A stretch of DNA of 37,820 nucleotides from an uncultured Chloroflexaceae bacterium (lineage in GTDB: Bacteria; Chloroflexota; Chloroflexia; Chloroflexales; Chloroflexaceae). The stretch is taken from positions 15,825 to 53,644 of the forward strand of contig CAZVEN010000021.1 in assembly GCA_964626155.1 (NCBI GenBank). The letters run 5' to 3'. Below are positions 1-37,820 of the stretch, piece by piece (positions within the stretch are counted from its first letter, which is position 1; every line of letters starts with the position of its first letter). The position numbers and the translations under genes are program-made. The notes below the pieces were generated by a model. That model was not told the DNA's origin. It did not search any database and worked only from the letters and a program-made list of their open reading frames with translations.

Positions 1-258
1 CAGGATGCGGGTGCTACGGTACGGGTTTGGCGGTGCCAAACCCACGGGGCTTGCCGCTGGCAAGCCCGTACCATAGCCACACGGGTAGTAGTAGCACCGG
101 TTTCTAGCCGGACTTCGGCAGGATGCGGGTGCTACGGTACGGGTTTGGCGGTGCCAAACCCACGGGGCTTGCCAGCGGCAAGCCCGTACCATAGCCACAC
201 GGGTAGCAGTAGCACCGGCTTCTAGCCGGACTTCGGCAGGATGCGGGTGCTACGCGGG
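1..258. repeat. 118-bp tandem direct repeat, 2 full units (1-118, 119-236) plus an 18-bp partial third unit; the array is cut by the window edge
   Basis: Units 1-118 and 119-236 are near-identical, with 3 differences. Each unit folds as a 10-bp outer stem (13-22/68-77) enclosing two 9-bp hairpins (23-31/35-43 and 47-55/59-67). The second hairpin loop is GCT in unit 1 and AGC in unit 2, an exact loop inversion. Confidence 0.9.
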
Positions 259-1253
259 ACAGGCTAGAAGCCTATCCTACACTTGATGCCGGTGCTACGA
301 AGATATGCACGAGAACCTCATAGCTCCGGTTCGACACCCAAGGCTCGCAACTGTGCTATGAGGCGTTCTTCACGTTCGCATGCACGTTCTTTTTCTTTGC
401 GTTCGCGTTCTTCACGTTCGCTGCTGGTAGGAAGAGGTATGCCCTGCATCGTAAACCAACGTAGCCACGGTAACTGCATACCTTTGTAGGAGCCATGCCA
501 AATGCCTAATGCAACCCCAAGGGGGGGAATGGGATAATGCCCATGCGCATTCGGTGCAACCAACGTGAATTTCCCGTTCTCAAGTACATAGACATCTACC
601 TTACCCGGGTTGACATAGTAGATGGCATAGAACTGGGGTTGGATGACGCGCTCATAGACCCAAAACTTGCCACTTTTGGGTGTGGTATCGTTCTCTTCTG
701 AACCGTCACCCGATACAAATTCACACACGATGAGCGGGCGAGTAGGTTCGTGCCATAGCACATACGAACGTCGTACCTTGCCATGCAGCAAAGGCGGCAC
801 ATTGGGCACATAGTACCAATCGGGCGAGACGGCTCCACGCACCGACTCTTCGTAGGTTGTTTGGACCGCTTCTATGTTCCAATAGATGCCACTATCTTGC
901 CCAATACAGTATTGCCCATCGGGATGGAGTTGGCTCAACACCGGCTCTATACTGTCGGTCAACAAGATACTCTGGGGATGCTCTTGAAAGTTTTTCACAA
1001 AGCTACCATCCTCGTCTGGCAATTGCGTATGGTCGGGGAAACGATAGACCCGCAGGTCGGCAGTTTGTGATTGTATACGATTGGCTACCATAGGATATGT
1101 CCATTCTTTCTGCTTCTATTGCTGTTGCGTACACAACGGTTTCATTCTATGTCCACTATTGTAGCATATATTTGCGCTCGCTGTGTATTTGCTGTAGTGA
1201 ATACTACGAAGAAATGGTGCAAAAGACGTAGCATTAGGCTTCTAGCCTGTCCC
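256..1253. mobile_element. Candidate small mobile cassette: Uma2-family nuclease gene between perfect 19-bp terminal inverted repeats
   Basis: GGGACAGGCTAGAAGCCTA at 256-274 is the exact reverse complement of TAGGCTTCTAGCCTGTCCC at 1235-1253. The only substantial gene inside is the Uma2 CDS 318-1091. Solo related copies lie at 6249-6266 and 32464-32485. Confidence 0.35.
318..1091 (-). CDS. Uma2 family endonuclease (DUF820, PD-(D/E)XK fold) with ER-rich coiled-coil C-terminal tail
   Basis: 257-aa ORF. Motifs RPLIVCEFVS...D...K...YERV.QPQFYAIYYVNP..V.VYVLENGKF fit the Uma2 pattern PDL.VE..S...D...K...Y...GV.EYWIVDP. The tail LRWF..GIPLPT..ERE..ERLIAQLRALGVEPEL is typical of cyanobacterial-type Uma2 proteins. 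Confidence 0.8.
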   Translation of the reverse strand: MVANRIQSQTADLRVYRFPDHTQLPDEDGSFVKNFQEHPQSILLTDSIEPVLSQLHPDGQYCIGQDSGIYWNIEAVQTTYEESVRGAVSPDWYYVPNVPPLLHGKVRRSYVLWHEPTRPLIVCEFVSGDGSEENDTTPKSGKFWVYERVIQPQFYAIYYVNPGKVDVYVLENGKFTLVAPNAHGHYPIPPLGVALGIWHGSYKGMQLPWLRWFTMQGIPLPTSSEREERERKEKERACEREERLIAQLRALGVEPEL

Positions 1254-1265
1254 CTCAAAAAACAG

Positions 1266-1294
1266 TTGGCAAAGGAAGTAGGACATGCTACAAT
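1266..1294 (+). promoter_or_regulatory. sigma70-like promoter candidate TTGGCA-N17-TACAAT
   Basis: -35 TTGGCA at 1266-1271, 17-nt spacer, -10 TACAAT at 1289-1294. It sits ~330 nt upstream of the 1627 CDS, which implies a long leader. Confidence 0.35.
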
Positions 1295-1626
1295 ACACTG
1301 TAGGACAGGATTTAGCCATTGACACTGGTATGGAGCTATGAGTATGTTGCTTGTGATTAAGGCAAAACACGAACTGTCTACTCCCATCCTCGCCCCTAGT
1401 ATGGGCAATCGCATGGTAGTTTTGTGCATCACCGCTTTTGTTATACTACAACGTATCTCCTCCCGGTTGGCAGTGTTCATTTTGGTGTAGTCTTGGCATT
1501 CCTCGTCCAATATGCGGCCTTTTGTCTACAATCGTTCTAGTTAAGGGGTGAGGTACTTGTTCTCTGTTCGTCCTTTTGTCTGCTGTTTCATTTTGTTTCA
1601 TGTATCAAAAGGAGGAATAGAAGGGT

Positions 1627-1887
1627 ATGGAAATCCTATTAGGTATTATTGGTATCATTATATCGTTGGGACCGCTTATCTGTTGGATTTGGGTGCTCGT
1701 TGAAATGTCGGCCGATGATGGCTTCTGTTGCGCTATCTTGGGTTTCCTTTTTTTTCCGTTTGCATTTATTTGGGGGTGGTGGAAGGTACGAGAACGTGGT
1801 CTTGGTGTTGTAATGACGATATGGACTATTTATATAATCGTAGCCATCTTGTCTTGTGGGGTCATGTTTATGATGGTACCACAATAG
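1627..1887 (+). CDS. small hydrophobic membrane protein (86 aa, 2-3 TM helices)
   Basis: ORF with a strong RBS AAAGGAGGAATAG 7 nt upstream. The sequence is almost entirely hydrophobic with a WKVRERG loop. No family recognised. Confidence 0.55.
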   Translation: MEILLGIIGIIISLGPLICWIWVLVEMSADDGFCCAILGFLFFPFAFIWGWWKVRERGLGVVMTIWTIYIIVAILSCGVMFMMVPQ

Positions 1888-1920
1888 ATGTGATACTATC
1901 TTGTTTCATGAAGACCTCGC

Positions 1921-1960
1921 GCAAAGACGCAAAGAACGCAAAGCTACAAAGAAGGGAACA
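1921..1960. repeat. octamer-repeat element copy (CGCAAAGA/ACGCAAAG tandem)
   Basis: CGCGCAAAGACGCAAAGAACGCAAAGCTACAAAG. It belongs to the dispersed (T/C)CT(C/T)TGCG family also seen at 2745, 11641, 15838, 20040, 22693, 30521 and 31400. Confidence 0.6.
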
Positions 1961-2021
1961 ACCAATGCTTTGCTGGTACGCTGCAATGCTGCGAACTGTC
2001 TTGGAAACGGTTGCTCGTTTC

Positions 2022-2050
2022 GACGCACAACGATGTGCGTCTTTATTTTA
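2022..2050 (+). terminator. intrinsic terminator candidate
   Basis: 8-bp stem GACGCACA/TGTGCGTC (2022-2029/2034-2041) with loop ACGA, followed by TTTATTTTA. It lies downstream of the 1627-1887 CDS and before the 2067 CDS. Confidence 0.5.
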
Positions 2051-2066
2051 GAAGGATTGTTATACT

Positions 2067-2690
2067 ATGCATATCATACTTATTCGCCATGGCATAACGG
2101 AATGGAATGCACAACGACGCTATCAAGGGCATGCCGATATGCCGCTGAATGCCTTGGGGCGAGAACAAGCCCGGCTTGCCGGTGAACGGCTACGCGCAAT
2201 GCAGGGGCTACACATACACGCTATGTACTCCAGCGACACCGCACGGGCTTGGCAAACGGCGCAGATCATCGGCGAGCATGTTGGCATACAGCCACAACCC
2301 ATGCTCGACCTGCGCGAAATAGACGTTGGGCAATGGAGTGGGCTTACAGTTGAGGAGCGCAACCGCCTTTTTCCCGACAGTGTGCGCGACTGCGAACGTG
2401 ACCCCATCAACACGGTGCTACCGGGTGGCGAGTCGCGGGTGCAGTTGCAACAACGTGCGCTACGGGCATTCAACCAGATTATTGAGGCGCATCAGCCAGA
2501 GGAAACAGTACTAGCCGTTTCGCATGCCGGGACTATGCGTACTATTCTGTGCCACTACCTTGGCATGGATTTAGCCTACAATGAGCGGTTGAAGATAAAC
2601 CATTGTTCATTGACCGAGTTGCGCTACAAAAGAGATAATTGGCGTGTGCATCGTGTAAATGATGCTGCGCATATAGAAGCATTGCATTAG
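2067..2690 (+). CDS. histidine phosphatase family protein (phosphoglycerate mutase-like)
   Basis: N-terminal LIRHGITEWN (RHG catalytic motif), 207 aa, a length typical of the family. Confidence 0.85.
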   Translation: MHIILIRHGITEWNAQRRYQGHADMPLNALGREQARLAGERLRAMQGLHIHAMYSSDTARAWQTAQIIGEHVGIQPQPMLDLREIDVGQWSGLTVEERNRLFPDSVRDCERDPINTVLPGGESRVQLQQRALRAFNQIIEAHQPEETVLAVSHAGTMRTILCHYLGMDLAYNERLKINHCSLTELRYKRDNWRVHRVNDAAHIEALH

Positions 2691-2744
2691 GGTTGGTTAG
2701 TTCATTCTCACAAAATGCTAACAAGACAATCCACCCGCTTAAAG

Positions 2745-2790
2745 AACTTCGTGTTTCCTTTGTGTTCTTTGTGTTCTTTGTGGTTCAATG
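2745..2790. repeat. octamer/nonamer-repeat element copy (TGTTCTTTG x3)
   Basis: GTGTTTCCTTTGTGTTCTTTGTGTTCTTTGTGGTTC. It is the reverse-orientation relative of the 22693-22760 copy (CACAGAGAACACAGAG). Confidence 0.6.
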
Positions 2791-2805
2791 TAGTATCTTG
2801 AGATA

Positions 2806-4590
2806 TTGCTTATGAAAAGAGACAAAGGGGTTTCATATAGAGCCGTCAGCTTGATGTTCTGGCTTGCATCTATGCTATTCTTCACACCTTTGGCAACCGC
2901 ACAAGCACAGCAGCAACAGAAAGAGTTCGCCAAAGATGTGCTGCTTGAGCGGCGCGACGGCGACATCACCATTTTGCCCAATGGAGATGTGCAGGTTGTG
3001 GAAACATGGGAAGTGTATTTTATTGGTGGCGTGTTTACCTATGCCTTTCGTGAACTGCCGCATGAGTGTCTCACTGCCACATCGGGGTGGGAAGTGTATG
3101 AAGGAAAACAGGCATATCAGCCGGCTCCCGCGACTGATGCACAACCCGGCACGCCCGGTACATTTCACATACAGACGACTGAAGCTTCGACCAAGGTGAC
3201 ATGGTTTTTCCCTCCAACTACTGATGATACGCGCATGTTTACGCTGAAATATGTCGTGCATGGTTCCCTTGCCATCTATGAGCAGGTAGACCGCCTACGC
3301 TGGCAGTTTATTGAGTGGGAACGTCTCTACCCTATCAATACCGCGCATGTTGTTGTTCATTTGCCAGCATCGTTCGATAGGGATGAGATAACGGTTGCTA
3401 CCTATCGGTATGGGCGTAAAGCCGGTGGAGCAGAGGTTGTTGATGGGCAAACCGTAGCGTTTACCGGGGAAGCATTTTTGCCGGGCGCTCTCTGGGATAT
3501 TGAGGTACAGTTTCCGCATGGTGTTGTAGACGCCGAGCCACAGGCATGGCAGCTACGCCAAGACGCGGAGGAGCAAAAGCGTGCAGCATATGAGGCAGCG
3601 CTTGAAGCGCAACGGCGTTTTTACAATCGCATTGCCGTATCGGTCGCGCTTGCCATATTCCTTGGTGGCTCTGTTGGCATTGCGCTGTTGTGGCATCGGT
3701 ATGTGCGCACTACTGCCCCAGAGCAAGCTCAAGCTTCTGCCTATGTCACCAACCCACCCAAAGACCTGCCACCCAGTATGGCCGGCGTATTGCTCGATGG
3801 CAAAGTAGAAAACCGGCATATTATAGCAACCATGGTAGATTTAGCTCATCGTGGGTTCTTGCGTATTGTAGAGCACAGCAACGATGTACAACACACATTC
3901 ACCTTTGAACGGCTAGAGCAAGATACCAGTCGCCTGCGCACATATGAAAAAAATATCCTGCATGCGCTCTTTGGCACTAGCCAGCAGCGTGACCTTGCGG
4001 CGTTGAGCAAAACCTTTTTTAGCACCATCCCATCACTCAAGCAAGATATGTACAATGAGCTTATACAGCAAGGCTACCTAACAGAGGACCCGGAACACAT
4101 CCGCAATGGCTACACACGCATTGGTATTATAACCATTATCTTGGGTCTCATGAGCAGCGTCGGCGGAGCCAACGTTGATGTATCGCACGCGGCACCATTA
4201 GCCATTACCATTGCACTTGCTATTCTGGCAGTGGGTGTGGGTATTGTCGCTATAAGCCGTATCTTGCAGCAGAAAACAATACAAGGTGACATGACTATTA
4301 CACAGATACGCCGGTTCAAGCGCTATCTCGTCTCCATTGAGCAGTATACGCAGGTTCAAGATGCAGTAGACCAGTTTGACCCCTATTTGCCATATGCCAT
4401 TGCGTTTGGCATTCAGCAGCAATGGGGCGAAACATTTGCGGCTGTCCATACACCGGCCCCCACGTGGTATACGTCGGATTCAGCACCCGCCGGGGCCGAA
4501 CTCGATGCCGTCATCAGAGGTTTTTTTGACATGGTCCGTCAAACGTCGTTGGTCTTCAAGGGGCGATTTGTGAGTTCAGATAGTGTCTAG
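2806..4590 (+). CDS. DUF2207 domain-containing membrane protein
   Basis: 594 aa. It has an N-terminal signal/TM, then an extracytoplasmic domain with ILPNGDVQVVETWEVYF.GG.FTYAFRELP (DUF2207-like), a TM near residue 290, and 2-3 TMs near residue 450 with a YLPYAIAFG C-terminal segment. Confidence 0.7.
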   Translation: MLMKRDKGVSYRAVSLMFWLASMLFFTPLATAQAQQQQKEFAKDVLLERRDGDITILPNGDVQVVETWEVYFIGGVFTYAFRELPHECLTATSGWEVYEGKQAYQPAPATDAQPGTPGTFHIQTTEASTKVTWFFPPTTDDTRMFTLKYVVHGSLAIYEQVDRLRWQFIEWERLYPINTAHVVVHLPASFDRDEITVATYRYGRKAGGAEVVDGQTVAFTGEAFLPGALWDIEVQFPHGVVDAEPQAWQLRQDAEEQKRAAYEAALEAQRRFYNRIAVSVALAIFLGGSVGIALLWHRYVRTTAPEQAQASAYVTNPPKDLPPSMAGVLLDGKVENRHIIATMVDLAHRGFLRIVEHSNDVQHTFTFERLEQDTSRLRTYEKNILHALFGTSQQRDLAALSKTFFSTIPSLKQDMYNELIQQGYLTEDPEHIRNGYTRIGIITIILGLMSSVGGANVDVSHAAPLAITIALAILAVGVGIVAISRILQQKTIQGDMTITQIRRFKRYLVSIEQYTQVQDAVDQFDPYLPYAIAFGIQQQWGETFAAVHTPAPTWYTSDSAPAGAELDAVIRGFFDMVRQTSLVFKGRFVSSDSV

Positions 4591-4598
4591 GGCGTAGG

Positions 4599-6248
4599 AT
4601 GCACACGTTATTGGTGCAAGGGCAACCTATTACAGATGCATGTGTGACAGAGTGGCAGGAAGTTGCATTTTCTTGTGTGCCACCGCACAATTGCACACTG
4701 GCGTTGACGATAGGCGATACATTGCACCCTGTGCTGCTGCAACCATTTTTGCTGCCGGGCGACCCGGCATGGCGCTGGCGCTGGAATCCGCAGAATACTG
4801 TCGGACATGTTGCCTTTACTTTGGCTATAACCGGGCCAGATGGGCACGTTGACTATGAATATGGGCATCTGCATGTTGTGCCACGCAAGATAGACCAAGA
4901 GCAGTATCAGGCTTTGCTTGATGATTTGCAACGGTTCATACGCTTGCTTGTCTTTTCTTTGCCGGGGAGTATGGTAGGGACACGGGAGAGTGATGCACCA
5001 GAAGAAATACCAACTGAATGCAGCATTATAGAGATGTATTATCGCTTCTTGCGAGAGCGTTTGACAACGCTTGAACAGGCAGTACGGCACATTGCTCAAC
5101 ATCCACATACCCAAACCTGTGTAGGCACGAAACGGGAACCGGTGGGACACGCACATGATTTTTCGCAGGTTGGCGAAGATGTTGCGCGTGGGCAGCCGGT
5201 GTACCCATTTCCAATGCATGCGGTACCGCTGTTTCGACAAGCTCAACAACCGCGCAACAACATACACCATCTGCCAGAGGAAGTTCCCCAGAGTGCTATG
5301 CTAGTAGATGTGGATACGTATGAAAACCGGCTGCTCAAGTGGGTGTTGCATGAGCTATGGCACCGCGCACAGGCAATTGCTACGCTGACGTCTCATGAAA
5401 AAGCGTTTTTACCACAGGTGACACAAGGGTACACAGAGGAAATACACCATAGTGTGCAACGGTTGGCGCAGGTGCGTTCGCTGCCGTTGTTGGAAGGGGT
5501 CAAGACGCTTTCTGTTTTCCATGGGGCAACGTACACTATTCGACATAACCCTTCCTATCGTCAAATCTACCGCTTATGGCAAGAGTTACACACTCTGCCC
5601 GCGCTCGATGTTGAGAGCGATATATTCCATGTGCCAGTGCATGAACTACCACAGTTGTATGAAGTGTGGTGTGTGGTGCAGGTGATGGCGGCTTTGCTGG
5701 AGCAACCGGGCGTTCGTGTGCGTACACAGCGTTTTATCGCACAGAAGGATGGGAGTCGCGGGCATACGTTTGGTCTTGTTGAGGATGTTCCATTGCTTAT
5801 GCTCAATTGGCACGATGTGATTATTTGTTTGCGCTATCAGCCACGCTATTACCCGTTGCACAGTGCGCACATTGCACAGTGTGAGGAGCATACAGAGACA
5901 ATAGGCTCTCTCGATTGTCACATGCACAAGCCAGATATTGCTATAGAGATGATGCATCCTGCACAATTGCCGTCTGTGTTGCTGTTTGATGCCAAATATC
6001 GCCTGACGGCCAGTGGGGGCGTGCCAGAAGATGCGCTGGCCGATATGTATACCTACCTTGGGAGTATTGGAACATATCCCGATAAACGTGTTGTGCAACA
6101 AGCTGCGGTGCTCTATCCGGGCGAGAGGGTTGCAGAGCGCTATGCAAGTGGCGTGGGTGTGTTGGGGCTTGTGCCGGGCTGCCGGGCTAGGCTGCGCGAG
6201 TGGGTGGCATTGTGGCTACTAAGAAATGGTGCGAAAGGCGTAGGATAG
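4599..6248 (+). CDS. PD-(D/E)XK nuclease-like protein (McrC/DUF2357-like) of unknown function
   Basis: 549-aa ORF that starts 8 bp after the DUF2207 stop, so the two are probably translationally coupled. The C-terminal region has HKPDIAIEM...LLFDAKYR (D...E.K nuclease core) preceded by LPQLYEVWCVVQVMAAL, which resembles DUF2357/McrC-type nucleases. The last ~30 nt overlap the GGCTTCTAGC repeat element. Confidence 0.55.
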   Translation: MHTLLVQGQPITDACVTEWQEVAFSCVPPHNCTLALTIGDTLHPVLLQPFLLPGDPAWRWRWNPQNTVGHVAFTLAITGPDGHVDYEYGHLHVVPRKIDQEQYQALLDDLQRFIRLLVFSLPGSMVGTRESDAPEEIPTECSIIEMYYRFLRERLTTLEQAVRHIAQHPHTQTCVGTKREPVGHAHDFSQVGEDVARGQPVYPFPMHAVPLFRQAQQPRNNIHHLPEEVPQSAMLVDVDTYENRLLKWVLHELWHRAQAIATLTSHEKAFLPQVTQGYTEEIHHSVQRLAQVRSLPLLEGVKTLSVFHGATYTIRHNPSYRQIYRLWQELHTLPALDVESDIFHVPVHELPQLYEVWCVVQVMAALLEQPGVRVRTQRFIAQKDGSRGHTFGLVEDVPLLMLNWHDVIICLRYQPRYYPLHSAHIAQCEEHTETIGSLDCHMHKPDIAIEMMHPAQLPSVLLFDAKYRLTASGGVPEDALADMYTYLGSIGTYPDKRVVQQAAVLYPGERVAERYASGVGVLGLVPGCRARLREWVALWLLRNGAKGVG

Positions 6249-6300
6249 GCTTCTAGCATGTCCGTCGTAGCACCGATATCCTGTCGGACTTGGCTTACCA
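6216..6300. repeat. solo copy of the GGCTTCTAGCC-core dispersed element
   Basis: AAGAAATGGTGCGAAAGGCGTAGGATAGGCTTCTAGCATGTCC is near-identical to 1208-1253, followed by GTCGTAGCACCGATATCCTGTCGGACTTGGC, which resembles the 3' half of the 118-bp unit. Confidence 0.7.
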
Positions 6301-6817
6301 GCCGGTGCTAGCAAACGTGTTGCTCGTCTTTTCTTTGTCGCATGCTATAATGGGTGTTGGCATGAGTACGATTGAAAACAAAGCTTCGCCGCAGAAGTGG
6401 CGACGAACAGCTTGGCTCCTGATAGGGGGAGTACTCTTGTGTAGCTGGTGTAGCCTGTTGAGCGGCGTCGGTGGCTGGCTTATGGGGTATGATTTGGGCA
6501 AGCGCGAGGCTAAAGCCGCGCTATTGCCAACGACTGGGGTGTTGGTGACACGAGTTGAACACGATGGGCCGGCCGATCAGGCGGGCATTCGGCGTGGCGA
6601 TATGATCATTGGCATGAACGGTATCCCTGTTGATGATGTGGTTGCACTCCAAAATATGTTGATGGACTATGAACCCGGCGATAGTGTGCTTATTACCTAT
6701 CGCCATGACTTGGGCAAACATGCCACCTATGTAGAGCTGGCGCATTTTCCCGATAGCGATAAGCCATATCTCGGTATTTATTACACAGCACGTGCTGAAA
6801 CACCGGCCGATATGTAA
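6290..6817 (+). CDS. membrane-anchored PDZ domain protein
   Basis: PDZ core GVLVTRVEHDGPADQAGIRRGDMIIGMNGIPVDDVVALQNML. The start is uncertain because the first ATG (6290) lies inside the repeat element. An in-frame ATG at 6362 (MSTIENK..KWRR, then a TM) sits just downstream of a TGCTATAAT -10-like box at 6343-6351. Confidence 0.65.
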   Translation: MAYQPVLANVLLVFSLSHAIMGVGMSTIENKASPQKWRRTAWLLIGGVLLCSWCSLLSGVGGWLMGYDLGKREAKAALLPTTGVLVTRVEHDGPADQAGIRRGDMIIGMNGIPVDDVVALQNMLMDYEPGDSVLITYRHDLGKHATYVELAHFPDSDKPYLGIYYTARAETPADM

Positions 6818-6921
6818 TGGTGGTTTGTTCAATGCATCCAAGGAAAAACCCATTATTTTTGTATACCTGTGCCCTAGCGTCATACCGCATGTGCGAGTAC
6901 AATAGTGGAGTTTTCATAGTG

Positions 6922-6930
6922 TGCTATAAT
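6922..6930 (+). promoter_or_regulatory. extended -10 (TGCTATAAT) promoter candidate upstream of glnA
   Basis: TGnTATAAT at 6922-6930, ~60 nt before the glnA start codon. I found no clear -35. Confidence 0.3.
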
Positions 6931-6988
6931 CGTACACGGTGTATTTATACAAGTTTAACTGAAAGATAATAAGAAGGAGGCAGGTTTT

Positions 6989-8410
6989 ATGACAATGGAT
7001 TCAGAAGGCGTGCTTGCATTGATCAAGGAAAAGAATATCCAGATGGTGGATTTTCGCTTTACCGACGTGCCTGGCACATGGCAGCATTTTTCTATGCCAG
7101 TCAGCGCGTTTGAAAAAGATGCCTTTACGGAAGGTCTAGGATTTGATGGTTCATCCATTCGTGGATTCCAGGTGATCAATGAGAGCGATATGCTGGTCGT
7201 GCCAGACGCCAGTACCGCCTTTGTCGATCCGGTCCTTGAGGTTCCAACTGTGACAATGATTTGCGATATTCGTGATCCTATCACCGGGGAACCTTATTCA
7301 CGCGACCCACGCTATATTGCTAAGAAATCCGTCGAGTATTTGAAACAGACGGGCATTGCTGATATAAGCTACTGGGGGCCAGAAGCTGAATTTTTCCTGT
7401 TCAGTAGTGTGAATTATAAGACAGACCCGTACATGTCATTCTATTCGGTAGATAGCGACGAGGGATGGTGGAATAGCGGCAACAATATGGGGATCAACCA
7501 CGGGCAGCAAATACCACCCAAGCGCGGCTACTTCCCATGCCCGCCTACTGACTCACTCCAAGACATACGCAGCAAAATGGTTCAAACGATGCTGTCGGTG
7601 GGCATTGATGTCGAAGTACATCACCATGAAGTGGCCACAGCGGGCCAGGCAGAAATTGATATGCGTTTCGGCCCCATGATTCAAATGGCCGATAACATTA
7701 TCAAGTATAAATATATTGTAAAGAATGTAGCGCGGCTTCATGACCTGACGGCTACCTTTATGCCCAAGCCTCTGTTTGGTGACAACGGTAGCGGTATGCA
7801 TACGCACCAAAGCCTCTGGAAGGGTGACACAAACGTCTTCTATGATGCCAATGGGTATGCACAACTCTCAGAGACAGCACAGCATTATATTGGTGGTTTG
7901 TTGGCCCATGCGCCGGCCTTGCTGGCTTTTGCTGCCCCGACAACCAATTCCTACCGCAGACTTGTGCCGGGCTTTGAAGCCCCGGTGAACCTCGTCTACT
8001 CCAAGCGCAATCGTTCGGCAGCCTGCCGTATTCCCATGTATTCCAATAGCCCCAAAGCCAAGCGTGTCGAGTTTCGATGCCCAGACCCATCGTGCAACCC
8101 CTACCTTGCGTTTGCGGCTATGCTGATGGCTGGACTTGACGGTATTCAGAACAAGATTGATCCAGGCGCTCCGTTGGATAAGGACATTTACGAATTGCCC
8201 CTCGAAGAGTTGGCCAAGATTCGGTCAGTGCCAGGTTCACTTGCAGATGCTCTTGATGCGCTTGAAGATGACAACGAGTTTTTGTTGAAGGGCGACGTGT
8301 TTACGTCAGATATTATTGAAACGTGGCTGAGTTATAAGCGTGAGAATGAAGTTATTCCCTCACAGCTACGCCCAACTCCCTACGAATTTTACCTCTATTA
8401 CGACATTTAA
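6989..8410 (+). CDS. glnA: glutamine synthetase, type I
   Basis: 473 aa with the strong RBS AAGAAGGAGG. The N-terminal beta-grasp and catalytic regions show GSI hallmarks ([34 protein letters not shown]). Confidence 0.97.
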
Positions 8411-8442
8411 AGGCATCCATTATTGGTGTAGTCATGTTTTTT

Positions 8443-8528
8443 GGAGAGACGTTGCACGCAACGTCTCTCCAATTCTAGCAACGCTGTGTGCGCAACCGTA
8501 GAGACAGACGTTGCACACGCAACGTCTG
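8443..8528. repeat. pair of GAGACGTTGC...GCAACGTCTC palindromic hairpins between the convergent glnA and manA genes
   Basis: Hairpin 1 is 8443-8470 (13-bp arms); hairpin 2 is 8505-8528 (10-bp arms, loop ACAC). The same core recurs at 16338-16359 and, as GAGACGTAGC, at 30478-30506. No U-run follows on either strand, so these are not canonical intrinsic terminators. Confidence 0.7.
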
Positions 8529-8541
8529 TGAGAGCGTTGTG

Positions 8542-9618
8542 CTACTTCATAGAGCACAATACCTGTGCAATGCGGTCATCGCTTACTCCCCGCGACTGAA
8601 GCGGTACCATAATATCCTGCTCTATGTTCGGCACATAAGCCCGCAATATGCGACACTGTGCAGTTGCAGGCAAGAAGCGACATTGTTCGACACAAGCAGG
8701 AATAACAACCGAGTCGCCGGTTTGCAGGTTGAGCTGCCCGGTAGCCCATTGCATCGTGCCATGTCCCTCAATGAGAGTCACAAGGGCCATACTTTTGGAC
8801 CCTTTGCACAAACCCTTCGGCGCACCAAGGGTCCAGAGTTCTAGCGCAAAGTGTTTGCATGCGACAAGCAACATACCGCTGCGGTCTGGTTGAAGTGGCA
8901 CAGGCGTTGTTTTTGAGCAGGGCGATGGAGCAAGGTGCAACACATCTAGGGCTTTATCGAGATGAAGCGGACGTTGTTGCCCTGTCTTGGGGTCTTGCCG
9001 TCCATAATCATAGACCCGGTAGGTCAGGTCCGACTTCTGCTGAATTTCAAATAACAAAACCCCCGCATTGATAGCGTGGAGTGTGCCGGCCGGTGTGAAG
9101 ATGACTTCGCCAGTATGCAATGGGACATAGTTGACATAGTTTTCGAGTGTTTTCGTCTCAACTGCTTCCGCAAAACGTTCACGAGACATTGGCTCATGCA
9201 GTCCATAGATGACATGCGCATCCGGGTTGGCATCTAAGACATACCACGCTTCTGTTTTGCCATAGAATCCAGTGCCTGCTTCATGGGCTAGGGCATAGGC
9301 ATCGTCGGGGTGTACTTGTATTGAGAGTTTATCGTTGGCATCAATAAACTTCAGCAGCAACGGAAAATCTGCACCATAGCGTTCAAGCACCGTGGTGCCG
9401 ACAAGGTGTTCTTGATACTGTTGCGTCACTTGGGCTAATGTTTGTCCGGCTAAAGCCCCATTTTGTATGTTATTCGTGTCGTATATTTCCCACGTTTCAC
9501 CAATATGGGTAGGGCGTGGTTCAGGAAGATGTAGCCATTCGGCAATACGCTGGCCTCCCCACATACGATATATAAACTGTCGTTCTATTTGGAGTGGGTA
9601 GAGTGATAAAGATGTCAT
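8542..9618 (-). CDS. manA: mannose-6-phosphate isomerase, class I (cupin)
   Basis: 358 aa with FPLLLKFIDANDKLSIQVHPDD and GKTEAWYVL, the zinc-binding PMI type I signature. RBS AAGGAG 8 nt upstream. Confidence 0.93.
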   Translation of the reverse strand: MTSLSLYPLQIERQFIYRMWGGQRIAEWLHLPEPRPTHIGETWEIYDTNNIQNGALAGQTLAQVTQQYQEHLVGTTVLERYGADFPLLLKFIDANDKLSIQVHPDDAYALAHEAGTGFYGKTEAWYVLDANPDAHVIYGLHEPMSRERFAEAVETKTLENYVNYVPLHTGEVIFTPAGTLHAINAGVLLFEIQQKSDLTYRVYDYGRQDPKTGQQRPLHLDKALDVLHLAPSPCSKTTPVPLQPDRSGMLLVACKHFALELWTLGAPKGLCKGSKSMALVTLIEGHGTMQWATGQLNLQTGDSVVIPACVEQCRFLPATAQCRILRAYVPNIEQDIMVPLQSRGVSDDRIAQVLCSMK

Positions 9619-9952
9619 GTTGTGGCTCCTTGTTTTCTAGGGTCCTGTCTTAATATGCTCCCGTATAAACCAAACGAAAAAAACGTCTGTATTTGTAAGC
9701 GTTCAGGGAGGGGCACAGCATAACTATATCCCATTGCAGAGACAAACTGTAAAAGAAAGAATTTTTACCACCTGATGTCAAAACACCGATTTCAGGCACG
9801 TGAGTATAAAAACCTTCGTTCTAATTGCTTAAAACCATTATCCTTATTACGCAAAAGGTGGCGGGTATTATCTTTAAGAGCATTTTACCCCCCTGAACGC
9901 TTACCTGTATTTACCTAGTATCCTGCCTAGCGATGGAGTATGAATAGAGTGA

Positions 9953-9981
9953 TTGACTGCTATCGCACATTCTGTTACAAT
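9953..9981 (+). promoter_or_regulatory. near-consensus sigma70-type promoter TTGACT-N17-TACAAT
   Basis: -35 at 9953-9958, exactly 17 nt of spacer, -10 at 9976-9981. It is oriented toward the plsC-like gene, with a ~85-nt leader. Confidence 0.5.
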
Positions 9982-10071
9982 GAAGAGCATTATGGCTAGG
10001 TGTTCACTTCGTTTCCGTGCAACTTAACAAGGCCAAGAGCATATGCATGTCAAGGTGATGGTTGAAAAAAT

Positions 10072-10872
10072 ATGGAAGTAAAACAAACGGTACAAAAAGT
10101 CCAGTCTGTTGCGCGGACAGCAGTATTTTTTGGTATGACAGCAGGGTTATCTGTCTTGTGGCATCTTGGTAAGGTAAGTGCCTGCCGCGATAGGTACTCA
10201 ACAATCAAGTGGCGCAACTTTACTGTCCGGTCCTGGGCACGTATGGCACGGGCTATTGCCAATATGCACGTGACGATTGAGGGTACTCCACCAGATCCAC
10301 CATTTCTGCTTGTTTCAAACCACTTGGGATACATTGATATTATCTCCTATGCATCGCAGATAGATTGCATGTTTGTTGCCAAGAGTGACATCGCTCGCTG
10401 GCCACTCATTGGGCCTATGGCACAAAAACTAGACACGATTTTTATAGACCGAAAAAAAATCCATGATGTGGCTAATGTCATTGAACTCATGGAAAAAGCC
10501 TTGAACGAAAATCAAGGTATTATGATTTTTGCCGAAGGTACAAGCACACAAGGTGCCGATGTACTCCCCTTCAAACCATCGTTGTTGGCACCGGCTGCCC
10601 GCATGGGCATCCCTGTCTATTATGCAAGTATTAGTTACACAACACCCCCCGATCAAGTTCCGGCGCATCTTTCTGTGTGTTGGTGGGGAGGTAAAAAATT
10701 CCCCCAGCACCTGATGGGGCTATTTGCCAATACGAGCTTTGATGCTTGTATTACCTTTGGTGTCGAACCAATACAAGACGGTAATCGCAAGGCGTTGGCG
10801 AAGAAGTTGCACCATGCTGTCGTGCAACAATTTCGCCCCGTTGTGGTGTTCGACGATAAAGACCAAGCATAA
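10072..10872 (+). CDS. plsC: 1-acyl-sn-glycerol-3-phosphate acyltransferase family protein (lysophospholipid acyltransferase)
   Basis: HX4D motif in VSNHLGYIDI, the FAEGTS motif, and an N-terminal TM. 266 aa. Confidence 0.88.
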   Translation: MEVKQTVQKVQSVARTAVFFGMTAGLSVLWHLGKVSACRDRYSTIKWRNFTVRSWARMARAIANMHVTIEGTPPDPPFLLVSNHLGYIDIISYASQIDCMFVAKSDIARWPLIGPMAQKLDTIFIDRKKIHDVANVIELMEKALNENQGIMIFAEGTSTQGADVLPFKPSLLAPAARMGIPVYYASISYTTPPDQVPAHLSVCWWGGKKFPQHLMGLFANTSFDACITFGVEPIQDGNRKALAKKLHHAVVQQFRPVVVFDDKDQA

Positions 10873-10934
10873 GCTTGTGCTCCTAGGCTCCTTTGGTATG
10901 TTCAAAGGTACCCACGTTCGTTGCTTCCAATAGC

Positions 10935-11483
10935 TTACCGATACCTGTTTTCCGCAGCAGCTTGGCGAGCTTCGCGTAGGTTTTCGTATGCATCGTAGAT
11001 ATTGACCGCACGTGGCCGTTGAGTGCCAAGGTAGCGTTGCGTTGGTTTCCCATTCATGCTCCGATATTCAAACCAAAACGGCCCATGCAGTTGTCCTTCT
11101 TTGAAGACATATTCGTATTGATAATACACACCATCTATTTCATACCACTCAATAATGAGGTCTTGTTCTTCGGGGGGCATATGGGGGGTACGTTCTGGCG
11201 TTGGTGCTGGCGTTGGTTCATCCGTTGCCATTGGTTCTTGTGCATCATCATCTTCTAGCACTTGTTCTTGTGGTAGGTCAAGTGAATTGTACCAATCGTG
11301 TAGTTCTCCATAGATTGTTTTCTGAATGTCGCTGGCCGTTTTTTTTGCGCTGTGCGTCACGGTACGCTCTACATCGGCCATTTCGGTAAACGCTGTGTCT
11401 ACAAGACGCTTACCCACATGTTGCACTCGGAGCATGAGTGCTTGGTCTAAGTCTATCAACTTTTCTAAAGCCCATCCTCGCAT
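10935..11483 (-). CDS. hypothetical protein (182 aa), acidic Pro-rich middle, Tyr/Trp-rich C-terminal domain
   Basis: The ORF track extends to 11582, but the first 33 codons look like read-through. I call the internal start MRGWALEK at 11483 (AGGAAA 8 nt upstream). No family recognised. Confidence 0.55.
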   Translation of the reverse strand: MRGWALEKLIDLDQALMLRVQHVGKRLVDTAFTEMADVERTVTHSAKKTASDIQKTIYGELHDWYNSLDLPQEQVLEDDDAQEPMATDEPTPAPTPERTPHMPPEEQDLIIEWYEIDGVYYQYEYVFKEGQLHGPFWFEYRSMNGKPTQRYLGTQRPRAVNIYDAYENLREARQAAAENRYR

Positions 11484-11608
11484 AGGTTTCCTGCTCTTTT
11501 TACAATTGTTTGCACTTTCATAAAATGGCGATGTAAAGAACGATGTAGATAAAAATATAGCAGTGTTTGCTATGCATGTCAATATAGAGCAGTCCTAAAT
11601 TGTGTTGT

Positions 11609-11719
11609 GCATACTATAGCAACCATAAACGAAAAACCGTTGTATCTCTCTGCGTCTTTGCTTCTCTGCGCCTCTGTGTTAAACATGGTACCAATTCATG
11701 GATGGTTGCTATAGTATGC
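11609..11719. repeat. MITE-like octamer-repeat element with perfect 18-bp terminal inverted repeats
   Basis: GCATACTATAGCAACCAT at 11609-11626 is the exact reverse complement of 11702-11719. The interior TCTCTGCGTCTTTGCTTCTCTGCGCCTCTGTG holds the octamer tandem repeats. The right half is homologous to 20075-20160. Confidence 0.65.
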
Positions 11720-11806
11720 AGTTGCGTCGTTGCCTCTTTACATTGTGGCGCAAGATTTATACAATAGAGAAACGCCTTCACTCCTAGTCTACCGTCGGAG
11801 GCACTG

Positions 11807-12073
11807 ATGCAGCAGACAAAAAACGGGTTGATACGGTTTCTCATTGACCTTGCCGATGTAGACCCGCATACACAATTTGGCAAGGTGCTACGATTCGAGT
11901 ATTATGGCAACGATTGTTACTTGGTAGAGTTTGCCTGTGGGCTGTTTGCGGTAAAAACCTTTCTGGGGAAAATCCATATAGAACCAAGCTATGAAGATGC
12001 ACGCCAACATGTACCTCCTATGGTCATACCCGTTCACTACCCAGGCGATATAACAGATGACCAATATTACTGA
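11807..12073 (+). CDS. hypothetical small protein (88 aa)
   Basis: ORF with a GGAGG RBS 7 nt upstream. No recognisable family. Confidence 0.5.
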   Translation: MQQTKNGLIRFLIDLADVDPHTQFGKVLRFEYYGNDCYLVEFACGLFAVKTFLGKIHIEPSYEDARQHVPPMVIPVHYPGDITDDQYY

Positions 12074-12119
12074 ACAGAAATGCGATGCATACAAATGAAA
12101 AAAGAAAGGATTAGATAGG

Positions 12120-13106
<987 letters not shown>

Positions 13107-13163
13107 AGCTTTTTCTTGGTGTCCATTGTGGTCAAACAAAGAGATTGTTTTTTTTGTACGTGG

Positions 13164-13183
13164 GGGCGTGCAGCCGCACGCCC
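13164..13183. repeat. GGGCGTGC/GCACGCCC hairpin
   Basis: 8-bp stem with loop AGCC. An identical stem with a different loop lies at 20618-20637. Confidence 0.5.
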
Positions 13184-13225
13184 GTACTAGCGCTAAAACA
13201 CAGTGTAACATAACGAGGGGTCCAT

Positions 13226-13825
13226 ATGAGCTATAGTGACTTTACCATAGAAACGCTGAAAGAAAAACTTGGTGTATACCTTGTTGAAGACAGCATCCTT
13301 TTTCCAGAGCCACCATCATACCCTGTCCCCACATTCTTGACAGAGTTACTGCAACGCTACGTGCCATTGGCAACGTTTATCAATACCGAAAAAGCCCGTT
13401 CGGAATTGATCATAGCTCCCATACTTGTTGAGCTAAAATTCCACGTGCAGAAAAAAATCAGCTTGTTCTCTGGCACAGAGTTCAACGTTGACCAGCAAGC
13501 AGGGCTAACCGGGCGATGCGATTATATTATCTCGCTGTCGCCAGAGCAATTGATGCTCAGTGCGCCCGTCATTATTGTTGTTGAAGCAAAAAATGAGAAT
13601 ATCATGAGCGGTATACCCCAGTGCATCGCCACAATGATAGCGGCTATGCGCTTCAACATACAAAAGGGCAACCCAATTGAAACTATCTATGGCATTGTGA
13701 CAACTGGCAACTTATGGCGATTTTTGAAACTAGACTGCGACAACCATGCGTATATTGACACGATGGAGTACCACATACAACGCATTAATACCATCTGGAG
13801 CATCGTCAATGCCATTATTGTATAA
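13226..13825 (+). CDS. PD-(D/E)XK nuclease superfamily protein, HsdR-N-terminal-domain-like
   Basis: 199 aa. ...CDYIISL...PVIIVVEAKNE matches the D...(D/E)xK core; the layout resembles type I restriction HsdR_N-like standalone proteins. Confidence 0.55.
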   Translation: MSYSDFTIETLKEKLGVYLVEDSILFPEPPSYPVPTFLTELLQRYVPLATFINTEKARSELIIAPILVELKFHVQKKISLFSGTEFNVDQQAGLTGRCDYIISLSPEQLMLSAPVIIVVEAKNENIMSGIPQCIATMIAAMRFNIQKGNPIETIYGIVTTGNLWRFLKLDCDNHAYIDTMEYHIQRINTIWSIVNAIIV

Positions 13826-13945
13826 GAGCCTAACGGTAGCACCGGAAGCCGGCGCTTAGGGGTTCCCCCACAACCGTGCTCGTCGCTGGCAGACCTATCA
13901 GAGAAGAAACGAACCTACGCGGTACAACCTAGGTGGGCGGAAGAG

Positions 13946-13973
13946 TATTCGTTTATTCGTTTCCTATTCGTGG
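13946..13973 (+). promoter_or_regulatory. three direct repeats TATTCGT(T/G) with ~10-bp periodicity upstream of the WD40-DUF29 operon
   Basis: TATTCGTT at 13946, TATTCGTT at 13955 and TATTCGTG at 13966, 50-80 nt upstream of the 14025 start. This direct-repeat layout is typical of OmpR-type regulator sites. Confidence 0.25.
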
Positions 13974-14024
13974 ACGGCACGGCTATGTGGCTTAATGAAA
14001 AAAGAGAAACATGGAGAAATACTC

Positions 14025-15236
14025 ATGCACATACGCTTTGTGCTCATATACTGTCTATTGATAGTCGGCATCGCCATAGCCGGCTGTGGACCAGCATCGC
14101 AAACAAACGACGCCCAAACCCACGACGCTTCGCCACAGCCAGCCGCTGAGAGTACATCTCAGCCATCTACCCATGTCGCAACAACCTCAAATGTTACATC
14201 TACCATTGATGGTGATAATGACGATAATATGCCTGTTGACGCCTTGCTTTCCACACCAACACACACAGCAACAGTGACAGAGAACCTAACGCCAACCACG
14301 ACCATGACTATCACCCCAACCCAAATGCCTACTCCCACACCTGCCTACACATTTGGAGAGGAAATCGTCACATTGAGCGGCCACGCCGGAGGGTTGTGGG
14401 CCGTTGCATTAAGTCCTGATGAAACCCTCCTTGCCACCGCTTCAGCCGATGGCACAGCCAAGCTCTGGGATATGGCCACCTTTCAAGAAGTGTACACATT
14501 GCAAGGGCATAGCGCCGCTGTGCGCTCAGTCGCATTTAGCCCCGATGGTACGCTCATCGCCACCGGTTCAGCAGATACCACCATAAAGCTATGGCAACGC
14601 GATACGGGCGAAGAAATAGCCACCCTCAGCGGTGGGCACACCGATGAAGTTGCAGCAGTCGCATTCAGCCCCGATGGGACCCTCCTCGCCAGCGGTTCAA
14701 AGGATGCCAACCTATGCCTATGGGATGTGGAGAGCATGATGCTTGTAGATACCCTCACTGGACATGAAAACTGGATTGAGGGCATCGCGTGGAGTCCGGG
14801 CGGCACACTGTTGGCAAGCGGCTCACTCGATGAAACAGTACGCTTGTGGGATGTAGAGCGTAGAGAGAATATCGCCATATTATATGGGCATACGCATTGG
14901 GTCTTACCTGTTACGTTTAGCCCCGATGGGTCGCTCATAGCCAGTGGTGCCAACGATGCCACGGTGCGTATCTGGTCTGTGGCCACAGGCGAACATGAGC
15001 GCGTGCTAGAAGGGCACACCAACGAAGTGCGCTCAGTCGCCTTTAGCCCCGAGGGGGAGATACTAGCCAGTGGTTCCGAGGATGAGACCGTCATACTATG
15101 GCGCGTATCCGATGGCGAAGAGATTGCACGGCTACAACCCGGCTCCTCGGCCGCATGGGTGCTCTTCAACGCCGATGGCTCTATACTCTTTACCGCATTG
15201 GGCAATGGGCTACTCAAAGTGTGGTATGTCGGGTGA
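14025..15236 (+). CDS. WD40-repeat lipoprotein (7-bladed beta-propeller) with Thr/Pro-rich linker
   Basis: Signal peptide MHIRFVLIYCLLIVGIAIAGC with a lipobox, then a T/P-rich linker, then 7 WD repeats (GH...WD/WS pattern). The ORF track starts at 13995; 14025 has a GGAG RBS. Confidence 0.9.
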   Translation: MHIRFVLIYCLLIVGIAIAGCGPASQTNDAQTHDASPQPAAESTSQPSTHVATTSNVTSTIDGDNDDNMPVDALLSTPTHTATVTENLTPTTTMTITPTQMPTPTPAYTFGEEIVTLSGHAGGLWAVALSPDETLLATASADGTAKLWDMATFQEVYTLQGHSAAVRSVAFSPDGTLIATGSADTTIKLWQRDTGEEIATLSGGHTDEVAAVAFSPDGTLLASGSKDANLCLWDVESMMLVDTLTGHENWIEGIAWSPGGTLLASGSLDETVRLWDVERRENIAILYGHTHWVLPVTFSPDGSLIASGANDATVRIWSVATGEHERVLEGHTNEVRSVAFSPEGEILASGSEDETVILWRVSDGEEIARLQPGSSAAWVLFNADGSILFTALGNGLLKVWYVG

Positions 15237-15257
15237 CGTGGGATTGAGAGGCAAAAA

Positions 15258-15779
15258 ATGGAAGAACTTGTACAATTGCGTGAACATATCCAACAGCAAC
15301 GCTATCGTGAGGCACTTGATGTACTTGACGACATGGATGATATGAGTAAGAAATCTATTCTTGACGCCATTCAAACATTTCTGGAGCATATGTTGGTATA
15401 CATCATCAAAAACGATGTTGAGCAACAGATGACCAATGCATGGGCCGCGTCAATTCGTGACTCGCTGCTACAGATACGCAAGCGCAACCTCAAAGGCAAT
15501 CAGGTGTCGTGGTATCTTGAGCGCGATGATTGGGATGCCCGCCTAGACGAAGCATATGAAGTTGCGATAGCTGATGCGAGTGTTGAAGTGATGGATGGTC
15601 TCTATACGCCATTTGAACTCTATGAACAGGCGCACTGTGATGTGGTATTAGAACGTGCGCGGTGTCTGCTTGTGCTCATGTATGACCACCCACCCAAGTC
15701 GTTGCCACAGGTTATCAACGACTACTTGAGCACGCTCCCCGGCGGGCATACATGGCGATACGGAAACAAACGGGGTTAA
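15258..15779 (+). CDS. DUF29 family protein
   Basis: 173 aa. N-terminal MEELVQLREHIQQQRYREALDVLDDMDDMS fits the DUF29 profile. A paralog lies at 20141-20578. It starts 21 bp after the WD40 stop and is probably co-transcribed. Confidence 0.75.
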   Translation: MEELVQLREHIQQQRYREALDVLDDMDDMSKKSILDAIQTFLEHMLVYIIKNDVEQQMTNAWAASIRDSLLQIRKRNLKGNQVSWYLERDDWDARLDEAYEVAIADASVEVMDGLYTPFELYEQAHCDVVLERARCLLVLMYDHPPKSLPQVINDYLSTLPGGHTWRYGNKRG

Positions 15780-15837
15780 TAAAGTGAGTTTGTATGACTG
15801 TTCAAAATGAACCAATAACTCAGCGTCATACTGCTCT

Positions 15838-15985
15838 CAGCGCCTCTGCGTTGCATCTTAACGCAAAAGCGCAAAGGAGCAAAGACGCAAAGGCCGGAAG
15901 GCATGGTACGTAGATTATCTCTCTATGCAAGAAGGTGAAGCTGGTCCCATATTAGAAGTCTTCAATGCCAGTTGCATCTTAACGC
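15838..15985. repeat. octamer-repeat element copy
   Basis: CAGCGCCTCTGCGTTGCATCTTAACGCAAAAGCGCAAAGGAGCAAAGACGCAAAGG. TTGCATCTTAACGCA is repeated at 15972. Confidence 0.6.
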
Positions 15986-15992
15986 AGTGGTT

Positions 15993-16259
15993 TTAGCATG
16001 GAGGTACCGAGGTTCTGGATGGTGCATGTTTAAGCCATAGAGCATCAGCGCACAGCTCTATTTCCCCTGGCCATTGAATATAGCGCCCACGTTCGCCAAC
16101 TGCAACCTGTGCAAAAAACGGTTGGTCTTTCAATGGTGCAAATATACCCCCACGTTCAATATAGGGGTTACAATCAACAATGATTGTGTCACCTGATGCA
16201 TACGTTAAACGCACATGATAATCTGGTTCGGCAACCACATGGGTAATAGTGTACAACAT
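15993..16259 (-). CDS. DUF2442 domain-containing protein
   Basis: MLYTITHVVAEPDYHVRLTYASGDTIIVDCNPYIERGGIFAPLKD.PFFAQVAV..RGRYIQWPGEIELCADALW matches the DUF2442 pattern. Start chosen at the internal Met with an AGAGGGG RBS. Confidence 0.8.
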   Translation of the reverse strand: MLYTITHVVAEPDYHVRLTYASGDTIIVDCNPYIERGGIFAPLKDQPFFAQVAVGERGRYIQWPGEIELCADALWLKHAPSRTSVPPC

Positions 16260-16337
16260 GACAATATACCCCTCTATTCTAGGATGACACGAATACACAA
16301 ATAGGTGGTACTCACACCACCACAGCTATGTGCAGGT

Positions 16338-16359
16338 GAGACGTTGCGTGCAACGTCTC
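16338..16359. repeat. GAGACGTTGC-GT-GCAACGTCTC palindrome directly 3' of the NACHT gene
   Basis: Perfect 10-bp arms, from the same family as 8443-8528. Confidence 0.8.
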
Positions 16360-16362
16360 AAC

Positions 16363-16444
16363 CACTCAATCGCCCCATCGCCCCATCGCTCAATCGCTCA
16401 ATCCCTGACCCCTGACCCCTGACCCCTGACCCCTGACCCCTGTC
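16363..16444. repeat. compound microsatellite: 8-mers (CTCAATCG/CCCCATCG x5), then 7-mer CCCTGAC x5 (+1 degenerate) overlapping the last 18 codons of the NACHT gene
   Basis: Read directly from the sequence. The 7-mer array (16403-16444) encodes ...GVRGQGSGVRGQG on the minus strand. Confidence 0.9.
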
Positions 16445-19400
16445 ACCGCTTGCACAACCGCCCTCACCTGCGCCGGGTACGCCTGTGCCAGCAACTCACA
16501 CATAGCGTAGGCAGACTCGACGGAGTAAGCACAGGGGATGAGCAACTGCTTGAAATGGGACAAATCGCCCGCCTCTAGCAACTCCTCAGCATCAATCGTC
16601 TGTACGGTTTGGAGTGCGGCAGGAAAATCGCCTGCACGTGCTTGGGCTGTGACGATAGCTGACAACGCTTTCACACGTCTTCGCCCATGGTCAATCGTCT
16701 GTGCGGTGTGGAGCGCGGCAGTGGAATAGCCTACACGTGCTTGGGCTGTGACGATAGCTGCCAGTTCCTTCGCACGGTCCCAATCATCATCAATCATCTG
16801 GGCGGTGTGGAGTGCGGCAGAAAAATCGCTTGCCTGTGCTTGGGCTGTGGCGATAGCTTCCAGTACCTTAGCACGCTTTTCCGCATCGTCAATTGTCTGC
16901 GCGGTGTCGAACGCGGCAGTACACGTTTGACGAGCATCATCGTGTAAACCGGCCTGTGCTTGTGCTGTGGCGATGTCTGCCAGTGCCTTAGCACGCTTTT
17001 CCGCATCGTCAATTGTCTGCGCGGTGTCGAACGCGGCAGTACACGTTTGACGAGCATCATCGTGTAAACCGGCCTGTGCTTGTGCTGTGGCGATGTCTGC
17101 CAGTTCCTTAGCACGCTCTTCCGCATCGTCAATCGTCTGTGCTATCTGGAGTGCAACCGCAAACACATGGCGCTCAGCCAGCTTGTCACACAAGTCTGCA
17201 CGTTTGTAATCATCCAGCAATTGTTGTTGCAAGCTGACAAGCATGTGCTCATCAATGCCAGACACAACCGGTAACAACATAACCGCATATTTTGCTTGCT
17301 CAACATCTAGTCGTGGCAACCGCTCCGCCAGCACACGCTCCAGCCTTTTGCGTGCATCGGATTCATGTCCATTGTCATGCAATTCCCATGCCAGCAGTAG
17401 ATACCACAACACTCGCTGCTTGGCATCAACCAAGTCTGCCAATGCCCATGCTCGTTCTATATTGCCTTCGCGTAATGCGTCGAGTGGGCTTTCTTGGGCA
17501 ATATCGTGTGCTTGGTATACGTGTAGCAACAGCATTCGTGCCATAGTGCCGGCGTCGTCACAGGTTGCGGCCCCCTCTAGCGCTACTTGTATAGTGCGTA
17601 GCGGTAGGTTTGGCTCGGTGGGGAAAGCAGTTGCTTGCTCCTGCTGGAAAATCTGATTTTCTGCAAGGTCATAGAGCGTTTGCCAATGCTGTGCTTGCTG
17701 TAGATGTTGGGCATAGTGGCGCAAGGCGTAGCGGCTATGGTGTTCTGTCCAGCGAAGGCAGTAATTTATCAATTCCTCCAGAAAGAGAACAGTTTTCCCT
17801 TTCAATTTGCGTTTTGTTAAATAGTTTTGAAAGCGCGGGTGACACAACGCATAACTACTATGACCTAGTTGTCCTCGGTGTTCTATGACAAAACGGCGCA
17901 CAGGGTCCAGTATTTGATCAAAAAACCATTCCATGTTTGGGTAGAGACGAAAAAGGTCCTCAGATGGCAGTGGACCAAGAGCTACCATCAAAATGCCTAG
18001 CAAGTTACGTATGTCCTCTTCATTCCGCAATGCTTTGCTCACTTGTTGCCACCAACCATCCAGGTAGCTCTCTAGCCCTGCGGGTTGTTGCGCTATCTGG
18101 GCCTCGCTTATGCGCCCATTGGCAATGTCCTTAACCAGATAGCGTACATAGAAGGGGTCGCCTTGCGAGACGCGCAGGATTTGTTGGAGGAAGTGTTCCC
18201 ACCCTAGCCCCCCCTGCGAGAGGGAATCGGGCATCTCCCTTTCGTCGGGGGGGCCGGGGGATGAATCGGGCATCTCCCCCCCGTGTACGGGGGGGACGGG
18301 GGGGGAATCCGCAATGGCTTTAAGCAACAGTTGCTCGATACCCGCTAGGTCAAGCGTTTCTAGGCGTATAGCCAGCACATCGGTTTGCGGCAACCCCAAG
18401 CGCTGTAGGTCGTCGCGCCCGGCCTGCTCGCGGGCCGAGAAGATGATGAACTTGCCCGTTGGTAGCTCACGCGGTATGTGTAGGTCACGGATAAAGTCAT
18501 CCTCGGCTTCGTCTAGCCCATCAATGACGAGTACGAGTGGGCGACCAGCCTGCACCAATGGCATGCGGAGTAGTTTGGCATACAGCGCTTCCAATTGTCC
18601 CGGTTCGTGTTCGGGTGGCAGGGTTGCTTCTATCTGATAGTAACTCAACATTTGTTCACACATTTGGCGCAGGAAATCTACGCGCCGATGCGTATTGTCG
18701 AGGCGGTTGAGGAAATACCAGCAGTAGCGCTCGTGTTCAGGCGCAACCAGGTTGGCTATCAGTGCCGTTTTGCCATAGCCCGATGGGCCGGTGATGAAGA
18801 CGTAGCCACGTGAACGGCTTGCCAAAAAGTTACGGATTTGTGCTAGTTCGTCATCGCGCCCGGCAAACAGCGTGTGGCGCTCGAAATAGTTGGTTTGCCC
18901 TTCGCGCAACTGGGCCAGTGTGGTGCGGCGTTGCGCGAGGAGCATGCCGGCCTGTATGGTGTAGTCGGGCATAGCAAGTCCACGGGTGAGCTTGCCAATC
19001 TCAGTGTGCAACGAATGCATCATGTCTTCAAGGTGTTGTACGCCTGTTTCTGTACGTGTAGCTATTGCCTCGGTGCGTTGGGTTGTTGTGTCAATAAAGG
19101 TGATGGTTTGCTCCATCCGTGTCAGTGTGTCTTTGAGGTGCTGCATGCTCTCGTGCAGAGGTTGCAAAGCTGTGTCTAGGGCGTCGTCGCCCGTGGGGTC
19201 ACGCTGGTTGGCAGGCTGAGTTTGCAATGTTTCTGCCCACTCCTGAAGCCATAGCACAACCTCGCGGATGTCATCAGTCGTTTGGCTTATCTGGCTTATC
19301 TGCACAGTGGTTTTGGCAAGGCTTTGCTGCCATAGCAATTGATATGCCCGCCATGCGCGTGTGCCTTGCTCGCTTGGGTCTTTCAACTCCTCCCGGAAGC

Positions 19401-20019
19401 GCAACATCCACTCATCGTAGAGATACTGGGCAATATGCTCAACTATACCAAGGGGTTGGTTGGTAAAAAAGTCGTCACGCAACTTTTGCACAAAGAGCGT
19501 ATTGGCTGTCGTTTGGGCTTCGTCAATGTGGTTGGCGTTCATTACCTGGGGGAGAATATGCACACAAGCGTGAATCTGGTCATTGAGATGTTCAAGCGTA
19601 ATGAGTTCGTCAGCGGTGCTTTGTGCTTCCTCATGCAGGCGACGCAATTGGTTGTGCAAGCGCGAACGTTGATCGGGGCGGCGCAAGTGGTTTAGCCATT
19701 GAGGTTGTGCCTCGCTCATGTTGAGCACATGGGCTATCGCTTCTGGGGTCGTAGCCCGTTCCAACAAGGTATGCCAATCGCGGTAGATTTGCTTTGCTGC
19801 TGCATTGAAGGCACGTGCGAGTGCTTTGGCAATATCGTGGTTGAGTGCGCCACGCTCGCTGAACCAGCCGGCCCGCCAACGCTGATAGCTCTGCTCGGCA
19901 AGGCTAGAAGCCCAATTCGTACCTACCCCACCAATAGATGCAAGCAGGTATTCAGATGCGCTTTCGGCTGTTTTCAGCCCAACAGTAGCAAGTGCGCCTG
20001 TGAGTATAATTTCGAGCAT
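16390..20019 (-). CDS. NACHT/STAND-family P-loop NTPase (bacterial NLR-like) with uncharacterized ~370-aa helical N-terminal region and C-terminal 40-aa helical repeat array
   Basis: 1209 aa. Walker A GPSGYGKT, Walker B LVLVIDGLDEA, then a helical/WH region, then at least 5 repeats of the form AQTIDDAEKRAKALADIATAQAQAGLHDDARQTCTAAFDT. No recognisable enzymatic motif in residues 1-370. Confidence 0.85.
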   Translation of the reverse strand: MLEIILTGALATVGLKTAESASEYLLASIGGVGTNWASSLAEQSYQRWRAGWFSERGALNHDIAKALARAFNAAAKQIYRDWHTLLERATTPEAIAHVLNMSEAQPQWLNHLRRPDQRSRLHNQLRRLHEEAQSTADELITLEHLNDQIHACVHILPQVMNANHIDEAQTTANTLFVQKLRDDFFTNQPLGIVEHIAQYLYDEWMLRFREELKDPSEQGTRAWRAYQLLWQQSLAKTTVQISQISQTTDDIREVVLWLQEWAETLQTQPANQRDPTGDDALDTALQPLHESMQHLKDTLTRMEQTITFIDTTTQRTEAIATRTETGVQHLEDMMHSLHTEIGKLTRGLAMPDYTIQAGMLLAQRRTTLAQLREGQTNYFERHTLFAGRDDELAQIRNFLASRSRGYVFITGPSGYGKTALIANLVAPEHERYCWYFLNRLDNTHRRVDFLRQMCEQMLSYYQIEATLPPEHEPGQLEALYAKLLRMPLVQAGRPLVLVIDGLDEAEDDFIRDLHIPRELPTGKFIIFSAREQAGRDDLQRLGLPQTDVLAIRLETLDLAGIEQLLLKAIADSPPVPPVHGGEMPDSSPGPPDEREMPDSLSQGGLGWEHFLQQILRVSQGDPFYVRYLVKDIANGRISEAQIAQQPAGLESYLDGWWQQVSKALRNEEDIRNLLGILMVALGPLPSEDLFRLYPNMEWFFDQILDPVRRFVIEHRGQLGHSSYALCHPRFQNYLTKRKLKGKTVLFLEELINYCLRWTEHHSRYALRHYAQHLQQAQHWQTLYDLAENQIFQQEQATAFPTEPNLPLRTIQVALEGAATCDDAGTMARMLLLHVYQAHDIAQESPLDALREGNIERAWALADLVDAKQRVLWYLLLAWELHDNGHESDARKRLERVLAERLPRLDVEQAKYAVMLLPVVSGIDEHMLVSLQQQLLDDYKRADLCDKLAERHVFAVALQIAQTIDDAEERAKELADIATAQAQAGLHDDARQTCTAAFDTAQTIDDAEKRAKALADIATAQAQAGLHDDARQTCTAAFDTAQTIDDAEKRAKVLEAIATAQAQASDFSAALHTAQMIDDDWDRAKELAAIVTAQARVGYSTAALHTAQTIDHGRRRVKALSAIVTAQARAGDFPAALQTVQTIDAEELLEAGDLSHFKQLLIPCAYSVESAYAMCELLAQAYPAQVRAVVQAVTGVRGQGSGVRGQGLSD
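16861..17100. repeat. two near-identical 120-bp direct repeats inside the NACHT gene (40-aa repeat units)
   Basis: 16861-16980 and 16981-17100 differ at one base. Flanking units are diverged copies. Confidence 0.9.
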
Positions 20020-20039
20020 AAACGCGCCCGCCTTCTTTT

Positions 20040-20140
20040 TTTATGAGCTCGCGCCAAGACGCAAGGAATGCAAAAATCACGAACCTTGTCTTTGCGTTGC
20101 GTCTCTGCATCTCTGCGCCTCTGCGTTGAAAATGTACATT
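20040..20140. repeat. octamer-repeat element copy (partial; right end homologous to 11660-11719)
   Basis: TCTCTGCATCTCTGCGCCTCTGCGTTGAAAATGTACATTTCATGTAGGGTTGCTATATGC. Confidence 0.6.
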
Positions 20141-20578
20141 TCATGTAGGGTTGCTATATGCCTGTATCATGCCAAATGCCTGTTGCTCAATAGCTGCTCG
20201 GTCCACCATTGTTGCCAGTTTTTCCTCGCTGTATGCTCCCCCGAATGCTTCCAGCGCGGCGTGTTTCAACGCAAGCGGGTAGGCATCATGGATTGTTTCG
20301 CGCATCGTGTCCTCGTCCAAATACGTTCCGCGTGCTTTGCGTCGCTTATTGGTCCTAACAATTTGGTCTATCGCATGGTATATGGACACATCACAAGAAC
20401 GGGTGGTACGATTCTCGGCAGATTGCTTTATAAGATGCAATAACAGGATAATGGTCAAACTATAAATTTTATTTACCTTATCGTCATGGCTCATTTCTTC
20501 CATCTCTCCGAGTAGCTCCATAGCTTCAGCATAGCGTTGGTTTTCCAAATGGTTGCGCAGTTGGAATAGTTCTTCCAT
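20141..20578 (-). CDS. DUF29 family protein (paralog of 15258-15779)
   Basis: MEELFQLRNHLENQRYAEAMELLGEMEEMS; 145 aa; AAGGAAGG RBS. Confidence 0.75.
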   Translation of the reverse strand: MEELFQLRNHLENQRYAEAMELLGEMEEMSHDDKVNKIYSLTIILLLHLIKQSAENRTTRSCDVSIYHAIDQIVRTNKRRKARGTYLDEDTMRETIHDAYPLALKHAALEAFGGAYSEEKLATMVDRAAIEQQAFGMIQAYSNPT

Positions 20579-20616
20579 AATCCTTCCTTACTGTTGTGAG
20601 CGCCTGTTCTAAGATG

Positions 20617-20638
20617 AGGGCGTGCATTTGCACGCCCT
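20617..20638. repeat. GGGCGTGC/GCACGCCC hairpin (same stem as 13164-13183)
   Basis: AGGGCGTGCATTTGCACGCCCT, 53 nt downstream of the SPFH gene stop. Confidence 0.5.
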
Positions 20639-20684
20639 ACCTCTGTGTTCTCTGTGGTAAAAACCTACTCGTGAAAGGTTTATC

Positions 20685-21992
20685 CTACCCTCTATTGTTC
20701 TCCTCGTCGCTGCCCCCCGTACCGGGCGCTGGTTGTTGCGGCGGCTGCCCTTGCTGTTGCTGGGGTGGGTAGCCCTGTTGCTGTGGTGGGTAGCCCTGTT
20801 GTGGCGGGTAGCCCTGTTGTGGTGGGTAGCCCTGTTGTGGCGGGTAGCCCTGCTGTTGAGGTGGGTAGCCCTGCTGTGGCGGGTAGCCCTGCTGTGGCGG
20901 ATAGCCCTGTTGTGGCGGGTAGCCTTGCTGTGGCGGGTAGCCCTGTTGTTGAGGTGGATAACCCTGTTGTTGAGGTGGATAACCTTGTTGTTGTGGCGGA
21001 TAGCCCTGCTGTGGCGGGTAGCCCTGTTGTGGCGGGTAGCCCTGCTGTGGCGGATAACCCTGTTGTGGCGGATAGCCCTGTTGTGGCGGGTAGCCCTGTT
21101 GTGGCGGGTAGCCCTGTTGTGGTGGGTAGCCCTGTTGTGGCTGCATAGACTGATTCATCATATTGCCCATACCCATGCCCATAGCCAACCCCATGCCCGC
21201 TTCCATAGGCCCGCCAGCACCACCGGGGTTGGCGGCGGCCACACCCATAGCCTCAGCAGCCTTATAGCGCATATAGTCCGATTGTGTTGCCGCCATCATC
21301 GTTTGCGCCTCTTGGGCCTTCTGCACACGTTCCCACGTTGCTTCGTCTACCGATATTTCCTCTACATAAAAGTCATTTATCTTCAGCCCAATTTCCTCAA
21401 ACAAGCTAGATAGCTTCACCCGCGAAGCCGCATTCAGCTCCTCCGTCAGAGTTTGCAAGTCAATAACCGACGTTTTCTGAGACGTGACAAGCTTGCGCAT
21501 AATAGAAACAATCCTACCGCGCATATACTTCGTCAAATCTCTCGTACTGTAAACCCCTTGCTGTCCCACAATCTCATTAACAAATGAAGCCGGGTCGGCT
21601 ACCTCGCAAGAATAGCCCCCAAAAGCACTCAGTTGTGTCATACCGATAAAAGGTTCTGGGTCTTTGTACATCACCTTGCCCATACCCCACTTACCTTCAA
21701 ATCGTTTTTCCGTATTGACAAACACAACTTCAGCTTGAAACGGCGTCTTGCCACCCGTTACCCACCCAACAATCCCGGCCAGTATGGGAATATTGGCAGT
21801 GCTGATAGTGTGTCGGCCCGGGCCGAGCACATCGCGTGCTTTGCCTTCATAGAAAAAGAGCGCTACCTGCCCCTCACGGACAATAACTTGAGACCCAATG
21901 CGAAAATCGCCGGGCCCATATTCCGGCTCACGGTGAACAATCTCTTCGCCGGAAGAGTCAATAAATTCAACAACATCAATAAATCGTGGCAT
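20685..21992 (-). CDS. SPFH/band-7 domain protein (COG4260-like) with C-terminal 20x QQGYPP low-complexity tail
   Basis: N-terminal [51 protein letters not shown] resembles COG4260 SPFH proteins. Residues ~286-410 are (Q)QQGYPP repeats; there is no C-terminal Zn ribbon. Confidence 0.8.
20757..21147. repeat. 18-bp (occasionally 21-bp) tandem repeat array, ~20 units, encoding QQGYPP
   Basis: GGTGGGTAGCCCTGTTGT variants repeat head to tail. The reverse-strand ORFs 20733-21413 and 20765-21148 are artifacts of this array. Confidence 0.9.
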
Positions 21993-22061
21993 GTACCTTC
22001 CCTTTCATCTTTCATGAGTGCGTTGGGTAAGCTTCTAGCCTACCCACACATAGTGCTTACT

Positions 22062-22556
22062 TTATGCTTGCTTGCCATAGTAGACAAGTGCTTGGCGTTC
22101 ATCAAATTGCTCGTTTAGTCCATCCACGAGCCTTTGCAGTGATGCGATAGCTTCAGCAAAACTATCAGTGCCGAGGTTTTTTTCAGCAAATGCTATTTGT
22201 TCCTGCAATATCGGCACACTGTCTGCTAATTTGGCATCAAATTCATAGATACGGTCCAGGTCGGCTTCGGCTATTTTCACCTCGCTAAACATAGGCGAAT
22301 AGCCTTGCACGGCGCTTTGTAGCCGTGATATAAACCGGTTGAGGGTGCGGTTCACCTCTTCCAATGCAGAGACATAGTGCAGTCCGCCACTATCCATAGC
22401 TTGTTGGGAGAGGCGAGTGATGTTTTTCTGTTCGGCTTCATACTGCTGGCTCAAATGCCTACGCAACACCTCATCGGCATCACGGCGTTTTTCTTTCGAT
22501 GAGTAGCCTTCGTAGCCTGGAATGATACCCATGAGTTTGTTCAGTATATTTCCCAT
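22062..22556 (-). CDS. hypothetical coiled-coil protein (164 aa), probably co-transcribed with the SPFH gene
   Basis: The internal start MGNILNK has a GGAGAC RBS; the ORF track N-extension is rejected. 70-bp gap to the SPFH start on the same strand. Confidence 0.55.
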   Translation of the reverse strand: MGNILNKLMGIIPGYEGYSSKEKRRDADEVLRRHLSQQYEAEQKNITRLSQQAMDSGGLHYVSALEEVNRTLNRFISRLQSAVQGYSPMFSEVKIAEADLDRIYEFDAKLADSVPILQEQIAFAEKNLGTDSFAEAIASLQRLVDGLNEQFDERQALVYYGKQA

Positions 22557-22692
22557 ATGTAAGGGTCTCCTTCTACCAATGACGAATAACACGATAGAGA
22601 GCATAGCACGTCATCAAATACTACAATCATTGTACCTTATTTGCCGTGAAAAACAAAGGGGGGGGATGGAAGTGTTCGTAAACAAGTTTTTA

Positions 22693-22760
22693 CCACAGAG
22701 AACACAGAGAACACAGAGAGTGCTTTTCTCTTCGTGTTCTTTGTGCCTCTGTGGTGCTCT
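22693..22760. repeat. inverted heptamer-repeat element CCACAGAGAACACAGAGAACACAGAGAG / CTCTTCGTGTTCTTTGTGCCTCTGTGG
   Basis: The two arms can pair. Related to 2745-2790 and 20655-20668. Confidence 0.6.
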
Positions 22761-22886
22761 ATTTGCTAACTACCAAGACACAGAGGACAAAGAGGACATG
22801 GATGATAAACAGAACATATGGGGGTTGTGCTTGGCAATAGAAATATCGTGGTGAGAGGATAGGTAGCAGTTTGTGAGACTGCTACG

Positions 22887-24005
22887 CTACCCCTCTGCCA
22901 AGGCAGAAATATCAGCAAGAGAAAGACCGGTGATGTCGGCAATGAGCGATGGCTCAAAGCCCTTAGCTTGTAAGTTGCGCACAGTGTTGCGCTGTGTTTC
23001 GCGTGTACGTTCGCGTTCCAAGCGAGCAAGCTCTTCGGCTTCGCGTGTACGTTCGCGTTCCAAGCGAGCAAGCTCTTCGGCTTCGCGTGCGCGTTCATCG
23101 GCTTCGCGTGCGCGTTCGTCGGCTTCATCCAAGCGCTGAACAACATACTCTGCGCGTTCTTCTGCTATGCGGCGAGCTTGCACCATTTCTGTATAATCTA
23201 CAACCTTGTGTCCTTGCTCATGAAACCAGCATATATCATCTTTGCCCAGACCTACATACATTTTAGCGGCTTCAATCCACACACGCCCGTGTGTATCAGG
23301 TTGGCACAAATCATAGAAACCGAGCCTATTCAAGCAATAGACGTATAGCTTAGGAAGGGTACCTTCAGGTGCATCATCATCGGGAAGGTCTAAGACGATA
23401 TAGACAGCAATGCCCGCCTCTGCATAGATTTCCCATTTTGAGCGTAACCCAGGATGTTCCCGTTTTTTGTATTCAAAGAGGCGTAGCTCTTTTTCTGTCA
23501 GCAAAGAAGGGTCCATATCTAAACAGCGTGTTCCGGGCGAGGTAATTTCCAAAACCACTTCTACTTTAGCGCCTTCGTCTTTGACATAAAACGTGCTCCA
23601 GTTGTAATTTTTTGGTCTTTTGATGCCAGAGACCAGAGCAGCATCGGGTGCAACTGGACGTAGACCGGGTAAACCCAAATCTATACGCATTTCTTTTAAG
23701 ACCACCATAGATGGTTTATGTTGGCTAGAGGCCCTCATAGCATTGTACGAATAGGTTTGAGAAATGGTATGGCGATTACGAACAGACACCTCATCCCCCT
23801 CCTCTGGGAACAATACATCCAAGATAGTCAATGGGCGATATTCGCTTATTTCGGTGCCATCGGGAAGCACCCGGGTAGAATAACGCCAGCCAAATTCTTC
23901 TTCCTCTGCTCTTTCTGTTGTTGTTGTTGGTATGAAGGTTCTTTTTTTGGTAAACGGCTTTGTATATTCTAGCACGTCGGTTGTTGTAGGATAGACAAAA
24001 GACAT
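22887..24005 (-). CDS. Uma2 family endonuclease with extended N-terminus and ER-rich coiled-coil C-terminal tail
   Basis: RPVAPDAALVSG...VVLEITSPGTR..D...K...YAEAGIAVYIVLD matches the Uma2 core. The tail carries a perfect 48-bp tandem duplication (EELARLERERTREA x2) and ends in LIADITGLSLADISALAEG. AAGGAGG RBS. Confidence 0.75.
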   Translation of the reverse strand: MSFVYPTTTDVLEYTKPFTKKRTFIPTTTTERAEEEEFGWRYSTRVLPDGTEISEYRPLTILDVLFPEEGDEVSVRNRHTISQTYSYNAMRASSQHKPSMVVLKEMRIDLGLPGLRPVAPDAALVSGIKRPKNYNWSTFYVKDEGAKVEVVLEITSPGTRCLDMDPSLLTEKELRLFEYKKREHPGLRSKWEIYAEAGIAVYIVLDLPDDDAPEGTLPKLYVYCLNRLGFYDLCQPDTHGRVWIEAAKMYVGLGKDDICWFHEQGHKVVDYTEMVQARRIAEERAEYVVQRLDEADERAREADERAREAEELARLERERTREAEELARLERERTRETQRNTVRNLQAKGFEPSLIADITGLSLADISALAEG

Positions 24006-24304
24006 AGGTGGTACCTCCTTTGTGAGTGCCTATTTTCCAAGGTCATGGTCAGGGTATACTATATGTATTTGGTACAAAGAACTTTTCATGAAAGGGATAA
24101 CGTAATGATAGAATATCCTTACTCATACGCAAGTACGTTACATTCTGACCGTTCCTTATAGTATAACACAAATCGGCTTTAAGTCCAAACCGTGTAAGCA
24201 GGTTTGATCGGTAGCAATTGCGTGAAGTGGGGCTATAGGCTATACTTTCACGCGAACGCATAGCTATTGTAACAACAGAAAGAATAACCTGAAGGAGTAA
24301 ATAC

Positions 24305-25171
24305 ATGGTTCAAGCAATGATAGGGATAATTGGTGGCAGTGGCTTGTATGGTATGAAAGAACTCGAAAACGTAGAAGAGGTAACGCTTGAAACGCCCTAT
24401 GGCACCCCAAGTGATGCCTATGTTGTAGGTACCTTAGGTGGGCAGAACGTAGCCTTCTTACCGCGTCATGGGCGTGGTCATCGTTTCATGCCCACCGAAG
24501 TACCTAGCCGTGCCAATATCTACGGTTTCAAAAAGCTTGGTGTCAAATACCTCATTTCCGTCAGCGCTGTTGGCAGTCTCCGCGAAGACTACGCGCCCGG
24601 TCATGTGGTCATTCCCGACCAACTCTTTGACCGCACCAAAGGCATTCGTCCCTTCACATTCTATGGTGATGGCATCGTAGCACATCTCGTTTTCGACAAA
24701 CCCTACTGCCCCATATTGAGTGAAAAAATACACCAAGCTGCACAAGCATCTGGAGCAACCATGCATCGTGGGGGAACATATGTATGCATGGAAGGACCGC
24801 AGTTCTCAACCCTAGCCGAAAGCGAAGAAAACCGTCGCCGGGGGCATGCGCTCATTGGCATGACCGCTTTGCCCGAAGCAAAGCTTGCGCGTGAAGCCGA
24901 AATAGCCTACGCCACCATGGCCATGGTAACGGATTATGACTGTTGGCACCCAGAACATGAATCCGTAACAATAGACATGGTCATATCCGTATTAATGGCC
25001 AACGTCGAGCTATCGCAACGCATTGTTCGTGACATCATACCACTGATTGGCGAAGGGTTTGAAAGCCCGGCCCACAACGCCATGGAACATGCCATCATCA
25101 CAGACCGTAGCACCATTCCCGCAGCCACGCGTGAGCGGGTAGACTTACTCGTTGGCAAATATCTAAGCTAA
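24305..25171 (+). CDS. mtnP: S-methyl-5'-thioadenosine phosphorylase
   Basis: IGIIGGSGLY, then TPYG.PSD, PRHGRGH, TMEGPQFST-like segments; 288 aa; GAAGGAG RBS. Confidence 0.93.
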   Translation: MVQAMIGIIGGSGLYGMKELENVEEVTLETPYGTPSDAYVVGTLGGQNVAFLPRHGRGHRFMPTEVPSRANIYGFKKLGVKYLISVSAVGSLREDYAPGHVVIPDQLFDRTKGIRPFTFYGDGIVAHLVFDKPYCPILSEKIHQAAQASGATMHRGGTYVCMEGPQFSTLAESEENRRRGHALIGMTALPEAKLAREAEIAYATMAMVTDYDCWHPEHESVTIDMVISVLMANVELSQRIVRDIIPLIGEGFESPAHNAMEHAIITDRSTIPAATRERVDLLVGKYLS

Positions 25172-25241
25172 ACAACAATGCGTGATGCATCATGCGTATC
25201 TTTCACATCATGCATCACGCACACACATCGCGCACCGCACA

Positions 25242-27959
25242 TCACATTTGCAGCACTGCTAATGCCGCTGTTGCCGCACACACAACCGTATCTGCCTTTC
25301 CACCGCCTACACCGGGCAACAAAACTCCACCATCATTGTTACCATGAAACTGTTGATGCTGCATCAACAGCGAACGAGCATCGTCTGGCACAGCCAAGTG
25401 TTGTTTAGCAAGCAACGCCACTGCCAATGCCCACCACTCATCGTGCTTCTCCGGCAGCGTCGGCATAGACGGTGAGGCTGTCTGTTGCGCTAATGACAAA
25501 CAGATACGCTCCAGATCATGGTCATTGGCTGGTTTAGCTGCCGCAATTGCCCTATCACATGCCTCTTTGTGACTCGTCGTGGCTGTCGTGGTTACCAACT
25601 CAGACAAAGCCCATGCCACAGTAGGCGCAACAGATTCTGCCATTGTCTGGTTCATCAGCCAAGACACCGCCCGAGTCATCTGTGGGCGATATGACCCGGC
25701 ACGGTCCGTATGTCCACACTGCAAAAAAGCAACCACAACCAACGCAGTAGCCACCGGAGACTCATCGCCCCATGCGCCGCTTACCTTCTGATTGCGCGAC
25801 AAATAGCGCAATGCAGCATCATAGCGCTGGCTAGCTGAAACCGTTGCTTGGGGGGCAGGCGCTGGCTCTTGCGGGCATGCATACCCCGCAGGAAGTGCCA
25901 AAGAATCCATCTCAGCTTCATCAGCATCCGCAAAATGTGCTTCTGGCATACACTCTACAATGCCAAAAGAAAATGATGTAGACAATGGGCTACTACGTCG
26001 CTTTTCCGATTTCCGTGCAGACGCCATACGTAGCACCCCACCACCTCCCCCATCAGATAGCGGAGCACTGCAACAACAAAAACTCGCTCGTTCCCGTGTT
26101 CGTTGCTCAAATGCCTCGCGCAGCGTACCCTGTGGCAAATGAATAGGCACAATGCATTGCTCCGCCTGCTCGCGGTCGGTGTGCTCTAGTTGGCGTTCCT
26201 CAATAGCTATCAGAGCCGTATAGGGACTAAGCAAGTGATGCTCCAGAGCAAGCCCAAGTATCTCATCACGCACACTAGCCGTTTTCTTCTTGTCATCGCG
26301 TGCCTGCGTCATAAGCGCATCTATGCGTGCGCGGGCCCAAACCGCAGGCAATACCTTCCAATGGTCGCCACGGTCAGGTGTAGACTCGGGCCAGTCCACC
26401 TCAAAGGTTTGCTCATAGGTGCTATGGCGTGTGCGCCCCTGCAAGCGAATGGGTGACCGTTTTTTGCTATGGAAGCGTGCCAATAGCACCAAAGGTTGCC
26501 CTGCATACAAGTCTGGCAGAGGGTCCGGGTACACATCAACTACTTTAGCCCCACCCCAATCTACCTGAATATCCGTGAGAAGTGGGAATGCTGCCCGGTT
26601 TTGAAAGCGCTGTATCGCTTCTTCTATACCCTGGCCGGGAAAGATATATTCAACACAGCCACGGCCTACCTCAGCCAGCTTATCCAGCAAAAAGCGATTC
26701 ACCGCAGAGCCAATGCCAAATGCATACACGCGGGCCTCATTGAGACTCTTGCGCAGTTGACGTACTACCTGGTCTTCATTGCTCACAGCCCCATCTGTCA
26801 AAAAGACAACAACGCGCAAGTATTCAGGGTCGCGTGGTTGCTGAAAAGCCAATTGGAGCGCTTTGAGTATCTCTGTACCACCCCGTGCGTCTATTTGGTC
26901 AATGTAGGTATCGCTCTCATCAATAGCCTCTTGCGTGAATGGGCGTGCTTGGGGCGAAAATTGTTCTACATGGTTGTCGAATGGGAAAATGTTAAACCGG
27001 TCGCCAGGATTGAGCGCCCGTAGGCATGCCCGTAGTGCATTGCGAGCTTGCTGCATACTATCGCCCCCCATAGACCCGCTACGGTCTAGCACAAAGAGCA
27101 CTTCACGCGGCATAACATCGTCTGCCGTATAGGTAGCATGGGGAGTAAGCATAAGAAGAGCCGTGCCAAGTTGTTTTTCCGCCCGGTACGTAAAAAGCGC
27201 CGTTTCAAACTGATCGCTTGACACCCCGTAGCGCAAAATAAAATCTTTATTGGGAATAGAGTCCGCCTCGCGCAATGTGACAATAGAGATGCCATGTTGC
27301 TTCTCTATAGCAATGTCATGACTTGGGCTAGAAAGGTCATAGAGCTTGCCAACATCGAGTGCAACACGAATAGAGAGCGTATGCCCATCGCGTGTTTCCT
27401 CTGGCAAAAGTGGCGTCTGAATACGCTGAGCATCGGCTACTGCCTCCGGGTCCTCAGGCGTGTAGCGTGGCAACACCACCGTCGGCAAGACAAATGCAAA
27501 GGCATTGTTTTCGTAGGGTACACGGTCATGAAACGTGAGTTTCACCTGCACCTGTTCATCGGGTTGTATATTCGCAACAAAAAGGGTAAAAATATTCGGG
27601 CGCTCTTGCTCTAGCAAGGCCGCTCCTTGCCCGGCATCGCGGGCATCGGCATATTCTTCTTGGGCCTTTTGGCGTTCGCGTATAGTGCCCTTGATAACGC
27701 GCTCGCCAATCGTCACAGTCAAATCAGTGACAGCCGCGTCTTCTGGCAACGGGAACGTATAGATTGCTTCCAAAGGTTTCGTATGTGTATTATGAAACGC
27801 TTGCATTACATCTACATGTGCGAGCGGACCAATAATATTGGCTTGTATATCCGTATGCTTCAGGGGAATAGGTGGTAGTGTGCGGTCTCTAGGAACAAGC
27901 ATACCCTCCGTAACAGGTATACCTGGGTAGATTTCCGGTCGCGTTATTGGTATCGTCAT
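25242..27959 (-). CDS. VIT domain + von Willebrand factor A domain protein with C-terminal prenyltransferase/alpha-alpha-toroid-like region
   Basis: N-terminal VIT pattern (IYTFPLPEDAAVTDLTV.IGERVIKG.I.ER..A...Y). The vWA MIDAS motif DRSGSM, with downstream T and D residues, lies mid-protein. The 300-aa C-terminus has repeats like SGAWGDESP.ATAL.V.AF. 905 aa. Confidence 0.8.
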   Translation of the reverse strand: MTIPITRPEIYPGIPVTEGMLVPRDRTLPPIPLKHTDIQANIIGPLAHVDVMQAFHNTHTKPLEAIYTFPLPEDAAVTDLTVTIGERVIKGTIRERQKAQEEYADARDAGQGAALLEQERPNIFTLFVANIQPDEQVQVKLTFHDRVPYENNAFAFVLPTVVLPRYTPEDPEAVADAQRIQTPLLPEETRDGHTLSIRVALDVGKLYDLSSPSHDIAIEKQHGISIVTLREADSIPNKDFILRYGVSSDQFETALFTYRAEKQLGTALLMLTPHATYTADDVMPREVLFVLDRSGSMGGDSMQQARNALRACLRALNPGDRFNIFPFDNHVEQFSPQARPFTQEAIDESDTYIDQIDARGGTEILKALQLAFQQPRDPEYLRVVVFLTDGAVSNEDQVVRQLRKSLNEARVYAFGIGSAVNRFLLDKLAEVGRGCVEYIFPGQGIEEAIQRFQNRAAFPLLTDIQVDWGGAKVVDVYPDPLPDLYAGQPLVLLARFHSKKRSPIRLQGRTRHSTYEQTFEVDWPESTPDRGDHWKVLPAVWARARIDALMTQARDDKKKTASVRDEILGLALEHHLLSPYTALIAIEERQLEHTDREQAEQCIVPIHLPQGTLREAFEQRTRERASFCCCSAPLSDGGGGGVLRMASARKSEKRRSSPLSTSFSFGIVECMPEAHFADADEAEMDSLALPAGYACPQEPAPAPQATVSASQRYDAALRYLSRNQKVSGAWGDESPVATALVVVAFLQCGHTDRAGSYRPQMTRAVSWLMNQTMAESVAPTVAWALSELVTTTATTSHKEACDRAIAAAKPANDHDLERICLSLAQQTASPSMPTLPEKHDEWWALAVALLAKQHLAVPDDARSLLMQHQQFHGNNDGGVLLPGVGGGKADTVVCAATAALAVLQM

Positions 27960-28162
27960 ACAGTTATTCTCCTTTCATGGTATCAGGTTAACTATGCTAC
28001 ACATGACGAGCATGGGGTACGATATGTTGCATGATGCTCTATCACGAAAGCAAACCGTTGTAAGCATTCCCCTATTTGTTATGAGGAATAGGTTGCTCTC
28101 TCTCTCTAATAGCATGGGTTTCAAGATTGTGTTGTGGCGAAACACGTCAAAAAAGAACCTCT

Positions 28163-28921
28163 CTACAAACATGCCTGCACAAGCCCAGCAAATACTGCCT
28201 GCCATCGCGTATCAGCAGCAGCATACAGTGATTCCGGGTGGCACTGCACAGCCACGACAAAATGATCCGGGTCATCCCCTTCTACCGCTTCTATAAAACC
28301 ATCTGAAGACCACCCAACAAGCTCTAACCCTGAAGCCAACTGGCGCACCCCTTGGTGATGAAGTGAATTAACATGCAACCTATTCACACCAAGCAAGGTA
28401 AACAGCCGCGACGTAGCCTCAAGCAACAACTCATGCCCACAAAACGTCCATTCCTTAGACCTCAGCGCAATAGCATGTTTCTCAGAAGCCTCATGGTCAA
28501 TCGGCGTATCTAATTGCGCAGGAATGTCCTGATAGAGCGTTCCCCCCATCACCACATTTAACACCTGCATACCACGGCAAATGGCTAAAATAGGCTTCTT
28601 ATCAACCAATGCACGGCGTGTCAAATATACCTCTACATAGTCCTGCGTTGGGTCTACCTTTTCTAGCTTTTCGTGCGGCTCTTCATGATAATAAACGGGC
28701 GACATATCTTTGCCACCCGCAAGCAATAGCCCAGCTATACGGGCATAATAGGCTTGCAGCACATCTTCATAGTGTAGTGGCGGTATAAGTAATGGGATGC
28801 CACCAGCATCAATAATAGCATCAATATAGGTTTGCCGATGCCCATAAGCCACCGGCCACCACGCGCTATCATCCACAGCCTCACACGGTATACCAATAAA
28901 CGGTTTATTCATGTTCATCAT
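28163..28921 (-). CDS. gamma-glutamyl-GABA hydrolase-like class I glutamine amidotransferase (peptidase C26)
   Basis: ILAICRGMQVLNVVMGGTL (catalytic Cys) and VQCHPE (His) motifs; 252 aa. Confidence 0.9.
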   Translation of the reverse strand: MMNMNKPFIGIPCEAVDDSAWWPVAYGHRQTYIDAIIDAGGIPLLIPPLHYEDVLQAYYARIAGLLLAGGKDMSPVYYHEEPHEKLEKVDPTQDYVEVYLTRRALVDKKPILAICRGMQVLNVVMGGTLYQDIPAQLDTPIDHEASEKHAIALRSKEWTFCGHELLLEATSRLFTLLGVNRLHVNSLHHQGVRQLASGLELVGWSSDGFIEAVEGDDPDHFVVAVQCHPESLYAAADTRWQAVFAGLVQACL

Positions 28922-28986
28922 CTAATTCTCTATCTCCTATGTCACTATTCTGCCCAGATCAAGCGCCTTGAGTCCGAACAATTGTC

Positions 28987-30387
28987 TTAATACGCACCTT
29001 GACCTCGCGCCACCACAAAGACTGTTTTCAACAAAATAATAATATCCAACCAGAAAGAATAGTTTTGGATGTAGTACAAATCCTCCTCCGTGTGTAAGTG
29101 CATTGGCTTATCGCTGCGCCCATTGACCTGCCACCAACCAGTGATGCCAGGAGGCACACGAAAACGCTGCCACTGCCAAGGTTCATACTCTTCTGCAATA
29201 TAGGGCATCTCAGGGCGTGGACCTACCAAACTCATCTCACCCCGCAATACATTGAAGATTTGCGGCAGCTCATCCAAACTCGTGCGGCGTATGACATGCC
29301 CAATGCGAGTAATACGTGGGTCCTCTCTATGCTTATGGAGTAAATTACCCTCAGTATCACGCTGGACCACCTCTTTCCACCGTTTATCTGCATCGGCATA
29401 CATACTGCGAAACTTGATCATTTTAAAATGCCGTCCATTCTCACCAATACGTTCTTGCAAAAAAAACACAGGTCCAGGAGATTCACGTTTAATCAGTATA
29501 GCAATAACGATCATCACCGGCAACATCACCAGCAGCAGTAGTACACTAGCTACGATGTCGAATATGCGCTTCGACATACGCTGCGAATCACTGAGCGCCG
29601 ACTCGCGTAAGCTAATAACCGGAATGCCACCGAGCGTCTGCGTTGGTGTGCGAGCAAACGCCAAATCAATCACGCCTGGTACCATATGCACCTTCACAGG
29701 ATATTGCTGCAATTGCAATGAGAGGCGTGCAATACGCTCATGCTGATGTGGTGGCATGGTAAAGACCACCTCTTCAGCTTCGTGATTGGCAACAATACGT
29801 TCTGTATCGTCAATTGTACCAAGCCGTGGAATAGTTCCATCATGTGCTGATTCATCATCGGTATAGCCAATCACATATACCCCCGCCCAATGGCGTTCTG
29901 CAAGTTCCTGCGCAAGCAACTGTGCTGTAGCACCACCACCAACAATCAGCACCCGACTTTCCCACCCCTTGCGGTGACGAAATACAATATACGTCCGCAT
30001 AAGCATATGCACAACGAAGAGAACGACCACATTTAGCACAACAAAGTAGAGAAATTGAAGCCGTGAGACATCGCGCAGAGACAGATAGAGCACCCCGGCA
30101 AATGCAAGTGCAGCTATGGCAATAGCTCCTATAAGACGCCCAATAGCTTGAATGATAGCCATGGAAAAGATAGCCCGGTGTGGTGTAAGCAACAAAAATG
30201 CCATTCCCCATACAACCATAACTATTGGGTACAGTTGCCAAGGTACTTGGACTTTGTGCCAATTTACAGCCTTGCCAAAATCTACAAGGAGACGAATACG
30301 CCCCGAAAAAAAGAGGCAAAACGCAGTGAGAACCAAATCCCAGAAAAGCATACTGGCTGCAAGACGATGCCCTAGACGTTCGAGCAT
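28987..30387 (-). CDS. undecaprenyl-phosphate hexose-1-phosphate transferase (WbaP/EpsL-type sugar transferase) with N-terminal TM domain and Rossmann-like linker
   Basis: The C-terminal KRIFD...SPGPVFF.QERIG..G..F...KFRSM...AD and SLVGPRP motifs are hallmarks of bacterial sugar transferases. 466 aa. Confidence 0.92.
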   Translation of the reverse strand: MLERLGHRLAASMLFWDLVLTAFCLFFSGRIRLLVDFGKAVNWHKVQVPWQLYPIVMVVWGMAFLLLTPHRAIFSMAIIQAIGRLIGAIAIAALAFAGVLYLSLRDVSRLQFLYFVVLNVVVLFVVHMLMRTYIVFRHRKGWESRVLIVGGGATAQLLAQELAERHWAGVYVIGYTDDESAHDGTIPRLGTIDDTERIVANHEAEEVVFTMPPHQHERIARLSLQLQQYPVKVHMVPGVIDLAFARTPTQTLGGIPVISLRESALSDSQRMSKRIFDIVASVLLLLVMLPVMIVIAILIKRESPGPVFFLQERIGENGRHFKMIKFRSMYADADKRWKEVVQRDTEGNLLHKHREDPRITRIGHVIRRTSLDELPQIFNVLRGEMSLVGPRPEMPYIAEEYEPWQWQRFRVPPGITGWWQVNGRSDKPMHLHTEEDLYYIQNYSFWLDIIILLKTVFVVARGQGAY

Positions 30388-30477
30388 AATGCACCTTGTA
30401 CTTAAACTGCCAAAATTAAGACGCCAAGACCGCTACCATTGCAACGTAAGCATTGACAAAAAAACACCTCTACCAAC

Positions 30478-30506
30478 GTAGAGACGTAGCATCGCTACGT
30501 CTCTAC
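30478..30506. repeat. GTAGAGACGTAGC-ATC-GCTACGTCTCTAC palindrome (13-bp arms)
   Basis: A member of the GAGACGT palindrome family. On the minus strand a T7 run follows 10 nt later, so this is a weak terminator candidate for the transaldolase gene. Confidence 0.6.
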
Positions 30507-30520
30507 ATGGTGCCACACTC

Positions 30521-30660
30521 TTGCATAAACCACAAGACATCTCGCAGCATGACAGCGTACCAGCAAAGAATTGCCTGTTCCCTTCTTTGTACCTGTGTAT
30601 TCTTTGCGTCTTTGCACAAAATCTCACTAAAAAAAGACGTTCACACCAACCACTATGCAG
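30521..30660. repeat. ~100-bp dispersed repeat copy A (contains octamer TCTTTGCG core)
   Basis: AGCGTACCAGCAAAGAATTGCCTGTTCCCTTCTTTGTACCTGTGTATTCTTTGCGTCTTTGCAC...AAAAAAGAC aligns with 31400-31530 in the same orientation. Confidence 0.8.
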
Positions 30661-30672
30661 CATCCGTCACTG

Positions 30673-31317
30673 TCACTGCCGGCTTTGCCAATCGGCTAGG
30701 AAACGCTCAATGCCCTTATCGGTCAAAGGGTGCATCATTCCTAGCTGAAGCACCTTAAAGGGACAGGTTGCAATATCTGCACCAGCCAACGCACTCTCTA
30801 CAATATGCCGTGGGTGCCGGATAGATGCCGATAGTATTTTTGTTGTCATGTTGGCCTTTTTATAAACACCACTAATCTCACGGATGAGACTCATACCATC
30901 TACGCCGGTGTCGTCTACACGCCCCACAAAGGGGCTAATCAGAAAAGCGCCAGCCCGCGCTGCCAGAAGCGCCTGCACCGGATTAAAACACAATGTCACA
31001 TTTGTTTTGATGCCATGCTTGGCCAATTCATAGACAGCCTTCAATCCCTCGGTTGTCGAGGGTATCTTGATGACAATATTGGGGTGCCATTGCGCAATAT
31101 CCTTACCTTCATTGATCATCCCGCCAGCTTCAAGCGAAATAACTTCGGCGCTGATAGGACCATCTACCAAAGATGCTATCTCCTGAATAATAGCCTTGAA
31201 ATCTGCACCTTTTTCCTTGGCTATTAAGGTAGGGTTTGTTGTCACACCACTCAGTATACCCCAACTTGCTGCTTCACGTATCTCGTCCAAGTTCGCAGTA
31301 TCGAGATAAATTTCCAT
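30673..31317 (-). CDS. tal: transaldolase / fructose-6-phosphate aldolase family (short, ~215 aa type)
   Basis: [13 protein letters not shown]..., a Schiff-base Lys region IKIPST.EG, FVGR; start set at the internal Met (GAAGGGA RBS). Confidence 0.9.
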
Positions 31318-31399
31318 GTCACACTTATCCCTTCTAAACCTATACATGTACTATACAGTATACAACTGCATGCCCCCATTATACCAGCGACAAGAGGGA

Positions 31400-31530
31400 C
31401 GCAATAAACATCTCAAGACAGCTCACACCCTTAGAGCGTACCAGCAAAGCATTGCATGTTCCCTTCTTTATAGCTTTGCGTTCTTTGCGGCTTGGCGCAA
31501 GGTCCTCATGAAAAAAGAGCATAAAAGAAC
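31400..31530. repeat. ~100-bp dispersed repeat copy B
   Basis: Direct repeat of 30521-30660. It lies inside the spurious N-terminal extension of ORF 31316-32344. Confidence 0.8.
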
Positions 31531-31582
31531 ATACGTACTTAGCCCTATTGTAATCCCCATATATCTATGGTATGATAATTCT

Positions 31583-32344
31583 ATGGAAGAGCGTATGATG
31601 ACAGCACATATTCTGGTTGTTGAAGACGATAAAGCAACACGCACTGCTATCGTCTCCCAACTGCAATATACTGGCTACCACGTTACGCAAGCAAGCGATG
31701 GAGAAACAGCTCTCACCCTGCTAGAAACACACCTATTCGATGTCGTCATCACCGATATTATTATGTACCAGGTTGATGGAATAGCGATTTTACAAACAGC
31801 CCGGATGCAAGCCTATCATCCAGAAGTCATCTTGCTCACCGGCTATGGCTCTCTTGATACAGCCATGATAGCCTTGCGACAAGGTGCATTTGACTATCTG
31901 CAAAAACCCTGCCCGACAGACCAATTGTTAGCCTGCGTACAGAGCGCTATACACCGCCATGCATCTCAACAAAAAATGCGCCAAGCGGTTACGATGCTAT
32001 CTACAAGCTCAGAGAACAACCGTATAAACAAAGAATTACTACCACCAAGCATCCACATTGGTGCGCTTACGATTGGACCTTCACGCACCGAGGTTTTTTT
32101 TCATGGGCAACCTATCCAAGTAACACCCATTGAATATGCCATACTATCGTATTTGGCCATCCGGAAAGGGCATGTATGCCCGTGTCAAGATATTGTGTTG
32201 CATACACACCACCTTGAAACCAACGAAGAGCATGCACAACGAGTGGTGCGTTCGCATATCTCCAACCTACGGAAAAAATTTGGTGCTGCGTACCTTATAT
32301 CAAAACGTGGATACGGGTACATGCTTATAGACCCCCATACCTAA
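31583..32344 (+). CDS. OmpR-family response regulator (receiver + winged-helix), orphan
   Basis: HILVVEDD...D.....TDIIM; LTGYGSLDT; C-terminal trans_reg_C (PIEYAILSYL...ISNLRKK). Start chosen at MEERMMTAH; the upstream 89 codons are repeat-derived. Confidence 0.85.
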   Translation: MEERMMTAHILVVEDDKATRTAIVSQLQYTGYHVTQASDGETALTLLETHLFDVVITDIIMYQVDGIAILQTARMQAYHPEVILLTGYGSLDTAMIALRQGAFDYLQKPCPTDQLLACVQSAIHRHASQQKMRQAVTMLSTSSENNRINKELLPPSIHIGALTIGPSRTEVFFHGQPIQVTPIEYAILSYLAIRKGHVCPCQDIVLHTHHLETNEEHAQRVVRSHISNLRKKFGAAYLISKRGYGYMLIDPHT

Positions 32345-32649
32345 ACAATATGAAACACACGTTACTGCTCATACTGCTCTTAGTTCTAACCATTGTGAGT
32401 TTCAAACAAGCCTTGCGCATCTGGTTACGTCGTATTGCATACCACACGTGGTAATTCGTGTAGGATAGGTTCCTAGCTTGTCTCAACCCACCCCCCAATG
32501 CTAAAAATACCCACACTATCCATAGTGCCTAGTTGCGTCCCGGTGCATTTTCTGCTATCATATGGCCATTGTACAAGGCGTATGTACAAAACCTTCCCGT
32601 TTGTTCACGGGTTCCGTCACTGAGTAGATAGGGTAAAAGGAGGTAAAAC

Positions 32650-32787
32650 ATGGCTATGCCAGCAGGATTTGCCCCAGAGAATGTGGGAACGTTTGCGCTG
32701 ATCATCATTATCATGGTAGGGCTTGGCCTCGTTGGTTTCTTCTGGGGAAGAATAGACACGTATCGGGACAGCGACAACCGCCGCTAA
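32650..32787 (+). CDS. unannotated 45-aa single-TM microprotein
   Basis: AAAGGAGGT RBS 6 nt upstream of the ATG. MAMPAGFAPENVGTFALIIIIMVGLGLVGFFWGRIDTYRDSDNRR. It is missing from the ORF track only because it is under 60 aa. Confidence 0.5.
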   Translation: MAMPAGFAPENVGTFALIIIIMVGLGLVGFFWGRIDTYRDSDNRR

Positions 32788-32882
32788 AACCAGTTCATCG
32801 TAGGTCACGCTTACAGCACGATCATGCTGTGCAATGTGTGCTCTAGGCGGGACCTACGAAGATATGTCGCTCCTTCTTTCTG

Positions 32883-33542
32883 CTAGTCACCAAGCAGATG
32901 ATCTATGAGTTCTGCTACCCCGGTTCCTCGTTCACCCTGTGTCACCAGATTAGCCTGCTCTTTCAATGGTGGCAATGCGTTGGCAACCGCTACCGCATAC
33001 CCACAGATAGCGAGGAAATCCGCATCGTTTTCAGCATCGCCAACACCAACAGTATGCTCTAGCTTCCCCCCAAACCTATCTAACGCCGCATGCAACCCAT
33101 ACGCCTTGTTGACCTTGGGCGGAAGTACCATAATGTCTTCCTTATTGCGGATAATCCTCCAATCCAAATTCAACGTGCGGATACTGTCCTCAATGATCTT
33201 TTCGTAGGGCTTGAAAGAAGCAATCATGCTCTTGGCAACATACATCTCCACCCCACGCTCATCAAGCATCTCCAACAATGCATACGGTGGAGTAGCCCCA
33301 ATAACATGCTCCTCCTCGTTTTGCGGATTGTAGAGTATTCCACCGTTCTCACCTACCAACAAATCAGTTAGGTTGAGACTGAGAAAATCGGTTAGCAATT
33401 CAACAGACCTGCCAGTTATCAATATAAACGTTCGCCCAGAATCCTTCCAACGTCTCAGTGCTGCAAGGGTCGGTTCACGTACAAGACCATAGTCAGCCAG
33501 CGTCCCATCATAATCACTAGCAAGGATACGATAATCCACCAT
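32883..33542 (-). CDS. HAD-IIB family hydrolase (Cof-like sugar phosphatase)
   Basis: DYDGTL (motif I), ITGRS, GVGDAENDADFL (motif IV). Start at MVDYR with a GGAGAG RBS. Confidence 0.85.
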   Translation of the reverse strand: MVDYRILASDYDGTLADYGLVREPTLAALRRWKDSGRTFILITGRSVELLTDFLSLNLTDLLVGENGGILYNPQNEEEHVIGATPPYALLEMLDERGVEMYVAKSMIASFKPYEKIIEDSIRTLNLDWRIIRNKEDIMVLPPKVNKAYGLHAALDRFGGKLEHTVGVGDAENDADFLAICGYAVAVANALPPLKEQANLVTQGERGTGVAELIDHLLGD

Positions 33543-33795
33543 TGTTCTCTCCATCTCTTTGTCATTGTGTCCTAATGCCATTCTACGCTTCTATAGATTT
33601 TCTTGCAATGGTTCTCCCATCTATATACCTTTCTATAATCCATGCATAAGGGCAAAAATCTGGTATCATATGGCATACAAGCGTCCCAAAAAGACCTTTG
33701 GTATGGTATAATGTAAGGAGTAAAATAAAGGTGACAGTGCAGACATAGAATCACCAAAAACAGCGAAAAACAGTGCTAGAGATACTGATACCGGT

Positions 33796-36420
33796 ATGAT
33801 TAACCAACCAGATTGTCTTTCCCATACAAAAGTCAATGGCTCTCTCGTTGCAGATGAGCAACACACGACATGGTGCAACGATGAAACCGCAATGGCTTTG
33901 CAACGAGAAATTGCTGAGCGGAAGCGCCTAGAAGAAGCGCTTAGCGTTCAGCGTGATCTTGCTCTCGCCCTCAGCTCCACAAGCGACCTCTCAACATCGC
34001 TCAGTTATGTGCTCGATGTGACGCTTCAGTTGGATAGAATTGACTGCGGCGGCATCTACCTTGTTAATCGCAATAACGGAAGCTTAACCCTGATGGTGTA
34101 TAGGGGGCTATCTGAGCAATTCGCTAAACACATACATTACTATGATGCAGACACCTACCAAGCTCGCATGGTGCGTGCCGGCAAACCACGCTACCTTCAT
34201 GCAAGCGCTATGAAGGAAAAAAGCAGTGTCCTTCGGGAACTTGAAGGCTTACGTGCCATTGCCATATTACCCATCTGTTATGAAGGACACACGCTAGCGG
34301 TGCTCAATCTTGGTTCTCTCACCTATGACGAGCTATCTGCCAGCACCCGCACCATTCTCGAATCTATCGCCGCCCAGGTTGGGGGTGGTATTGCCCGCAT
34401 AGAAGCAGAAGAAGCCTACCGCAACCTCGTTGAACATTCCTTGCAAGGATTGATCATCTACCAAGACGAGCGCATCGTGTTTGCCAACCCCGCCATGAGC
34501 GCCATCAATGGCTACACCGTGCAAGAGATGCTTGGATTTTCGACAAACGCCATACAGCACCTTGTCCATCCCGACGACCAAGCCATGGTATCAACTTACT
34601 TACACAAGCGTAGAGCAGACGCGAATGTACCATCACGATATGAATATCGCATCGTGCGCAAAGACTGCCAAATACGTTGGCTTGAAGCCTATGGTGTCAC
34701 CACAACCTATCGCGGTAAGCCTGCTAGTCAAGGCACCTACATAGACATCACCAACCGCAAACAAACCGAGGAAATGCTCAACAAAACCCACGACGAGTTA
34801 GAAATGCGCGTGCAAGAGCGGACCGTCAAACTCATTGCCATAAACAAAACCCTGCAAGCTGAAATCAATGAACGTAAGCGTTCAGACCAAGCCTTGATTG
34901 AGAGTGAAAAACGCTATCGCACACTTGTTGAAACATCCCCAAGTGCCATACTCCTCACGGCTATGGACCGCTCAATCCAATTTTGCAACCAACAAGCTGC
35001 TGCACTATTTGGCTATACGTCAGTAGATGAGTTGTGTGGGAAACATGGTACAGATTTGGTTGTACTCGACAATTTAATCCATGACCCATTAACCCATGTG
35101 CAACAGATACTTGGCGCAGGAAATTTGCGCAACATAGAATATACCATGCGCCGCAGCGACGGGAGCCATTTCCCGGCCCAAGTCAGTAGCTCTATTGTCA
35201 CCGACACGAACAATCGCCCAACCGCTATGATCATAATTGTGCAAGACATCAGCGAACGCAAACTAACCGAAAAAGCACTCGCAACAGCTTACGATGACCA
35301 AACGCTCTTGAATGCACATCTTACCCATAGCCGCAATCTGCTGCGGGTTATCTTCGATAGGCTTGACGATGGGTTGATGCTGCTTGACCACACAGGTACA
35401 ATACAAACCATTAACCGTACATTTGCCACACTCCTTGGCCGCCCAGTTGAAGCCTTGGTGAACACAACATGGGACAAAGAACATCGTTTGACAGCAACCC
35501 TGACGACATGCCTTGCAAACCTCAACACACGACAGCGCATACGCTACCAATACCCCGATGATGCTATTCGTATTTTCGATATCCAAGCCTTAGACCTTGA
35601 CACCGAAGAGCAACAACCTATGGAGCAAATCATTGTGCATATTGCCGATGTCACAGAAACCGTACAACTGCAAGCACGAGTGCTTGAAAATGAACGGTTC
35701 GCAGCCAGTGGCCGGCTAGCAGCGAGTGTAGCCCATGAAATAAACACCCCCCTGCAAGGGCTTCAAACAGCATTGCGCATGGCCAACGTAAGTTCAGAGA
35801 AAGACCGCACCTATTTTTTGGACCATGCTCGTGAGGAGATACAACGTGTTGGGCGCATCGTCAACCAATTACTCGACTTATACCGGACTGGCGTTGCCAC
35901 CTATGGAGTTATCCATATCTCCACCTTGATAGAGCGTATCTTACTGCTCATTGGCAAACGTGTCCGCGAACAAAAAGTTATCATCGAGCAAAACCTCACT
36001 GATGTGCCGCCCATCTGGGGACGTACAGATGAGCTCACCCAAGTATTACTCAACATCATTGTCAATGCACTCGATGTGATGCCAGATGGTGGCACGTTGA
36101 ATATCTCTTGCAAGCAACCTAACAAACACCCATCTGAACACATAGCCCAAAATAGCCTCACCCCCACGACACATCCACACATGGTATGCATTGTTATTGC
36201 AGATACCGGCACAGGTATCTGCACCGACATACAAGACCACATCTTTGAACCATTTTTTACCACCAAAGAAAATGGCACAGGACTAGGATTGGCCATTAGC
36301 ACCCAAATTGTGCAACAGTATGGTGGAACGATTCAGGTACACAATAATACATCTGTAGGAAGCACTTTTTGCATTCACCTTCCGGTACACAGTCATGCAA
36401 CCTGCTATTCTGATAGTTGA
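33796..36420 (+). CDS. GAF/PAS multi-domain sensor histidine kinase
   Basis: H-box ASVAHEINTPLQG, N-box LLNIIVNALD, G-boxes DTGTGI and GTGLGLAIS; upstream GAF and at least 3 PAS segments; 874 aa. Confidence 0.9.
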   Translation: MINQPDCLSHTKVNGSLVADEQHTTWCNDETAMALQREIAERKRLEEALSVQRDLALALSSTSDLSTSLSYVLDVTLQLDRIDCGGIYLVNRNNGSLTLMVYRGLSEQFAKHIHYYDADTYQARMVRAGKPRYLHASAMKEKSSVLRELEGLRAIAILPICYEGHTLAVLNLGSLTYDELSASTRTILESIAAQVGGGIARIEAEEAYRNLVEHSLQGLIIYQDERIVFANPAMSAINGYTVQEMLGFSTNAIQHLVHPDDQAMVSTYLHKRRADANVPSRYEYRIVRKDCQIRWLEAYGVTTTYRGKPASQGTYIDITNRKQTEEMLNKTHDELEMRVQERTVKLIAINKTLQAEINERKRSDQALIESEKRYRTLVETSPSAILLTAMDRSIQFCNQQAAALFGYTSVDELCGKHGTDLVVLDNLIHDPLTHVQQILGAGNLRNIEYTMRRSDGSHFPAQVSSSIVTDTNNRPTAMIIIVQDISERKLTEKALATAYDDQTLLNAHLTHSRNLLRVIFDRLDDGLMLLDHTGTIQTINRTFATLLGRPVEALVNTTWDKEHRLTATLTTCLANLNTRQRIRYQYPDDAIRIFDIQALDLDTEEQQPMEQIIVHIADVTETVQLQARVLENERFAASGRLAASVAHEINTPLQGLQTALRMANVSSEKDRTYFLDHAREEIQRVGRIVNQLLDLYRTGVATYGVIHISTLIERILLLIGKRVREQKVIIEQNLTDVPPIWGRTDELTQVLLNIIVNALDVMPDGGTLNISCKQPNKHPSEHIAQNSLTPTTHPHMVCIVIADTGTGICTDIQDHIFEPFFTTKENGTGLGLAISTQIVQQYGGTIQVHNNTSVGSTFCIHLPVHSHATCYSDS

Positions 36421-37249
36421 AGATGATACCACCACACGGGTTATGCTGGCCCGTTGGCTTGAGCATTCCGGCTACCATGTCACCGAAGCACCCGATGGTG
36501 AAACAGCATTTGATCTGCTGGAAAAAGAGGCATTCGATATCATTGTCACTGATATTGTTCTAGGTACCATTGATGGCATTGAAGTCTTGTATACTGCCCG
36601 CTTACAACCCTATCAACCAGAGGTTATTTTGCTCACCGGCTATGGCTCACTCGATACATGCATTGCCGCAGTGCGTGCCGGAGCCTACGACTATCTGCAA
36701 AAACCATGCGATGAGGAAGAGTTGCTGCGCCGTATAGAAGGTGCTATGCAACGGCGAAAAACAGAGCAACAACGCCGCATCATAGAGCAACGTTTGGTAG
36801 AAACGGCCACTCTCGTCTCCGACATCTACCAACAGGCATCAGCAGAAAGCCACCAGCAGCGAGTACCGCTTGCTGCTACTTCACCAGCAACAAACCAGCC
36901 GCACTATGCAGAAACAACAGATTCTACAGGCTATAGCTTTTCGGCACCGTATCACATTAGAGAACTCTCCATAGGGAAAACACGCCACGATGTATTCTTT
37001 AAGGGGCAACCCATACGATTAACCCCAATAGAATATACCCTTCTCTGCTACTTGGCTGCCAAAAAAGGCTTAGTATGTCGCTTCAGCGAAATGGTGTATA
37101 AAACCCATGGTCTCAATACAACCAATGCAGATGCTCAACCCCTCCTCAAGCCGCATATCCACAACTTGCGCAAAAAACTCGACTCATCCTATTTTATCAA
37201 CGACCGTGGCATAGGCTACCGCCTTGTCAACCCCGACGAAGAAGAATAA
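36395..37249 (+). CDS. OmpR-family response regulator, cognate to the upstream kinase (26-bp overlap)
   Basis: ILIVEDD, LTGYGSLDT, a long Q-rich linker, C-terminal winged helix. Paralog of 31583-32344. Confidence 0.88.
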   Translation: MQPAILIVEDDTTTRVMLARWLEHSGYHVTEAPDGETAFDLLEKEAFDIIVTDIVLGTIDGIEVLYTARLQPYQPEVILLTGYGSLDTCIAAVRAGAYDYLQKPCDEEELLRRIEGAMQRRKTEQQRRIIEQRLVETATLVSDIYQQASAESHQQRVPLAATSPATNQPHYAETTDSTGYSFSAPYHIRELSIGKTRHDVFFKGQPIRLTPIEYTLLCYLAAKKGLVCRFSEMVYKTHGLNTTNADAQPLLKPHIHNLRKKLDSSYFINDRGIGYRLVNPDEEE

Positions 37250-37439
37250 CAACCAACAGTCAAGAAACTTATCTTGATTCTATGCTCAAATCTCTACTCA
37301 AAACAGCCCCTCTATGCCCTCATCCTTGCACTTCATGGTGTATGATACGTGTATCCTAATGGTAGGATATAGATATACGTAGGGCATCCTTTGTGTGAGG
37401 ATAAGTATATACCTACATATAATATGAAAGGAAAACCAA

Positions 37440-37820
37440 ATGTACCGAATAACGCGAAATCTACTCTTGTTGAGTTGTATTGCCATTTTGATAAGCGCAT
37501 GTACCGGCGCAAAAGCCAACCAAAAAGATCCGTTGCAAGTTGCTCTCACAAGATGGGTTGGCGAAGTGCCTTTCTTTGTTGCTCAACAACAAGCTTTCTA
37601 CCCTAGTTCAATTACAGTCAAAACCATGAGTTCAGGTATGGACAAAATACGCCTATTCGCCGAAAAAGGTGCCGATGCGACAACGCACACGATGTTTCAG
37701 ATACTGACGCGGCTCGACCAAGGCACAGATATACGTGTCATAGCCATACTTGACTATTTAGATGCCAGTGATGGTATCATTGCCCGTGACGATATAGCAA
37801 GCGTTACCGACTTAAAGGGC
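37440..37820 (+). CDS. ABC transporter substrate-binding lipoprotein, NitT/TauT (SsuA/NMT1-like) family; 5'-complete, 3' truncated by the window end
   Basis: Lipobox LISAC; VALTRWVGEVPFFVA, GADA, SVTDLKG match the family. It is absent from the ORF track because there is no stop codon in the window. Confidence 0.75.
   Translation, partial: MYRITRNLLLLSCIAILISACTGAKANQKDPLQVALTRWVGEVPFFVAQQQAFYPSSITVKTMSSGMDKIRLFAEKGADATTHTMFQILTRLDQGTDIRVIAILDYLDASDGIIARDDIASVTDLKG

Follow-up and report, generated by a model that had tools for sequence, protein, structure and literature searches.

An orphan McrC-type nuclease gene probably set beside a DUF2207 membrane protein gene by a repeat-mediated rearrangement

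A DUF2207-family membrane protein gene and a McrC-type nuclease gene lie 8 bp apart within the window, the whole 37.8-kb stretch of DNA analysed here. We put the probability at roughly 0.7 that the two are resident genes with no functional relationship, brought together in one lineage by a recent rearrangement mediated by a repeat element, and that the nuclease belongs to a discrete, Chloroflexales-wide clade of orphan McrC proteins without an adjacent McrB. The gene for the DUF2207 envelope protein would have lost its place in the operon where it usually stands (DUF2207, a Zn-ribbon protein, protein Y and a Band_7_1/SPFH protein), and a deletion would have removed the nuclease's own leader and Shine-Dalgarno sequence, with probable co-transcription of the two genes in the window merely as a consequence. 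A new regulatory link could have arisen from that co-transcription.

Both open reading frames were confirmed on the plus strand, at 2806..4590 and 4599..6248; the first ends with a stop codon at 4588-4590 and the second begins at ATG 4599, leaving a spacer of 8 nt. The sequence-only reading of this DNA had described two same-strand genes at this distance, and the span that it gave (2806-6248) and its family calls for both proteins agree with ours, Pfam assigning DUF2207 to gene 1 and DUF2357 with PDDEXK_7 to gene 2. A same-strand gap of 8 bp is ordinary among bacterial genes and by itself is not above chance. Scanning 2000-7000 for promoters and terminators gave signals at chance level, and an Rfam search of the window found no family. 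The taxonomic placement rests on glutamine synthetase, which matches Chloroflexaceae MAGs at 82-83%.

Gene 1 encodes a DUF2207-family membrane protein (2812..4590, +). Its open reading frame opens at TTG 2806, and the 592-aa database protein P0121 fits a start at ATG 2812. Both domains of the family are present, the DUF2207 N-terminal domain (PF09972, 5e-15) and DUF2207_C (PF20990, 1e-39), together with the expected membrane topology in the AlphaFold model (pLDDT 80). In that model an N-terminal anchor helix is followed by an extracytoplasmic beta-sandwich (residues 42-235), a TM helix, a cytoplasmic winged-helix-like domain, two more TM helices and a helical C-terminus, which bears out the earlier description of an anchored protein with a large extracytoplasmic domain and TM segments. 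The ectodomain is similar to Ost1/ribophorin I and to the M1 aminopeptidase N-domain, and dN/dS against a close relative is 0.10.

Gene 2 (4599..6248, +; stop codon 6246-6248) encodes a nuclease of 549 aa, in which Pfam recognises DUF2357 (PF09823, 3.5e-22, residues 63-327, with the whole profile covered) and PDDEXK_7 (2.4e-18). The protein is divided into an Ig/filamin-like beta-sandwich with a conserved W58-x-W60-x-W62 motif (residues 1-95; 4599..4883, +), a DUF2357 (McrC N-terminal) helical bundle seen in both Pfam and the AlphaFold model (residues 97-346; 4887..5636, +) and a PD-(D/E)xK domain (residues 347-549; 5637..6248, +). An N-terminal DUF2357 joined to a C-terminal PD-(D/E)xK fold with D...(D/E)xK residues places it in the McrC family. 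The catalytic codons are those of E355 (5661-5663), D446 (5934-5936), E450 (5946-5948), D464 (5988-5990) and K466 (5994-5996); across 35 homologues D446, E450 and K466 are invariant and D464 is near-invariant. A nuclease core had been proposed from the motif HKPDIAIEM...FDAKYR, which is indeed present and contains D446, E450, D464 and K466, and both the fold and the E/D/D-x-K metal-binding active site are intact. The protein is predicted to be an active Mg2+-dependent endonuclease. It is under purifying selection, with a native composition and a dS comparable to that of the gene next to it. The least conserved region is the stalk of the DUF2357 part, modelled as a beta-hairpin (residues 172-237) with a low-confidence, poorly conserved and indel-rich tip. 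A PDB profile search with the family alignment returned only chance matches (E about 0.4).

No McrB or AAA_5 protein was found in the 37.8-kb window, either by Pfam annotation of all large ORFs or by phmmer and jackhmmer searches of the six-frame translation with three McrBs, so the suggestion of a McrC-like nuclease without a McrB-type partner holds for the window. The same programs and three queries found no McrB in 76 loci of the nuclease clade, and as a positive control the McrB search recovered control loci L089 and L090. An AAA_5 McrB is encoded immediately upstream of P0110 and P0119, the nearest relatives outside the clade. Beyond Bell et al. 2024 (eLife, PMC11090510), our literature search on orphan McrC proteins found nothing relevant.

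The nuclease clade comprises roughly 100 proteins from at least 76 species, and the best match to the window protein among GTDB representatives is 43%. Members of the clade are flanked by clade-specific housekeeping genes (DS, 21 loci; CorA, 14; zf_Tbcl, 12-13; H+-PPase, 11; Amidase_3, 9), and the clade is inherited vertically among such genes across the order Chloroflexales. Directly downstream in the window is a small TM and PDZ protein (6350..6817, +, with the ORF running from TTG 6290; Pfam PDZ_2, PDZ_6 and PDZ). In L010, L014, L018, L079 and L085 the gene that directly follows the nuclease is an orthologue of this one (179-221 bits); the PDZ gene is the nuclease's ancestral syntenic neighbour on that side.

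DUF2207 is not part of this synteny. Conservation of the DUF2207-nuclease pair had been set beforehand as a test of the pairing, which failed in both directions: a DUF2207 HMM found no gene within +/-6 kb of the nuclease in 76 Chloroflexales loci (0/76), and a nuclease HMM found none in 80 DUF2207 loci (0/80), where downstream sequence extends for 1.7 kb or more in 50 cases. Neighbourhoods in relatives covered +/-6 kb, and +/-8 kb in a few loci, against 37.8 kb in this genome; those that were inspected one by one agree with the HMM result. In three other loci a Band_7_1 gene does precede the nuclease in the same orientation, directly in L006/L022 (the same chromosome) and at 1.3 kb in L067, which hints weakly that a link with the SPFH neighbourhood may recur. 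We did not adopt this link because these loci represent two genomes.

How the two genes came to be adjacent is suggested by the junction itself. It reads GGGCGTAGGAT and then G (4590..4601, +), such that the whole spacer of 8 nt, together with the first two bases (AT) of the start codon of the nuclease, is identical to the part of the repeat element that elsewhere precedes AGGCTTCTAGC, and no correctly spaced Shine-Dalgarno sequence stands before the nuclease there. Another copy of this GGCTTCTAGC-type element occupies 6216..6310 (+) and matches copies at 246-280 (-) and 1204-1252 (+); it overlaps the nuclease ORF by ~32 nt at the 3' end and fills the stretch between that ORF and the PDZ gene. 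The GGCTTCTAGC core, which occurs 10 times against 1.6 expected, begins here at 6248, the final base of the nuclease's TAG stop, and the last ~10 codons are element-derived because the longer repeat unit starts at about 6216. An overwriting of the 3' end had been suggested earlier, with a possible change to the native C-terminus. The overlap stands, but truncation was considered and rejected, since the C-terminus lines up with those of the homologues and the element encodes no more than the poorly conserved last ~10 residues. The sequence GGCGTAGGAT, part of the repeat unit, occurs in the window only at 4591 and 6237. The element also flanks further genes in the window, and the fold predicted for 6210-6320 is no better than that of shuffled sequence (z = 0.36).

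In the closest relative the two genes, at 89% and 77% amino-acid identity, have flanks that differ from those in the window. There the DUF2207 stop codon is followed by the element sequence GGGCGTAGGAT+AGGCTTCTCGC (L086), and on the other contig (L087) the sequence ...GGCTTCTAGCCTGTCTTGTAAGGAACCAACT leads up to the nuclease ATG, which has its own AAGGA Shine-Dalgarno sequence 9 nt upstream. The relative lacks the His_Phos_1 gene that stands upstream of DUF2207 in the window. Both contigs end in the repeat, and DUF2207 and the nuclease could adjoin in this relative with a longer spacer; the adjacency may therefore be genus-wide.

The DUF2207 clade has an operon of its own, which we defined from the 80 DUF2207 loci as DUF2207, X (a Zn-ribbon protein), Y (a 188-aa protein) and Band_7_1/SPFH, with X present in 43 loci, Y in 31 and Band_7_1 in 32. 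In the window this contiguous same-strand order is not found. The Band_7_1/SPFH protein (20685..21992, -; Pfam PF13421) and a 180-aa Y, usually the third gene (22062..22604, -), lie together at 20685-22604, 16 kb from DUF2207 and on the opposite strand, and X was not found in the window. Both are closely related to their counterparts in the L008 DUF2207 operon (phmmer E = 1.4e-87 for Band_7_1 and 1e-43 for Y, which has no Pfam match). Its resemblance to pspA-ydjGHI of B. subtilis makes a role in membrane stress or membrane organisation probable. Loss of SMU.243, a DUF2207-family protein of S. mutans, lowers stress tolerance. Separately, two unannotated proteins encoded beside DUF2207 homologues, of 560 aa (L009) and 634 aa (L008), were considered as divergent nucleases and rejected for want of similarity; the longer of the two is itself a DUF2207 protein, a second paralogue.

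The sequence-only reading had proposed that a DUF2207 sensor works with a McrC-like nuclease effector in abortive infection or DNA processing; such a two-gene module would stand in for McrB. Tight same-strand spacing with likely co-transcription, an intact nuclease site and the lack of McrB would all fit, as would a partial PADLOC-DB match of the nuclease to PDC-M26B, a candidate family whose profile has 855 positions (E = 1.2e-5, nuclease residues 277-369). That match is weak, DUF2207 has none, and the pair gave no significant match to a known or candidate anti-phage defence system in PADLOC-DB. Against such a module stand the adjacency in 0/76 and 0/80 loci, the different conserved operon from which this DUF2207 copy is detached, a repeat-derived junction that differs in the nearest relative, the housekeeping context, and a viral-contig scan that found no relatives of the nuclease. 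We therefore regard this proposal as very unlikely. Fainter still is the case for a mobile, homing-like or selfish nuclease ORF that inserts into GGCTTCTAGC element copies. The ORF does lie between 10-nt direct repeats of GGCGTAGGAT, and that of the relative has GGCTTCTAGCCTGTC upstream and CTGTCCCGCGTAGCACC downstream, but the stable lineage-specific synteny in 76 species, the conserved PDZ neighbour, the neighbour-like dS and native composition, the lack of copies in viral contigs and the element's presence beside other window genes leave this idea with almost no credibility.

More weight is due to the question of a partner. The nuclease could be the McrBC-type subunit of a split Type IV system whose McrB-like AAA+ GTPase, or another NTPase, is encoded elsewhere in the genome. 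The DUF2357 domain, whose role is to dock into McrB and activate it (PMC11090510), is retained and confidently folded in the model, E. coli McrC is inactive without McrB (Bell et al. 2024, PMC11090510), and the nearest out-group relatives are McrB-linked. We nevertheless regard a split system as unlikely, with no McrB within 6 kb in 76 species or in the window, a stalk that is the most variable and indel-rich part of the protein, a stable synteny outside any defence island, and McrB and McrC almost always operonic (PMC11090510). Under the favoured reading of unrelated genes and an orphan clade, the McrB-docking stalk would be under relaxed constraint, and the nuclease would on that ground probably act without a cis-encoded translocase, its conserved Ig-like and helical domains perhaps serving substrate recognition or self-assembly. 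It is tempting to go further and speculate that the orphan clade is a domesticated McrC that has given up McrB entirely, a stand-alone chromosomal endonuclease with a housekeeping or constitutive role. This we hold only tentatively, at less than even odds. DUF2357 would then be repurposed for self-assembly or substrate binding, and the role might be, for example, DNA repair, recombination or self/non-self surveillance in these filamentous bacteria.

Tight spacing in one genome, above all when a repeat has made it, is not evidence that two genes form a functional module. The part that stands is a coherent clade of McrC homologues with conserved, intact catalytic residues, unlinked to McrB in the examined loci and held in stable housekeeping synteny. 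Given the view that McrC is inert unless McrB is present, purifying selection on an orphan clade that spans the order suggests either a trans-encoded partner or a McrB-independent use of McrC. A split system or a McrB-independent McrC scaffold, if true, would in either case add to present knowledge of the components of Type IV restriction. In addition, the conserved DUF2207/Zn-ribbon/Y/SPFH operon offers a functional setting, membrane stress or organisation, in which the poorly understood DUF2207 family can be tested.

Comparison with known systems helps to place both genes. The DUF2207 operon resembles the pspA-ydjGHI membrane-stress operon of B. subtilis, where YdjG is a Zn-ribbon protein, YdjH a membrane protein and YdjI a Band-7 protein; the Zn-ribbon, small and Band_7_1/SPFH proteins of the DUF2207 clade parallel these three, although no PspA lies near DUF2207 in the window. 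Compared with McrC of E. coli K-12 (PDB 6HZ4), the nuclease has no adjacent McrB GTPase gene in the window or in 76 related genomes, and the same-operon AAA_5 GTPase that marks McrBC Type IV systems was not found. It also differs in having an N-terminal Ig-like domain, which E. coli McrC lacks, a poorly conserved stalk, and housekeeping synteny instead of a defence island. McrC homologues with an IG-DUF2357-PD-(D/E)xK architecture, CoCoNuT CnuC included, partner NxD-clade McrB GTPases (Bell et al. 2024, PMC11090510). The features of CoCoNuT systems, including coiled-coil insertions, a CSD and an NxD-motif McrB partner, were not found here: the nuclease has no CnuB/McrB partner, and Pfam and the model reveal no long coiled-coil insertion, CSD or zinc ribbon. 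Of the features of CoCoNuT systems it shares only the Ig-like N-terminal domain, and, set against CnuC-type homologues, the nuclease site of the window protein is not inactivated.

The two genes lie on the forward strand where the sequence-only reading placed them. Gene 1, an open reading frame from a TTG at 2806..4590 (the 592-aa database protein P0121 fits the ATG at 2812), matches the Pfam DUF2207 N-terminal domain (5e-15) and DUF2207_C (1e-39). Gene 2, at 4599..6248, encodes a 549-aa protein matching DUF2357 (3.5e-22) and PDDEXK_7 (2.4e-18), and 8 nt separate the stop of the first gene from the ATG of the second. Positions, gap and the identities proposed for both products, DUF2207 and McrC/DUF2357-like PD-(D/E)XK, thus all stand. 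NCBIfam added nothing for the pair beyond the Pfam assignments, and the only PADLOC match, weak and partial, was of the nuclease to candidate family PDC-M26B.

In an alignment of 35 sequences (A1), E355, D446, E450 and K466 of the nuclease are invariant and D464 is near-invariant; these residues are the helix-Glu and PD...DxK core of a PD-(D/E)xK enzyme. The AlphaFold model (pLDDT 84.6, pTM 0.71) has three parts, a beta-sandwich (residues 1-95), a helical DUF2357 region (97-346) and an alpha/beta nuclease domain (347-549). In both domains, fold and catalytic motif the protein belongs to the McrC family, and it is predicted to be an active metal-dependent endonuclease. The DUF2357 region includes a beta-hairpin, formed by residues 172-181 and 228-237, whose tip is disordered. 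The hairpin stalk of McrC docks into the McrB ring. Here the stalk is the family's most variable and indel-prone region, with top-residue frequencies of 0.35-0.43 against 0.61 in the nuclease domain and 21% gaps at its tip in the family alignment, which agrees with loss of the McrB interaction.

A protein search returned about 107 close nuclease homologues (E <= 1e-34), beyond which similarity falls abruptly, the next DUF2357 proteins scoring E >= 1e-13 at 22-27% identity. A scan using one genome per species recovered 76 nuclease loci, every one in Chloroflexales or in unclassified MAGs of the Chloroflexota. Among the groups with names are Chloroflexaceae, Roseiflexaceae, Oscillochloris, Chloroploca, Viridilinea, Kouleothrix and Ca. 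Ribeiella. The window belongs to the same order, Chloroflexales, since its glutamine synthetase shares 82-83% identity with proteins of Chloroflexaceae MAGs. A viral-contig scan gave no nuclease relatives. Neighbour clustering showed ordinary genes adjoining the nuclease in clade-specific synteny: upstream a deoxyhypusine-synthase-like gene (21 loci), CorA (14) or Amidase_3 (9), and downstream a treble-clef Zn-finger protein (12-13) or H+-PPase (11). The window has a small TM + PDZ gene directly after the nuclease, an order repeated in five other Chloroflexaceae loci. Distant relatives in two out-group loci (P0110 and P0119) sit immediately 3' of AAA_5 GTPases. The absence of a McrB-type partner was confirmed: Pfam found no AAA_5/McrB protein among the large ORFs of the 37.8-kb window, all of which were scanned, and phmmer and jackhmmer searches with the McrBs of those two loci found no match in the window or any clade locus. 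The orphan McrC homologues of these loci therefore make up a clade of their own that is inherited vertically.

Several observations accompany this survey. The treble-clef protein (zf_Tbcl + zf_Tbcl_2, about 150-196 aa), encoded just 3' of the nuclease in the same orientation, mostly in Roseiflexaceae and Kouleothrix-like loci (among them L006, L025, L027, L030, L042, L045, L049, L070 and L074), is absent from the window and could be a lineage-specific partner. In one Chloroflexaceae lineage a stretch resembling a defence island (L002/L003, 7547-15325) lies beside the nuclease orthologue and carries a Septu-like AAA_15/AAA_21 ATPase plus HNH, a KAP NTPase and a NACHT/FGE-sulfatase protein; syntenic L004 has IS1 transposase and NACHT genes in its place. 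The JGI/IMG name 'large subunit ribosomal protein MRP49' on many clade members is evidently spurious and automated. Out-group metagenomic contig L089 (3412-13140) carries two tandem McrBC-type pairs, MrcB_N-AAA_5 + DUF2357/PDDEXK_7 and AAA_5/McrB_lid + PF10117 McrBC, with an HNH and a MazG-like gene between them. In the window, housekeeping and signalling genes predominate by Pfam (histidine phosphatase, PDZ protein, glutamine synthetase, mannose-6-P isomerase-like, acyltransferase, aldo-keto reductase, WD40, STAND NTPase, Band_7_1, Uma2, VWA, two-component systems). Two Uma2-family putative restriction-endonuclease-like genes (318-1091 and 22887-24005, both minus strand), a 1209-aa STAND (AAA_16/NACHT) NTPase (16390-20019, minus) and a WD40 protein (13995-15236, plus) lie away from the pair, and such gene content is compatible with filamentous Chloroflexota.

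A repeat element surrounds the nuclease gene. With one mismatch allowed, the window contains 10 occurrences of its GGCTTCTAGC core versus 1.6 expected; the core lies within a longer unit of roughly CTAC.AAGAAATGGTGC.AAAG.CGTAG.AT.AGGCTTCTAGC.TGTCC..CGTAGCACCG.... The element is multi-copy and intergenic (1-330, 1204-1260, 6216-6310, 19903-19912). Positions 1-236 contain a tandem duplication of 118 nt (96% identical), and two copies form an inverted pair at 217 and 272. The element had no Rfam match and folds no more stably than shuffled sequence. It recurs at the 3' end of L086, the close relative's DUF2207 contig, and at both ends of L087 (its nuclease contig) and L088, and short-read contigs of both organisms break at it. 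The copy at about 6216-6310 provides the nuclease's last ~10 codons and stop, in part as had been proposed; this tail is where the family is least conserved, and the end of the protein lines up with those of its homologues.

GGCGTAGGAT, which stands before AGGCTTCTAGC in several copies, occurs in the window only at 6237 and 4591; at 4591 it makes up the 8-nt spacer plus the A and T of the nuclease start codon. An independent assembly (L001) has the same junction, which is thus no assembly artefact. In the only close relative (DUF2207 89% identical, nuclease 77%), known from short contigs ending in the repeat, the DUF2207 stop is followed by GGGCGTAGGAT+AGGCTTCTCGCCTGTCCCGT, and GGCTTCTAGCCTGTCTTGTAAGGAACCAACT precedes the nuclease ATG, giving it its own AAGGA Shine-Dalgarno at normal distance. 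Given the element-derived spacer and these different flanks, the 8-bp spacing is best explained by a recent deletion or recombination in the element-rich spacer, which would have produced the apparent coupling. L086 also joins sequence like window 1968-2002 straight to sequence like 2775-2809, so the ~775-bp segment between (2004-2780, His_Phos_1 gene 2067-2690, upstream of DUF2207) was inserted in the window or deleted in the relative, which again points to flux in the local gene order. Purifying selection acts on both genes (dN/dS 0.10 for DUF2207, 0.29 for the nuclease); their dS values are similar (0.50 and 0.41, respectively) and their GC3 is native.

The clade of the DUF2207 protein has a usual operon of its own. 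Among 80 metagenomic loci with relatives at 30-39% identity (L091-L170; the operon is also conserved in L008), three same-strand genes recur after DUF2207: X (about 190 aa, Zn-ribbon, 43/80), Y (about 188 aa, no Pfam match, 31/80) and a Band_7_1/SPFH protein (about 354 aa, 32/80). The window's Y (22062-22604, E = 1e-43) and Band_7_1 (20685-21992, E = 1.4e-87) are together, yet they lie on the opposite strand to DUF2207, 16 kb away, and X was not found in the window; gene 1 is a family member outside its clade's usual operon. That operon resembles B. subtilis pspA-ydjGHI, whose products are a Zn-ribbon membrane protein, a second membrane protein and a PspA-tethering Band-7 protein, and S. mutans mutated in its DUF2207 gene is stress-sensitive. 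The model of gene 1 (2812-4590) has a beta-sandwich ectodomain, a winged-helix-like cytoplasmic domain (residues 321-398) and three further TM helices; by Foldseek the ectodomain matches Ost1/ribophorin I, a eukaryotic oligosaccharyltransferase subunit (E = 1e-7), and resembles the N-domain of M1 aminopeptidases and LTA4H.

A DUF2207 sensor acting with a nuclease effector, as an abortive-infection or DNA-processing module, had been proposed from the adjacency, which is not conserved: a DUF2207 profile (A2) matched none of the 76 nuclease loci, and none of the 80 DUF2207 loci, 50 of which extend at least 1.7 kb downstream, encodes the nuclease. With the junction itself repeat-derived, we regard such a module as unlikely and not as a real feature of the locus. 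The flanking elements might instead mark a mobile or homing ORF, which is very unlikely because nuclease synteny is stable. The main rival is that an unlinked McrB elsewhere works with the nuclease. We favour an enzyme that is McrB-independent, or at least not operon-linked to McrB, since the variable stalk fits a lost McrB interaction.

An operonic McrB defines McrBC systems and the window locus has none; nor does it show the defining features of CoCoNuTs, the McrBC-related systems of Bell et al. 2024 (PMC11090510). That study kept only manually validated orphans and does not mention Chloroflexi, so the orphan clade appears undescribed as a clade. It is a variant within the known McrC family.

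Follow-up and report, generated by a model that had tools for sequence, protein, structure and literature searches.

The question raised by this locus is whether a run of accessory-type genes of about 11 kb (13226-24005), lying between an aldo/keto reductase gene (AKR) and the MTA phosphorylase gene mtnP, forms a variable or defence island, as a preliminary description had proposed. The block makes up 28.5% of the window, by which we mean the whole 37,820-nucleotide stretch analysed, and nine accessory-type genes are clustered in it, in a Chloroflexaceae-like genome. Both boundaries were as that description had placed them, and the genes it listed were recovered, but a ninth, g180, had been overlooked (Table 1). 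The nine genes make up six or more modules unrelated to one another. We favor, with a probability of roughly 60%, the reading of 13.2-24.0 kb as a zone where accessory genes have accreted in a Chloroflexaceae-related chromosome, and not as one mobile element or a coherent defence system. As a patchwork of unrelated small modules with no single island, the block would therefore be fairly ordinary.

Table 1. Features of the block and its two boundary genes, in order along the window.
Feature	Coordinates	Strand	Evidence
Aldo/keto reductase (AKR), left boundary	12120-13106	+	Pfam Aldo_ket_red, E 1.6e-82
g199, solo PD-(D/E)xK nuclease	13226-13825	+	PADLOC PD_DExK (cas-associated accessory family), E 1e-46
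WD40 beta-propeller lipoprotein	13995-15236	+	Pfam WD40, E 3.3e-78, 6 stretches
g173, diverged DUF29-like paralogue	15258-15779	+	32% identity to DUF29 gene 20141-20578, E 2e-18
REP-like intergenic hairpin, CGCAAAG-type motifs	15825-15910	.	families D13, D15, I6; -29.4 kcal/mol, z -2.4
DUF2442 small protein	15993-16298	-	Pfam DUF2442, E 1.5e-10
STAND 3'-end tandem repeats	16357-16442	.	TRF: 7-nt CCCTGAC x5.7, 8-nt CTCAATCG x5.9
NLR-like STAND NTPase, 1,209 aa	16390-20019	-	Pfam AAA_16, NPHP3_N, NACHT
STAND C-terminal 33/40-aa repeats (99 + 120 nt)	16583-17191	-	TRF; repeat families D2, D4
GC-rich in-frame insertion in STAND gene, ~29 aa	18208-18309	.	TRF: 42-nt unit x2.2, C7/G7/G8 runs
NACHT module of STAND, residues ~385-561	18337-18867	-	NACHT 28.8 bits vs cut-off 26.7; AAA_16 E 1.1e-13
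STAND N-terminal domain, ~340 aa, all-helical, Gly-rich hydrophobic start	19000-20019	-	
REP-like hairpin, DUF29 stop to STAND start	20045-20140	.	families D13, D15, D16; -31.4 kcal/mol, z -2.0
DUF29-family small protein	20141-20578	-	Pfam DUF29, 22.6 bits vs cut-off 22.5
SPFH protein, Band_7_1 (YdjI) type	20685-21992	-	Pfam Band_7_1, E 7.6e-47
g180, helical protein, 164-180 aa, upstream partner of SPFH gene	22062-22604	-	
Uma2-like PD-(D/E)xK nuclease (Uma2_b)	22887-24005	-	Pfam Uma2, 26.1 bits vs cut-off 27
mtnP (MTA phosphorylase), right boundary	24305-25171	+	TIGR01694 MTAP, 310.9 bits vs cut-off 274.85

The first gene of the block, g199, carries the motif E59...CDY...VEAK and had been described as an HsdR_N-like nuclease. 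Its PADLOC match bears out a PD-(D/E)xK nuclease, but the HsdR_N label is unsupported because g199 found no match in Pfam; searches of NCBIfam and the PDB gave none either. Homologues with 42-52% identity are present on 24 cyanobacterial plasmids, and the one inspected in its plasmid context is a solo gene. The WD40 lipoprotein that follows consists of a signal peptide, the lipobox IAGC (read from the translation), a Thr/Pro-rich linker and the WD40 repeats. Uma2 (DUF820), DUF29 and DUF2442 are multi-copy families that have been reported mainly from cyanobacteria. Like members of these families, those seen here are small scattered genes, with two Uma2-like and two DUF29-like representatives in the window. 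Unlike typical Uma2 and DUF29 proteins, they score at or just under threshold or, for g173, give no Pfam match at all, and Uma2_b has an additional C-terminal coiled-coil tail built of 42/21-nt repeats (TRF). The 5' ends of g173 and of the second DUF29-type gene together form an 89-nt inverted repeat (I3). The DUF2442 gene likely starts at the ATG at 16259, and the 91 bp between this gene and the STAND stop codon contain no long ORF.

Near the right end of the block, the SPFH gene and g180 form a pair. The SPFH protein ends in a tail of about 20 QQGYPP repeats (DNA 20722-21179; TRF 18-nt unit x20). For g180, the NCBIfam match was weak (LIMLP_15305, E 1.2e-10); the AF2 model consists of four long helices at low confidence (pLDDT 63), and matching of its fold returned nothing supporting a specific activity. 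On the ENA contig L169, g180 (60%) again adjoins SPFH (64%), here between an ABC transporter gene and a Zn-ribbon gene, which shows that the two genes are a conserved unit that travels without the other block genes. The closest known counterpart is YdjI/SamI of B. subtilis, a cytosolic SPFH protein of the pspA-ydjGHI membrane-stress operon (PMC8581546). The block protein resembles it in belonging to Band_7_1 and in that its gene is directly preceded by that of a small conserved partner. It differs in its long repeat tail and in its partner, in which no similarity to PspA, YdjG or YdjH could be detected.

The largest gene encodes the STAND protein, in which a NACHT module lies between an unannotated helical N-terminal domain and TPR-like repeats at the C-terminus. 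Judged from the sequence, its Walker A (GPSGYGKT) and Walker B (LVLVIDGLDEA) motifs are both intact. The family is small (36 matches in a word-indexed search). PADLOC STAND_TPR matched the protein (E 1.7e-14) over the NTPase module only, and neither the AVAST nor any other full-length STAND model of PADLOC did so. The N-terminal domain had no match in Pfam and no specific fold match (low-confidence AF2 model, pLDDT 59). It is nevertheless present in 558 protein clusters, always N-terminally, with the match beginning within the first ~60 residues. Among 41 members scanned, the NTPase partner was NB-ARC (11), NACHT (8) or nSTAND1 (5), and the repeats were TPR (17) or WD40 (6); in a further protein (P0129) the domain is fused to iSTAND. 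Conversely, one homologue (P0122) is 50% identical to the STAND protein across the NACHT and repeat regions, but its N-terminus has been swapped for Schlafen/AlbA_2. These data show that the domain is a module shuffled among different clades of STAND NTPases while keeping its N-terminal position. At the other end of the protein, two 120-nt repeat units are 96% identical in DNA, and the matches of the repeats to TPR_12 and TPR_30 are weak. The GC-rich insertion is missing from all nine homologues aligned and forms a hairpin (-35.7 kcal/mol). At the 3' end of the gene, the CCCTGAC array lies within the coding sequence, and the 8-nt array lies mostly past the stop codon. In its three-part build of variable N-terminal domain, NACHT NTPase and TPR-like repeats, the protein is like bNACHT and Avs proteins and like the NTP-dependent conflict systems that Kaur et al. 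(2020, PMC7159879) described from multicellular bacteria. Other likenesses to bacterial NLR-like STANDs are the exchange of N-domains between homologues and the occurrence as a single gene, since one homologue (P0123, aligned across 93% of the query at 40% identity) is a solitary gene surrounded by ZnuABC and P-type ATPase genes. Unlike bNACHT and Avs proteins, the block protein lacks a full-length PADLOC match and a Pfam family or recognizable fold for its N-terminal domain.

The block had also been said to hold the densest concentration of repeats in the window. Tandem repeats are indeed concentrated there (1,259 of the 1,596 tandem-repeat bases found by TRF), but nearly all are coding and belong to the STAND 99/120-nt units, the 18-nt SPFH tail and the Uma2 coiled coil. 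The dispersed WD40 blade copies likewise lie within coding sequence. For homopolymers of at least 7 bases the excess is just mild (10 of 23 in the block, where 6.6 would be expected), and half of these ten fall in a single 100-nt segment. In its intergenic regions the block contains the genome's own hairpin repeats.

We then compared the locus with its relatives, which comprised short contigs of ~86-88% identity and the two nearest genomes, in which mtnP is only 73% and 67% identical. One relative (L171) has an AKR gene that is 88.5% identical at the DNA level. Its similarity to the window does not extend past the stop codon of AKR, which is followed by 546 nt of unrelated, non-coding sequence, and g199 is missing directly after AKR, so that the left block junction is lost. 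At the other end, the 3' end of Uma2_b and its junction with g180 are kept in L174 at 81-86% nucleotide identity. The signals from close relatives are thus mixed, with the AKR-side junction lost but the Uma2_b-g180 junction kept. In the two nearest genomes mtnP shares no neighbours with the present locus on either side, and in the nearest it sits between ArgRS and F420 genes. AKR homologues with 91% and 80% identity are flanked by unrelated genes, and AKR neighbours differ in all three related lineages found, the upstream side included. Since the neighbours of AKR and mtnP differ in every relative found, neither gene is a stable anchor.

The retained junction bears on the alternative that this is ordinary, stably inherited chromosome. 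Uma2, DUF29, WD40 and STAND genes would then be numerous everywhere in the lineage, so that a run of nine would be lineage background and no variable region. The native composition of the block and the genome's own repeats inside it fit this view. So do the lack of synteny with the nearest genomes even for housekeeping neighbourhoods and the presence outside the block of two of the window's four nuclease-type genes (Uma2 at 318-1091 and DUF2357/PDDEXK_7 at 4599-6248). Against it, the 88.5%-identical relative has no g199 directly behind AKR, and nine consecutive accessory-type genes stand out from flanks of mostly metabolic and regulatory genes, where genes of this type are scattered. We regard this alternative as possible but doubtful.

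A strict defence island, that is, a hotspot clustering several working anti-phage systems, would count among its members the PD-(D/E)xK nuclease, the STAND/NLR protein, the Uma2 nuclease and the toxin-antitoxin-like DUF29 and DUF2442 genes. In its favor are the NLR-like modularity of the STAND gene and the two PADLOC matches (g199 and STAND), which concentrate in the block because flank proteins gave none. However, PADLOC identified no complete known defence system in the block, and Uma2, DUF29 and DUF2442 had no PADLOC matches at E <= 0.001. The family matched by g199 is a cas-associated accessory, and the window has neither cas genes nor a CRISPR array; the STAND match is limited to the NTPase module. 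Moreover, the majority of STAND clades are not defence-associated, those that are numbering 198 of 589, or about a third (PMC13581612). The claim that every gene of the block belongs to a multi-copy, selfish or defence-associated family was overstated, as neither the WD40 lipoprotein nor the two proteins of the g180-SPFH pair are of such families, and all three count as non-defence genes. We consider a strict defence island unlikely.

Composition and mobility searches bear on the remaining alternative, a single horizontally acquired island, either an integrative element or its remnant, inserted between AKR and mtnP. Codon usage, which might have set such an island apart, did not do so: distances for block genes (0.11-0.20) lie within the range of flank genes (0.10-0.22), and the GC3 ranges overlap. 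Unmasked, the tetranucleotide distance was higher in the block, but most of that signal comes from tandem repeats inside genes, and with these masked the block stood at 0.098 against 0.086; a small residual deviation over 16-22 kb counts against the patchwork reading. The block contains neither an integrase or recombinase gene nor a tRNA gene, no direct or att-like repeats flank it, and there were no PHROG matches of note to phage-like genes. Although similarity to the 88.5%-identical relative is lost from the AKR stop codon onward and g199 has relatives on conjugative cyanobacterial plasmids, a single mobile island is very improbable given these negative results and the separate occurrence of block modules elsewhere, and the loss of similarity could stem from mobility of AKR itself, since its upstream side also differs in relatives.

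What stands of the original proposal is therefore partial. Accessory-type families are enriched and the AKR-side junction differs, which makes 'variable island' plausible, but the block lacks a complete defence system, mobility genes and deviant composition, and the 'defence island' label rests on one candidate gene, STAND. As in defence and flexible genomic islands, nuclease-type and STAND genes lie between metabolic genes and at least one junction differs in a close relative. Unlike such islands, the block has no complete system, integrase, tRNA gene, att sites or compositional deviation, part of it is conserved in a relative, and its flanks are not conserved anchors. The run of nine is a real enrichment that counts against a patchwork and could mark a recognised hotspot.

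Under the favored reading of an accretion zone, the block would consist of at least six unrelated modules working independently, as the g180-SPFH pair (L169), the STAND homologue P0123 and the plasmid-borne g199 homologue each occur apart. The genes were probably gained and lost piecemeal over a long time and not in one recent acquisition. The PD-(D/E)xK, Uma2, DUF29 and DUF2442 genes would be members of multi-copy families scattered through such genomes, and for the g180-SPFH pair a YdjI-type role in membrane scaffolding or envelope stress is the most likely. Of the block genes, only that for the STAND protein is likely to function in immunity or conflict. If the protein follows the NLR/Avs model, a trigger would be bound by the rapidly evolving 33/40-aa repeats at its C-terminus, and NTP-dependent oligomerisation through the NACHT module would then activate the helical domain at the N-terminus, whose Gly-rich hydrophobic start suggests that it may act at the membrane.

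The preliminary description proved largely right in what it observed of the block, the nine-gene stretch at 13226-24005 in a window of about 50% G+C, but its gene list had omitted g180, the gene upstream of and paired with the SPFH gene. The nine plausible genes of the block and its two boundary genes, AKR (aldo/keto reductase) and mtnP (MTA phosphorylase), are listed in the table. A variable or defence island had been proposed. This view stood insofar as accessory-type genes are enriched in the block and a close relative differs from it at least at the left junction; however, the block forms no discrete island, whether mobile or for defence. Nothing ties its nine genes into one system, and the modules are independent. 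The block instead probably represents a long-resident accretion zone of such modules, in a genome with fluid local gene order.

Genes of the block and its boundaries, with window coordinates
Feature	Coordinates	Strand	Evidence
AKR, left boundary	12120-13106		identity confirmed
g199, PD-(D/E)xK nuclease	13226-13825	+	PADLOC cas-associated PD_DExK model, E 1e-46; clear D...ExK motif; no Pfam match
WD40 propeller	13995-15236	+	signal peptide and lipobox
g173, DUF29-like paralogue	15258-15779	+	no Pfam match; 32% identity to DUF29 gene, E 2e-18
DUF2442	15993-16298	-	Pfam E 1.5e-10
STAND NTPase, NACHT/AAA_16, 1,209 aa	16390-20019	-	Pfam NACHT and AAA_16
DUF29	20141-20578	-	exactly at Pfam threshold
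SPFH protein, Band_7_1	20685-21992	-	QQGYPP tail, ~20 units
g180	22062-22604	-	weak LIMLP_15305-like match only; not in preliminary list
Uma2-like nuclease (Uma2_b)	22887-24005	-	just under Pfam threshold; coiled-coil tail
mtnP, right boundary	24305-25171		identity confirmed

Scans with Pfam, NCBIfam and PHROGs revealed no integrase, recombinase or transposase among the nine block genes. The window holds no tRNA or tmRNA gene, and no direct repeats (att sites) pair the junctions at 13.1-13.2 kb and 24.0-24.3 kb. Since no PHROG match has a phage function, a prophage was ruled out. Codon-usage distances to the pooled flank genes were 0.11-0.20 for block genes versus 0.10-0.22 for flank genes, and the GC3 values of the two sets overlapped. 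The tetranucleotide distance was higher inside the block, at 0.111 versus 0.087, and masking of tandem repeats brought these values to 0.098 and 0.086. With codon usage and GC3 in the flank range and a tetranucleotide gap that shrinks on masking, there is therefore no convincing sign of a recent foreign origin. As for a defence island, PADLOC identified no complete system and returned only a cas-associated accessory PD_DExK match and a partial STAND_TPR match.

The block had been described as lying between conserved housekeeping genes, but these flanks cannot serve as anchors. AKR is patchily distributed, with matches of 74-80% identity named from cyanobacteria, Blastocatellia, Gemmatimonas and Methylomirabilis, and its neighbours differ in each of three related lineages. 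Its 80% homologues (P0007 and P0003) lie in unrelated neighbourhoods, and for a 91% homologue no contig longer than 1.6 kb was found. Across L083-L087, L171 and L177, the neighbours differ in every lineage checked, suggesting that AKR is itself horizontally mobile. Among 185,579 species genomes, the best mtnP matches came from a Chloroflexaceae MAG (73% identity) and an Oscillochloris MAG (67%), and neither mtnP locus has a neighbour in common with the window; in the Chloroflexaceae MAG, the gene is flanked by ArgRS and F420-biosynthesis genes. Matches to mtnP in JGI metagenomes reached at most 60% identity. Because their neighbours differ or are not common to relatives, neither flanking gene is a stable anchor. 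Nor is the kind of family to which a gene belongs enough by itself to show an island here. Databases cover this organism thinly, and no close relative is available in assembled form. Exact look-ups of the window's own proteins returned only short Logan contigs from one run (SRR7048223). Relatives about 86-88% identical in nucleotide sequence were seen in runs SRR28370020, SRR28093312, SRR28369933 and SRR28089850, and the only close view came from two Logan contigs, both short, of relatives at this level of identity. On the first (L171), homology to the window ends at the AKR stop codon, and in place of g199 there follow 546 nt of unrelated, non-coding sequence. On the second (L174), g180 adjoins the 3' end of Uma2_b just as it does in the window (81-86% identity). 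With the AKR-g199 junction lost and the Uma2_b-g180 junction kept, the block can be called neither entirely strain-specific nor entirely conserved.

Small repeats had also been reported to crowd the block. For tandem repeats this was borne out, with 1,259 of 1,596 tandem-repeat bases falling within this 28.5% of the window; almost all are coding repeats, located in the STAND sensor region, in the SPFH tail and in the Uma2 coiled coil, and the WD40 blade copies are also coding. Homopolymers were slightly enriched, but half of the enrichment came from one 100-nt segment. The families of short dispersed repeats found between the genes of the block have members outside it as well. Another intergenic repeat, dispersed and about 100 nt long, occurs three times in the window, each time outside the block, at 1899-2003 (+), 30533-30637 (-) and 31414-31518 (-), with 78-87% identity between copies. 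A further copy (L174:901-952) directly follows the g180 stop codon at the end of that relative's contig, and the repeat appears to be a MITE- or REP-like element at which short-read assemblies break off. Shorter elements rich in CGCAAAG/CTTTGCG lie at gene ends (11648-11720, 15825-15910 and 20045-20140) and are probably REP-like or terminator hairpins; the latter two, inside the block, fold as hairpins (z about -2), one on either side of the DUF2442 and STAND genes. At the window edge (1-254), a 118-nt tandem repeat (2.2 copies, 97% identity) that contains an internal palindrome (GGGCTTGCC-GGCAAGCCC) adjoins a Uma2 gene (318-1091). An Rfam search of the window returned no matches, and a promoter and terminator scan gave counts no higher than in shuffled sequence. 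On the right flank, a PAS/GAF histidine kinase gene lies between two response-regulator genes (31316-32344 and 36395-37249), which have in common a 140-nt stretch (31773-31912 and 36570-36709) at 74% identity and so are paralogues.

The small nuclease and DUF genes could be placed with varying precision. The naming of g199 as HsdR_N-like (PF04313) was not borne out, as the gene lacks a Pfam match even at E up to 10 and matches the PADLOC PD_DExK model instead; a PDB sequence search with it also returned no match. Its homologues, at 42-52% identity, are carried on 24 cyanobacterial plasmids, and in the copy inspected the gene stands alone, flanked by TnpB and ParA. A CRISPR association of g199 was rejected, since neither an array nor cas genes occur in the window. 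Uma2_b scored 26.1 bits (E 6.7e-6) against Uma2 (PF05685), below the gathering cut-off of 27, and is likely a distant member of that family. The gene at 20141-20578 scored 22.6 bits against DUF29 (PF01724), where the cut-off is 22.5; g173 has no DUF29 profile match, yet it is a paralogue of this gene. DUF4160 and DUF2442 genes form toxin-antitoxin-like pairs. Beside the DUF2442 gene we found no DUF4160 partner, with no ORF of at least 50 aa in the 91 bp before the STAND stop codon and none filling the 213-bp gap on the other side. Outside the block, directly after a DUF2207 membrane-protein gene, lies a DUF2357 and PDDEXK_7 nuclease gene (4599-6248), an accessory-type nuclease without a McrB-like partner and of a type that we take to resemble McrC.

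The SPFH protein contains a Band_7_1 domain (PF13421, E 7.6e-47, 206 of 211 profile positions covered) and is thus in the same Pfam family as YdjI of B. subtilis, which links PspA to the membrane (PMC8581546). Unlike the YdjI/Psp membrane-stress module, however, the locus has no linked PspA/IM30 or YdjG/H partner genes. A PDB sequence search with the SPFH protein returned matches to its low-complexity tail only. Among these, the QQGYPP tail (20722-21179) matched the PPQGY-repeat C-terminal tail of squid rhodopsin (PDB 2z73, E 7e-6); homology was ruled out in favor of low-complexity convergence. For g180 there was no Pfam match at E of 0.01 or less and no detectable relative of known function. 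Its AF2 model comprises four long helices at pLDDT 63, and a Foldseek search returned only non-significant helical matches (best E 0.086). With this pLDDT and no significant match, a PspA/ESCRT-III-like reading was therefore rejected as unsupported, the match to ESCRT-III CdvB (TM 0.40) not being significant. The g180-SPFH pair (60% and 64% identity) recurs on an ENA contig (L169) between an ABC transporter gene and a Zn-ribbon gene, with no other block genes present. This conserved pairing suggests a membrane-scaffold module, and the pair is not a selfish or defence gene set. A conserved partner gene has thereby been identified for a YdjI-type SPFH protein.

The block contains one candidate immune gene, STAND, which has an NLR-like build: a NACHT module, a C-terminal repeat (sensor) region and a variable N-terminal (effector/adaptor) domain. 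Its P-loop module matches Pfam NACHT at 28.8 bits (cut-off 26.7) and AAA_16 at E 1.1e-13, and the translation has intact Walker A (GPSGYGKT, GxxxxGKT) and Walker B (LVLVIDGLDEA, hhhhDGLDE) motifs. The C-terminal repeats, of 33/40 aa, are TPR-like with weak TPR matches and include two 120-nt units that are 96% identical. In a comparison with Avs and bNACHT anti-phage systems, no full-length match was found among the PADLOC STAND models, which match the NTPase part alone, and a PDB sequence search gave only a weak match, to the MalT P-loop. Only 198 of 589 STAND clades are classified as defence-associated (PMC13581612). A homologue of 40% identity over 93% of the query (P0123) stands alone among ZnuABC and P-type ATPase genes. 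An in-frame, GC-rich, hairpin-forming insertion of about 29 aa (18208-18309; a 42-nt unit repeated 2.2 times, with C7, G7 and G8 runs) is absent from all nine aligned homologues; it resembles a small palindromic element inserted into the gene with the reading frame preserved. At 16357-16442, the heptamer CCCTGAC (5.7 copies) encodes the extreme C-terminus (GVRGQG...) and is followed by the octamer CTCAATCG (5.9 copies), mostly past the stop codon. Neither unit length is divisible by three, and gain or loss of copies would therefore change the STAND tail; the repeats resemble cyanobacterial STRR heptamer repeats.

The first ~340 residues of STAND, the N-domain, have no Pfam match. A profile search of 1.84 billion representatives placed this domain in at least 558 protein clusters, and among the 150 matches listed it begins within the first ~60 residues of the protein, with one exception (P0174), where it is matched in two stretches. 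Of 41 full-length members, 11 have NB-ARC as the downstream NTPase, 8 have NACHT and 5 have nSTAND1, while TPR repeats are present in 17 members and WD40 in 6; one further carrier (P0129) joins the N-domain to an inactive STAND (iSTAND). Conversely, a protein whose NACHT and repeat regions are 50% identical to those of STAND (P0122) has a Schlafen/AlbA_2 N-terminus in its place. Domain shuffling is a hallmark of NLR-like conflict proteins (PMC7159879), which STAND resembles in that its N-domain is swapped among homologues. The AF2 model of the N-domain is all-helical, of moderate to low confidence (pLDDT 59, with a core at residues 60-230 of 70-90), and has no specific structural neighbour by structure search. 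The domain has conserved LNHD and AWRA motifs. Judging from its Gly-rich hydrophobic start, its role is possibly that of a membrane-directed effector.

Accessory-gene clusters like this one are common, and the block shows none of the hallmarks of a mobile element or a coherent defence element, so it matters little as an island. Its novelty is low, and the N-domain is the only part that might repay more study. That it is an undescribed NLR-like effector domain, possibly membrane-active, and separately that g180 and SPFH form an unrecognised two-gene membrane module, we propose tentatively and consider unlikely. The N-domain is a recurrent STAND/NLR-like domain that lacks Pfam annotation, and should it prove to be an effector, the range of outputs known for bacterial NLR-type immunity would grow.

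Follow-up and report, generated by a model that had tools for sequence, protein, structure and literature searches.

The DNA analysed here, a window of 37,820 nt (37.8 kb), carries on its minus strand a long gene for a STAND NTPase, in the middle of which several runs of G or C crowd together. The gene and a simple repeat at its end are as follows.

16390–20019, minus strand: ORF for a STAND (NACHT/AAA_16-type) NTPase of 1209 aa (ORF list, translation, Pfam, AlphaFold, Foldseek)
16403–16442, minus strand: heptamer repeat (GGGGTCA) × 5.7, making up the last ~14 codons of the ORF (TRF, sequence)

A cyanobacterial origin, to which the heptamer repeats and the Uma2 and WD40 genes of the window had pointed, was rejected: HIP1 sites are absent (0), and the best match of GlnA from the window, at 82%, is to a Chloroflexaceae MAG. 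No tRNAs were found in the window.

The protein consists of an N-terminal region (aa 1–380), in which no Pfam match was found, a NOD module spanning approximately aa 385–830, and C-terminal helical repeats, which are encoded by DNA repeats of 99 and 120 nt. Pfam places AAA_16 (1e-13), NPHP3_N and NACHT (28.8 bits, cut-off 26.7) at aa 385–561, all above their cut-offs, and the Walker motifs GPSGYGKT and VIDGLDEA are invariant across the aligned homologues. The AlphaFold model (pLDDT 85.7, pTM 0.81) is matched by Foldseek to MalT (8bob), Avs3 (8dgc), Apaf-1 (3shf) and STAND-TPR (6mfv). The protein thus has the parts of a STAND/NACHT-type (NLR-like) protein: a P-loop NTPase carrying the Walker A and B motifs, then the helical and winged-helix domains, and repeats at the C-terminus. 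The initial annotation had spoken of a costly defence gene, for which PADLOC offers a weak and partial STAND_TPR match on the NTPase part (1.7e-14, aa 382–509), the remainder being noise; no full-length significant match to a curated PADLOC defence model and no NCBIfam match were found for the 1209-aa protein, and the defence role is best regarded as putative. The homologues stop ~15 aa before the tail encoded by the heptamer array, which is a second frame-shifting simple repeat within the gene. TRF reports other in-frame coding repeats in the window, with periods of 18 nt (20 copies), 42 nt (2.4 copies) and 120 nt (2.6 copies, 95% identity).

On the plus strand the G/C runs are C7 at 18208–18214, G7 at 18247–18253, C7 at 18276–18282, G7 at 18289–18295 and G8 at 18298–18305, with a shorter G5 at 18256–18260. 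Direct reading and a listing of all runs agree with the initial annotation on these five tracts and on the duplicated repeat among them, a perfect 16-mer (GAATCGGGCATCTCCC) that starts at 18224 and again at 18263. The cluster accounts for five of the seven G/C runs of at least 7 nt in the window, the other two being G7 at 521–527 and G8 at 22658–22665, and the GC content of the 111-nt run region is 72% vs 49.4% for the window. When the region itself was shuffled by mononucleotide 100,000 times, five or more runs never arose (maximum three), nor did they in any of 200,000 synonymous recodings that kept the peptide and used the codon usage of the window (maximum four); a Poisson estimate from the background run rate gives P ~6e-14 for the cluster. 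The clustering is far above chance and is explained neither by the peptide nor by codon usage or base composition; by the shuffles and recodings, the runs are over-represented against compositional and coding expectation in the way known for contingency loci.

The runs belong to a short segment of the ORF, whose minus-strand translation here includes ADSPPVPPVHGGEMPDSSPGPPDEREMPDSLSQGG, and the segment is built of the following parts.

18268–18309, minus strand: tandem unit 1, 42 nt, GATTCCCCCCCCGTCCCCCCCGTACACGGGGGGGAGATGCCC, encoding D571–P584 (DSPPVPPVHGGEMP) (TRF, unit alignment)
18229–18267, minus strand: tandem unit 2, 39 nt, GATTCATCCCCCGGCCCCCCCGACGAAAGGGAGATGCCC, encoding D585–P597 (DSSPGPPDEREMP) (unit alignment)
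18196–18228, minus strand: third GATTC junction and residual ancestral linker (DSLSQGGLGWE...) (homologue alignment, codon comparison)

TRF describes 18222–18309 as 2.2 copies of a 42-nt period with 77% matches. When the two units are aligned, 33 of 42 columns are identical (79%), with a single 3-nt gap, and GATTC borders each unit. This is an intragenic, in-frame tandem repeat, with at least two head-to-tail units whose lengths (42 and 39 nt) are multiples of three. On the coding strand unit 1 holds runs of C8, C7 and G7, and unit 2 holds C5, C7 and just G3, two of its runs being broken up or shorter than in unit 1. In the residual linker, the coding-strand G7 (C7 at 18208–18214 on the plus strand) encodes G603–G604, at the site of a GG conserved in the family.

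In the insert, all nine Pro codons are CCC and five of the six Gly codons are GGG, vs 24% of Pro codons and 25% of Gly codons elsewhere in the window, where PP dipeptides are coded CCCCCC in three of 46 cases and GG dipeptides GGGGGG in one of 50. Such near-exclusive use of CCC and GGG indicates that the DNA, and not the peptide, dictates the sequence. In the AlphaFold model the sole internal low-confidence coil is residues 213–238, which are aa 572–597 of the protein, i.e. the insert; as modelled, the insert is a disordered loop in an otherwise confident predicted fold. It is located in the first inter-helix loop past the nucleotide-binding domain, directly upstream of the conserved motif RVSxGDPFY. 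A low-complexity insert in a NACHT gene, as proposed in the initial annotation, is present, but its exact site is not between the NACHT and helical domains as was stated there.

Comparison with homologues supports a lineage-specific insert. The linker at this site is 15 aa long in 80 of 108 homologues (range 11–24, plus one of 47 aa) and 44 aa long here; the single 47-aa linker is not Pro/Gly-rich, and a Pro/Gly-rich insert at this position was found in none of the 108. In two separate alignments the insert was absent from 13 of 13 and 21 of 21 homologues. It adds 29 residues, 27 of them in the two units, and deletion of both units leaves a linker of 17 aa. A phmmer search against 1.84 billion representatives returned 150 best hits, nearly all of which were split in two at query positions 209/250, which is the insert. 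In the two closest homologues with fetched DNA the conserved GG is coded GGC GGC or GGC GGT, with no runs. The exact 1209-aa protein is a single occurrence with no cluster mates, and its closest full-length relative is 50% identical. A fragment (P0125) on a 1.5-kb contig of JGI 3300067032 is 66% identical; on that contig three ORFs overlap on one strand, a break falling at the equivalent linker and another 430 nt upstream, a pattern too ambiguous to interpret. A search with the 46-aa insert-region peptide gave no candidate with three shared 5-residue words, and it missed the source protein itself as well, so that its outcome is uninformative.

We consider it probable (roughly 0.6) that the runs belong to an in-frame insertion which is young and lineage-specific, was born at the DNA level and is tolerated in a loop, its peptide not having been selected for. 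The anatomy of the insert fits a by-product of slippage and duplication: the tandem units are diverged, C-runs and G-runs pair as hairpins (see below), some runs are interrupted, and the surrounding segment is rich in repeats. A different history, in which the insert would be ancestral sequence caught between two compensating frameshifts, was considered and rejected, since the insert, translated in the +1 and −1 frames, bears no resemblance to the family linker GGxAxxWADDP and since removal of the units leaves a recognizable 17-aa linker.

A more prosaic explanation, that spurious low-complexity sequence was joined into the contig during sequencing or assembly, seems to us hardly credible. That the ORF is intact says little for authenticity, because a G/C-only insertion has no stop codons and keeps the frame in one case out of three. 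The segment is, however, ordered: homopolymer miscalls alter run lengths and do not build two units, 79% identical and in register, that have GATTC at their borders and share a perfect 16-mer. The insert moreover falls exactly in a loop that, from the AlphaFold model, appears tolerant, and the identical 1209-aa protein has been recorded from a 95.5-kb NCBI contig.

Several structures are predicted for the segment.

18207–18254: hairpin 1, an imperfect palindrome in which C7 (18208–18214) pairs with G7 (18247–18253) (repeat search, folds)
18275–18296: hairpin 2, a perfect palindrome, TCCCCCCCGT-GT-ACGGGGGGGA, in which C7 (18276–18282) pairs with G7 (18289–18295) (repeat search, folds)
18289–18305, plus strand: canonical G-quadruplex motif GGGGGGGACGGGGGGGG, on the template strand (regex scan, motif match)
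18247–18270, plus strand, and 18198–18214, minus strand: two more G-quadruplex motifs (regex scan, motif match)

The arms of hairpin 2 are 10 nt each and 100% complementary, and they are followed by AC and the G8 run (18298–18305). The RNA fold predicted for 131 nt has an MFE of −70.2 kcal/mol (z = −3.3), a stability equalled by none of 200 shuffles, and the predicted DNA fold of the insert region has z = −2.25. G-quadruplexes were called as motif matches alone (four G3+ tracts with loops of at most 7 nt); the window contains five distinct motifs, four of them within the STAND gene, and their predicted folding competes with that of the hairpins. No Rfam match at the gathering threshold and no internal promoter or terminator were found at the insert, and a weak terminator-like match at 18162–18178 is within shuffle expectation.

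Two further explanations start from these structures. One is that nucleic-acid structure was itself selected, such that mRNA hairpins, template-strand G-quadruplex motifs or polyproline stalls at PPV/PPD might make transcription or translation slower after the nucleotide-binding domain, before the remainder of the protein is reached, which could aid folding or set expression. The predicted mRNA stability and the concentration of G-quadruplex motifs in this gene speak for it. However, adjoining C- and G-runs fold automatically, and the occurrence of such structure at this site in none of the 108 homologues means that it is not required for the function of the family; we judge this explanation very improbable.

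The other is that the insert is a miniature palindromic mobile element, of the RPE or REP/MITE-like kind, which inserted in frame and for which GATTC would be the target-site duplication. The pair of hairpins and the direct repeat of 5 nt at the unit borders would suit such an element, and RPEs are documented to insert palindromic sequence in frame, giving proteins additional loops (PMC10969869). GATTC flanking each unit is nonetheless equally expected from tandem duplication, and the expected dispersed copies were not seen. The 16-mer core has no further site in the 37.8-kb window, even when three mismatches are allowed, and the specific DNA pattern of the insert has no match in 185,579 species-representative genomes, a set to which the source genome does not belong. 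The bare 16-mer has more than 120 hits in metagenomes, all of them single, at chance level and without extended similarity to the region, and three hits in a viral scan, each single. As two copies lie head to tail at one site, local duplication is suggested over transposition, and a mobile element appears improbable here.

The initial annotation took the runs for slipped-strand contingency sites, at which a gain or loss of one nucleotide would truncate the protein. With respect to the protein this prediction is sound: in silico, +1 in any tract yields 629 aa and −1 yields 604 aa, vs the full length of 1209 aa, and the winged-helix region and the entire C-terminal repeat array are lost. The tracts also reach a length known from such sites, given that G/C tracts of at least 7 nt form the over-represented class in Neisseria that is used to find candidate phase-variable tracts (PMC5084427), and that a mid-gene C7 tract in glpK of M. 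tuberculosis is a proven reversible switch (bioRxiv 10.1101/717272). The five pure runs of 7–8 nt are simple repeats of putatively hypermutable length within an ORF, as contingency loci have, and a unit change switches the product, a property seen here in silico only.

This leads to the hypothesis of a selected phase-variation cassette, in which slipped-strand mispairing in any run would toggle the gene between the full-length protein (ON) and a stump of 604 or 629 aa, which would be OFF or of altered activity. All three reading frames are open across the insert, so that the frame would be restored by a further change in any of the other runs and both directions of switching would be fast; as a side effect, the loop sequence would be rewritten at each restoration. 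Besides the glpK tract there is a precedent in a defence gene, brxX of BREX/Pgl, whose phase variation is reported to be driven by a homopolymer (PMC6326788). Five G/C tracts together are conspicuous, poly-G/C tracts being in general under-represented in the genes of prokaryotes (PMC2831843), and their clustering beyond what chance, peptide or codon usage can produce, along with the computed frameshift outcomes, also speaks for a cassette. But 7–8 nt is at the low end for fast switching unless mismatch repair is absent, the tracts are mid-gene, whereas a homopolymer switch usually lies close to the 5′ end (PMC2831843), and open frames come automatically with G/C-only DNA. The decayed runs of unit 2 and an organism that appears to be a free-living, filamentous Chloroflexaceae relative do not favour a cassette either, and the stump, with its N-terminal region and a nucleotide-binding domain left bare, might do harm instead of giving a clean OFF state. 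On balance we think that selection for such a switch is unlikely, but not remote.

A more elaborate version is more doubtful still. In it, this NLR-like STAND gene of a multicellular, filamentous member of the Chloroflexota would hold a frameshift cassette with multiple tracts, the five G/C runs being complementary to one another and lying in a disordered loop free of stops. Cells of a filament or population would stochastically switch the sensor-bearing protein off (to the 604- or 629-aa stump) and back on via any other run, rewriting the loop as they did so, in what would amount to a slippage-based counterpart of the hypermutation of STAND sensors by DGRs.

For the origin at the DNA level that we prefer, the following sequence of events can be proposed. 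Local slippage or tandem duplication would have given two copies of a ~40-nt, GATTC-bounded unit, beside a related ancestral segment, and hairpin-templated copying may have converted a C-run into a matching G-run. The two units would thereby have lengthened the 15-aa linker in the helical domain of the STAND NTPase. As DNA of G and C alone contains no stop codons, and as the insertion lengthened the gene by a multiple of three, it could be tolerated as a disordered, Pro/Gly-rich surface loop. Given its runs and its perfect direct repeat of 16 nt, we infer that the site is intrinsically unstable: paired +1 and −1 events would alter the loop alone, while slippage between the 16-mers would gain or lose 39 nt in frame. 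The interrupted or short runs of unit 2 (C5, G3) show that run purity has not been uniformly maintained. Against purely neutral slippage, five pure runs and exclusively CCC-coded Pro, despite ~21% divergence between the units, exceed simple neutral decay, and selection for mutability could have contributed. An origin by slippage and a switch function co-opted later are compatible with each other and not mutually exclusive.

If the runs vary in length, the NLR-like gene would be phase-variable, and that in a bacterium which is free-living and multicellular; its design, with several redundant tracts in a loop open in all frames, would be unusual, and it would point to slippage as a cheap means of modulating costly cell-death or defence sensors, besides DGRs and repeat shuffling. 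If they are invariant, the insert would be a clean case of slippage, duplication and hairpin-templated copying making a new protein loop, with the amino acids following from the DNA as a by-product. In both cases the site offers a ready marker, at which strains of this lineage can be typed and homopolymer error and instability measured.

Among known systems, the homopolymer contingency loci (the C7 of glpK, poly-G/C genes of Neisseria and Campylobacter, and brxX/pglX of BREX/Pgl) likewise have pure G/C runs of 7–8 nt in coding sequence, where ±1 changes truncate the product (here in silico), and the type of gene, conflict- or defence-like, is also shared. The present locus differs in having five runs per 100 nt instead of one, mid-gene and in a recently duplicated insert, in that the runs pair with one another as hairpins, and in a host that appears to be a free-living Chloroflexaceae relative; it is known from one sequence. 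The VNTR-like minisatellites within genes for bacterial surface and sensor proteins similarly consist of head-to-tail units, multiples of three in length, that encode disordered peptide. Here too a perfect 16-nt direct repeat could drive in-frame gain or loss, and there are more coding repeats in the window, but the array has just ~2.2 copies, 79% identical, of a unit dominated by homopolymers and self-complementarity. As in the palindromic elements of Rickettsia and MITE-like in-frame elements, short palindromic DNA adds a tolerated loop to a conserved protein, although ~40 nt in tandem contrasts with the ~100–150 nt and dispersed copies of the Rickettsia elements.

The protein itself has the same tripartite layout as the bacterial NLR-like STAND NTPases of multicellular bacteria (Avs, bNACHT, MalT-type, STAND-TPR), and its relatives carry swapped N-terminal domains, including SLFN/AlbA_2, trypsin-like, kinase, caspase-like and TIR domains. 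In contrast to the known defence members, it has no strong PADLOC match, and an anti-phage role is putative. In some STAND NTPases diversity comes from DGRs or from sensor repeats that are almost identical, and the sensor repeats here are 95% identical at the DNA level; unlike in those proteins, however, the putatively variable element lies in the NOD module and not in the sensor.

The initial annotation had placed five G/C homopolymer tracts of 7–8 nt (C7, G7, C7, G7 and G8) within 18200–18310, in a segment of '~50% GC', and direct reading of the sequence returned the same coordinates. All five lie in a single 1209-aa ORF, recovered by ORF listing and translation, that encodes a STAND protein:

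16390–20019, minus strand, STAND ORF, 1209 aa
18208–18214, plus strand, C7
18247–18253, plus strand, G7
18256–18260, plus strand, G5
18276–18282, plus strand, C7
18289–18295, plus strand, G7
18298–18305, plus strand, G8

The GC content of the window is 49.4%, as had been described, and that of the run-bearing region 72%. Only two other G/C runs of at least 7 nt occur in the window (G7 at 521–527, G8 at 22658–22665). Across 100 000 mononucleotide shuffles of the run-bearing region no more than three such runs arose, and across 200 000 synonymous recodings that kept the peptide and followed the window's codon usage no more than four, as against the five observed, and the Poisson probability of the cluster from the background rate is ~6e-14. 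Base composition thus does not account for the run cluster. The direct repeat that had been noted alongside the runs, GAATCGGGCATCTCCC, is likewise present twice, at 18224 and 18263; no further copy was found in the window with up to three mismatches allowed.

The runs belong to an insert which, on the coding strand, consists of two units in head-to-tail order, both opening with GATTC:

Unit 1, minus strand, 42 nt, encoding DSPPVPPVHGGEMP
Unit 2, minus strand, 39 nt, encoding DSSPGPPDEREMP

Aligned to each other, the units are identical in 33 of 42 columns, with a single 3-nt gap, and a third GATTC follows unit 2 and leads on to DSLSQGGLGW; there is no doubt that the insert is a tandem repeat, intragenic and in frame. 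Its codons are strongly skewed, with CCC used for nine of nine prolines and GGG for five of six glycines, as against 24% and 25%, respectively, in the rest of the window. Outside the insert, PP dipeptides are encoded by CCCCCC in 3 of 46 cases and GG by GGGGGG in 1 of 50, while in the two closest homologues for which DNA was compared the conserved GG is encoded by GGC GGC and GGC GGT, free of runs. This codon bias, together with the run-free homologues, indicates that the insert sequence is set by the DNA rather than by the peptide. Run purity is not kept uniformly: the C8 and G7 of unit 1 correspond to C5 and G3 in unit 2.

The protein matches AAA_16, NPHP3_N and NACHT (Pfam) at aa 385–561. 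An AlphaFold model of aa 360–830 is confident (pLDDT 85.7, pTM 0.81), and its top structural matches are MalT, Avs3, Apaf-1, SAMD9 and one STAND-TPR protein, on which basis we assign this modelled segment as a STAND NOD module. The C-terminus consists of helical repeats, encoded by DNA repeats that suggest recent expansion or shuffling in a putative sensor, as in fungal and bacterial NLR-like proteins:

16585–17139, minus strand, 99-nt repeat x3.4 (76%) and 120-nt repeat x2.6 (95% identical)

N-terminal domains vary among homologues (SLFN/AlbA_2, trypsin-like, kinase, caspase-like, TIR), as is usual for NLR-like conflict proteins. PADLOC returned STAND_TPR alone, as a weak and partial match, and NCBIfam models gave no match to the protein, so that 'defence gene' is best kept as a putative label.

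The insert was present in none of the homologues in alignments of 13 and of 21 sequences. Among 1.84 billion representatives, a filter-only HMMER scan picked up 3984 relatives, and nearly all of the best 150 were split in two stretches, with a break at query residues 209/250 that corresponds to the insert. Measured between conserved anchors at aa 520–568 and aa 613–640, the linker has a length of 15 aa in 80 of the 108 homologues (range 11–24, plus one unrelated 47-aa case) and 44 aa here; without both units it would be 17 aa, near the family's 15. The only internal low-confidence coil in the model (residues 213–238, aa 572–597) lies between a helix ending ...IEQLLLKAIA and a helix entering the conserved RVSQGDPFY motif. 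The full-length sequence is a singleton whose closest relatives reach at most 66% identity. That the insert is an artefact is an explanation to which we give almost no credence. The best-supported reading is that of a young, DNA-level insertion, tolerated because it is in frame, lacks stops and sits in a disordered loop.

Such an insertion likely arose by slippage or by duplication in tandem; copying templated by the hairpins may have contributed and would generate matched C and G runs. A mobile palindromic element is quite improbable, no dispersed copies having been found in the 37.8-kb window, in species-representative genomes (a set without the source genome) or, beyond chance matches to the bare 16-mer, in metagenomes. 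Coding repeats nearby support a general propensity for slippage or duplication events. An 18-nt repeat (x20, 85% matches; 20767–21141) lies in frame in an SPFH/Band-7 gene (ORF 20685–21992, minus strand), giving ~20 hexapeptide copies in the C-terminal half of the protein. A Uma2-like (putative restriction endonuclease) ORF (22887–24005, minus strand) carries in-frame 42-nt x2.4 (96%) and overlapping 21-nt x2.4 repeats at 22998–23126, the 42-nt period being the same as in the STAND insert. The STAND gene itself adds the near-identical 120-nt repeats of its sensor and a heptamer array at its 3' end.

The C- and G-runs are complementary partners, and form two inverted structures:

18207–18254, imperfect hairpin
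18275–18296, perfect palindrome, 10+10

The mRNA fold of 131 nt over the insert has an MFE of -70.2 kcal/mol (z = -3.3; 0 of 200 shuffles equally stable), and the DNA fold a z of -2.25. Selection for this RNA or DNA structure itself seems to us highly improbable. By motif matching, the window holds only five distinct canonical G-quadruplex motifs, four of them in the STAND gene: three at the insert (18198–18305) and one in the heptamer array of the gene's tail (16403–16440); the fifth is at 21754–21776. That heptamer, GGGGTCA x5.7 (16403–16442, minus strand), forms a canonical motif on the mRNA strand and makes up the last ~14 codons of the ORF (tail GVRGQGSGVRGQG), where simple-repeat arrays occupy 16357–16442 (minus strand) and homologues stop ~15 aa earlier. 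A change in its copy number would shift the frame of the tail only. The stop codon lies within an adjoining octamer array (GATTGAGC/GATGGGGC) that is followed by a terminator-like hairpin.

The initial annotation had proposed that the runs act as a contingency switch, a ±1 change truncating the protein and removing its C-terminal repeat array. The idea is mechanistically sound and its in silico predictions are borne out: a 629-aa product results from +1 in any run and a 604-aa product from -1, the latter ending at a TAG stop directly after the last run, and both lack the winged-helix region and the entire array. As the insert is open in all three frames, an opposite second change in another run would restore full length and leave the loop rewritten. 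With a spacing of 39 nt, the perfect 16-nt direct repeat would also allow units to be lost or gained in frame, as is generally expected from repeat-mediated slippage. Precedents exist in M. tuberculosis glpK, which is switched reversibly by a mid-gene C7 (bioRxiv 10.1101/717272), in the over-represented G/C tracts of at least 7 nt in Neisseria (PMC5084427) and in BREX brxX, reported to be phase-variable through a homopolymer tract (PMC6326788). In prokaryotic genes, poly-G/C tracts are as a rule under-represented (PMC2831843). A selected phase-variation switch is nonetheless unlikely in our estimation. The run cluster is real and striking, but an ordinary explanation, the tolerated young insertion, suffices for it. 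A 1481-nt contig (JGI sample 3300067032) carries the closest partial relative, a fragment 66% identical over the NTPase domain, its STAND gene called as three overlapping same-strand ORFs (3–395, 392–865, 822–1481). One frame break coincides with the linker that here holds the insert, and another lies upstream; the former may reflect a genuine frameshift, a pseudogene or read errors.

The neighbourhood is only loosely defence-island-like. Two Uma2-family genes (318–1091, 22887–24005) and a DUF2357 plus PD-(D/E)XK nuclease gene (4599–6248) share the window with the STAND gene, among housekeeping genes (glnA, aldo-keto reductase, sugar transferase). At the window edge (1–254), beside the first Uma2-family ORF, lies a tandem repeat with a 118-nt unit (x2.2, 97% identity) that contains palindromes. 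Short, family-like intergenic tandem arrays of 8–9 nt (CGCAAAGAA, CTTTGTGTT, CGCAAAGG, TGCGTCTC, CACAGAGAA, GACAAAGAG) occur at 1920–1943, 2758–2782, 15862–15894, 20098–20126, 22694–22719 and 22777–22798, one being followed by its own inverted complement (22694–22760); they may represent a type of repeat characteristic of the lineage, with a regulatory or terminator-associated role. GlnA is 82% identical to that of a Chloroflexaceae MAG (next matches at most 66%) and cyanobacterial HIP1 sites are absent from the window, so the organism is probably a Chloroflexaceae relative.

In tract length, in silico ON/OFF consequence and over-representation the runs resemble homopolymer contingency loci, and the locus may be one. 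The insert is similar in effect to the in-frame palindromic elements of Rickettsia (PMC10969869); no dispersed copies were found in the sequences searched. The nearest conceptual neighbour, as programmed variation in this gene class, is the DGR hypermutation of STAND sensors known in multicellular bacteria (PMC10907252), which acts on the sensor, whereas the insert sits in the NOD module.

Follow-up and report, generated by a model that had tools for sequence, protein, structure and literature searches.

The soluble Band_7_1 (YdjI/SamI) branch of the SPFH proteins and the disordered C-terminal parts of its members are poorly understood, and SPFH scaffolds are only now being solved as membrane cages. 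The locus analyzed here lies in a window of 37,820 nucleotides from an uncultured Chloroflexaceae bacterium, by which we mean the whole stretch of DNA that was analyzed, and encodes a protein of this branch that ends in a tail of twenty QQGYPP repeats. It raises the question of whether such a tail is a foreign replacement of the usual C-terminus, a neutral by-product of a decaying gene, or a selected expansion of something that the family already possessed.

The SPFH protein and its QQGYPP array

Two co-oriented genes on the minus strand make up the locus. Their coding features, in window positions, are as follows.

22062-22556, minus strand: partner gene, 164 aa, starting MGN (from the ORF, AlphaFold and the family alignment)
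20685-21992, minus strand: SPFH gene, 435 aa, full ORF with its stop codon
21315-21938, minus strand: Band_7_1 SPFH domain, aa 19-226 (Pfam PF13421, E=7.6e-47)
21141-21227, minus strand: Gly/Met/Ala-rich patch, aa 256-284, common to all homologues
20739-21137, minus strand: tandem array of 20 perfect (Q)QQGYPP units and 1 degenerate unit (Tandem Repeats Finder and codon table)
20688-20738, minus strand: non-repeat C-terminal end, 17 residues (sequence comparison with the relative L004)

The 435-aa product is an SPFH protein of the COG4260/Band_7_1 group, as the initial annotation had recognized for its N-terminal part, and falls into the YdjI/SamI type. Its PF13421 match reaches 160.1 bits against a cut-off of 24, which places it in Band_7_1; its start lines up with the MPRIIDVVEF of homologues; and a Foldseek search against the PDB returned stomatin, prohibitin, HflK/C, flotillin and QmcA as the top matches (E from 1e-8 to 1e-5). 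Residues 10-254 are folded in the AlphaFold model (pLDDT 85-95), with a long helix (aa 217-254) that comes after the SPFH domain. By eye, the protein has no hydrophobic stretch of at least 18 residues but only the Gly/Met patch, in which G266, G268, G272 and G274 are invariant in the SPFH alignments. The ORF of 435 codons is intact and keeps every family-invariant residue, and the nearest relatives share 66-67% identity with it.

The tail, initially described as a tandem array of 20 QQGYPP units, proved to be exceptional. Tandem Repeats Finder reports an 18-bp unit in 20.0 copies at 20767-21141 with 85% matches, and codon reading resolves 20 units with an exact QQGYPP core (aa 286-410, nt 20763-21137), followed immediately by the degenerate unit QQQQGQPP (aa 411-418). 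Fifteen of the units are 18 bp long and five are 21 bp long, the latter with an extra Gln codon, so that slippage alters the length of the tail and never its reading frame; the array contains no frame-shifting unit of the kind expected at a phase-variable locus. The repeat region as a whole (133 aa) consists of Q (38%), P (32%), G (16%) and Y (15%), contains neither Asn nor Lys nor Arg, which leaves trypsin no site to cut, and is predicted by AlphaFold to be coil at a pLDDT of about 45-55. Two plus-strand ORFs over the array (20733-21413 and 20765-21148) were rejected as stop-free repeat artefacts. A Pfam search with the tail alone gave no family at E<=1, PF02162 (XYPPX) included, and several other proteins with the QQGYPP repeat are annotated as PF02162. 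A literature search for the hexapeptide returned nothing relevant.

The QQGYPP core is the same in all 20 units, and the units depart from the consensus codons in 28 places, every one of them synonymous. These departures correspond to at least 7 independent mutations, for which the chance of an entirely synonymous outcome, P(syn)^7, is about 3e-5 to 1e-4. Because all 28 inter-unit codon differences are synonymous, the array peptide appears to be selected. Read at the codon level, the synonymous-only pattern shows past selection on the peptide, and selection after the truncation described below is not thereby implied.

Linker origin and the missing end module

The initial annotation held that the family normally ends in a Zn ribbon and that the repeat had replaced this C-terminus. 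About 200 homologues share an architecture of SPFH domain, Gly/Met patch, low-complexity Q/P-rich linker (15-75 residues) and small end module. A double Zn ribbon is indeed one type of end, but SHOCT-like two-helix modules (35 of 80 loci) and excisionase-like HTH modules (18 of 80) occur as well. The array occupies the position of the linker rather than that of the end, and it is the module after the linker that is missing.

The nearest relatives belong to the SHOCT-like type. Since their end module matches Pfam SHOCT only at E=0.14, we use "SHOCT-like" as a descriptive label and not as demonstrated membership. PF13421 is the commonest fusion partner of SHOCT (PMC3581485), and the nearest relatives, with SPFH domain, QQGYPP-containing linker and SHOCT-like two-helix end, resemble the published Band_7_1 plus SHOCT architecture (Eberhardt et al. 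2013, PMC3581485). The window protein, unlike that architecture, stops where the module should begin.

The linkers of the closest clade already hold one to three QQGYPP motifs, and for this reason we interpret the tail as an expanded native linker. Three copies precede the SHOCT-like end in L001 (67% identity), one or two in L008 (66%) and one in L004 (49%), and the degenerate unit together with the 17-residue end of the window protein lines up with the end of the L004 linker. These comparisons indicate that the QQGYPP linker motif is ancestral and that the tail is no foreign replacement but the Q/P-rich linker native to the family, lengthened about 3- to 8-fold.

The 435-aa protein ends exactly at the module boundary, where the SHOCT-like module of its relatives starts, and it carries no small C-terminal module of the Zn-ribbon, SHOCT-like or HTH type. 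Only 106 bp separate its stop codon from the next gene, and tblastn across the whole window found no SHOCT-like remnant. Among about 200 sequence homologues examined, the window protein is the only one without the terminal module; L113, a member of a distant Band_7_1 subfamily that came from a repeat scan, also has none. It seems that deletion removed both the end module and the YdjG-like gene downstream of it.

QGYPP-tailed SPFH proteins, which the initial annotation had proposed to look for in other genomes, were found when metagenome DNA was scanned for (QQGYPP)x4. The scan yielded five Band_7_1 proteins from two other subfamilies, at 26-36% identity to the SPFH domain of the window protein, each with 6-8 QQGYPP units in the same position as here. 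These two subfamilies carry their QQGYPP arrays independently. Those of the metagenome proteins that have 6 units end in a sequence that matches Pfam SHOCT below threshold (E=1.2e-4, 22.2 bits against a cut-off of 27). No match to the partner family or to PspA was found near the five loci, whose high-GC sequence is noisy for reading at the ORF level.

The DNA around the two-gene cassette contains four further elements.

22686-22709, no strand: upstream arm of a 24-bp inverted repeat, just upstream of the promoter region of the partner gene
22621-22657, minus strand: promoter-like segment of the partner gene, with a -10-like hexamer TACAAT at 22629-22634 (from comparison with L007)
20641-20664, no strand: downstream arm of the 24-bp inverted repeat, 21 bp past the SPFH stop codon
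20618-20637, minus strand: hairpin GGGCGTGC-AAAT-GCACGCCC between the SPFH and DUF29 genes (direct reading)

The arms of the inverted repeat are 100% complementary and lie 2021 nt apart, and their motif is enriched (6 matches against 0.07 expected). The upstream arm is part of a nonamer array, CACAGAGAA x2.9 (22694-22719). The matching intergenic region of L007 lacks this arm, and the 24-bp motif was not found in any related locus retrieved; a dispersed repeat, a MITE fragment and a regulatory site are the candidate interpretations. Inversion of the cassette was considered and ruled out, because the junction from the Uma2-like gene to the partner and the promoter segment are collinear in L007. 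The promoter-like segment is almost identical in that relative, and the DNA flanking the segment is different. The hairpin is possibly a terminator, though one without a T-run. A scan for consensus promoters and terminators performed no better than on shuffled sequence and missed both the TACAAT segment and the hairpin, and Rfam gave no match in the window.

The end module is lost and the window contains no PspA, YdjG-like or 2TM/Zn-ribbon gene, so one may suspect that the protein is a crippled remnant. The neutral form of this explanation supposes a minisatellite expansion in a decaying gene, whose end and membrane partner were cut off and whose leftover linker then grew by slippage. It fits the presence of an end module in every complete sequence homologue, the break at the module boundary, the absence of those three genes from the window, the repeat elements on both sides of the cassette, and the mere one to three motifs in the linkers of orthologues. 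Several observations nevertheless argue against it. The ORF has stayed intact with all of its invariant residues, 28 synonymous codon differences out of 28 are unexpected for a young neutral array, and QQGYPP arrays stand in the same position in two other Band_7_1 subfamilies. The partner gene, moreover, has a dN/dS of 0.055 against L007 (SRR28089850), a relative whose partner is 90% identical, which indicates that it is under strong purifying selection. We regard neutral decay as possible, although the balance of these points makes us doubt it.

The four-helix partner and its Psp context

A gap of 70 bp separates the partner gene from the SPFH gene, which follows it in the same orientation. 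Three observations support the MGN start of the partner: its homologues begin at the same position, a GGAGA motif stands just upstream, and an alternative ATG farther upstream (22604) is in frame in the window and out of frame in L007. The product had been described as coiled-coil, and it is helical, but AlphaFold (pLDDT 88, pTM 0.84) models a four-helix bundle (helices 21-55, 59-81, 97-126 and 133-160) and not an extended coiled coil. An N-terminal amphipathic helix (aa 2-11) precedes the bundle. Conserved motifs include IPGYxGYxxKExRRxAD and YGYxG, and residues R25, D28, R32, D107 and R154 are invariant.

An exhaustive HMMER search assembled 1142 cluster representatives of the partner family at E<=1e-3, compared with only 2 relatives from a word-indexed protein search. 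The partner matches no Pfam family, and the sole curated model that it touches is NCBIfam NF047596 (LIMLP_15305, a Leptospira hypothetical protein; E=1.1e-10, aa 12-157), with 41.7 bits against an equivalog cut-off of 210. By this score it is a homologue of the LIMLP_15305 family and not an equivalog. The LIMLP_15305 gene figures only as a table entry in the one paper found (PMC7567364).

Altogether 80 genome loci were compared, with the SPFH alignment as the query of the genome scan. The pairing of the partner with SPFH genes, whose conservation the initial annotation had proposed to check, was confirmed: 63 of the 80 loci have a partner gene upstream and on the same strand, irrespective of the end module, which is adjacent to the SPFH gene in 47 of them and one gene away in 16. 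At 5 of the 17 loci without a partner, the contig leaves no room upstream. An unannotated four-helix family of some 1100 cluster representatives thereby emerges as a regular partner of these SPFH proteins in Chloroflexota.

The other conserved neighbours over the 80 loci are DUF2207, a 2TM/Zn-ribbon protein (47 loci), PspA, and a YdjG-like protein, the last of which is found in the closest clade. PspA is encoded at 17 of the 80 loci: in 15 its gene separates the partner from the SPFH gene, and in the remaining 2 it immediately precedes the SPFH gene. The partner also has a long form, a fusion with DUF4178, which is known from PspA operons (PMC11237479); in 15 of the 16 loci with this form, PspA (E=2.6e-49) is encoded between the fusion protein and the SPFH protein. 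These PspA neighbours bear out the membrane-stress half of the context first suggested for the locus. The gene neighbourhoods indicate that this context is one of Psp-type membrane stress and not of defence.

The best described relative is YdjI/SamI of B. subtilis, encoded in the pspA-ydjGHI (pspA-samGHI) operon, which is a Band_7_1-type SPFH protein without a membrane anchor of its own and works with PspA and Zn-ribbon membrane proteins (PMC8581546; bioRxiv 10.64898/2026.02.06.704340; PMC11237479). Like YdjI/SamI, the window protein has a low-complexity region after the SPFH domain, here greatly expanded, and its relatives adjoin PspA or a YdjG-like protein that combines a TM segment with two Zn ribbons. 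In contrast to YdjI/SamI, its low-complexity region is a perfect 20-unit array of about 133 aa, it has no terminal Zn finger, and the window holds no PspA, YdjG or YdjH. The pspA gene with nearby YdjG- and YdjH-type membrane partners that would mark a PspA-YdjGHI/SamGHI-type operon is therefore missing from the window, whose conserved neighbour is instead a four-helix-bundle protein unreported in the Bacillus operon.

We count as established which domains and fold are present, that the gene pair is conserved and linked to PspA, that the end module is absent, and that the array units vary only synonymously. Our preferred reading, which we hold to be probable, is that the two genes are a trimmed version of a Chloroflexota Psp-type membrane-maintenance module with an expanded and selected linker tail. 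The locus represents a known stress system in unusual form rather than a system of a new kind. On the model of other SPFH proteins, the putatively soluble scaffold would form rings or cages on the cytoplasmic side of the membrane. The 164-aa four-helix protein would be its conserved, co-transcribed partner, presumably in physical contact with it, and the amphipathic helix of this partner is a plausible membrane-contact element that may bring about recruitment to the membrane. In the window lineage, the linker's own QQGYPP motif would have been amplified to 20 copies by unit duplication, and a rearrangement would have taken away the SHOCT-like end module along with the Zn-ribbon/TM (YdjG-like) gene downstream of it. 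The array would be translated and its peptide sequence kept by selection.

Since current views are not overturned, the value of the locus is that of a lead and a natural experiment. An extreme natural variant, with a linker 3-8 times the normal length, perfect periodicity and no end module, separates the role of the linker from that of the module. From the compared loci one also obtains a concrete set of genes with which a Psp-type system can be tested beyond Firmicutes and Proteobacteria.

Possible roles of the tail

Within the trimmed-module reading, the tail would most likely serve as a long disordered brush or tether that proline stiffens. Tyr and Gln recur in it at regular intervals, and these residues may make weak multivalent contacts when many tails gather on an SPFH oligomer, and such a multivalent tail may partly make up for the lost end module. 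A further proposal makes the array a selected, self-associating multivalent "sticker-spacer" brush on the SPFH ring, one that has arisen repeatedly and replaces the lost SHOCT/Zn-ribbon end. We consider this proposal unlikely. If it were true, the tail would correspond, in bacteria, to the XYPPX tails that eukaryotic membrane-repair proteins carry, and the array and the four-helix partner would together amount to a Psp-associated module for membrane maintenance that has so far gone undescribed.

An assembly artefact could also underlie the repeat number and perhaps the truncation, an explanation that is compatible with the other alternatives. A 375-bp array of near-identical 18-bp units is hard for short reads, and the contig of L007 breaks 68 bp after the partner gene. 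However, the synonymous-site differences between units run in a non-periodic order and, with the five 21-bp variants, give anchoring, and the reading frame is kept across the array into the non-repeat end. We find an artefact of this kind rather improbable.

The initial annotation called the tail prion-like, which would make it a prion-like or amyloid aggregation domain through which the scaffold alternates between a soluble and an aggregated form. The region is Gln/Tyr-rich, of low complexity and predicted to be disordered. Prion-like composition, however, is Q/N-rich and poor in proline and charged residues, whereas the tail combines its 38% Q with 0% N and 32% P, that is, two prolines in every six residues. 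Proline strongly disfavours cross-beta structure, as is familiar from prion-domain composition and the PAPA/PLAAC literature. A rough PAPA-type mean is clearly negative (-0.24 against a threshold of about +0.05), and proteins that share the QQGYPP repeat mostly carry it as a soluble tail on a membrane-associated protein. An aggregating tail is very improbable.

The suggestion that the pair belongs to an anti-phage defence island and acts with the adjacent STAND/NACHT NTPase hardly deserves credence: the window does carry a 1209-aa STAND NTPase, a DUF29 gene, a Uma2-like nuclease-fold gene and a McrC-like gene, but PADLOC (E<=1e-3) and PHROGs gave no match for the SPFH protein or the partner, no STAND NTPase stands beside the pair in the loci inspected gene by gene (L001-L006 and L011), and the neighbours conserved over the 80 loci are the DUF2207, 2TM/Zn-ribbon, PspA and YdjG-like genes listed above.

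Related repeats occur in two other settings. Small bacterial membrane proteins such as P0324, P0355, P0387 and P0338 have a QGYPP-rich linker before SHOCT or beside Zn-ribbon, TM2 or RDD domains. They use the shared QGYPP motif to space a small terminal module away from a membrane-proximal element, and differ from the window protein in having only 3-8 imperfect copies and in not being SPFH proteins. The eukaryotic XYPPX/GYPP tails (PF02162), found on annexin A7-like, C2, penta-EF-hand, LITAF and CD225 proteins, consist of near-identical QQGYPP-type repeats and likewise belong to membrane-associated proteins. Their likeness to the window tail is a compositional analogy only, with no PF02162 score and no shared ancestry. 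Eukaryotic ligands of XYPPX-type tails are ALG-2 and sorcin, and we know of no bacterial counterpart of such ligands. Dictyostelium annexin VII probably carries GYPPQQ repeats, and eukaryotic annexin-like ORFs in the metagenome DNA reach up to 18 QQGYPP-type units.

The gene pair and its repeat array

The pair and the array within it are as follows.

22062-22556, minus strand: partner ORF, 164 aa, beginning with MGN
20685-21992, minus strand: SPFH ORF, 435 aa
20767-21141, minus strand: tandem array, 18-bp unit in 20.0 copies (Tandem Repeats Finder)

The two ORFs are co-oriented and separated by 70 bp. ORF analysis, Tandem Repeats Finder and codon reading confirmed the arrangement proposed in the initial annotation, namely an SPFH ORF with a tail of about 20 repeat units and an upstream 164-aa MGN protein. 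The MGN start is correct, since homologues share its position and the alternative upstream ATG at 22604, in frame in the window, is out of frame in L007, a relative with a 90% identical partner protein. By codon reading, the array consists of 20 units with the core peptide exactly QQGYPP in each; 15 units are 18 bp long and five are 21 bp long, the latter carrying one additional Gln codon. These are followed by one degenerate unit, QQQQGQPP, and 17 non-repeat residues. The repeat region covers 133 aa (Q 38%, P 32%, G 16%, Y 15%). Because unit lengths are multiples of three bases, slippage would alter the length of the tail and would not switch the gene on or off. The repeat number itself may be affected by mis-assembly. 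ORFs on the plus strand over the array were rejected as genes, being a side-effect of a repeat without stops.

Residues 19-226 of the SPFH protein match Pfam Band_7_1 (PF13421, E=7.6e-47), and Foldseek neighbours of the folded part are stomatin, prohibitin, HflK/C, flotillin and QmcA, which upholds the earlier SPFH assignment of the N-terminal part. In the AlphaFold model, built from 36 homologues, residues 10-254 are confident (pLDDT 85-95), and the chain from residue 255 to the end is coil (pLDDT about 45-55). The tail had been called prion-like, which we consider unlikely. Proline is the residue most strongly disfavouring prion or amyloid formation; it makes up two of the six residues in each unit, asparagine is absent, the tail is modelled as coil and its PAPA-type average is -0.24 (a rough value, indicative only). 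The tail is better described as disordered and extended, a chain stiffened by proline in which Tyr and Gln recur at regular spacing.

Family plan and origin of the tail

Searching protein sequences with the first 291 aa returned 1663 relatives, the best 67% identical and the rest about 50%; those bearing a source name were mostly labelled as Chloroflexota-type MAGs. The genome scan, which covered one genome per species and did not include the source genome, yielded 80 loci, almost all in Chloroflexota MAGs, with the best (66% identical) in an uncultured Chloroflexaceae bacterium. In both sets the C-termini follow a single invariant plan: the SPFH domain and a helix are followed by a patch rich in Gly, Met and Ala, in which four glycines are invariant, and then about 15-75 residues of low-complexity linker, rich in Q, P and A, connect to a small terminal module.

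Terminal modules of the SPFH proteins at the 80 loci
35: conserved two-helix SHOCT-like module (LDxRFxxGEIxxxxY...KW)
18: double Zn ribbon
18: excisionase-like HTH
3: other (one classical SHOCT, one HTH outside the search pattern, one unique helical end)
6: module lost to the contig end

This distribution fits the published record, in which PF13421 is the commonest fusion partner of SHOCT (PMC3581485). Low-complexity linkers followed by SHOCT or Zn-ribbon ends are already known from Band_7_1 SPFH proteins; the perfect 20-unit QQGYPP array without an end module is a new variation on that type.

The initial annotation took the tail to have replaced a C-terminal Zn ribbon. The closest relatives instead carry the motif in their linkers, each followed by a SHOCT-like end: three imperfect copies in L001 (67% identity), one or two in L008 (66%) and one in L004 (49%). 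Moreover, the last 25 residues of the window protein align with the end of the L004 linker, where IQQMIDKLDERF, the start of the module, follows, and the window ORF ends within a few codons of that point. Since the motif is present in the linkers of the closest clade and the linker end is kept in the window, the tail is not a foreign replacement but the native linker of the family, lengthened about 3- to 8-fold. The next gene (DUF29) lies just 106 bp beyond the stop codon, and tblastn detected in the window neither a remnant of the terminal module nor any trace of the 374-388-aa gene that lies 3' of SPFH in the closest clade. The product of that gene combines two Zn ribbons with a TM segment and a C-terminal domain, the layout described for YdjG. 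The 3' end of the SPFH gene and its downstream neighbour thus appear, from these alignments, to have been lost in the window.

At 28 codon positions the 20 units depart from the consensus, and all 28 differences are synonymous. A random substitution in the six unit codons would be synonymous in only 22-28% of cases, according to the assumed transition bias; with no more than the seven distinct variant states counted as independent, the probability of exclusively silent changes is 3e-5 to 1e-4. Because every difference is silent, the QQGYPP peptide has probably been under purifying selection, for long enough for silent changes to build up. A rival reading, in which the gene is truncated and decaying and its array has expanded without a function, is doubtful: the synonymous-only pattern argues against a very recent product of neutral slippage, although it does not prove that selection persisted past the truncation.

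A metagenome scan with a degenerate DNA query for (QQGYPP)x4 gave 111 stretches, the majority eukaryotic-looking. Among them are five Band_7_1 proteins from two further subfamilies, 26-36% identical to the window SPFH domain, so that SPFH proteins with QGYPP-type tails do occur elsewhere. Their six to eight units likewise lie behind the GMGMG patch. In three of the five the end that follows gives a sub-threshold Pfam SHOCT match; L113 lacks a module, and the fifth is truncated by its contig. This recurrence is independent support for a preferred sequence. The distant Band_7_1 protein of L113 (2626-4319, minus strand; 26% identical, seven units) indicates that the lack of a terminal module is not unique to the window. 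In a search with the tail only, the motif was found chiefly in eukaryotic membrane-associated proteins (XYPPX PF02162, C2, EF-hand, annexin A7-like, LITAF, CD225), and also in small bacterial membrane proteins, as a QGYPP-rich spacer before SHOCT or adjoining Zn-ribbon, TM2 or RDD domains. The motif is therefore a recurrent spacer, of which 20 perfect copies on an SPFH protein are an extreme case.

The identity and context of the protein are much more certain than the role of its tail. Judging from solved SPFH cages and work on YdjI/SamI, the protein would oligomerise at the inner face of the membrane, the four-helix partner would recruit or regulate it, and the oligomer would display many copies of the roughly 130-residue proline-stiffened tail. 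The tail could serve as a long tether or brush making weak multivalent Tyr/Gln contacts, and may stand in for the lost terminal module. Overall, a membrane SPFH oligomer with its partner and a tether- or brush-like tail is a reading we regard as somewhat probable.

The partner family and a possible Psp-type cluster

The 164-aa partner has no Pfam family, and the only model it touches, NCBIfam LIMLP_15305, scores far under its cut-off. An exhaustive HMMER search returned 1142 cluster representatives at E<=1e-3, most about 170 aa long, some with long low-complexity tails and some fused to DUF4178. The partner is under purifying selection (dN/dS = 0.055 against L007). Co-occurrence with SPFH was borne out: 63 of the 80 loci have a partner-family gene upstream of SPFH and co-oriented with it (47 adjacent, 16 one gene away), and five of the remaining 17 have no upstream room on the contig. 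The association is independent of the type of end module.

At the 16 loci with one intervening gene, the partner is the long DUF4178-fused form, and the gene in between is PspA in 15 (Pfam E=2.6e-49). PspA lies directly upstream of SPFH at a contig edge in two more loci, giving 17 of 80. DUF4178 is a known member of PspA operons (PMC11237479). Farther upstream are the 2TM/Zn-ribbon protein, which is about 190 aa long and has a Zn ribbon besides its two TM segments (47/80), and a DUF2207 membrane protein (28/80, a count limited by the 5-kb flank). The full Chloroflexota order is DUF2207, 2TM/Zn-ribbon, four-helix partner, (PspA), SPFH; examples among loci L010-L087 are L011 (6-6047) and L042 (1919-6050). 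The cluster resembles in its logic the B. subtilis pspA-ydjGHI/samGHI operon and looks like a Psp-type module, of which we found no description in the literature searched. This unannotated four-helix family, clustered with PspA, DUF4178, DUF2207 and the 2TM/Zn-ribbon protein, and the QQGYPP linker recurring in unrelated Band_7_1 subfamilies are the more useful by-products of the analysis.

Upstream of three metagenomic YdjI-like Band_7_1 proteins (L125, L152, L175; six to eight QQGYPP units, sub-threshold Pfam SHOCT match at the end) lies a protein of about 150 aa (…FARGLYHLASVDG…). As this differs from the four-helix protein, other subfamilies seem to have a partner of another kind in the upstream position. 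In L200 (1929-5308), a locus of an unrelated lineage, the 435-aa partner-family protein P0128, with a 260-residue low-complexity tail, comes immediately after DUF2207 and has no SPFH neighbour, which suggests that the partner-DUF2207 link is independent of SPFH.

Probable rearrangement and surroundings of the pair

Other features of the window are listed below.

2758-2783: CTTTGTGTT array, x2.8, related to the CTCTGTGTT arrays and ending some 25 bp ahead of DUF2207
2806-4590, plus strand: DUF2207 membrane protein (Pfam E=1.3e-39 and 5.3e-15)
4599-6248, plus strand: McrC-like protein (DUF2357 + PDDEXK_7), weak PADLOC PDC-M26B match
16390-20019, minus strand: STAND/NACHT NTPase, 1209 aa (AAA_16, NACHT; PADLOC STAND_TPR E=1.7e-14)
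20641-20664 and 22686-22709: perfect 24-bp inverted repeat bracketing the partner and SPFH genes, built of CTCTGTGTT nonamer arrays
22694-22719: CTCTGTGTT nonamer array
22887-24005, minus strand: Uma2-like protein (PD-(D/E)XK fold), 372 aa, weak TIGR01784 (Rpn/transposase-like) match

Of the cluster genes, only partner and SPFH are kept together in the window. The DUF2207 gene, clustered with them in relatives, lies 16 kb away on the opposite strand, which suggests that the cluster has been split in this genome. The downstream arm of the inverted repeat lies 21 bp 3' of the SPFH stop, at the point past which the window is no longer syntenic with its relatives, and we suspect that the repeats mark the rearrangement. 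The element is absent from all 198 loci compared and from the matching intergenic region of L007, which otherwise agrees with the window in having the Uma2-like gene upstream and a promoter-like segment that is almost the same. Candidate identities of the element are a dispersed repeat, a MITE fragment, a scar left by recombination and a shared regulatory site. The L007 contig ends 68 bp past the partner gene, at a GTTCCCT...AGGGAAC hairpin, and its sequence at 900-969 is unrelated to the partner-SPFH spacer of the window.

A defence context had also been suggested for the pair. This finds no support, since PADLOC and PHROGs recognised neither protein and the window neighbours (DUF29, STAND/NACHT and Uma2-like genes) are not conserved beside the pair elsewhere.

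Several neighbouring regions are themselves repetitive. Repeated helical units (TAQTIDDAEKRAKALADIATAQAQAGLHDDARQTCTAAFD) of the STAND/NACHT protein are specified by tandem repeats of 99 and 120 bp (16585-17139); its gene also has a 42-bp repeat at 18222-18309 and, within the 3' end, the heptamer CCCTGAC x5.7 (16403-16442). The Uma2-like gene, which lies upstream of the partner gene in L007 too, has 42-bp and 21-bp tandem repeats at 22998-23126 that code for the C-terminal part of its product (ERAREADERAREAEELARLERERTRE...). The McrC-like gene is immediately 3' of the DUF2207 gene, and a 118-bp tandem repeat (x2.2, 97% identity) occupies positions 1-254, at the very start of the window.
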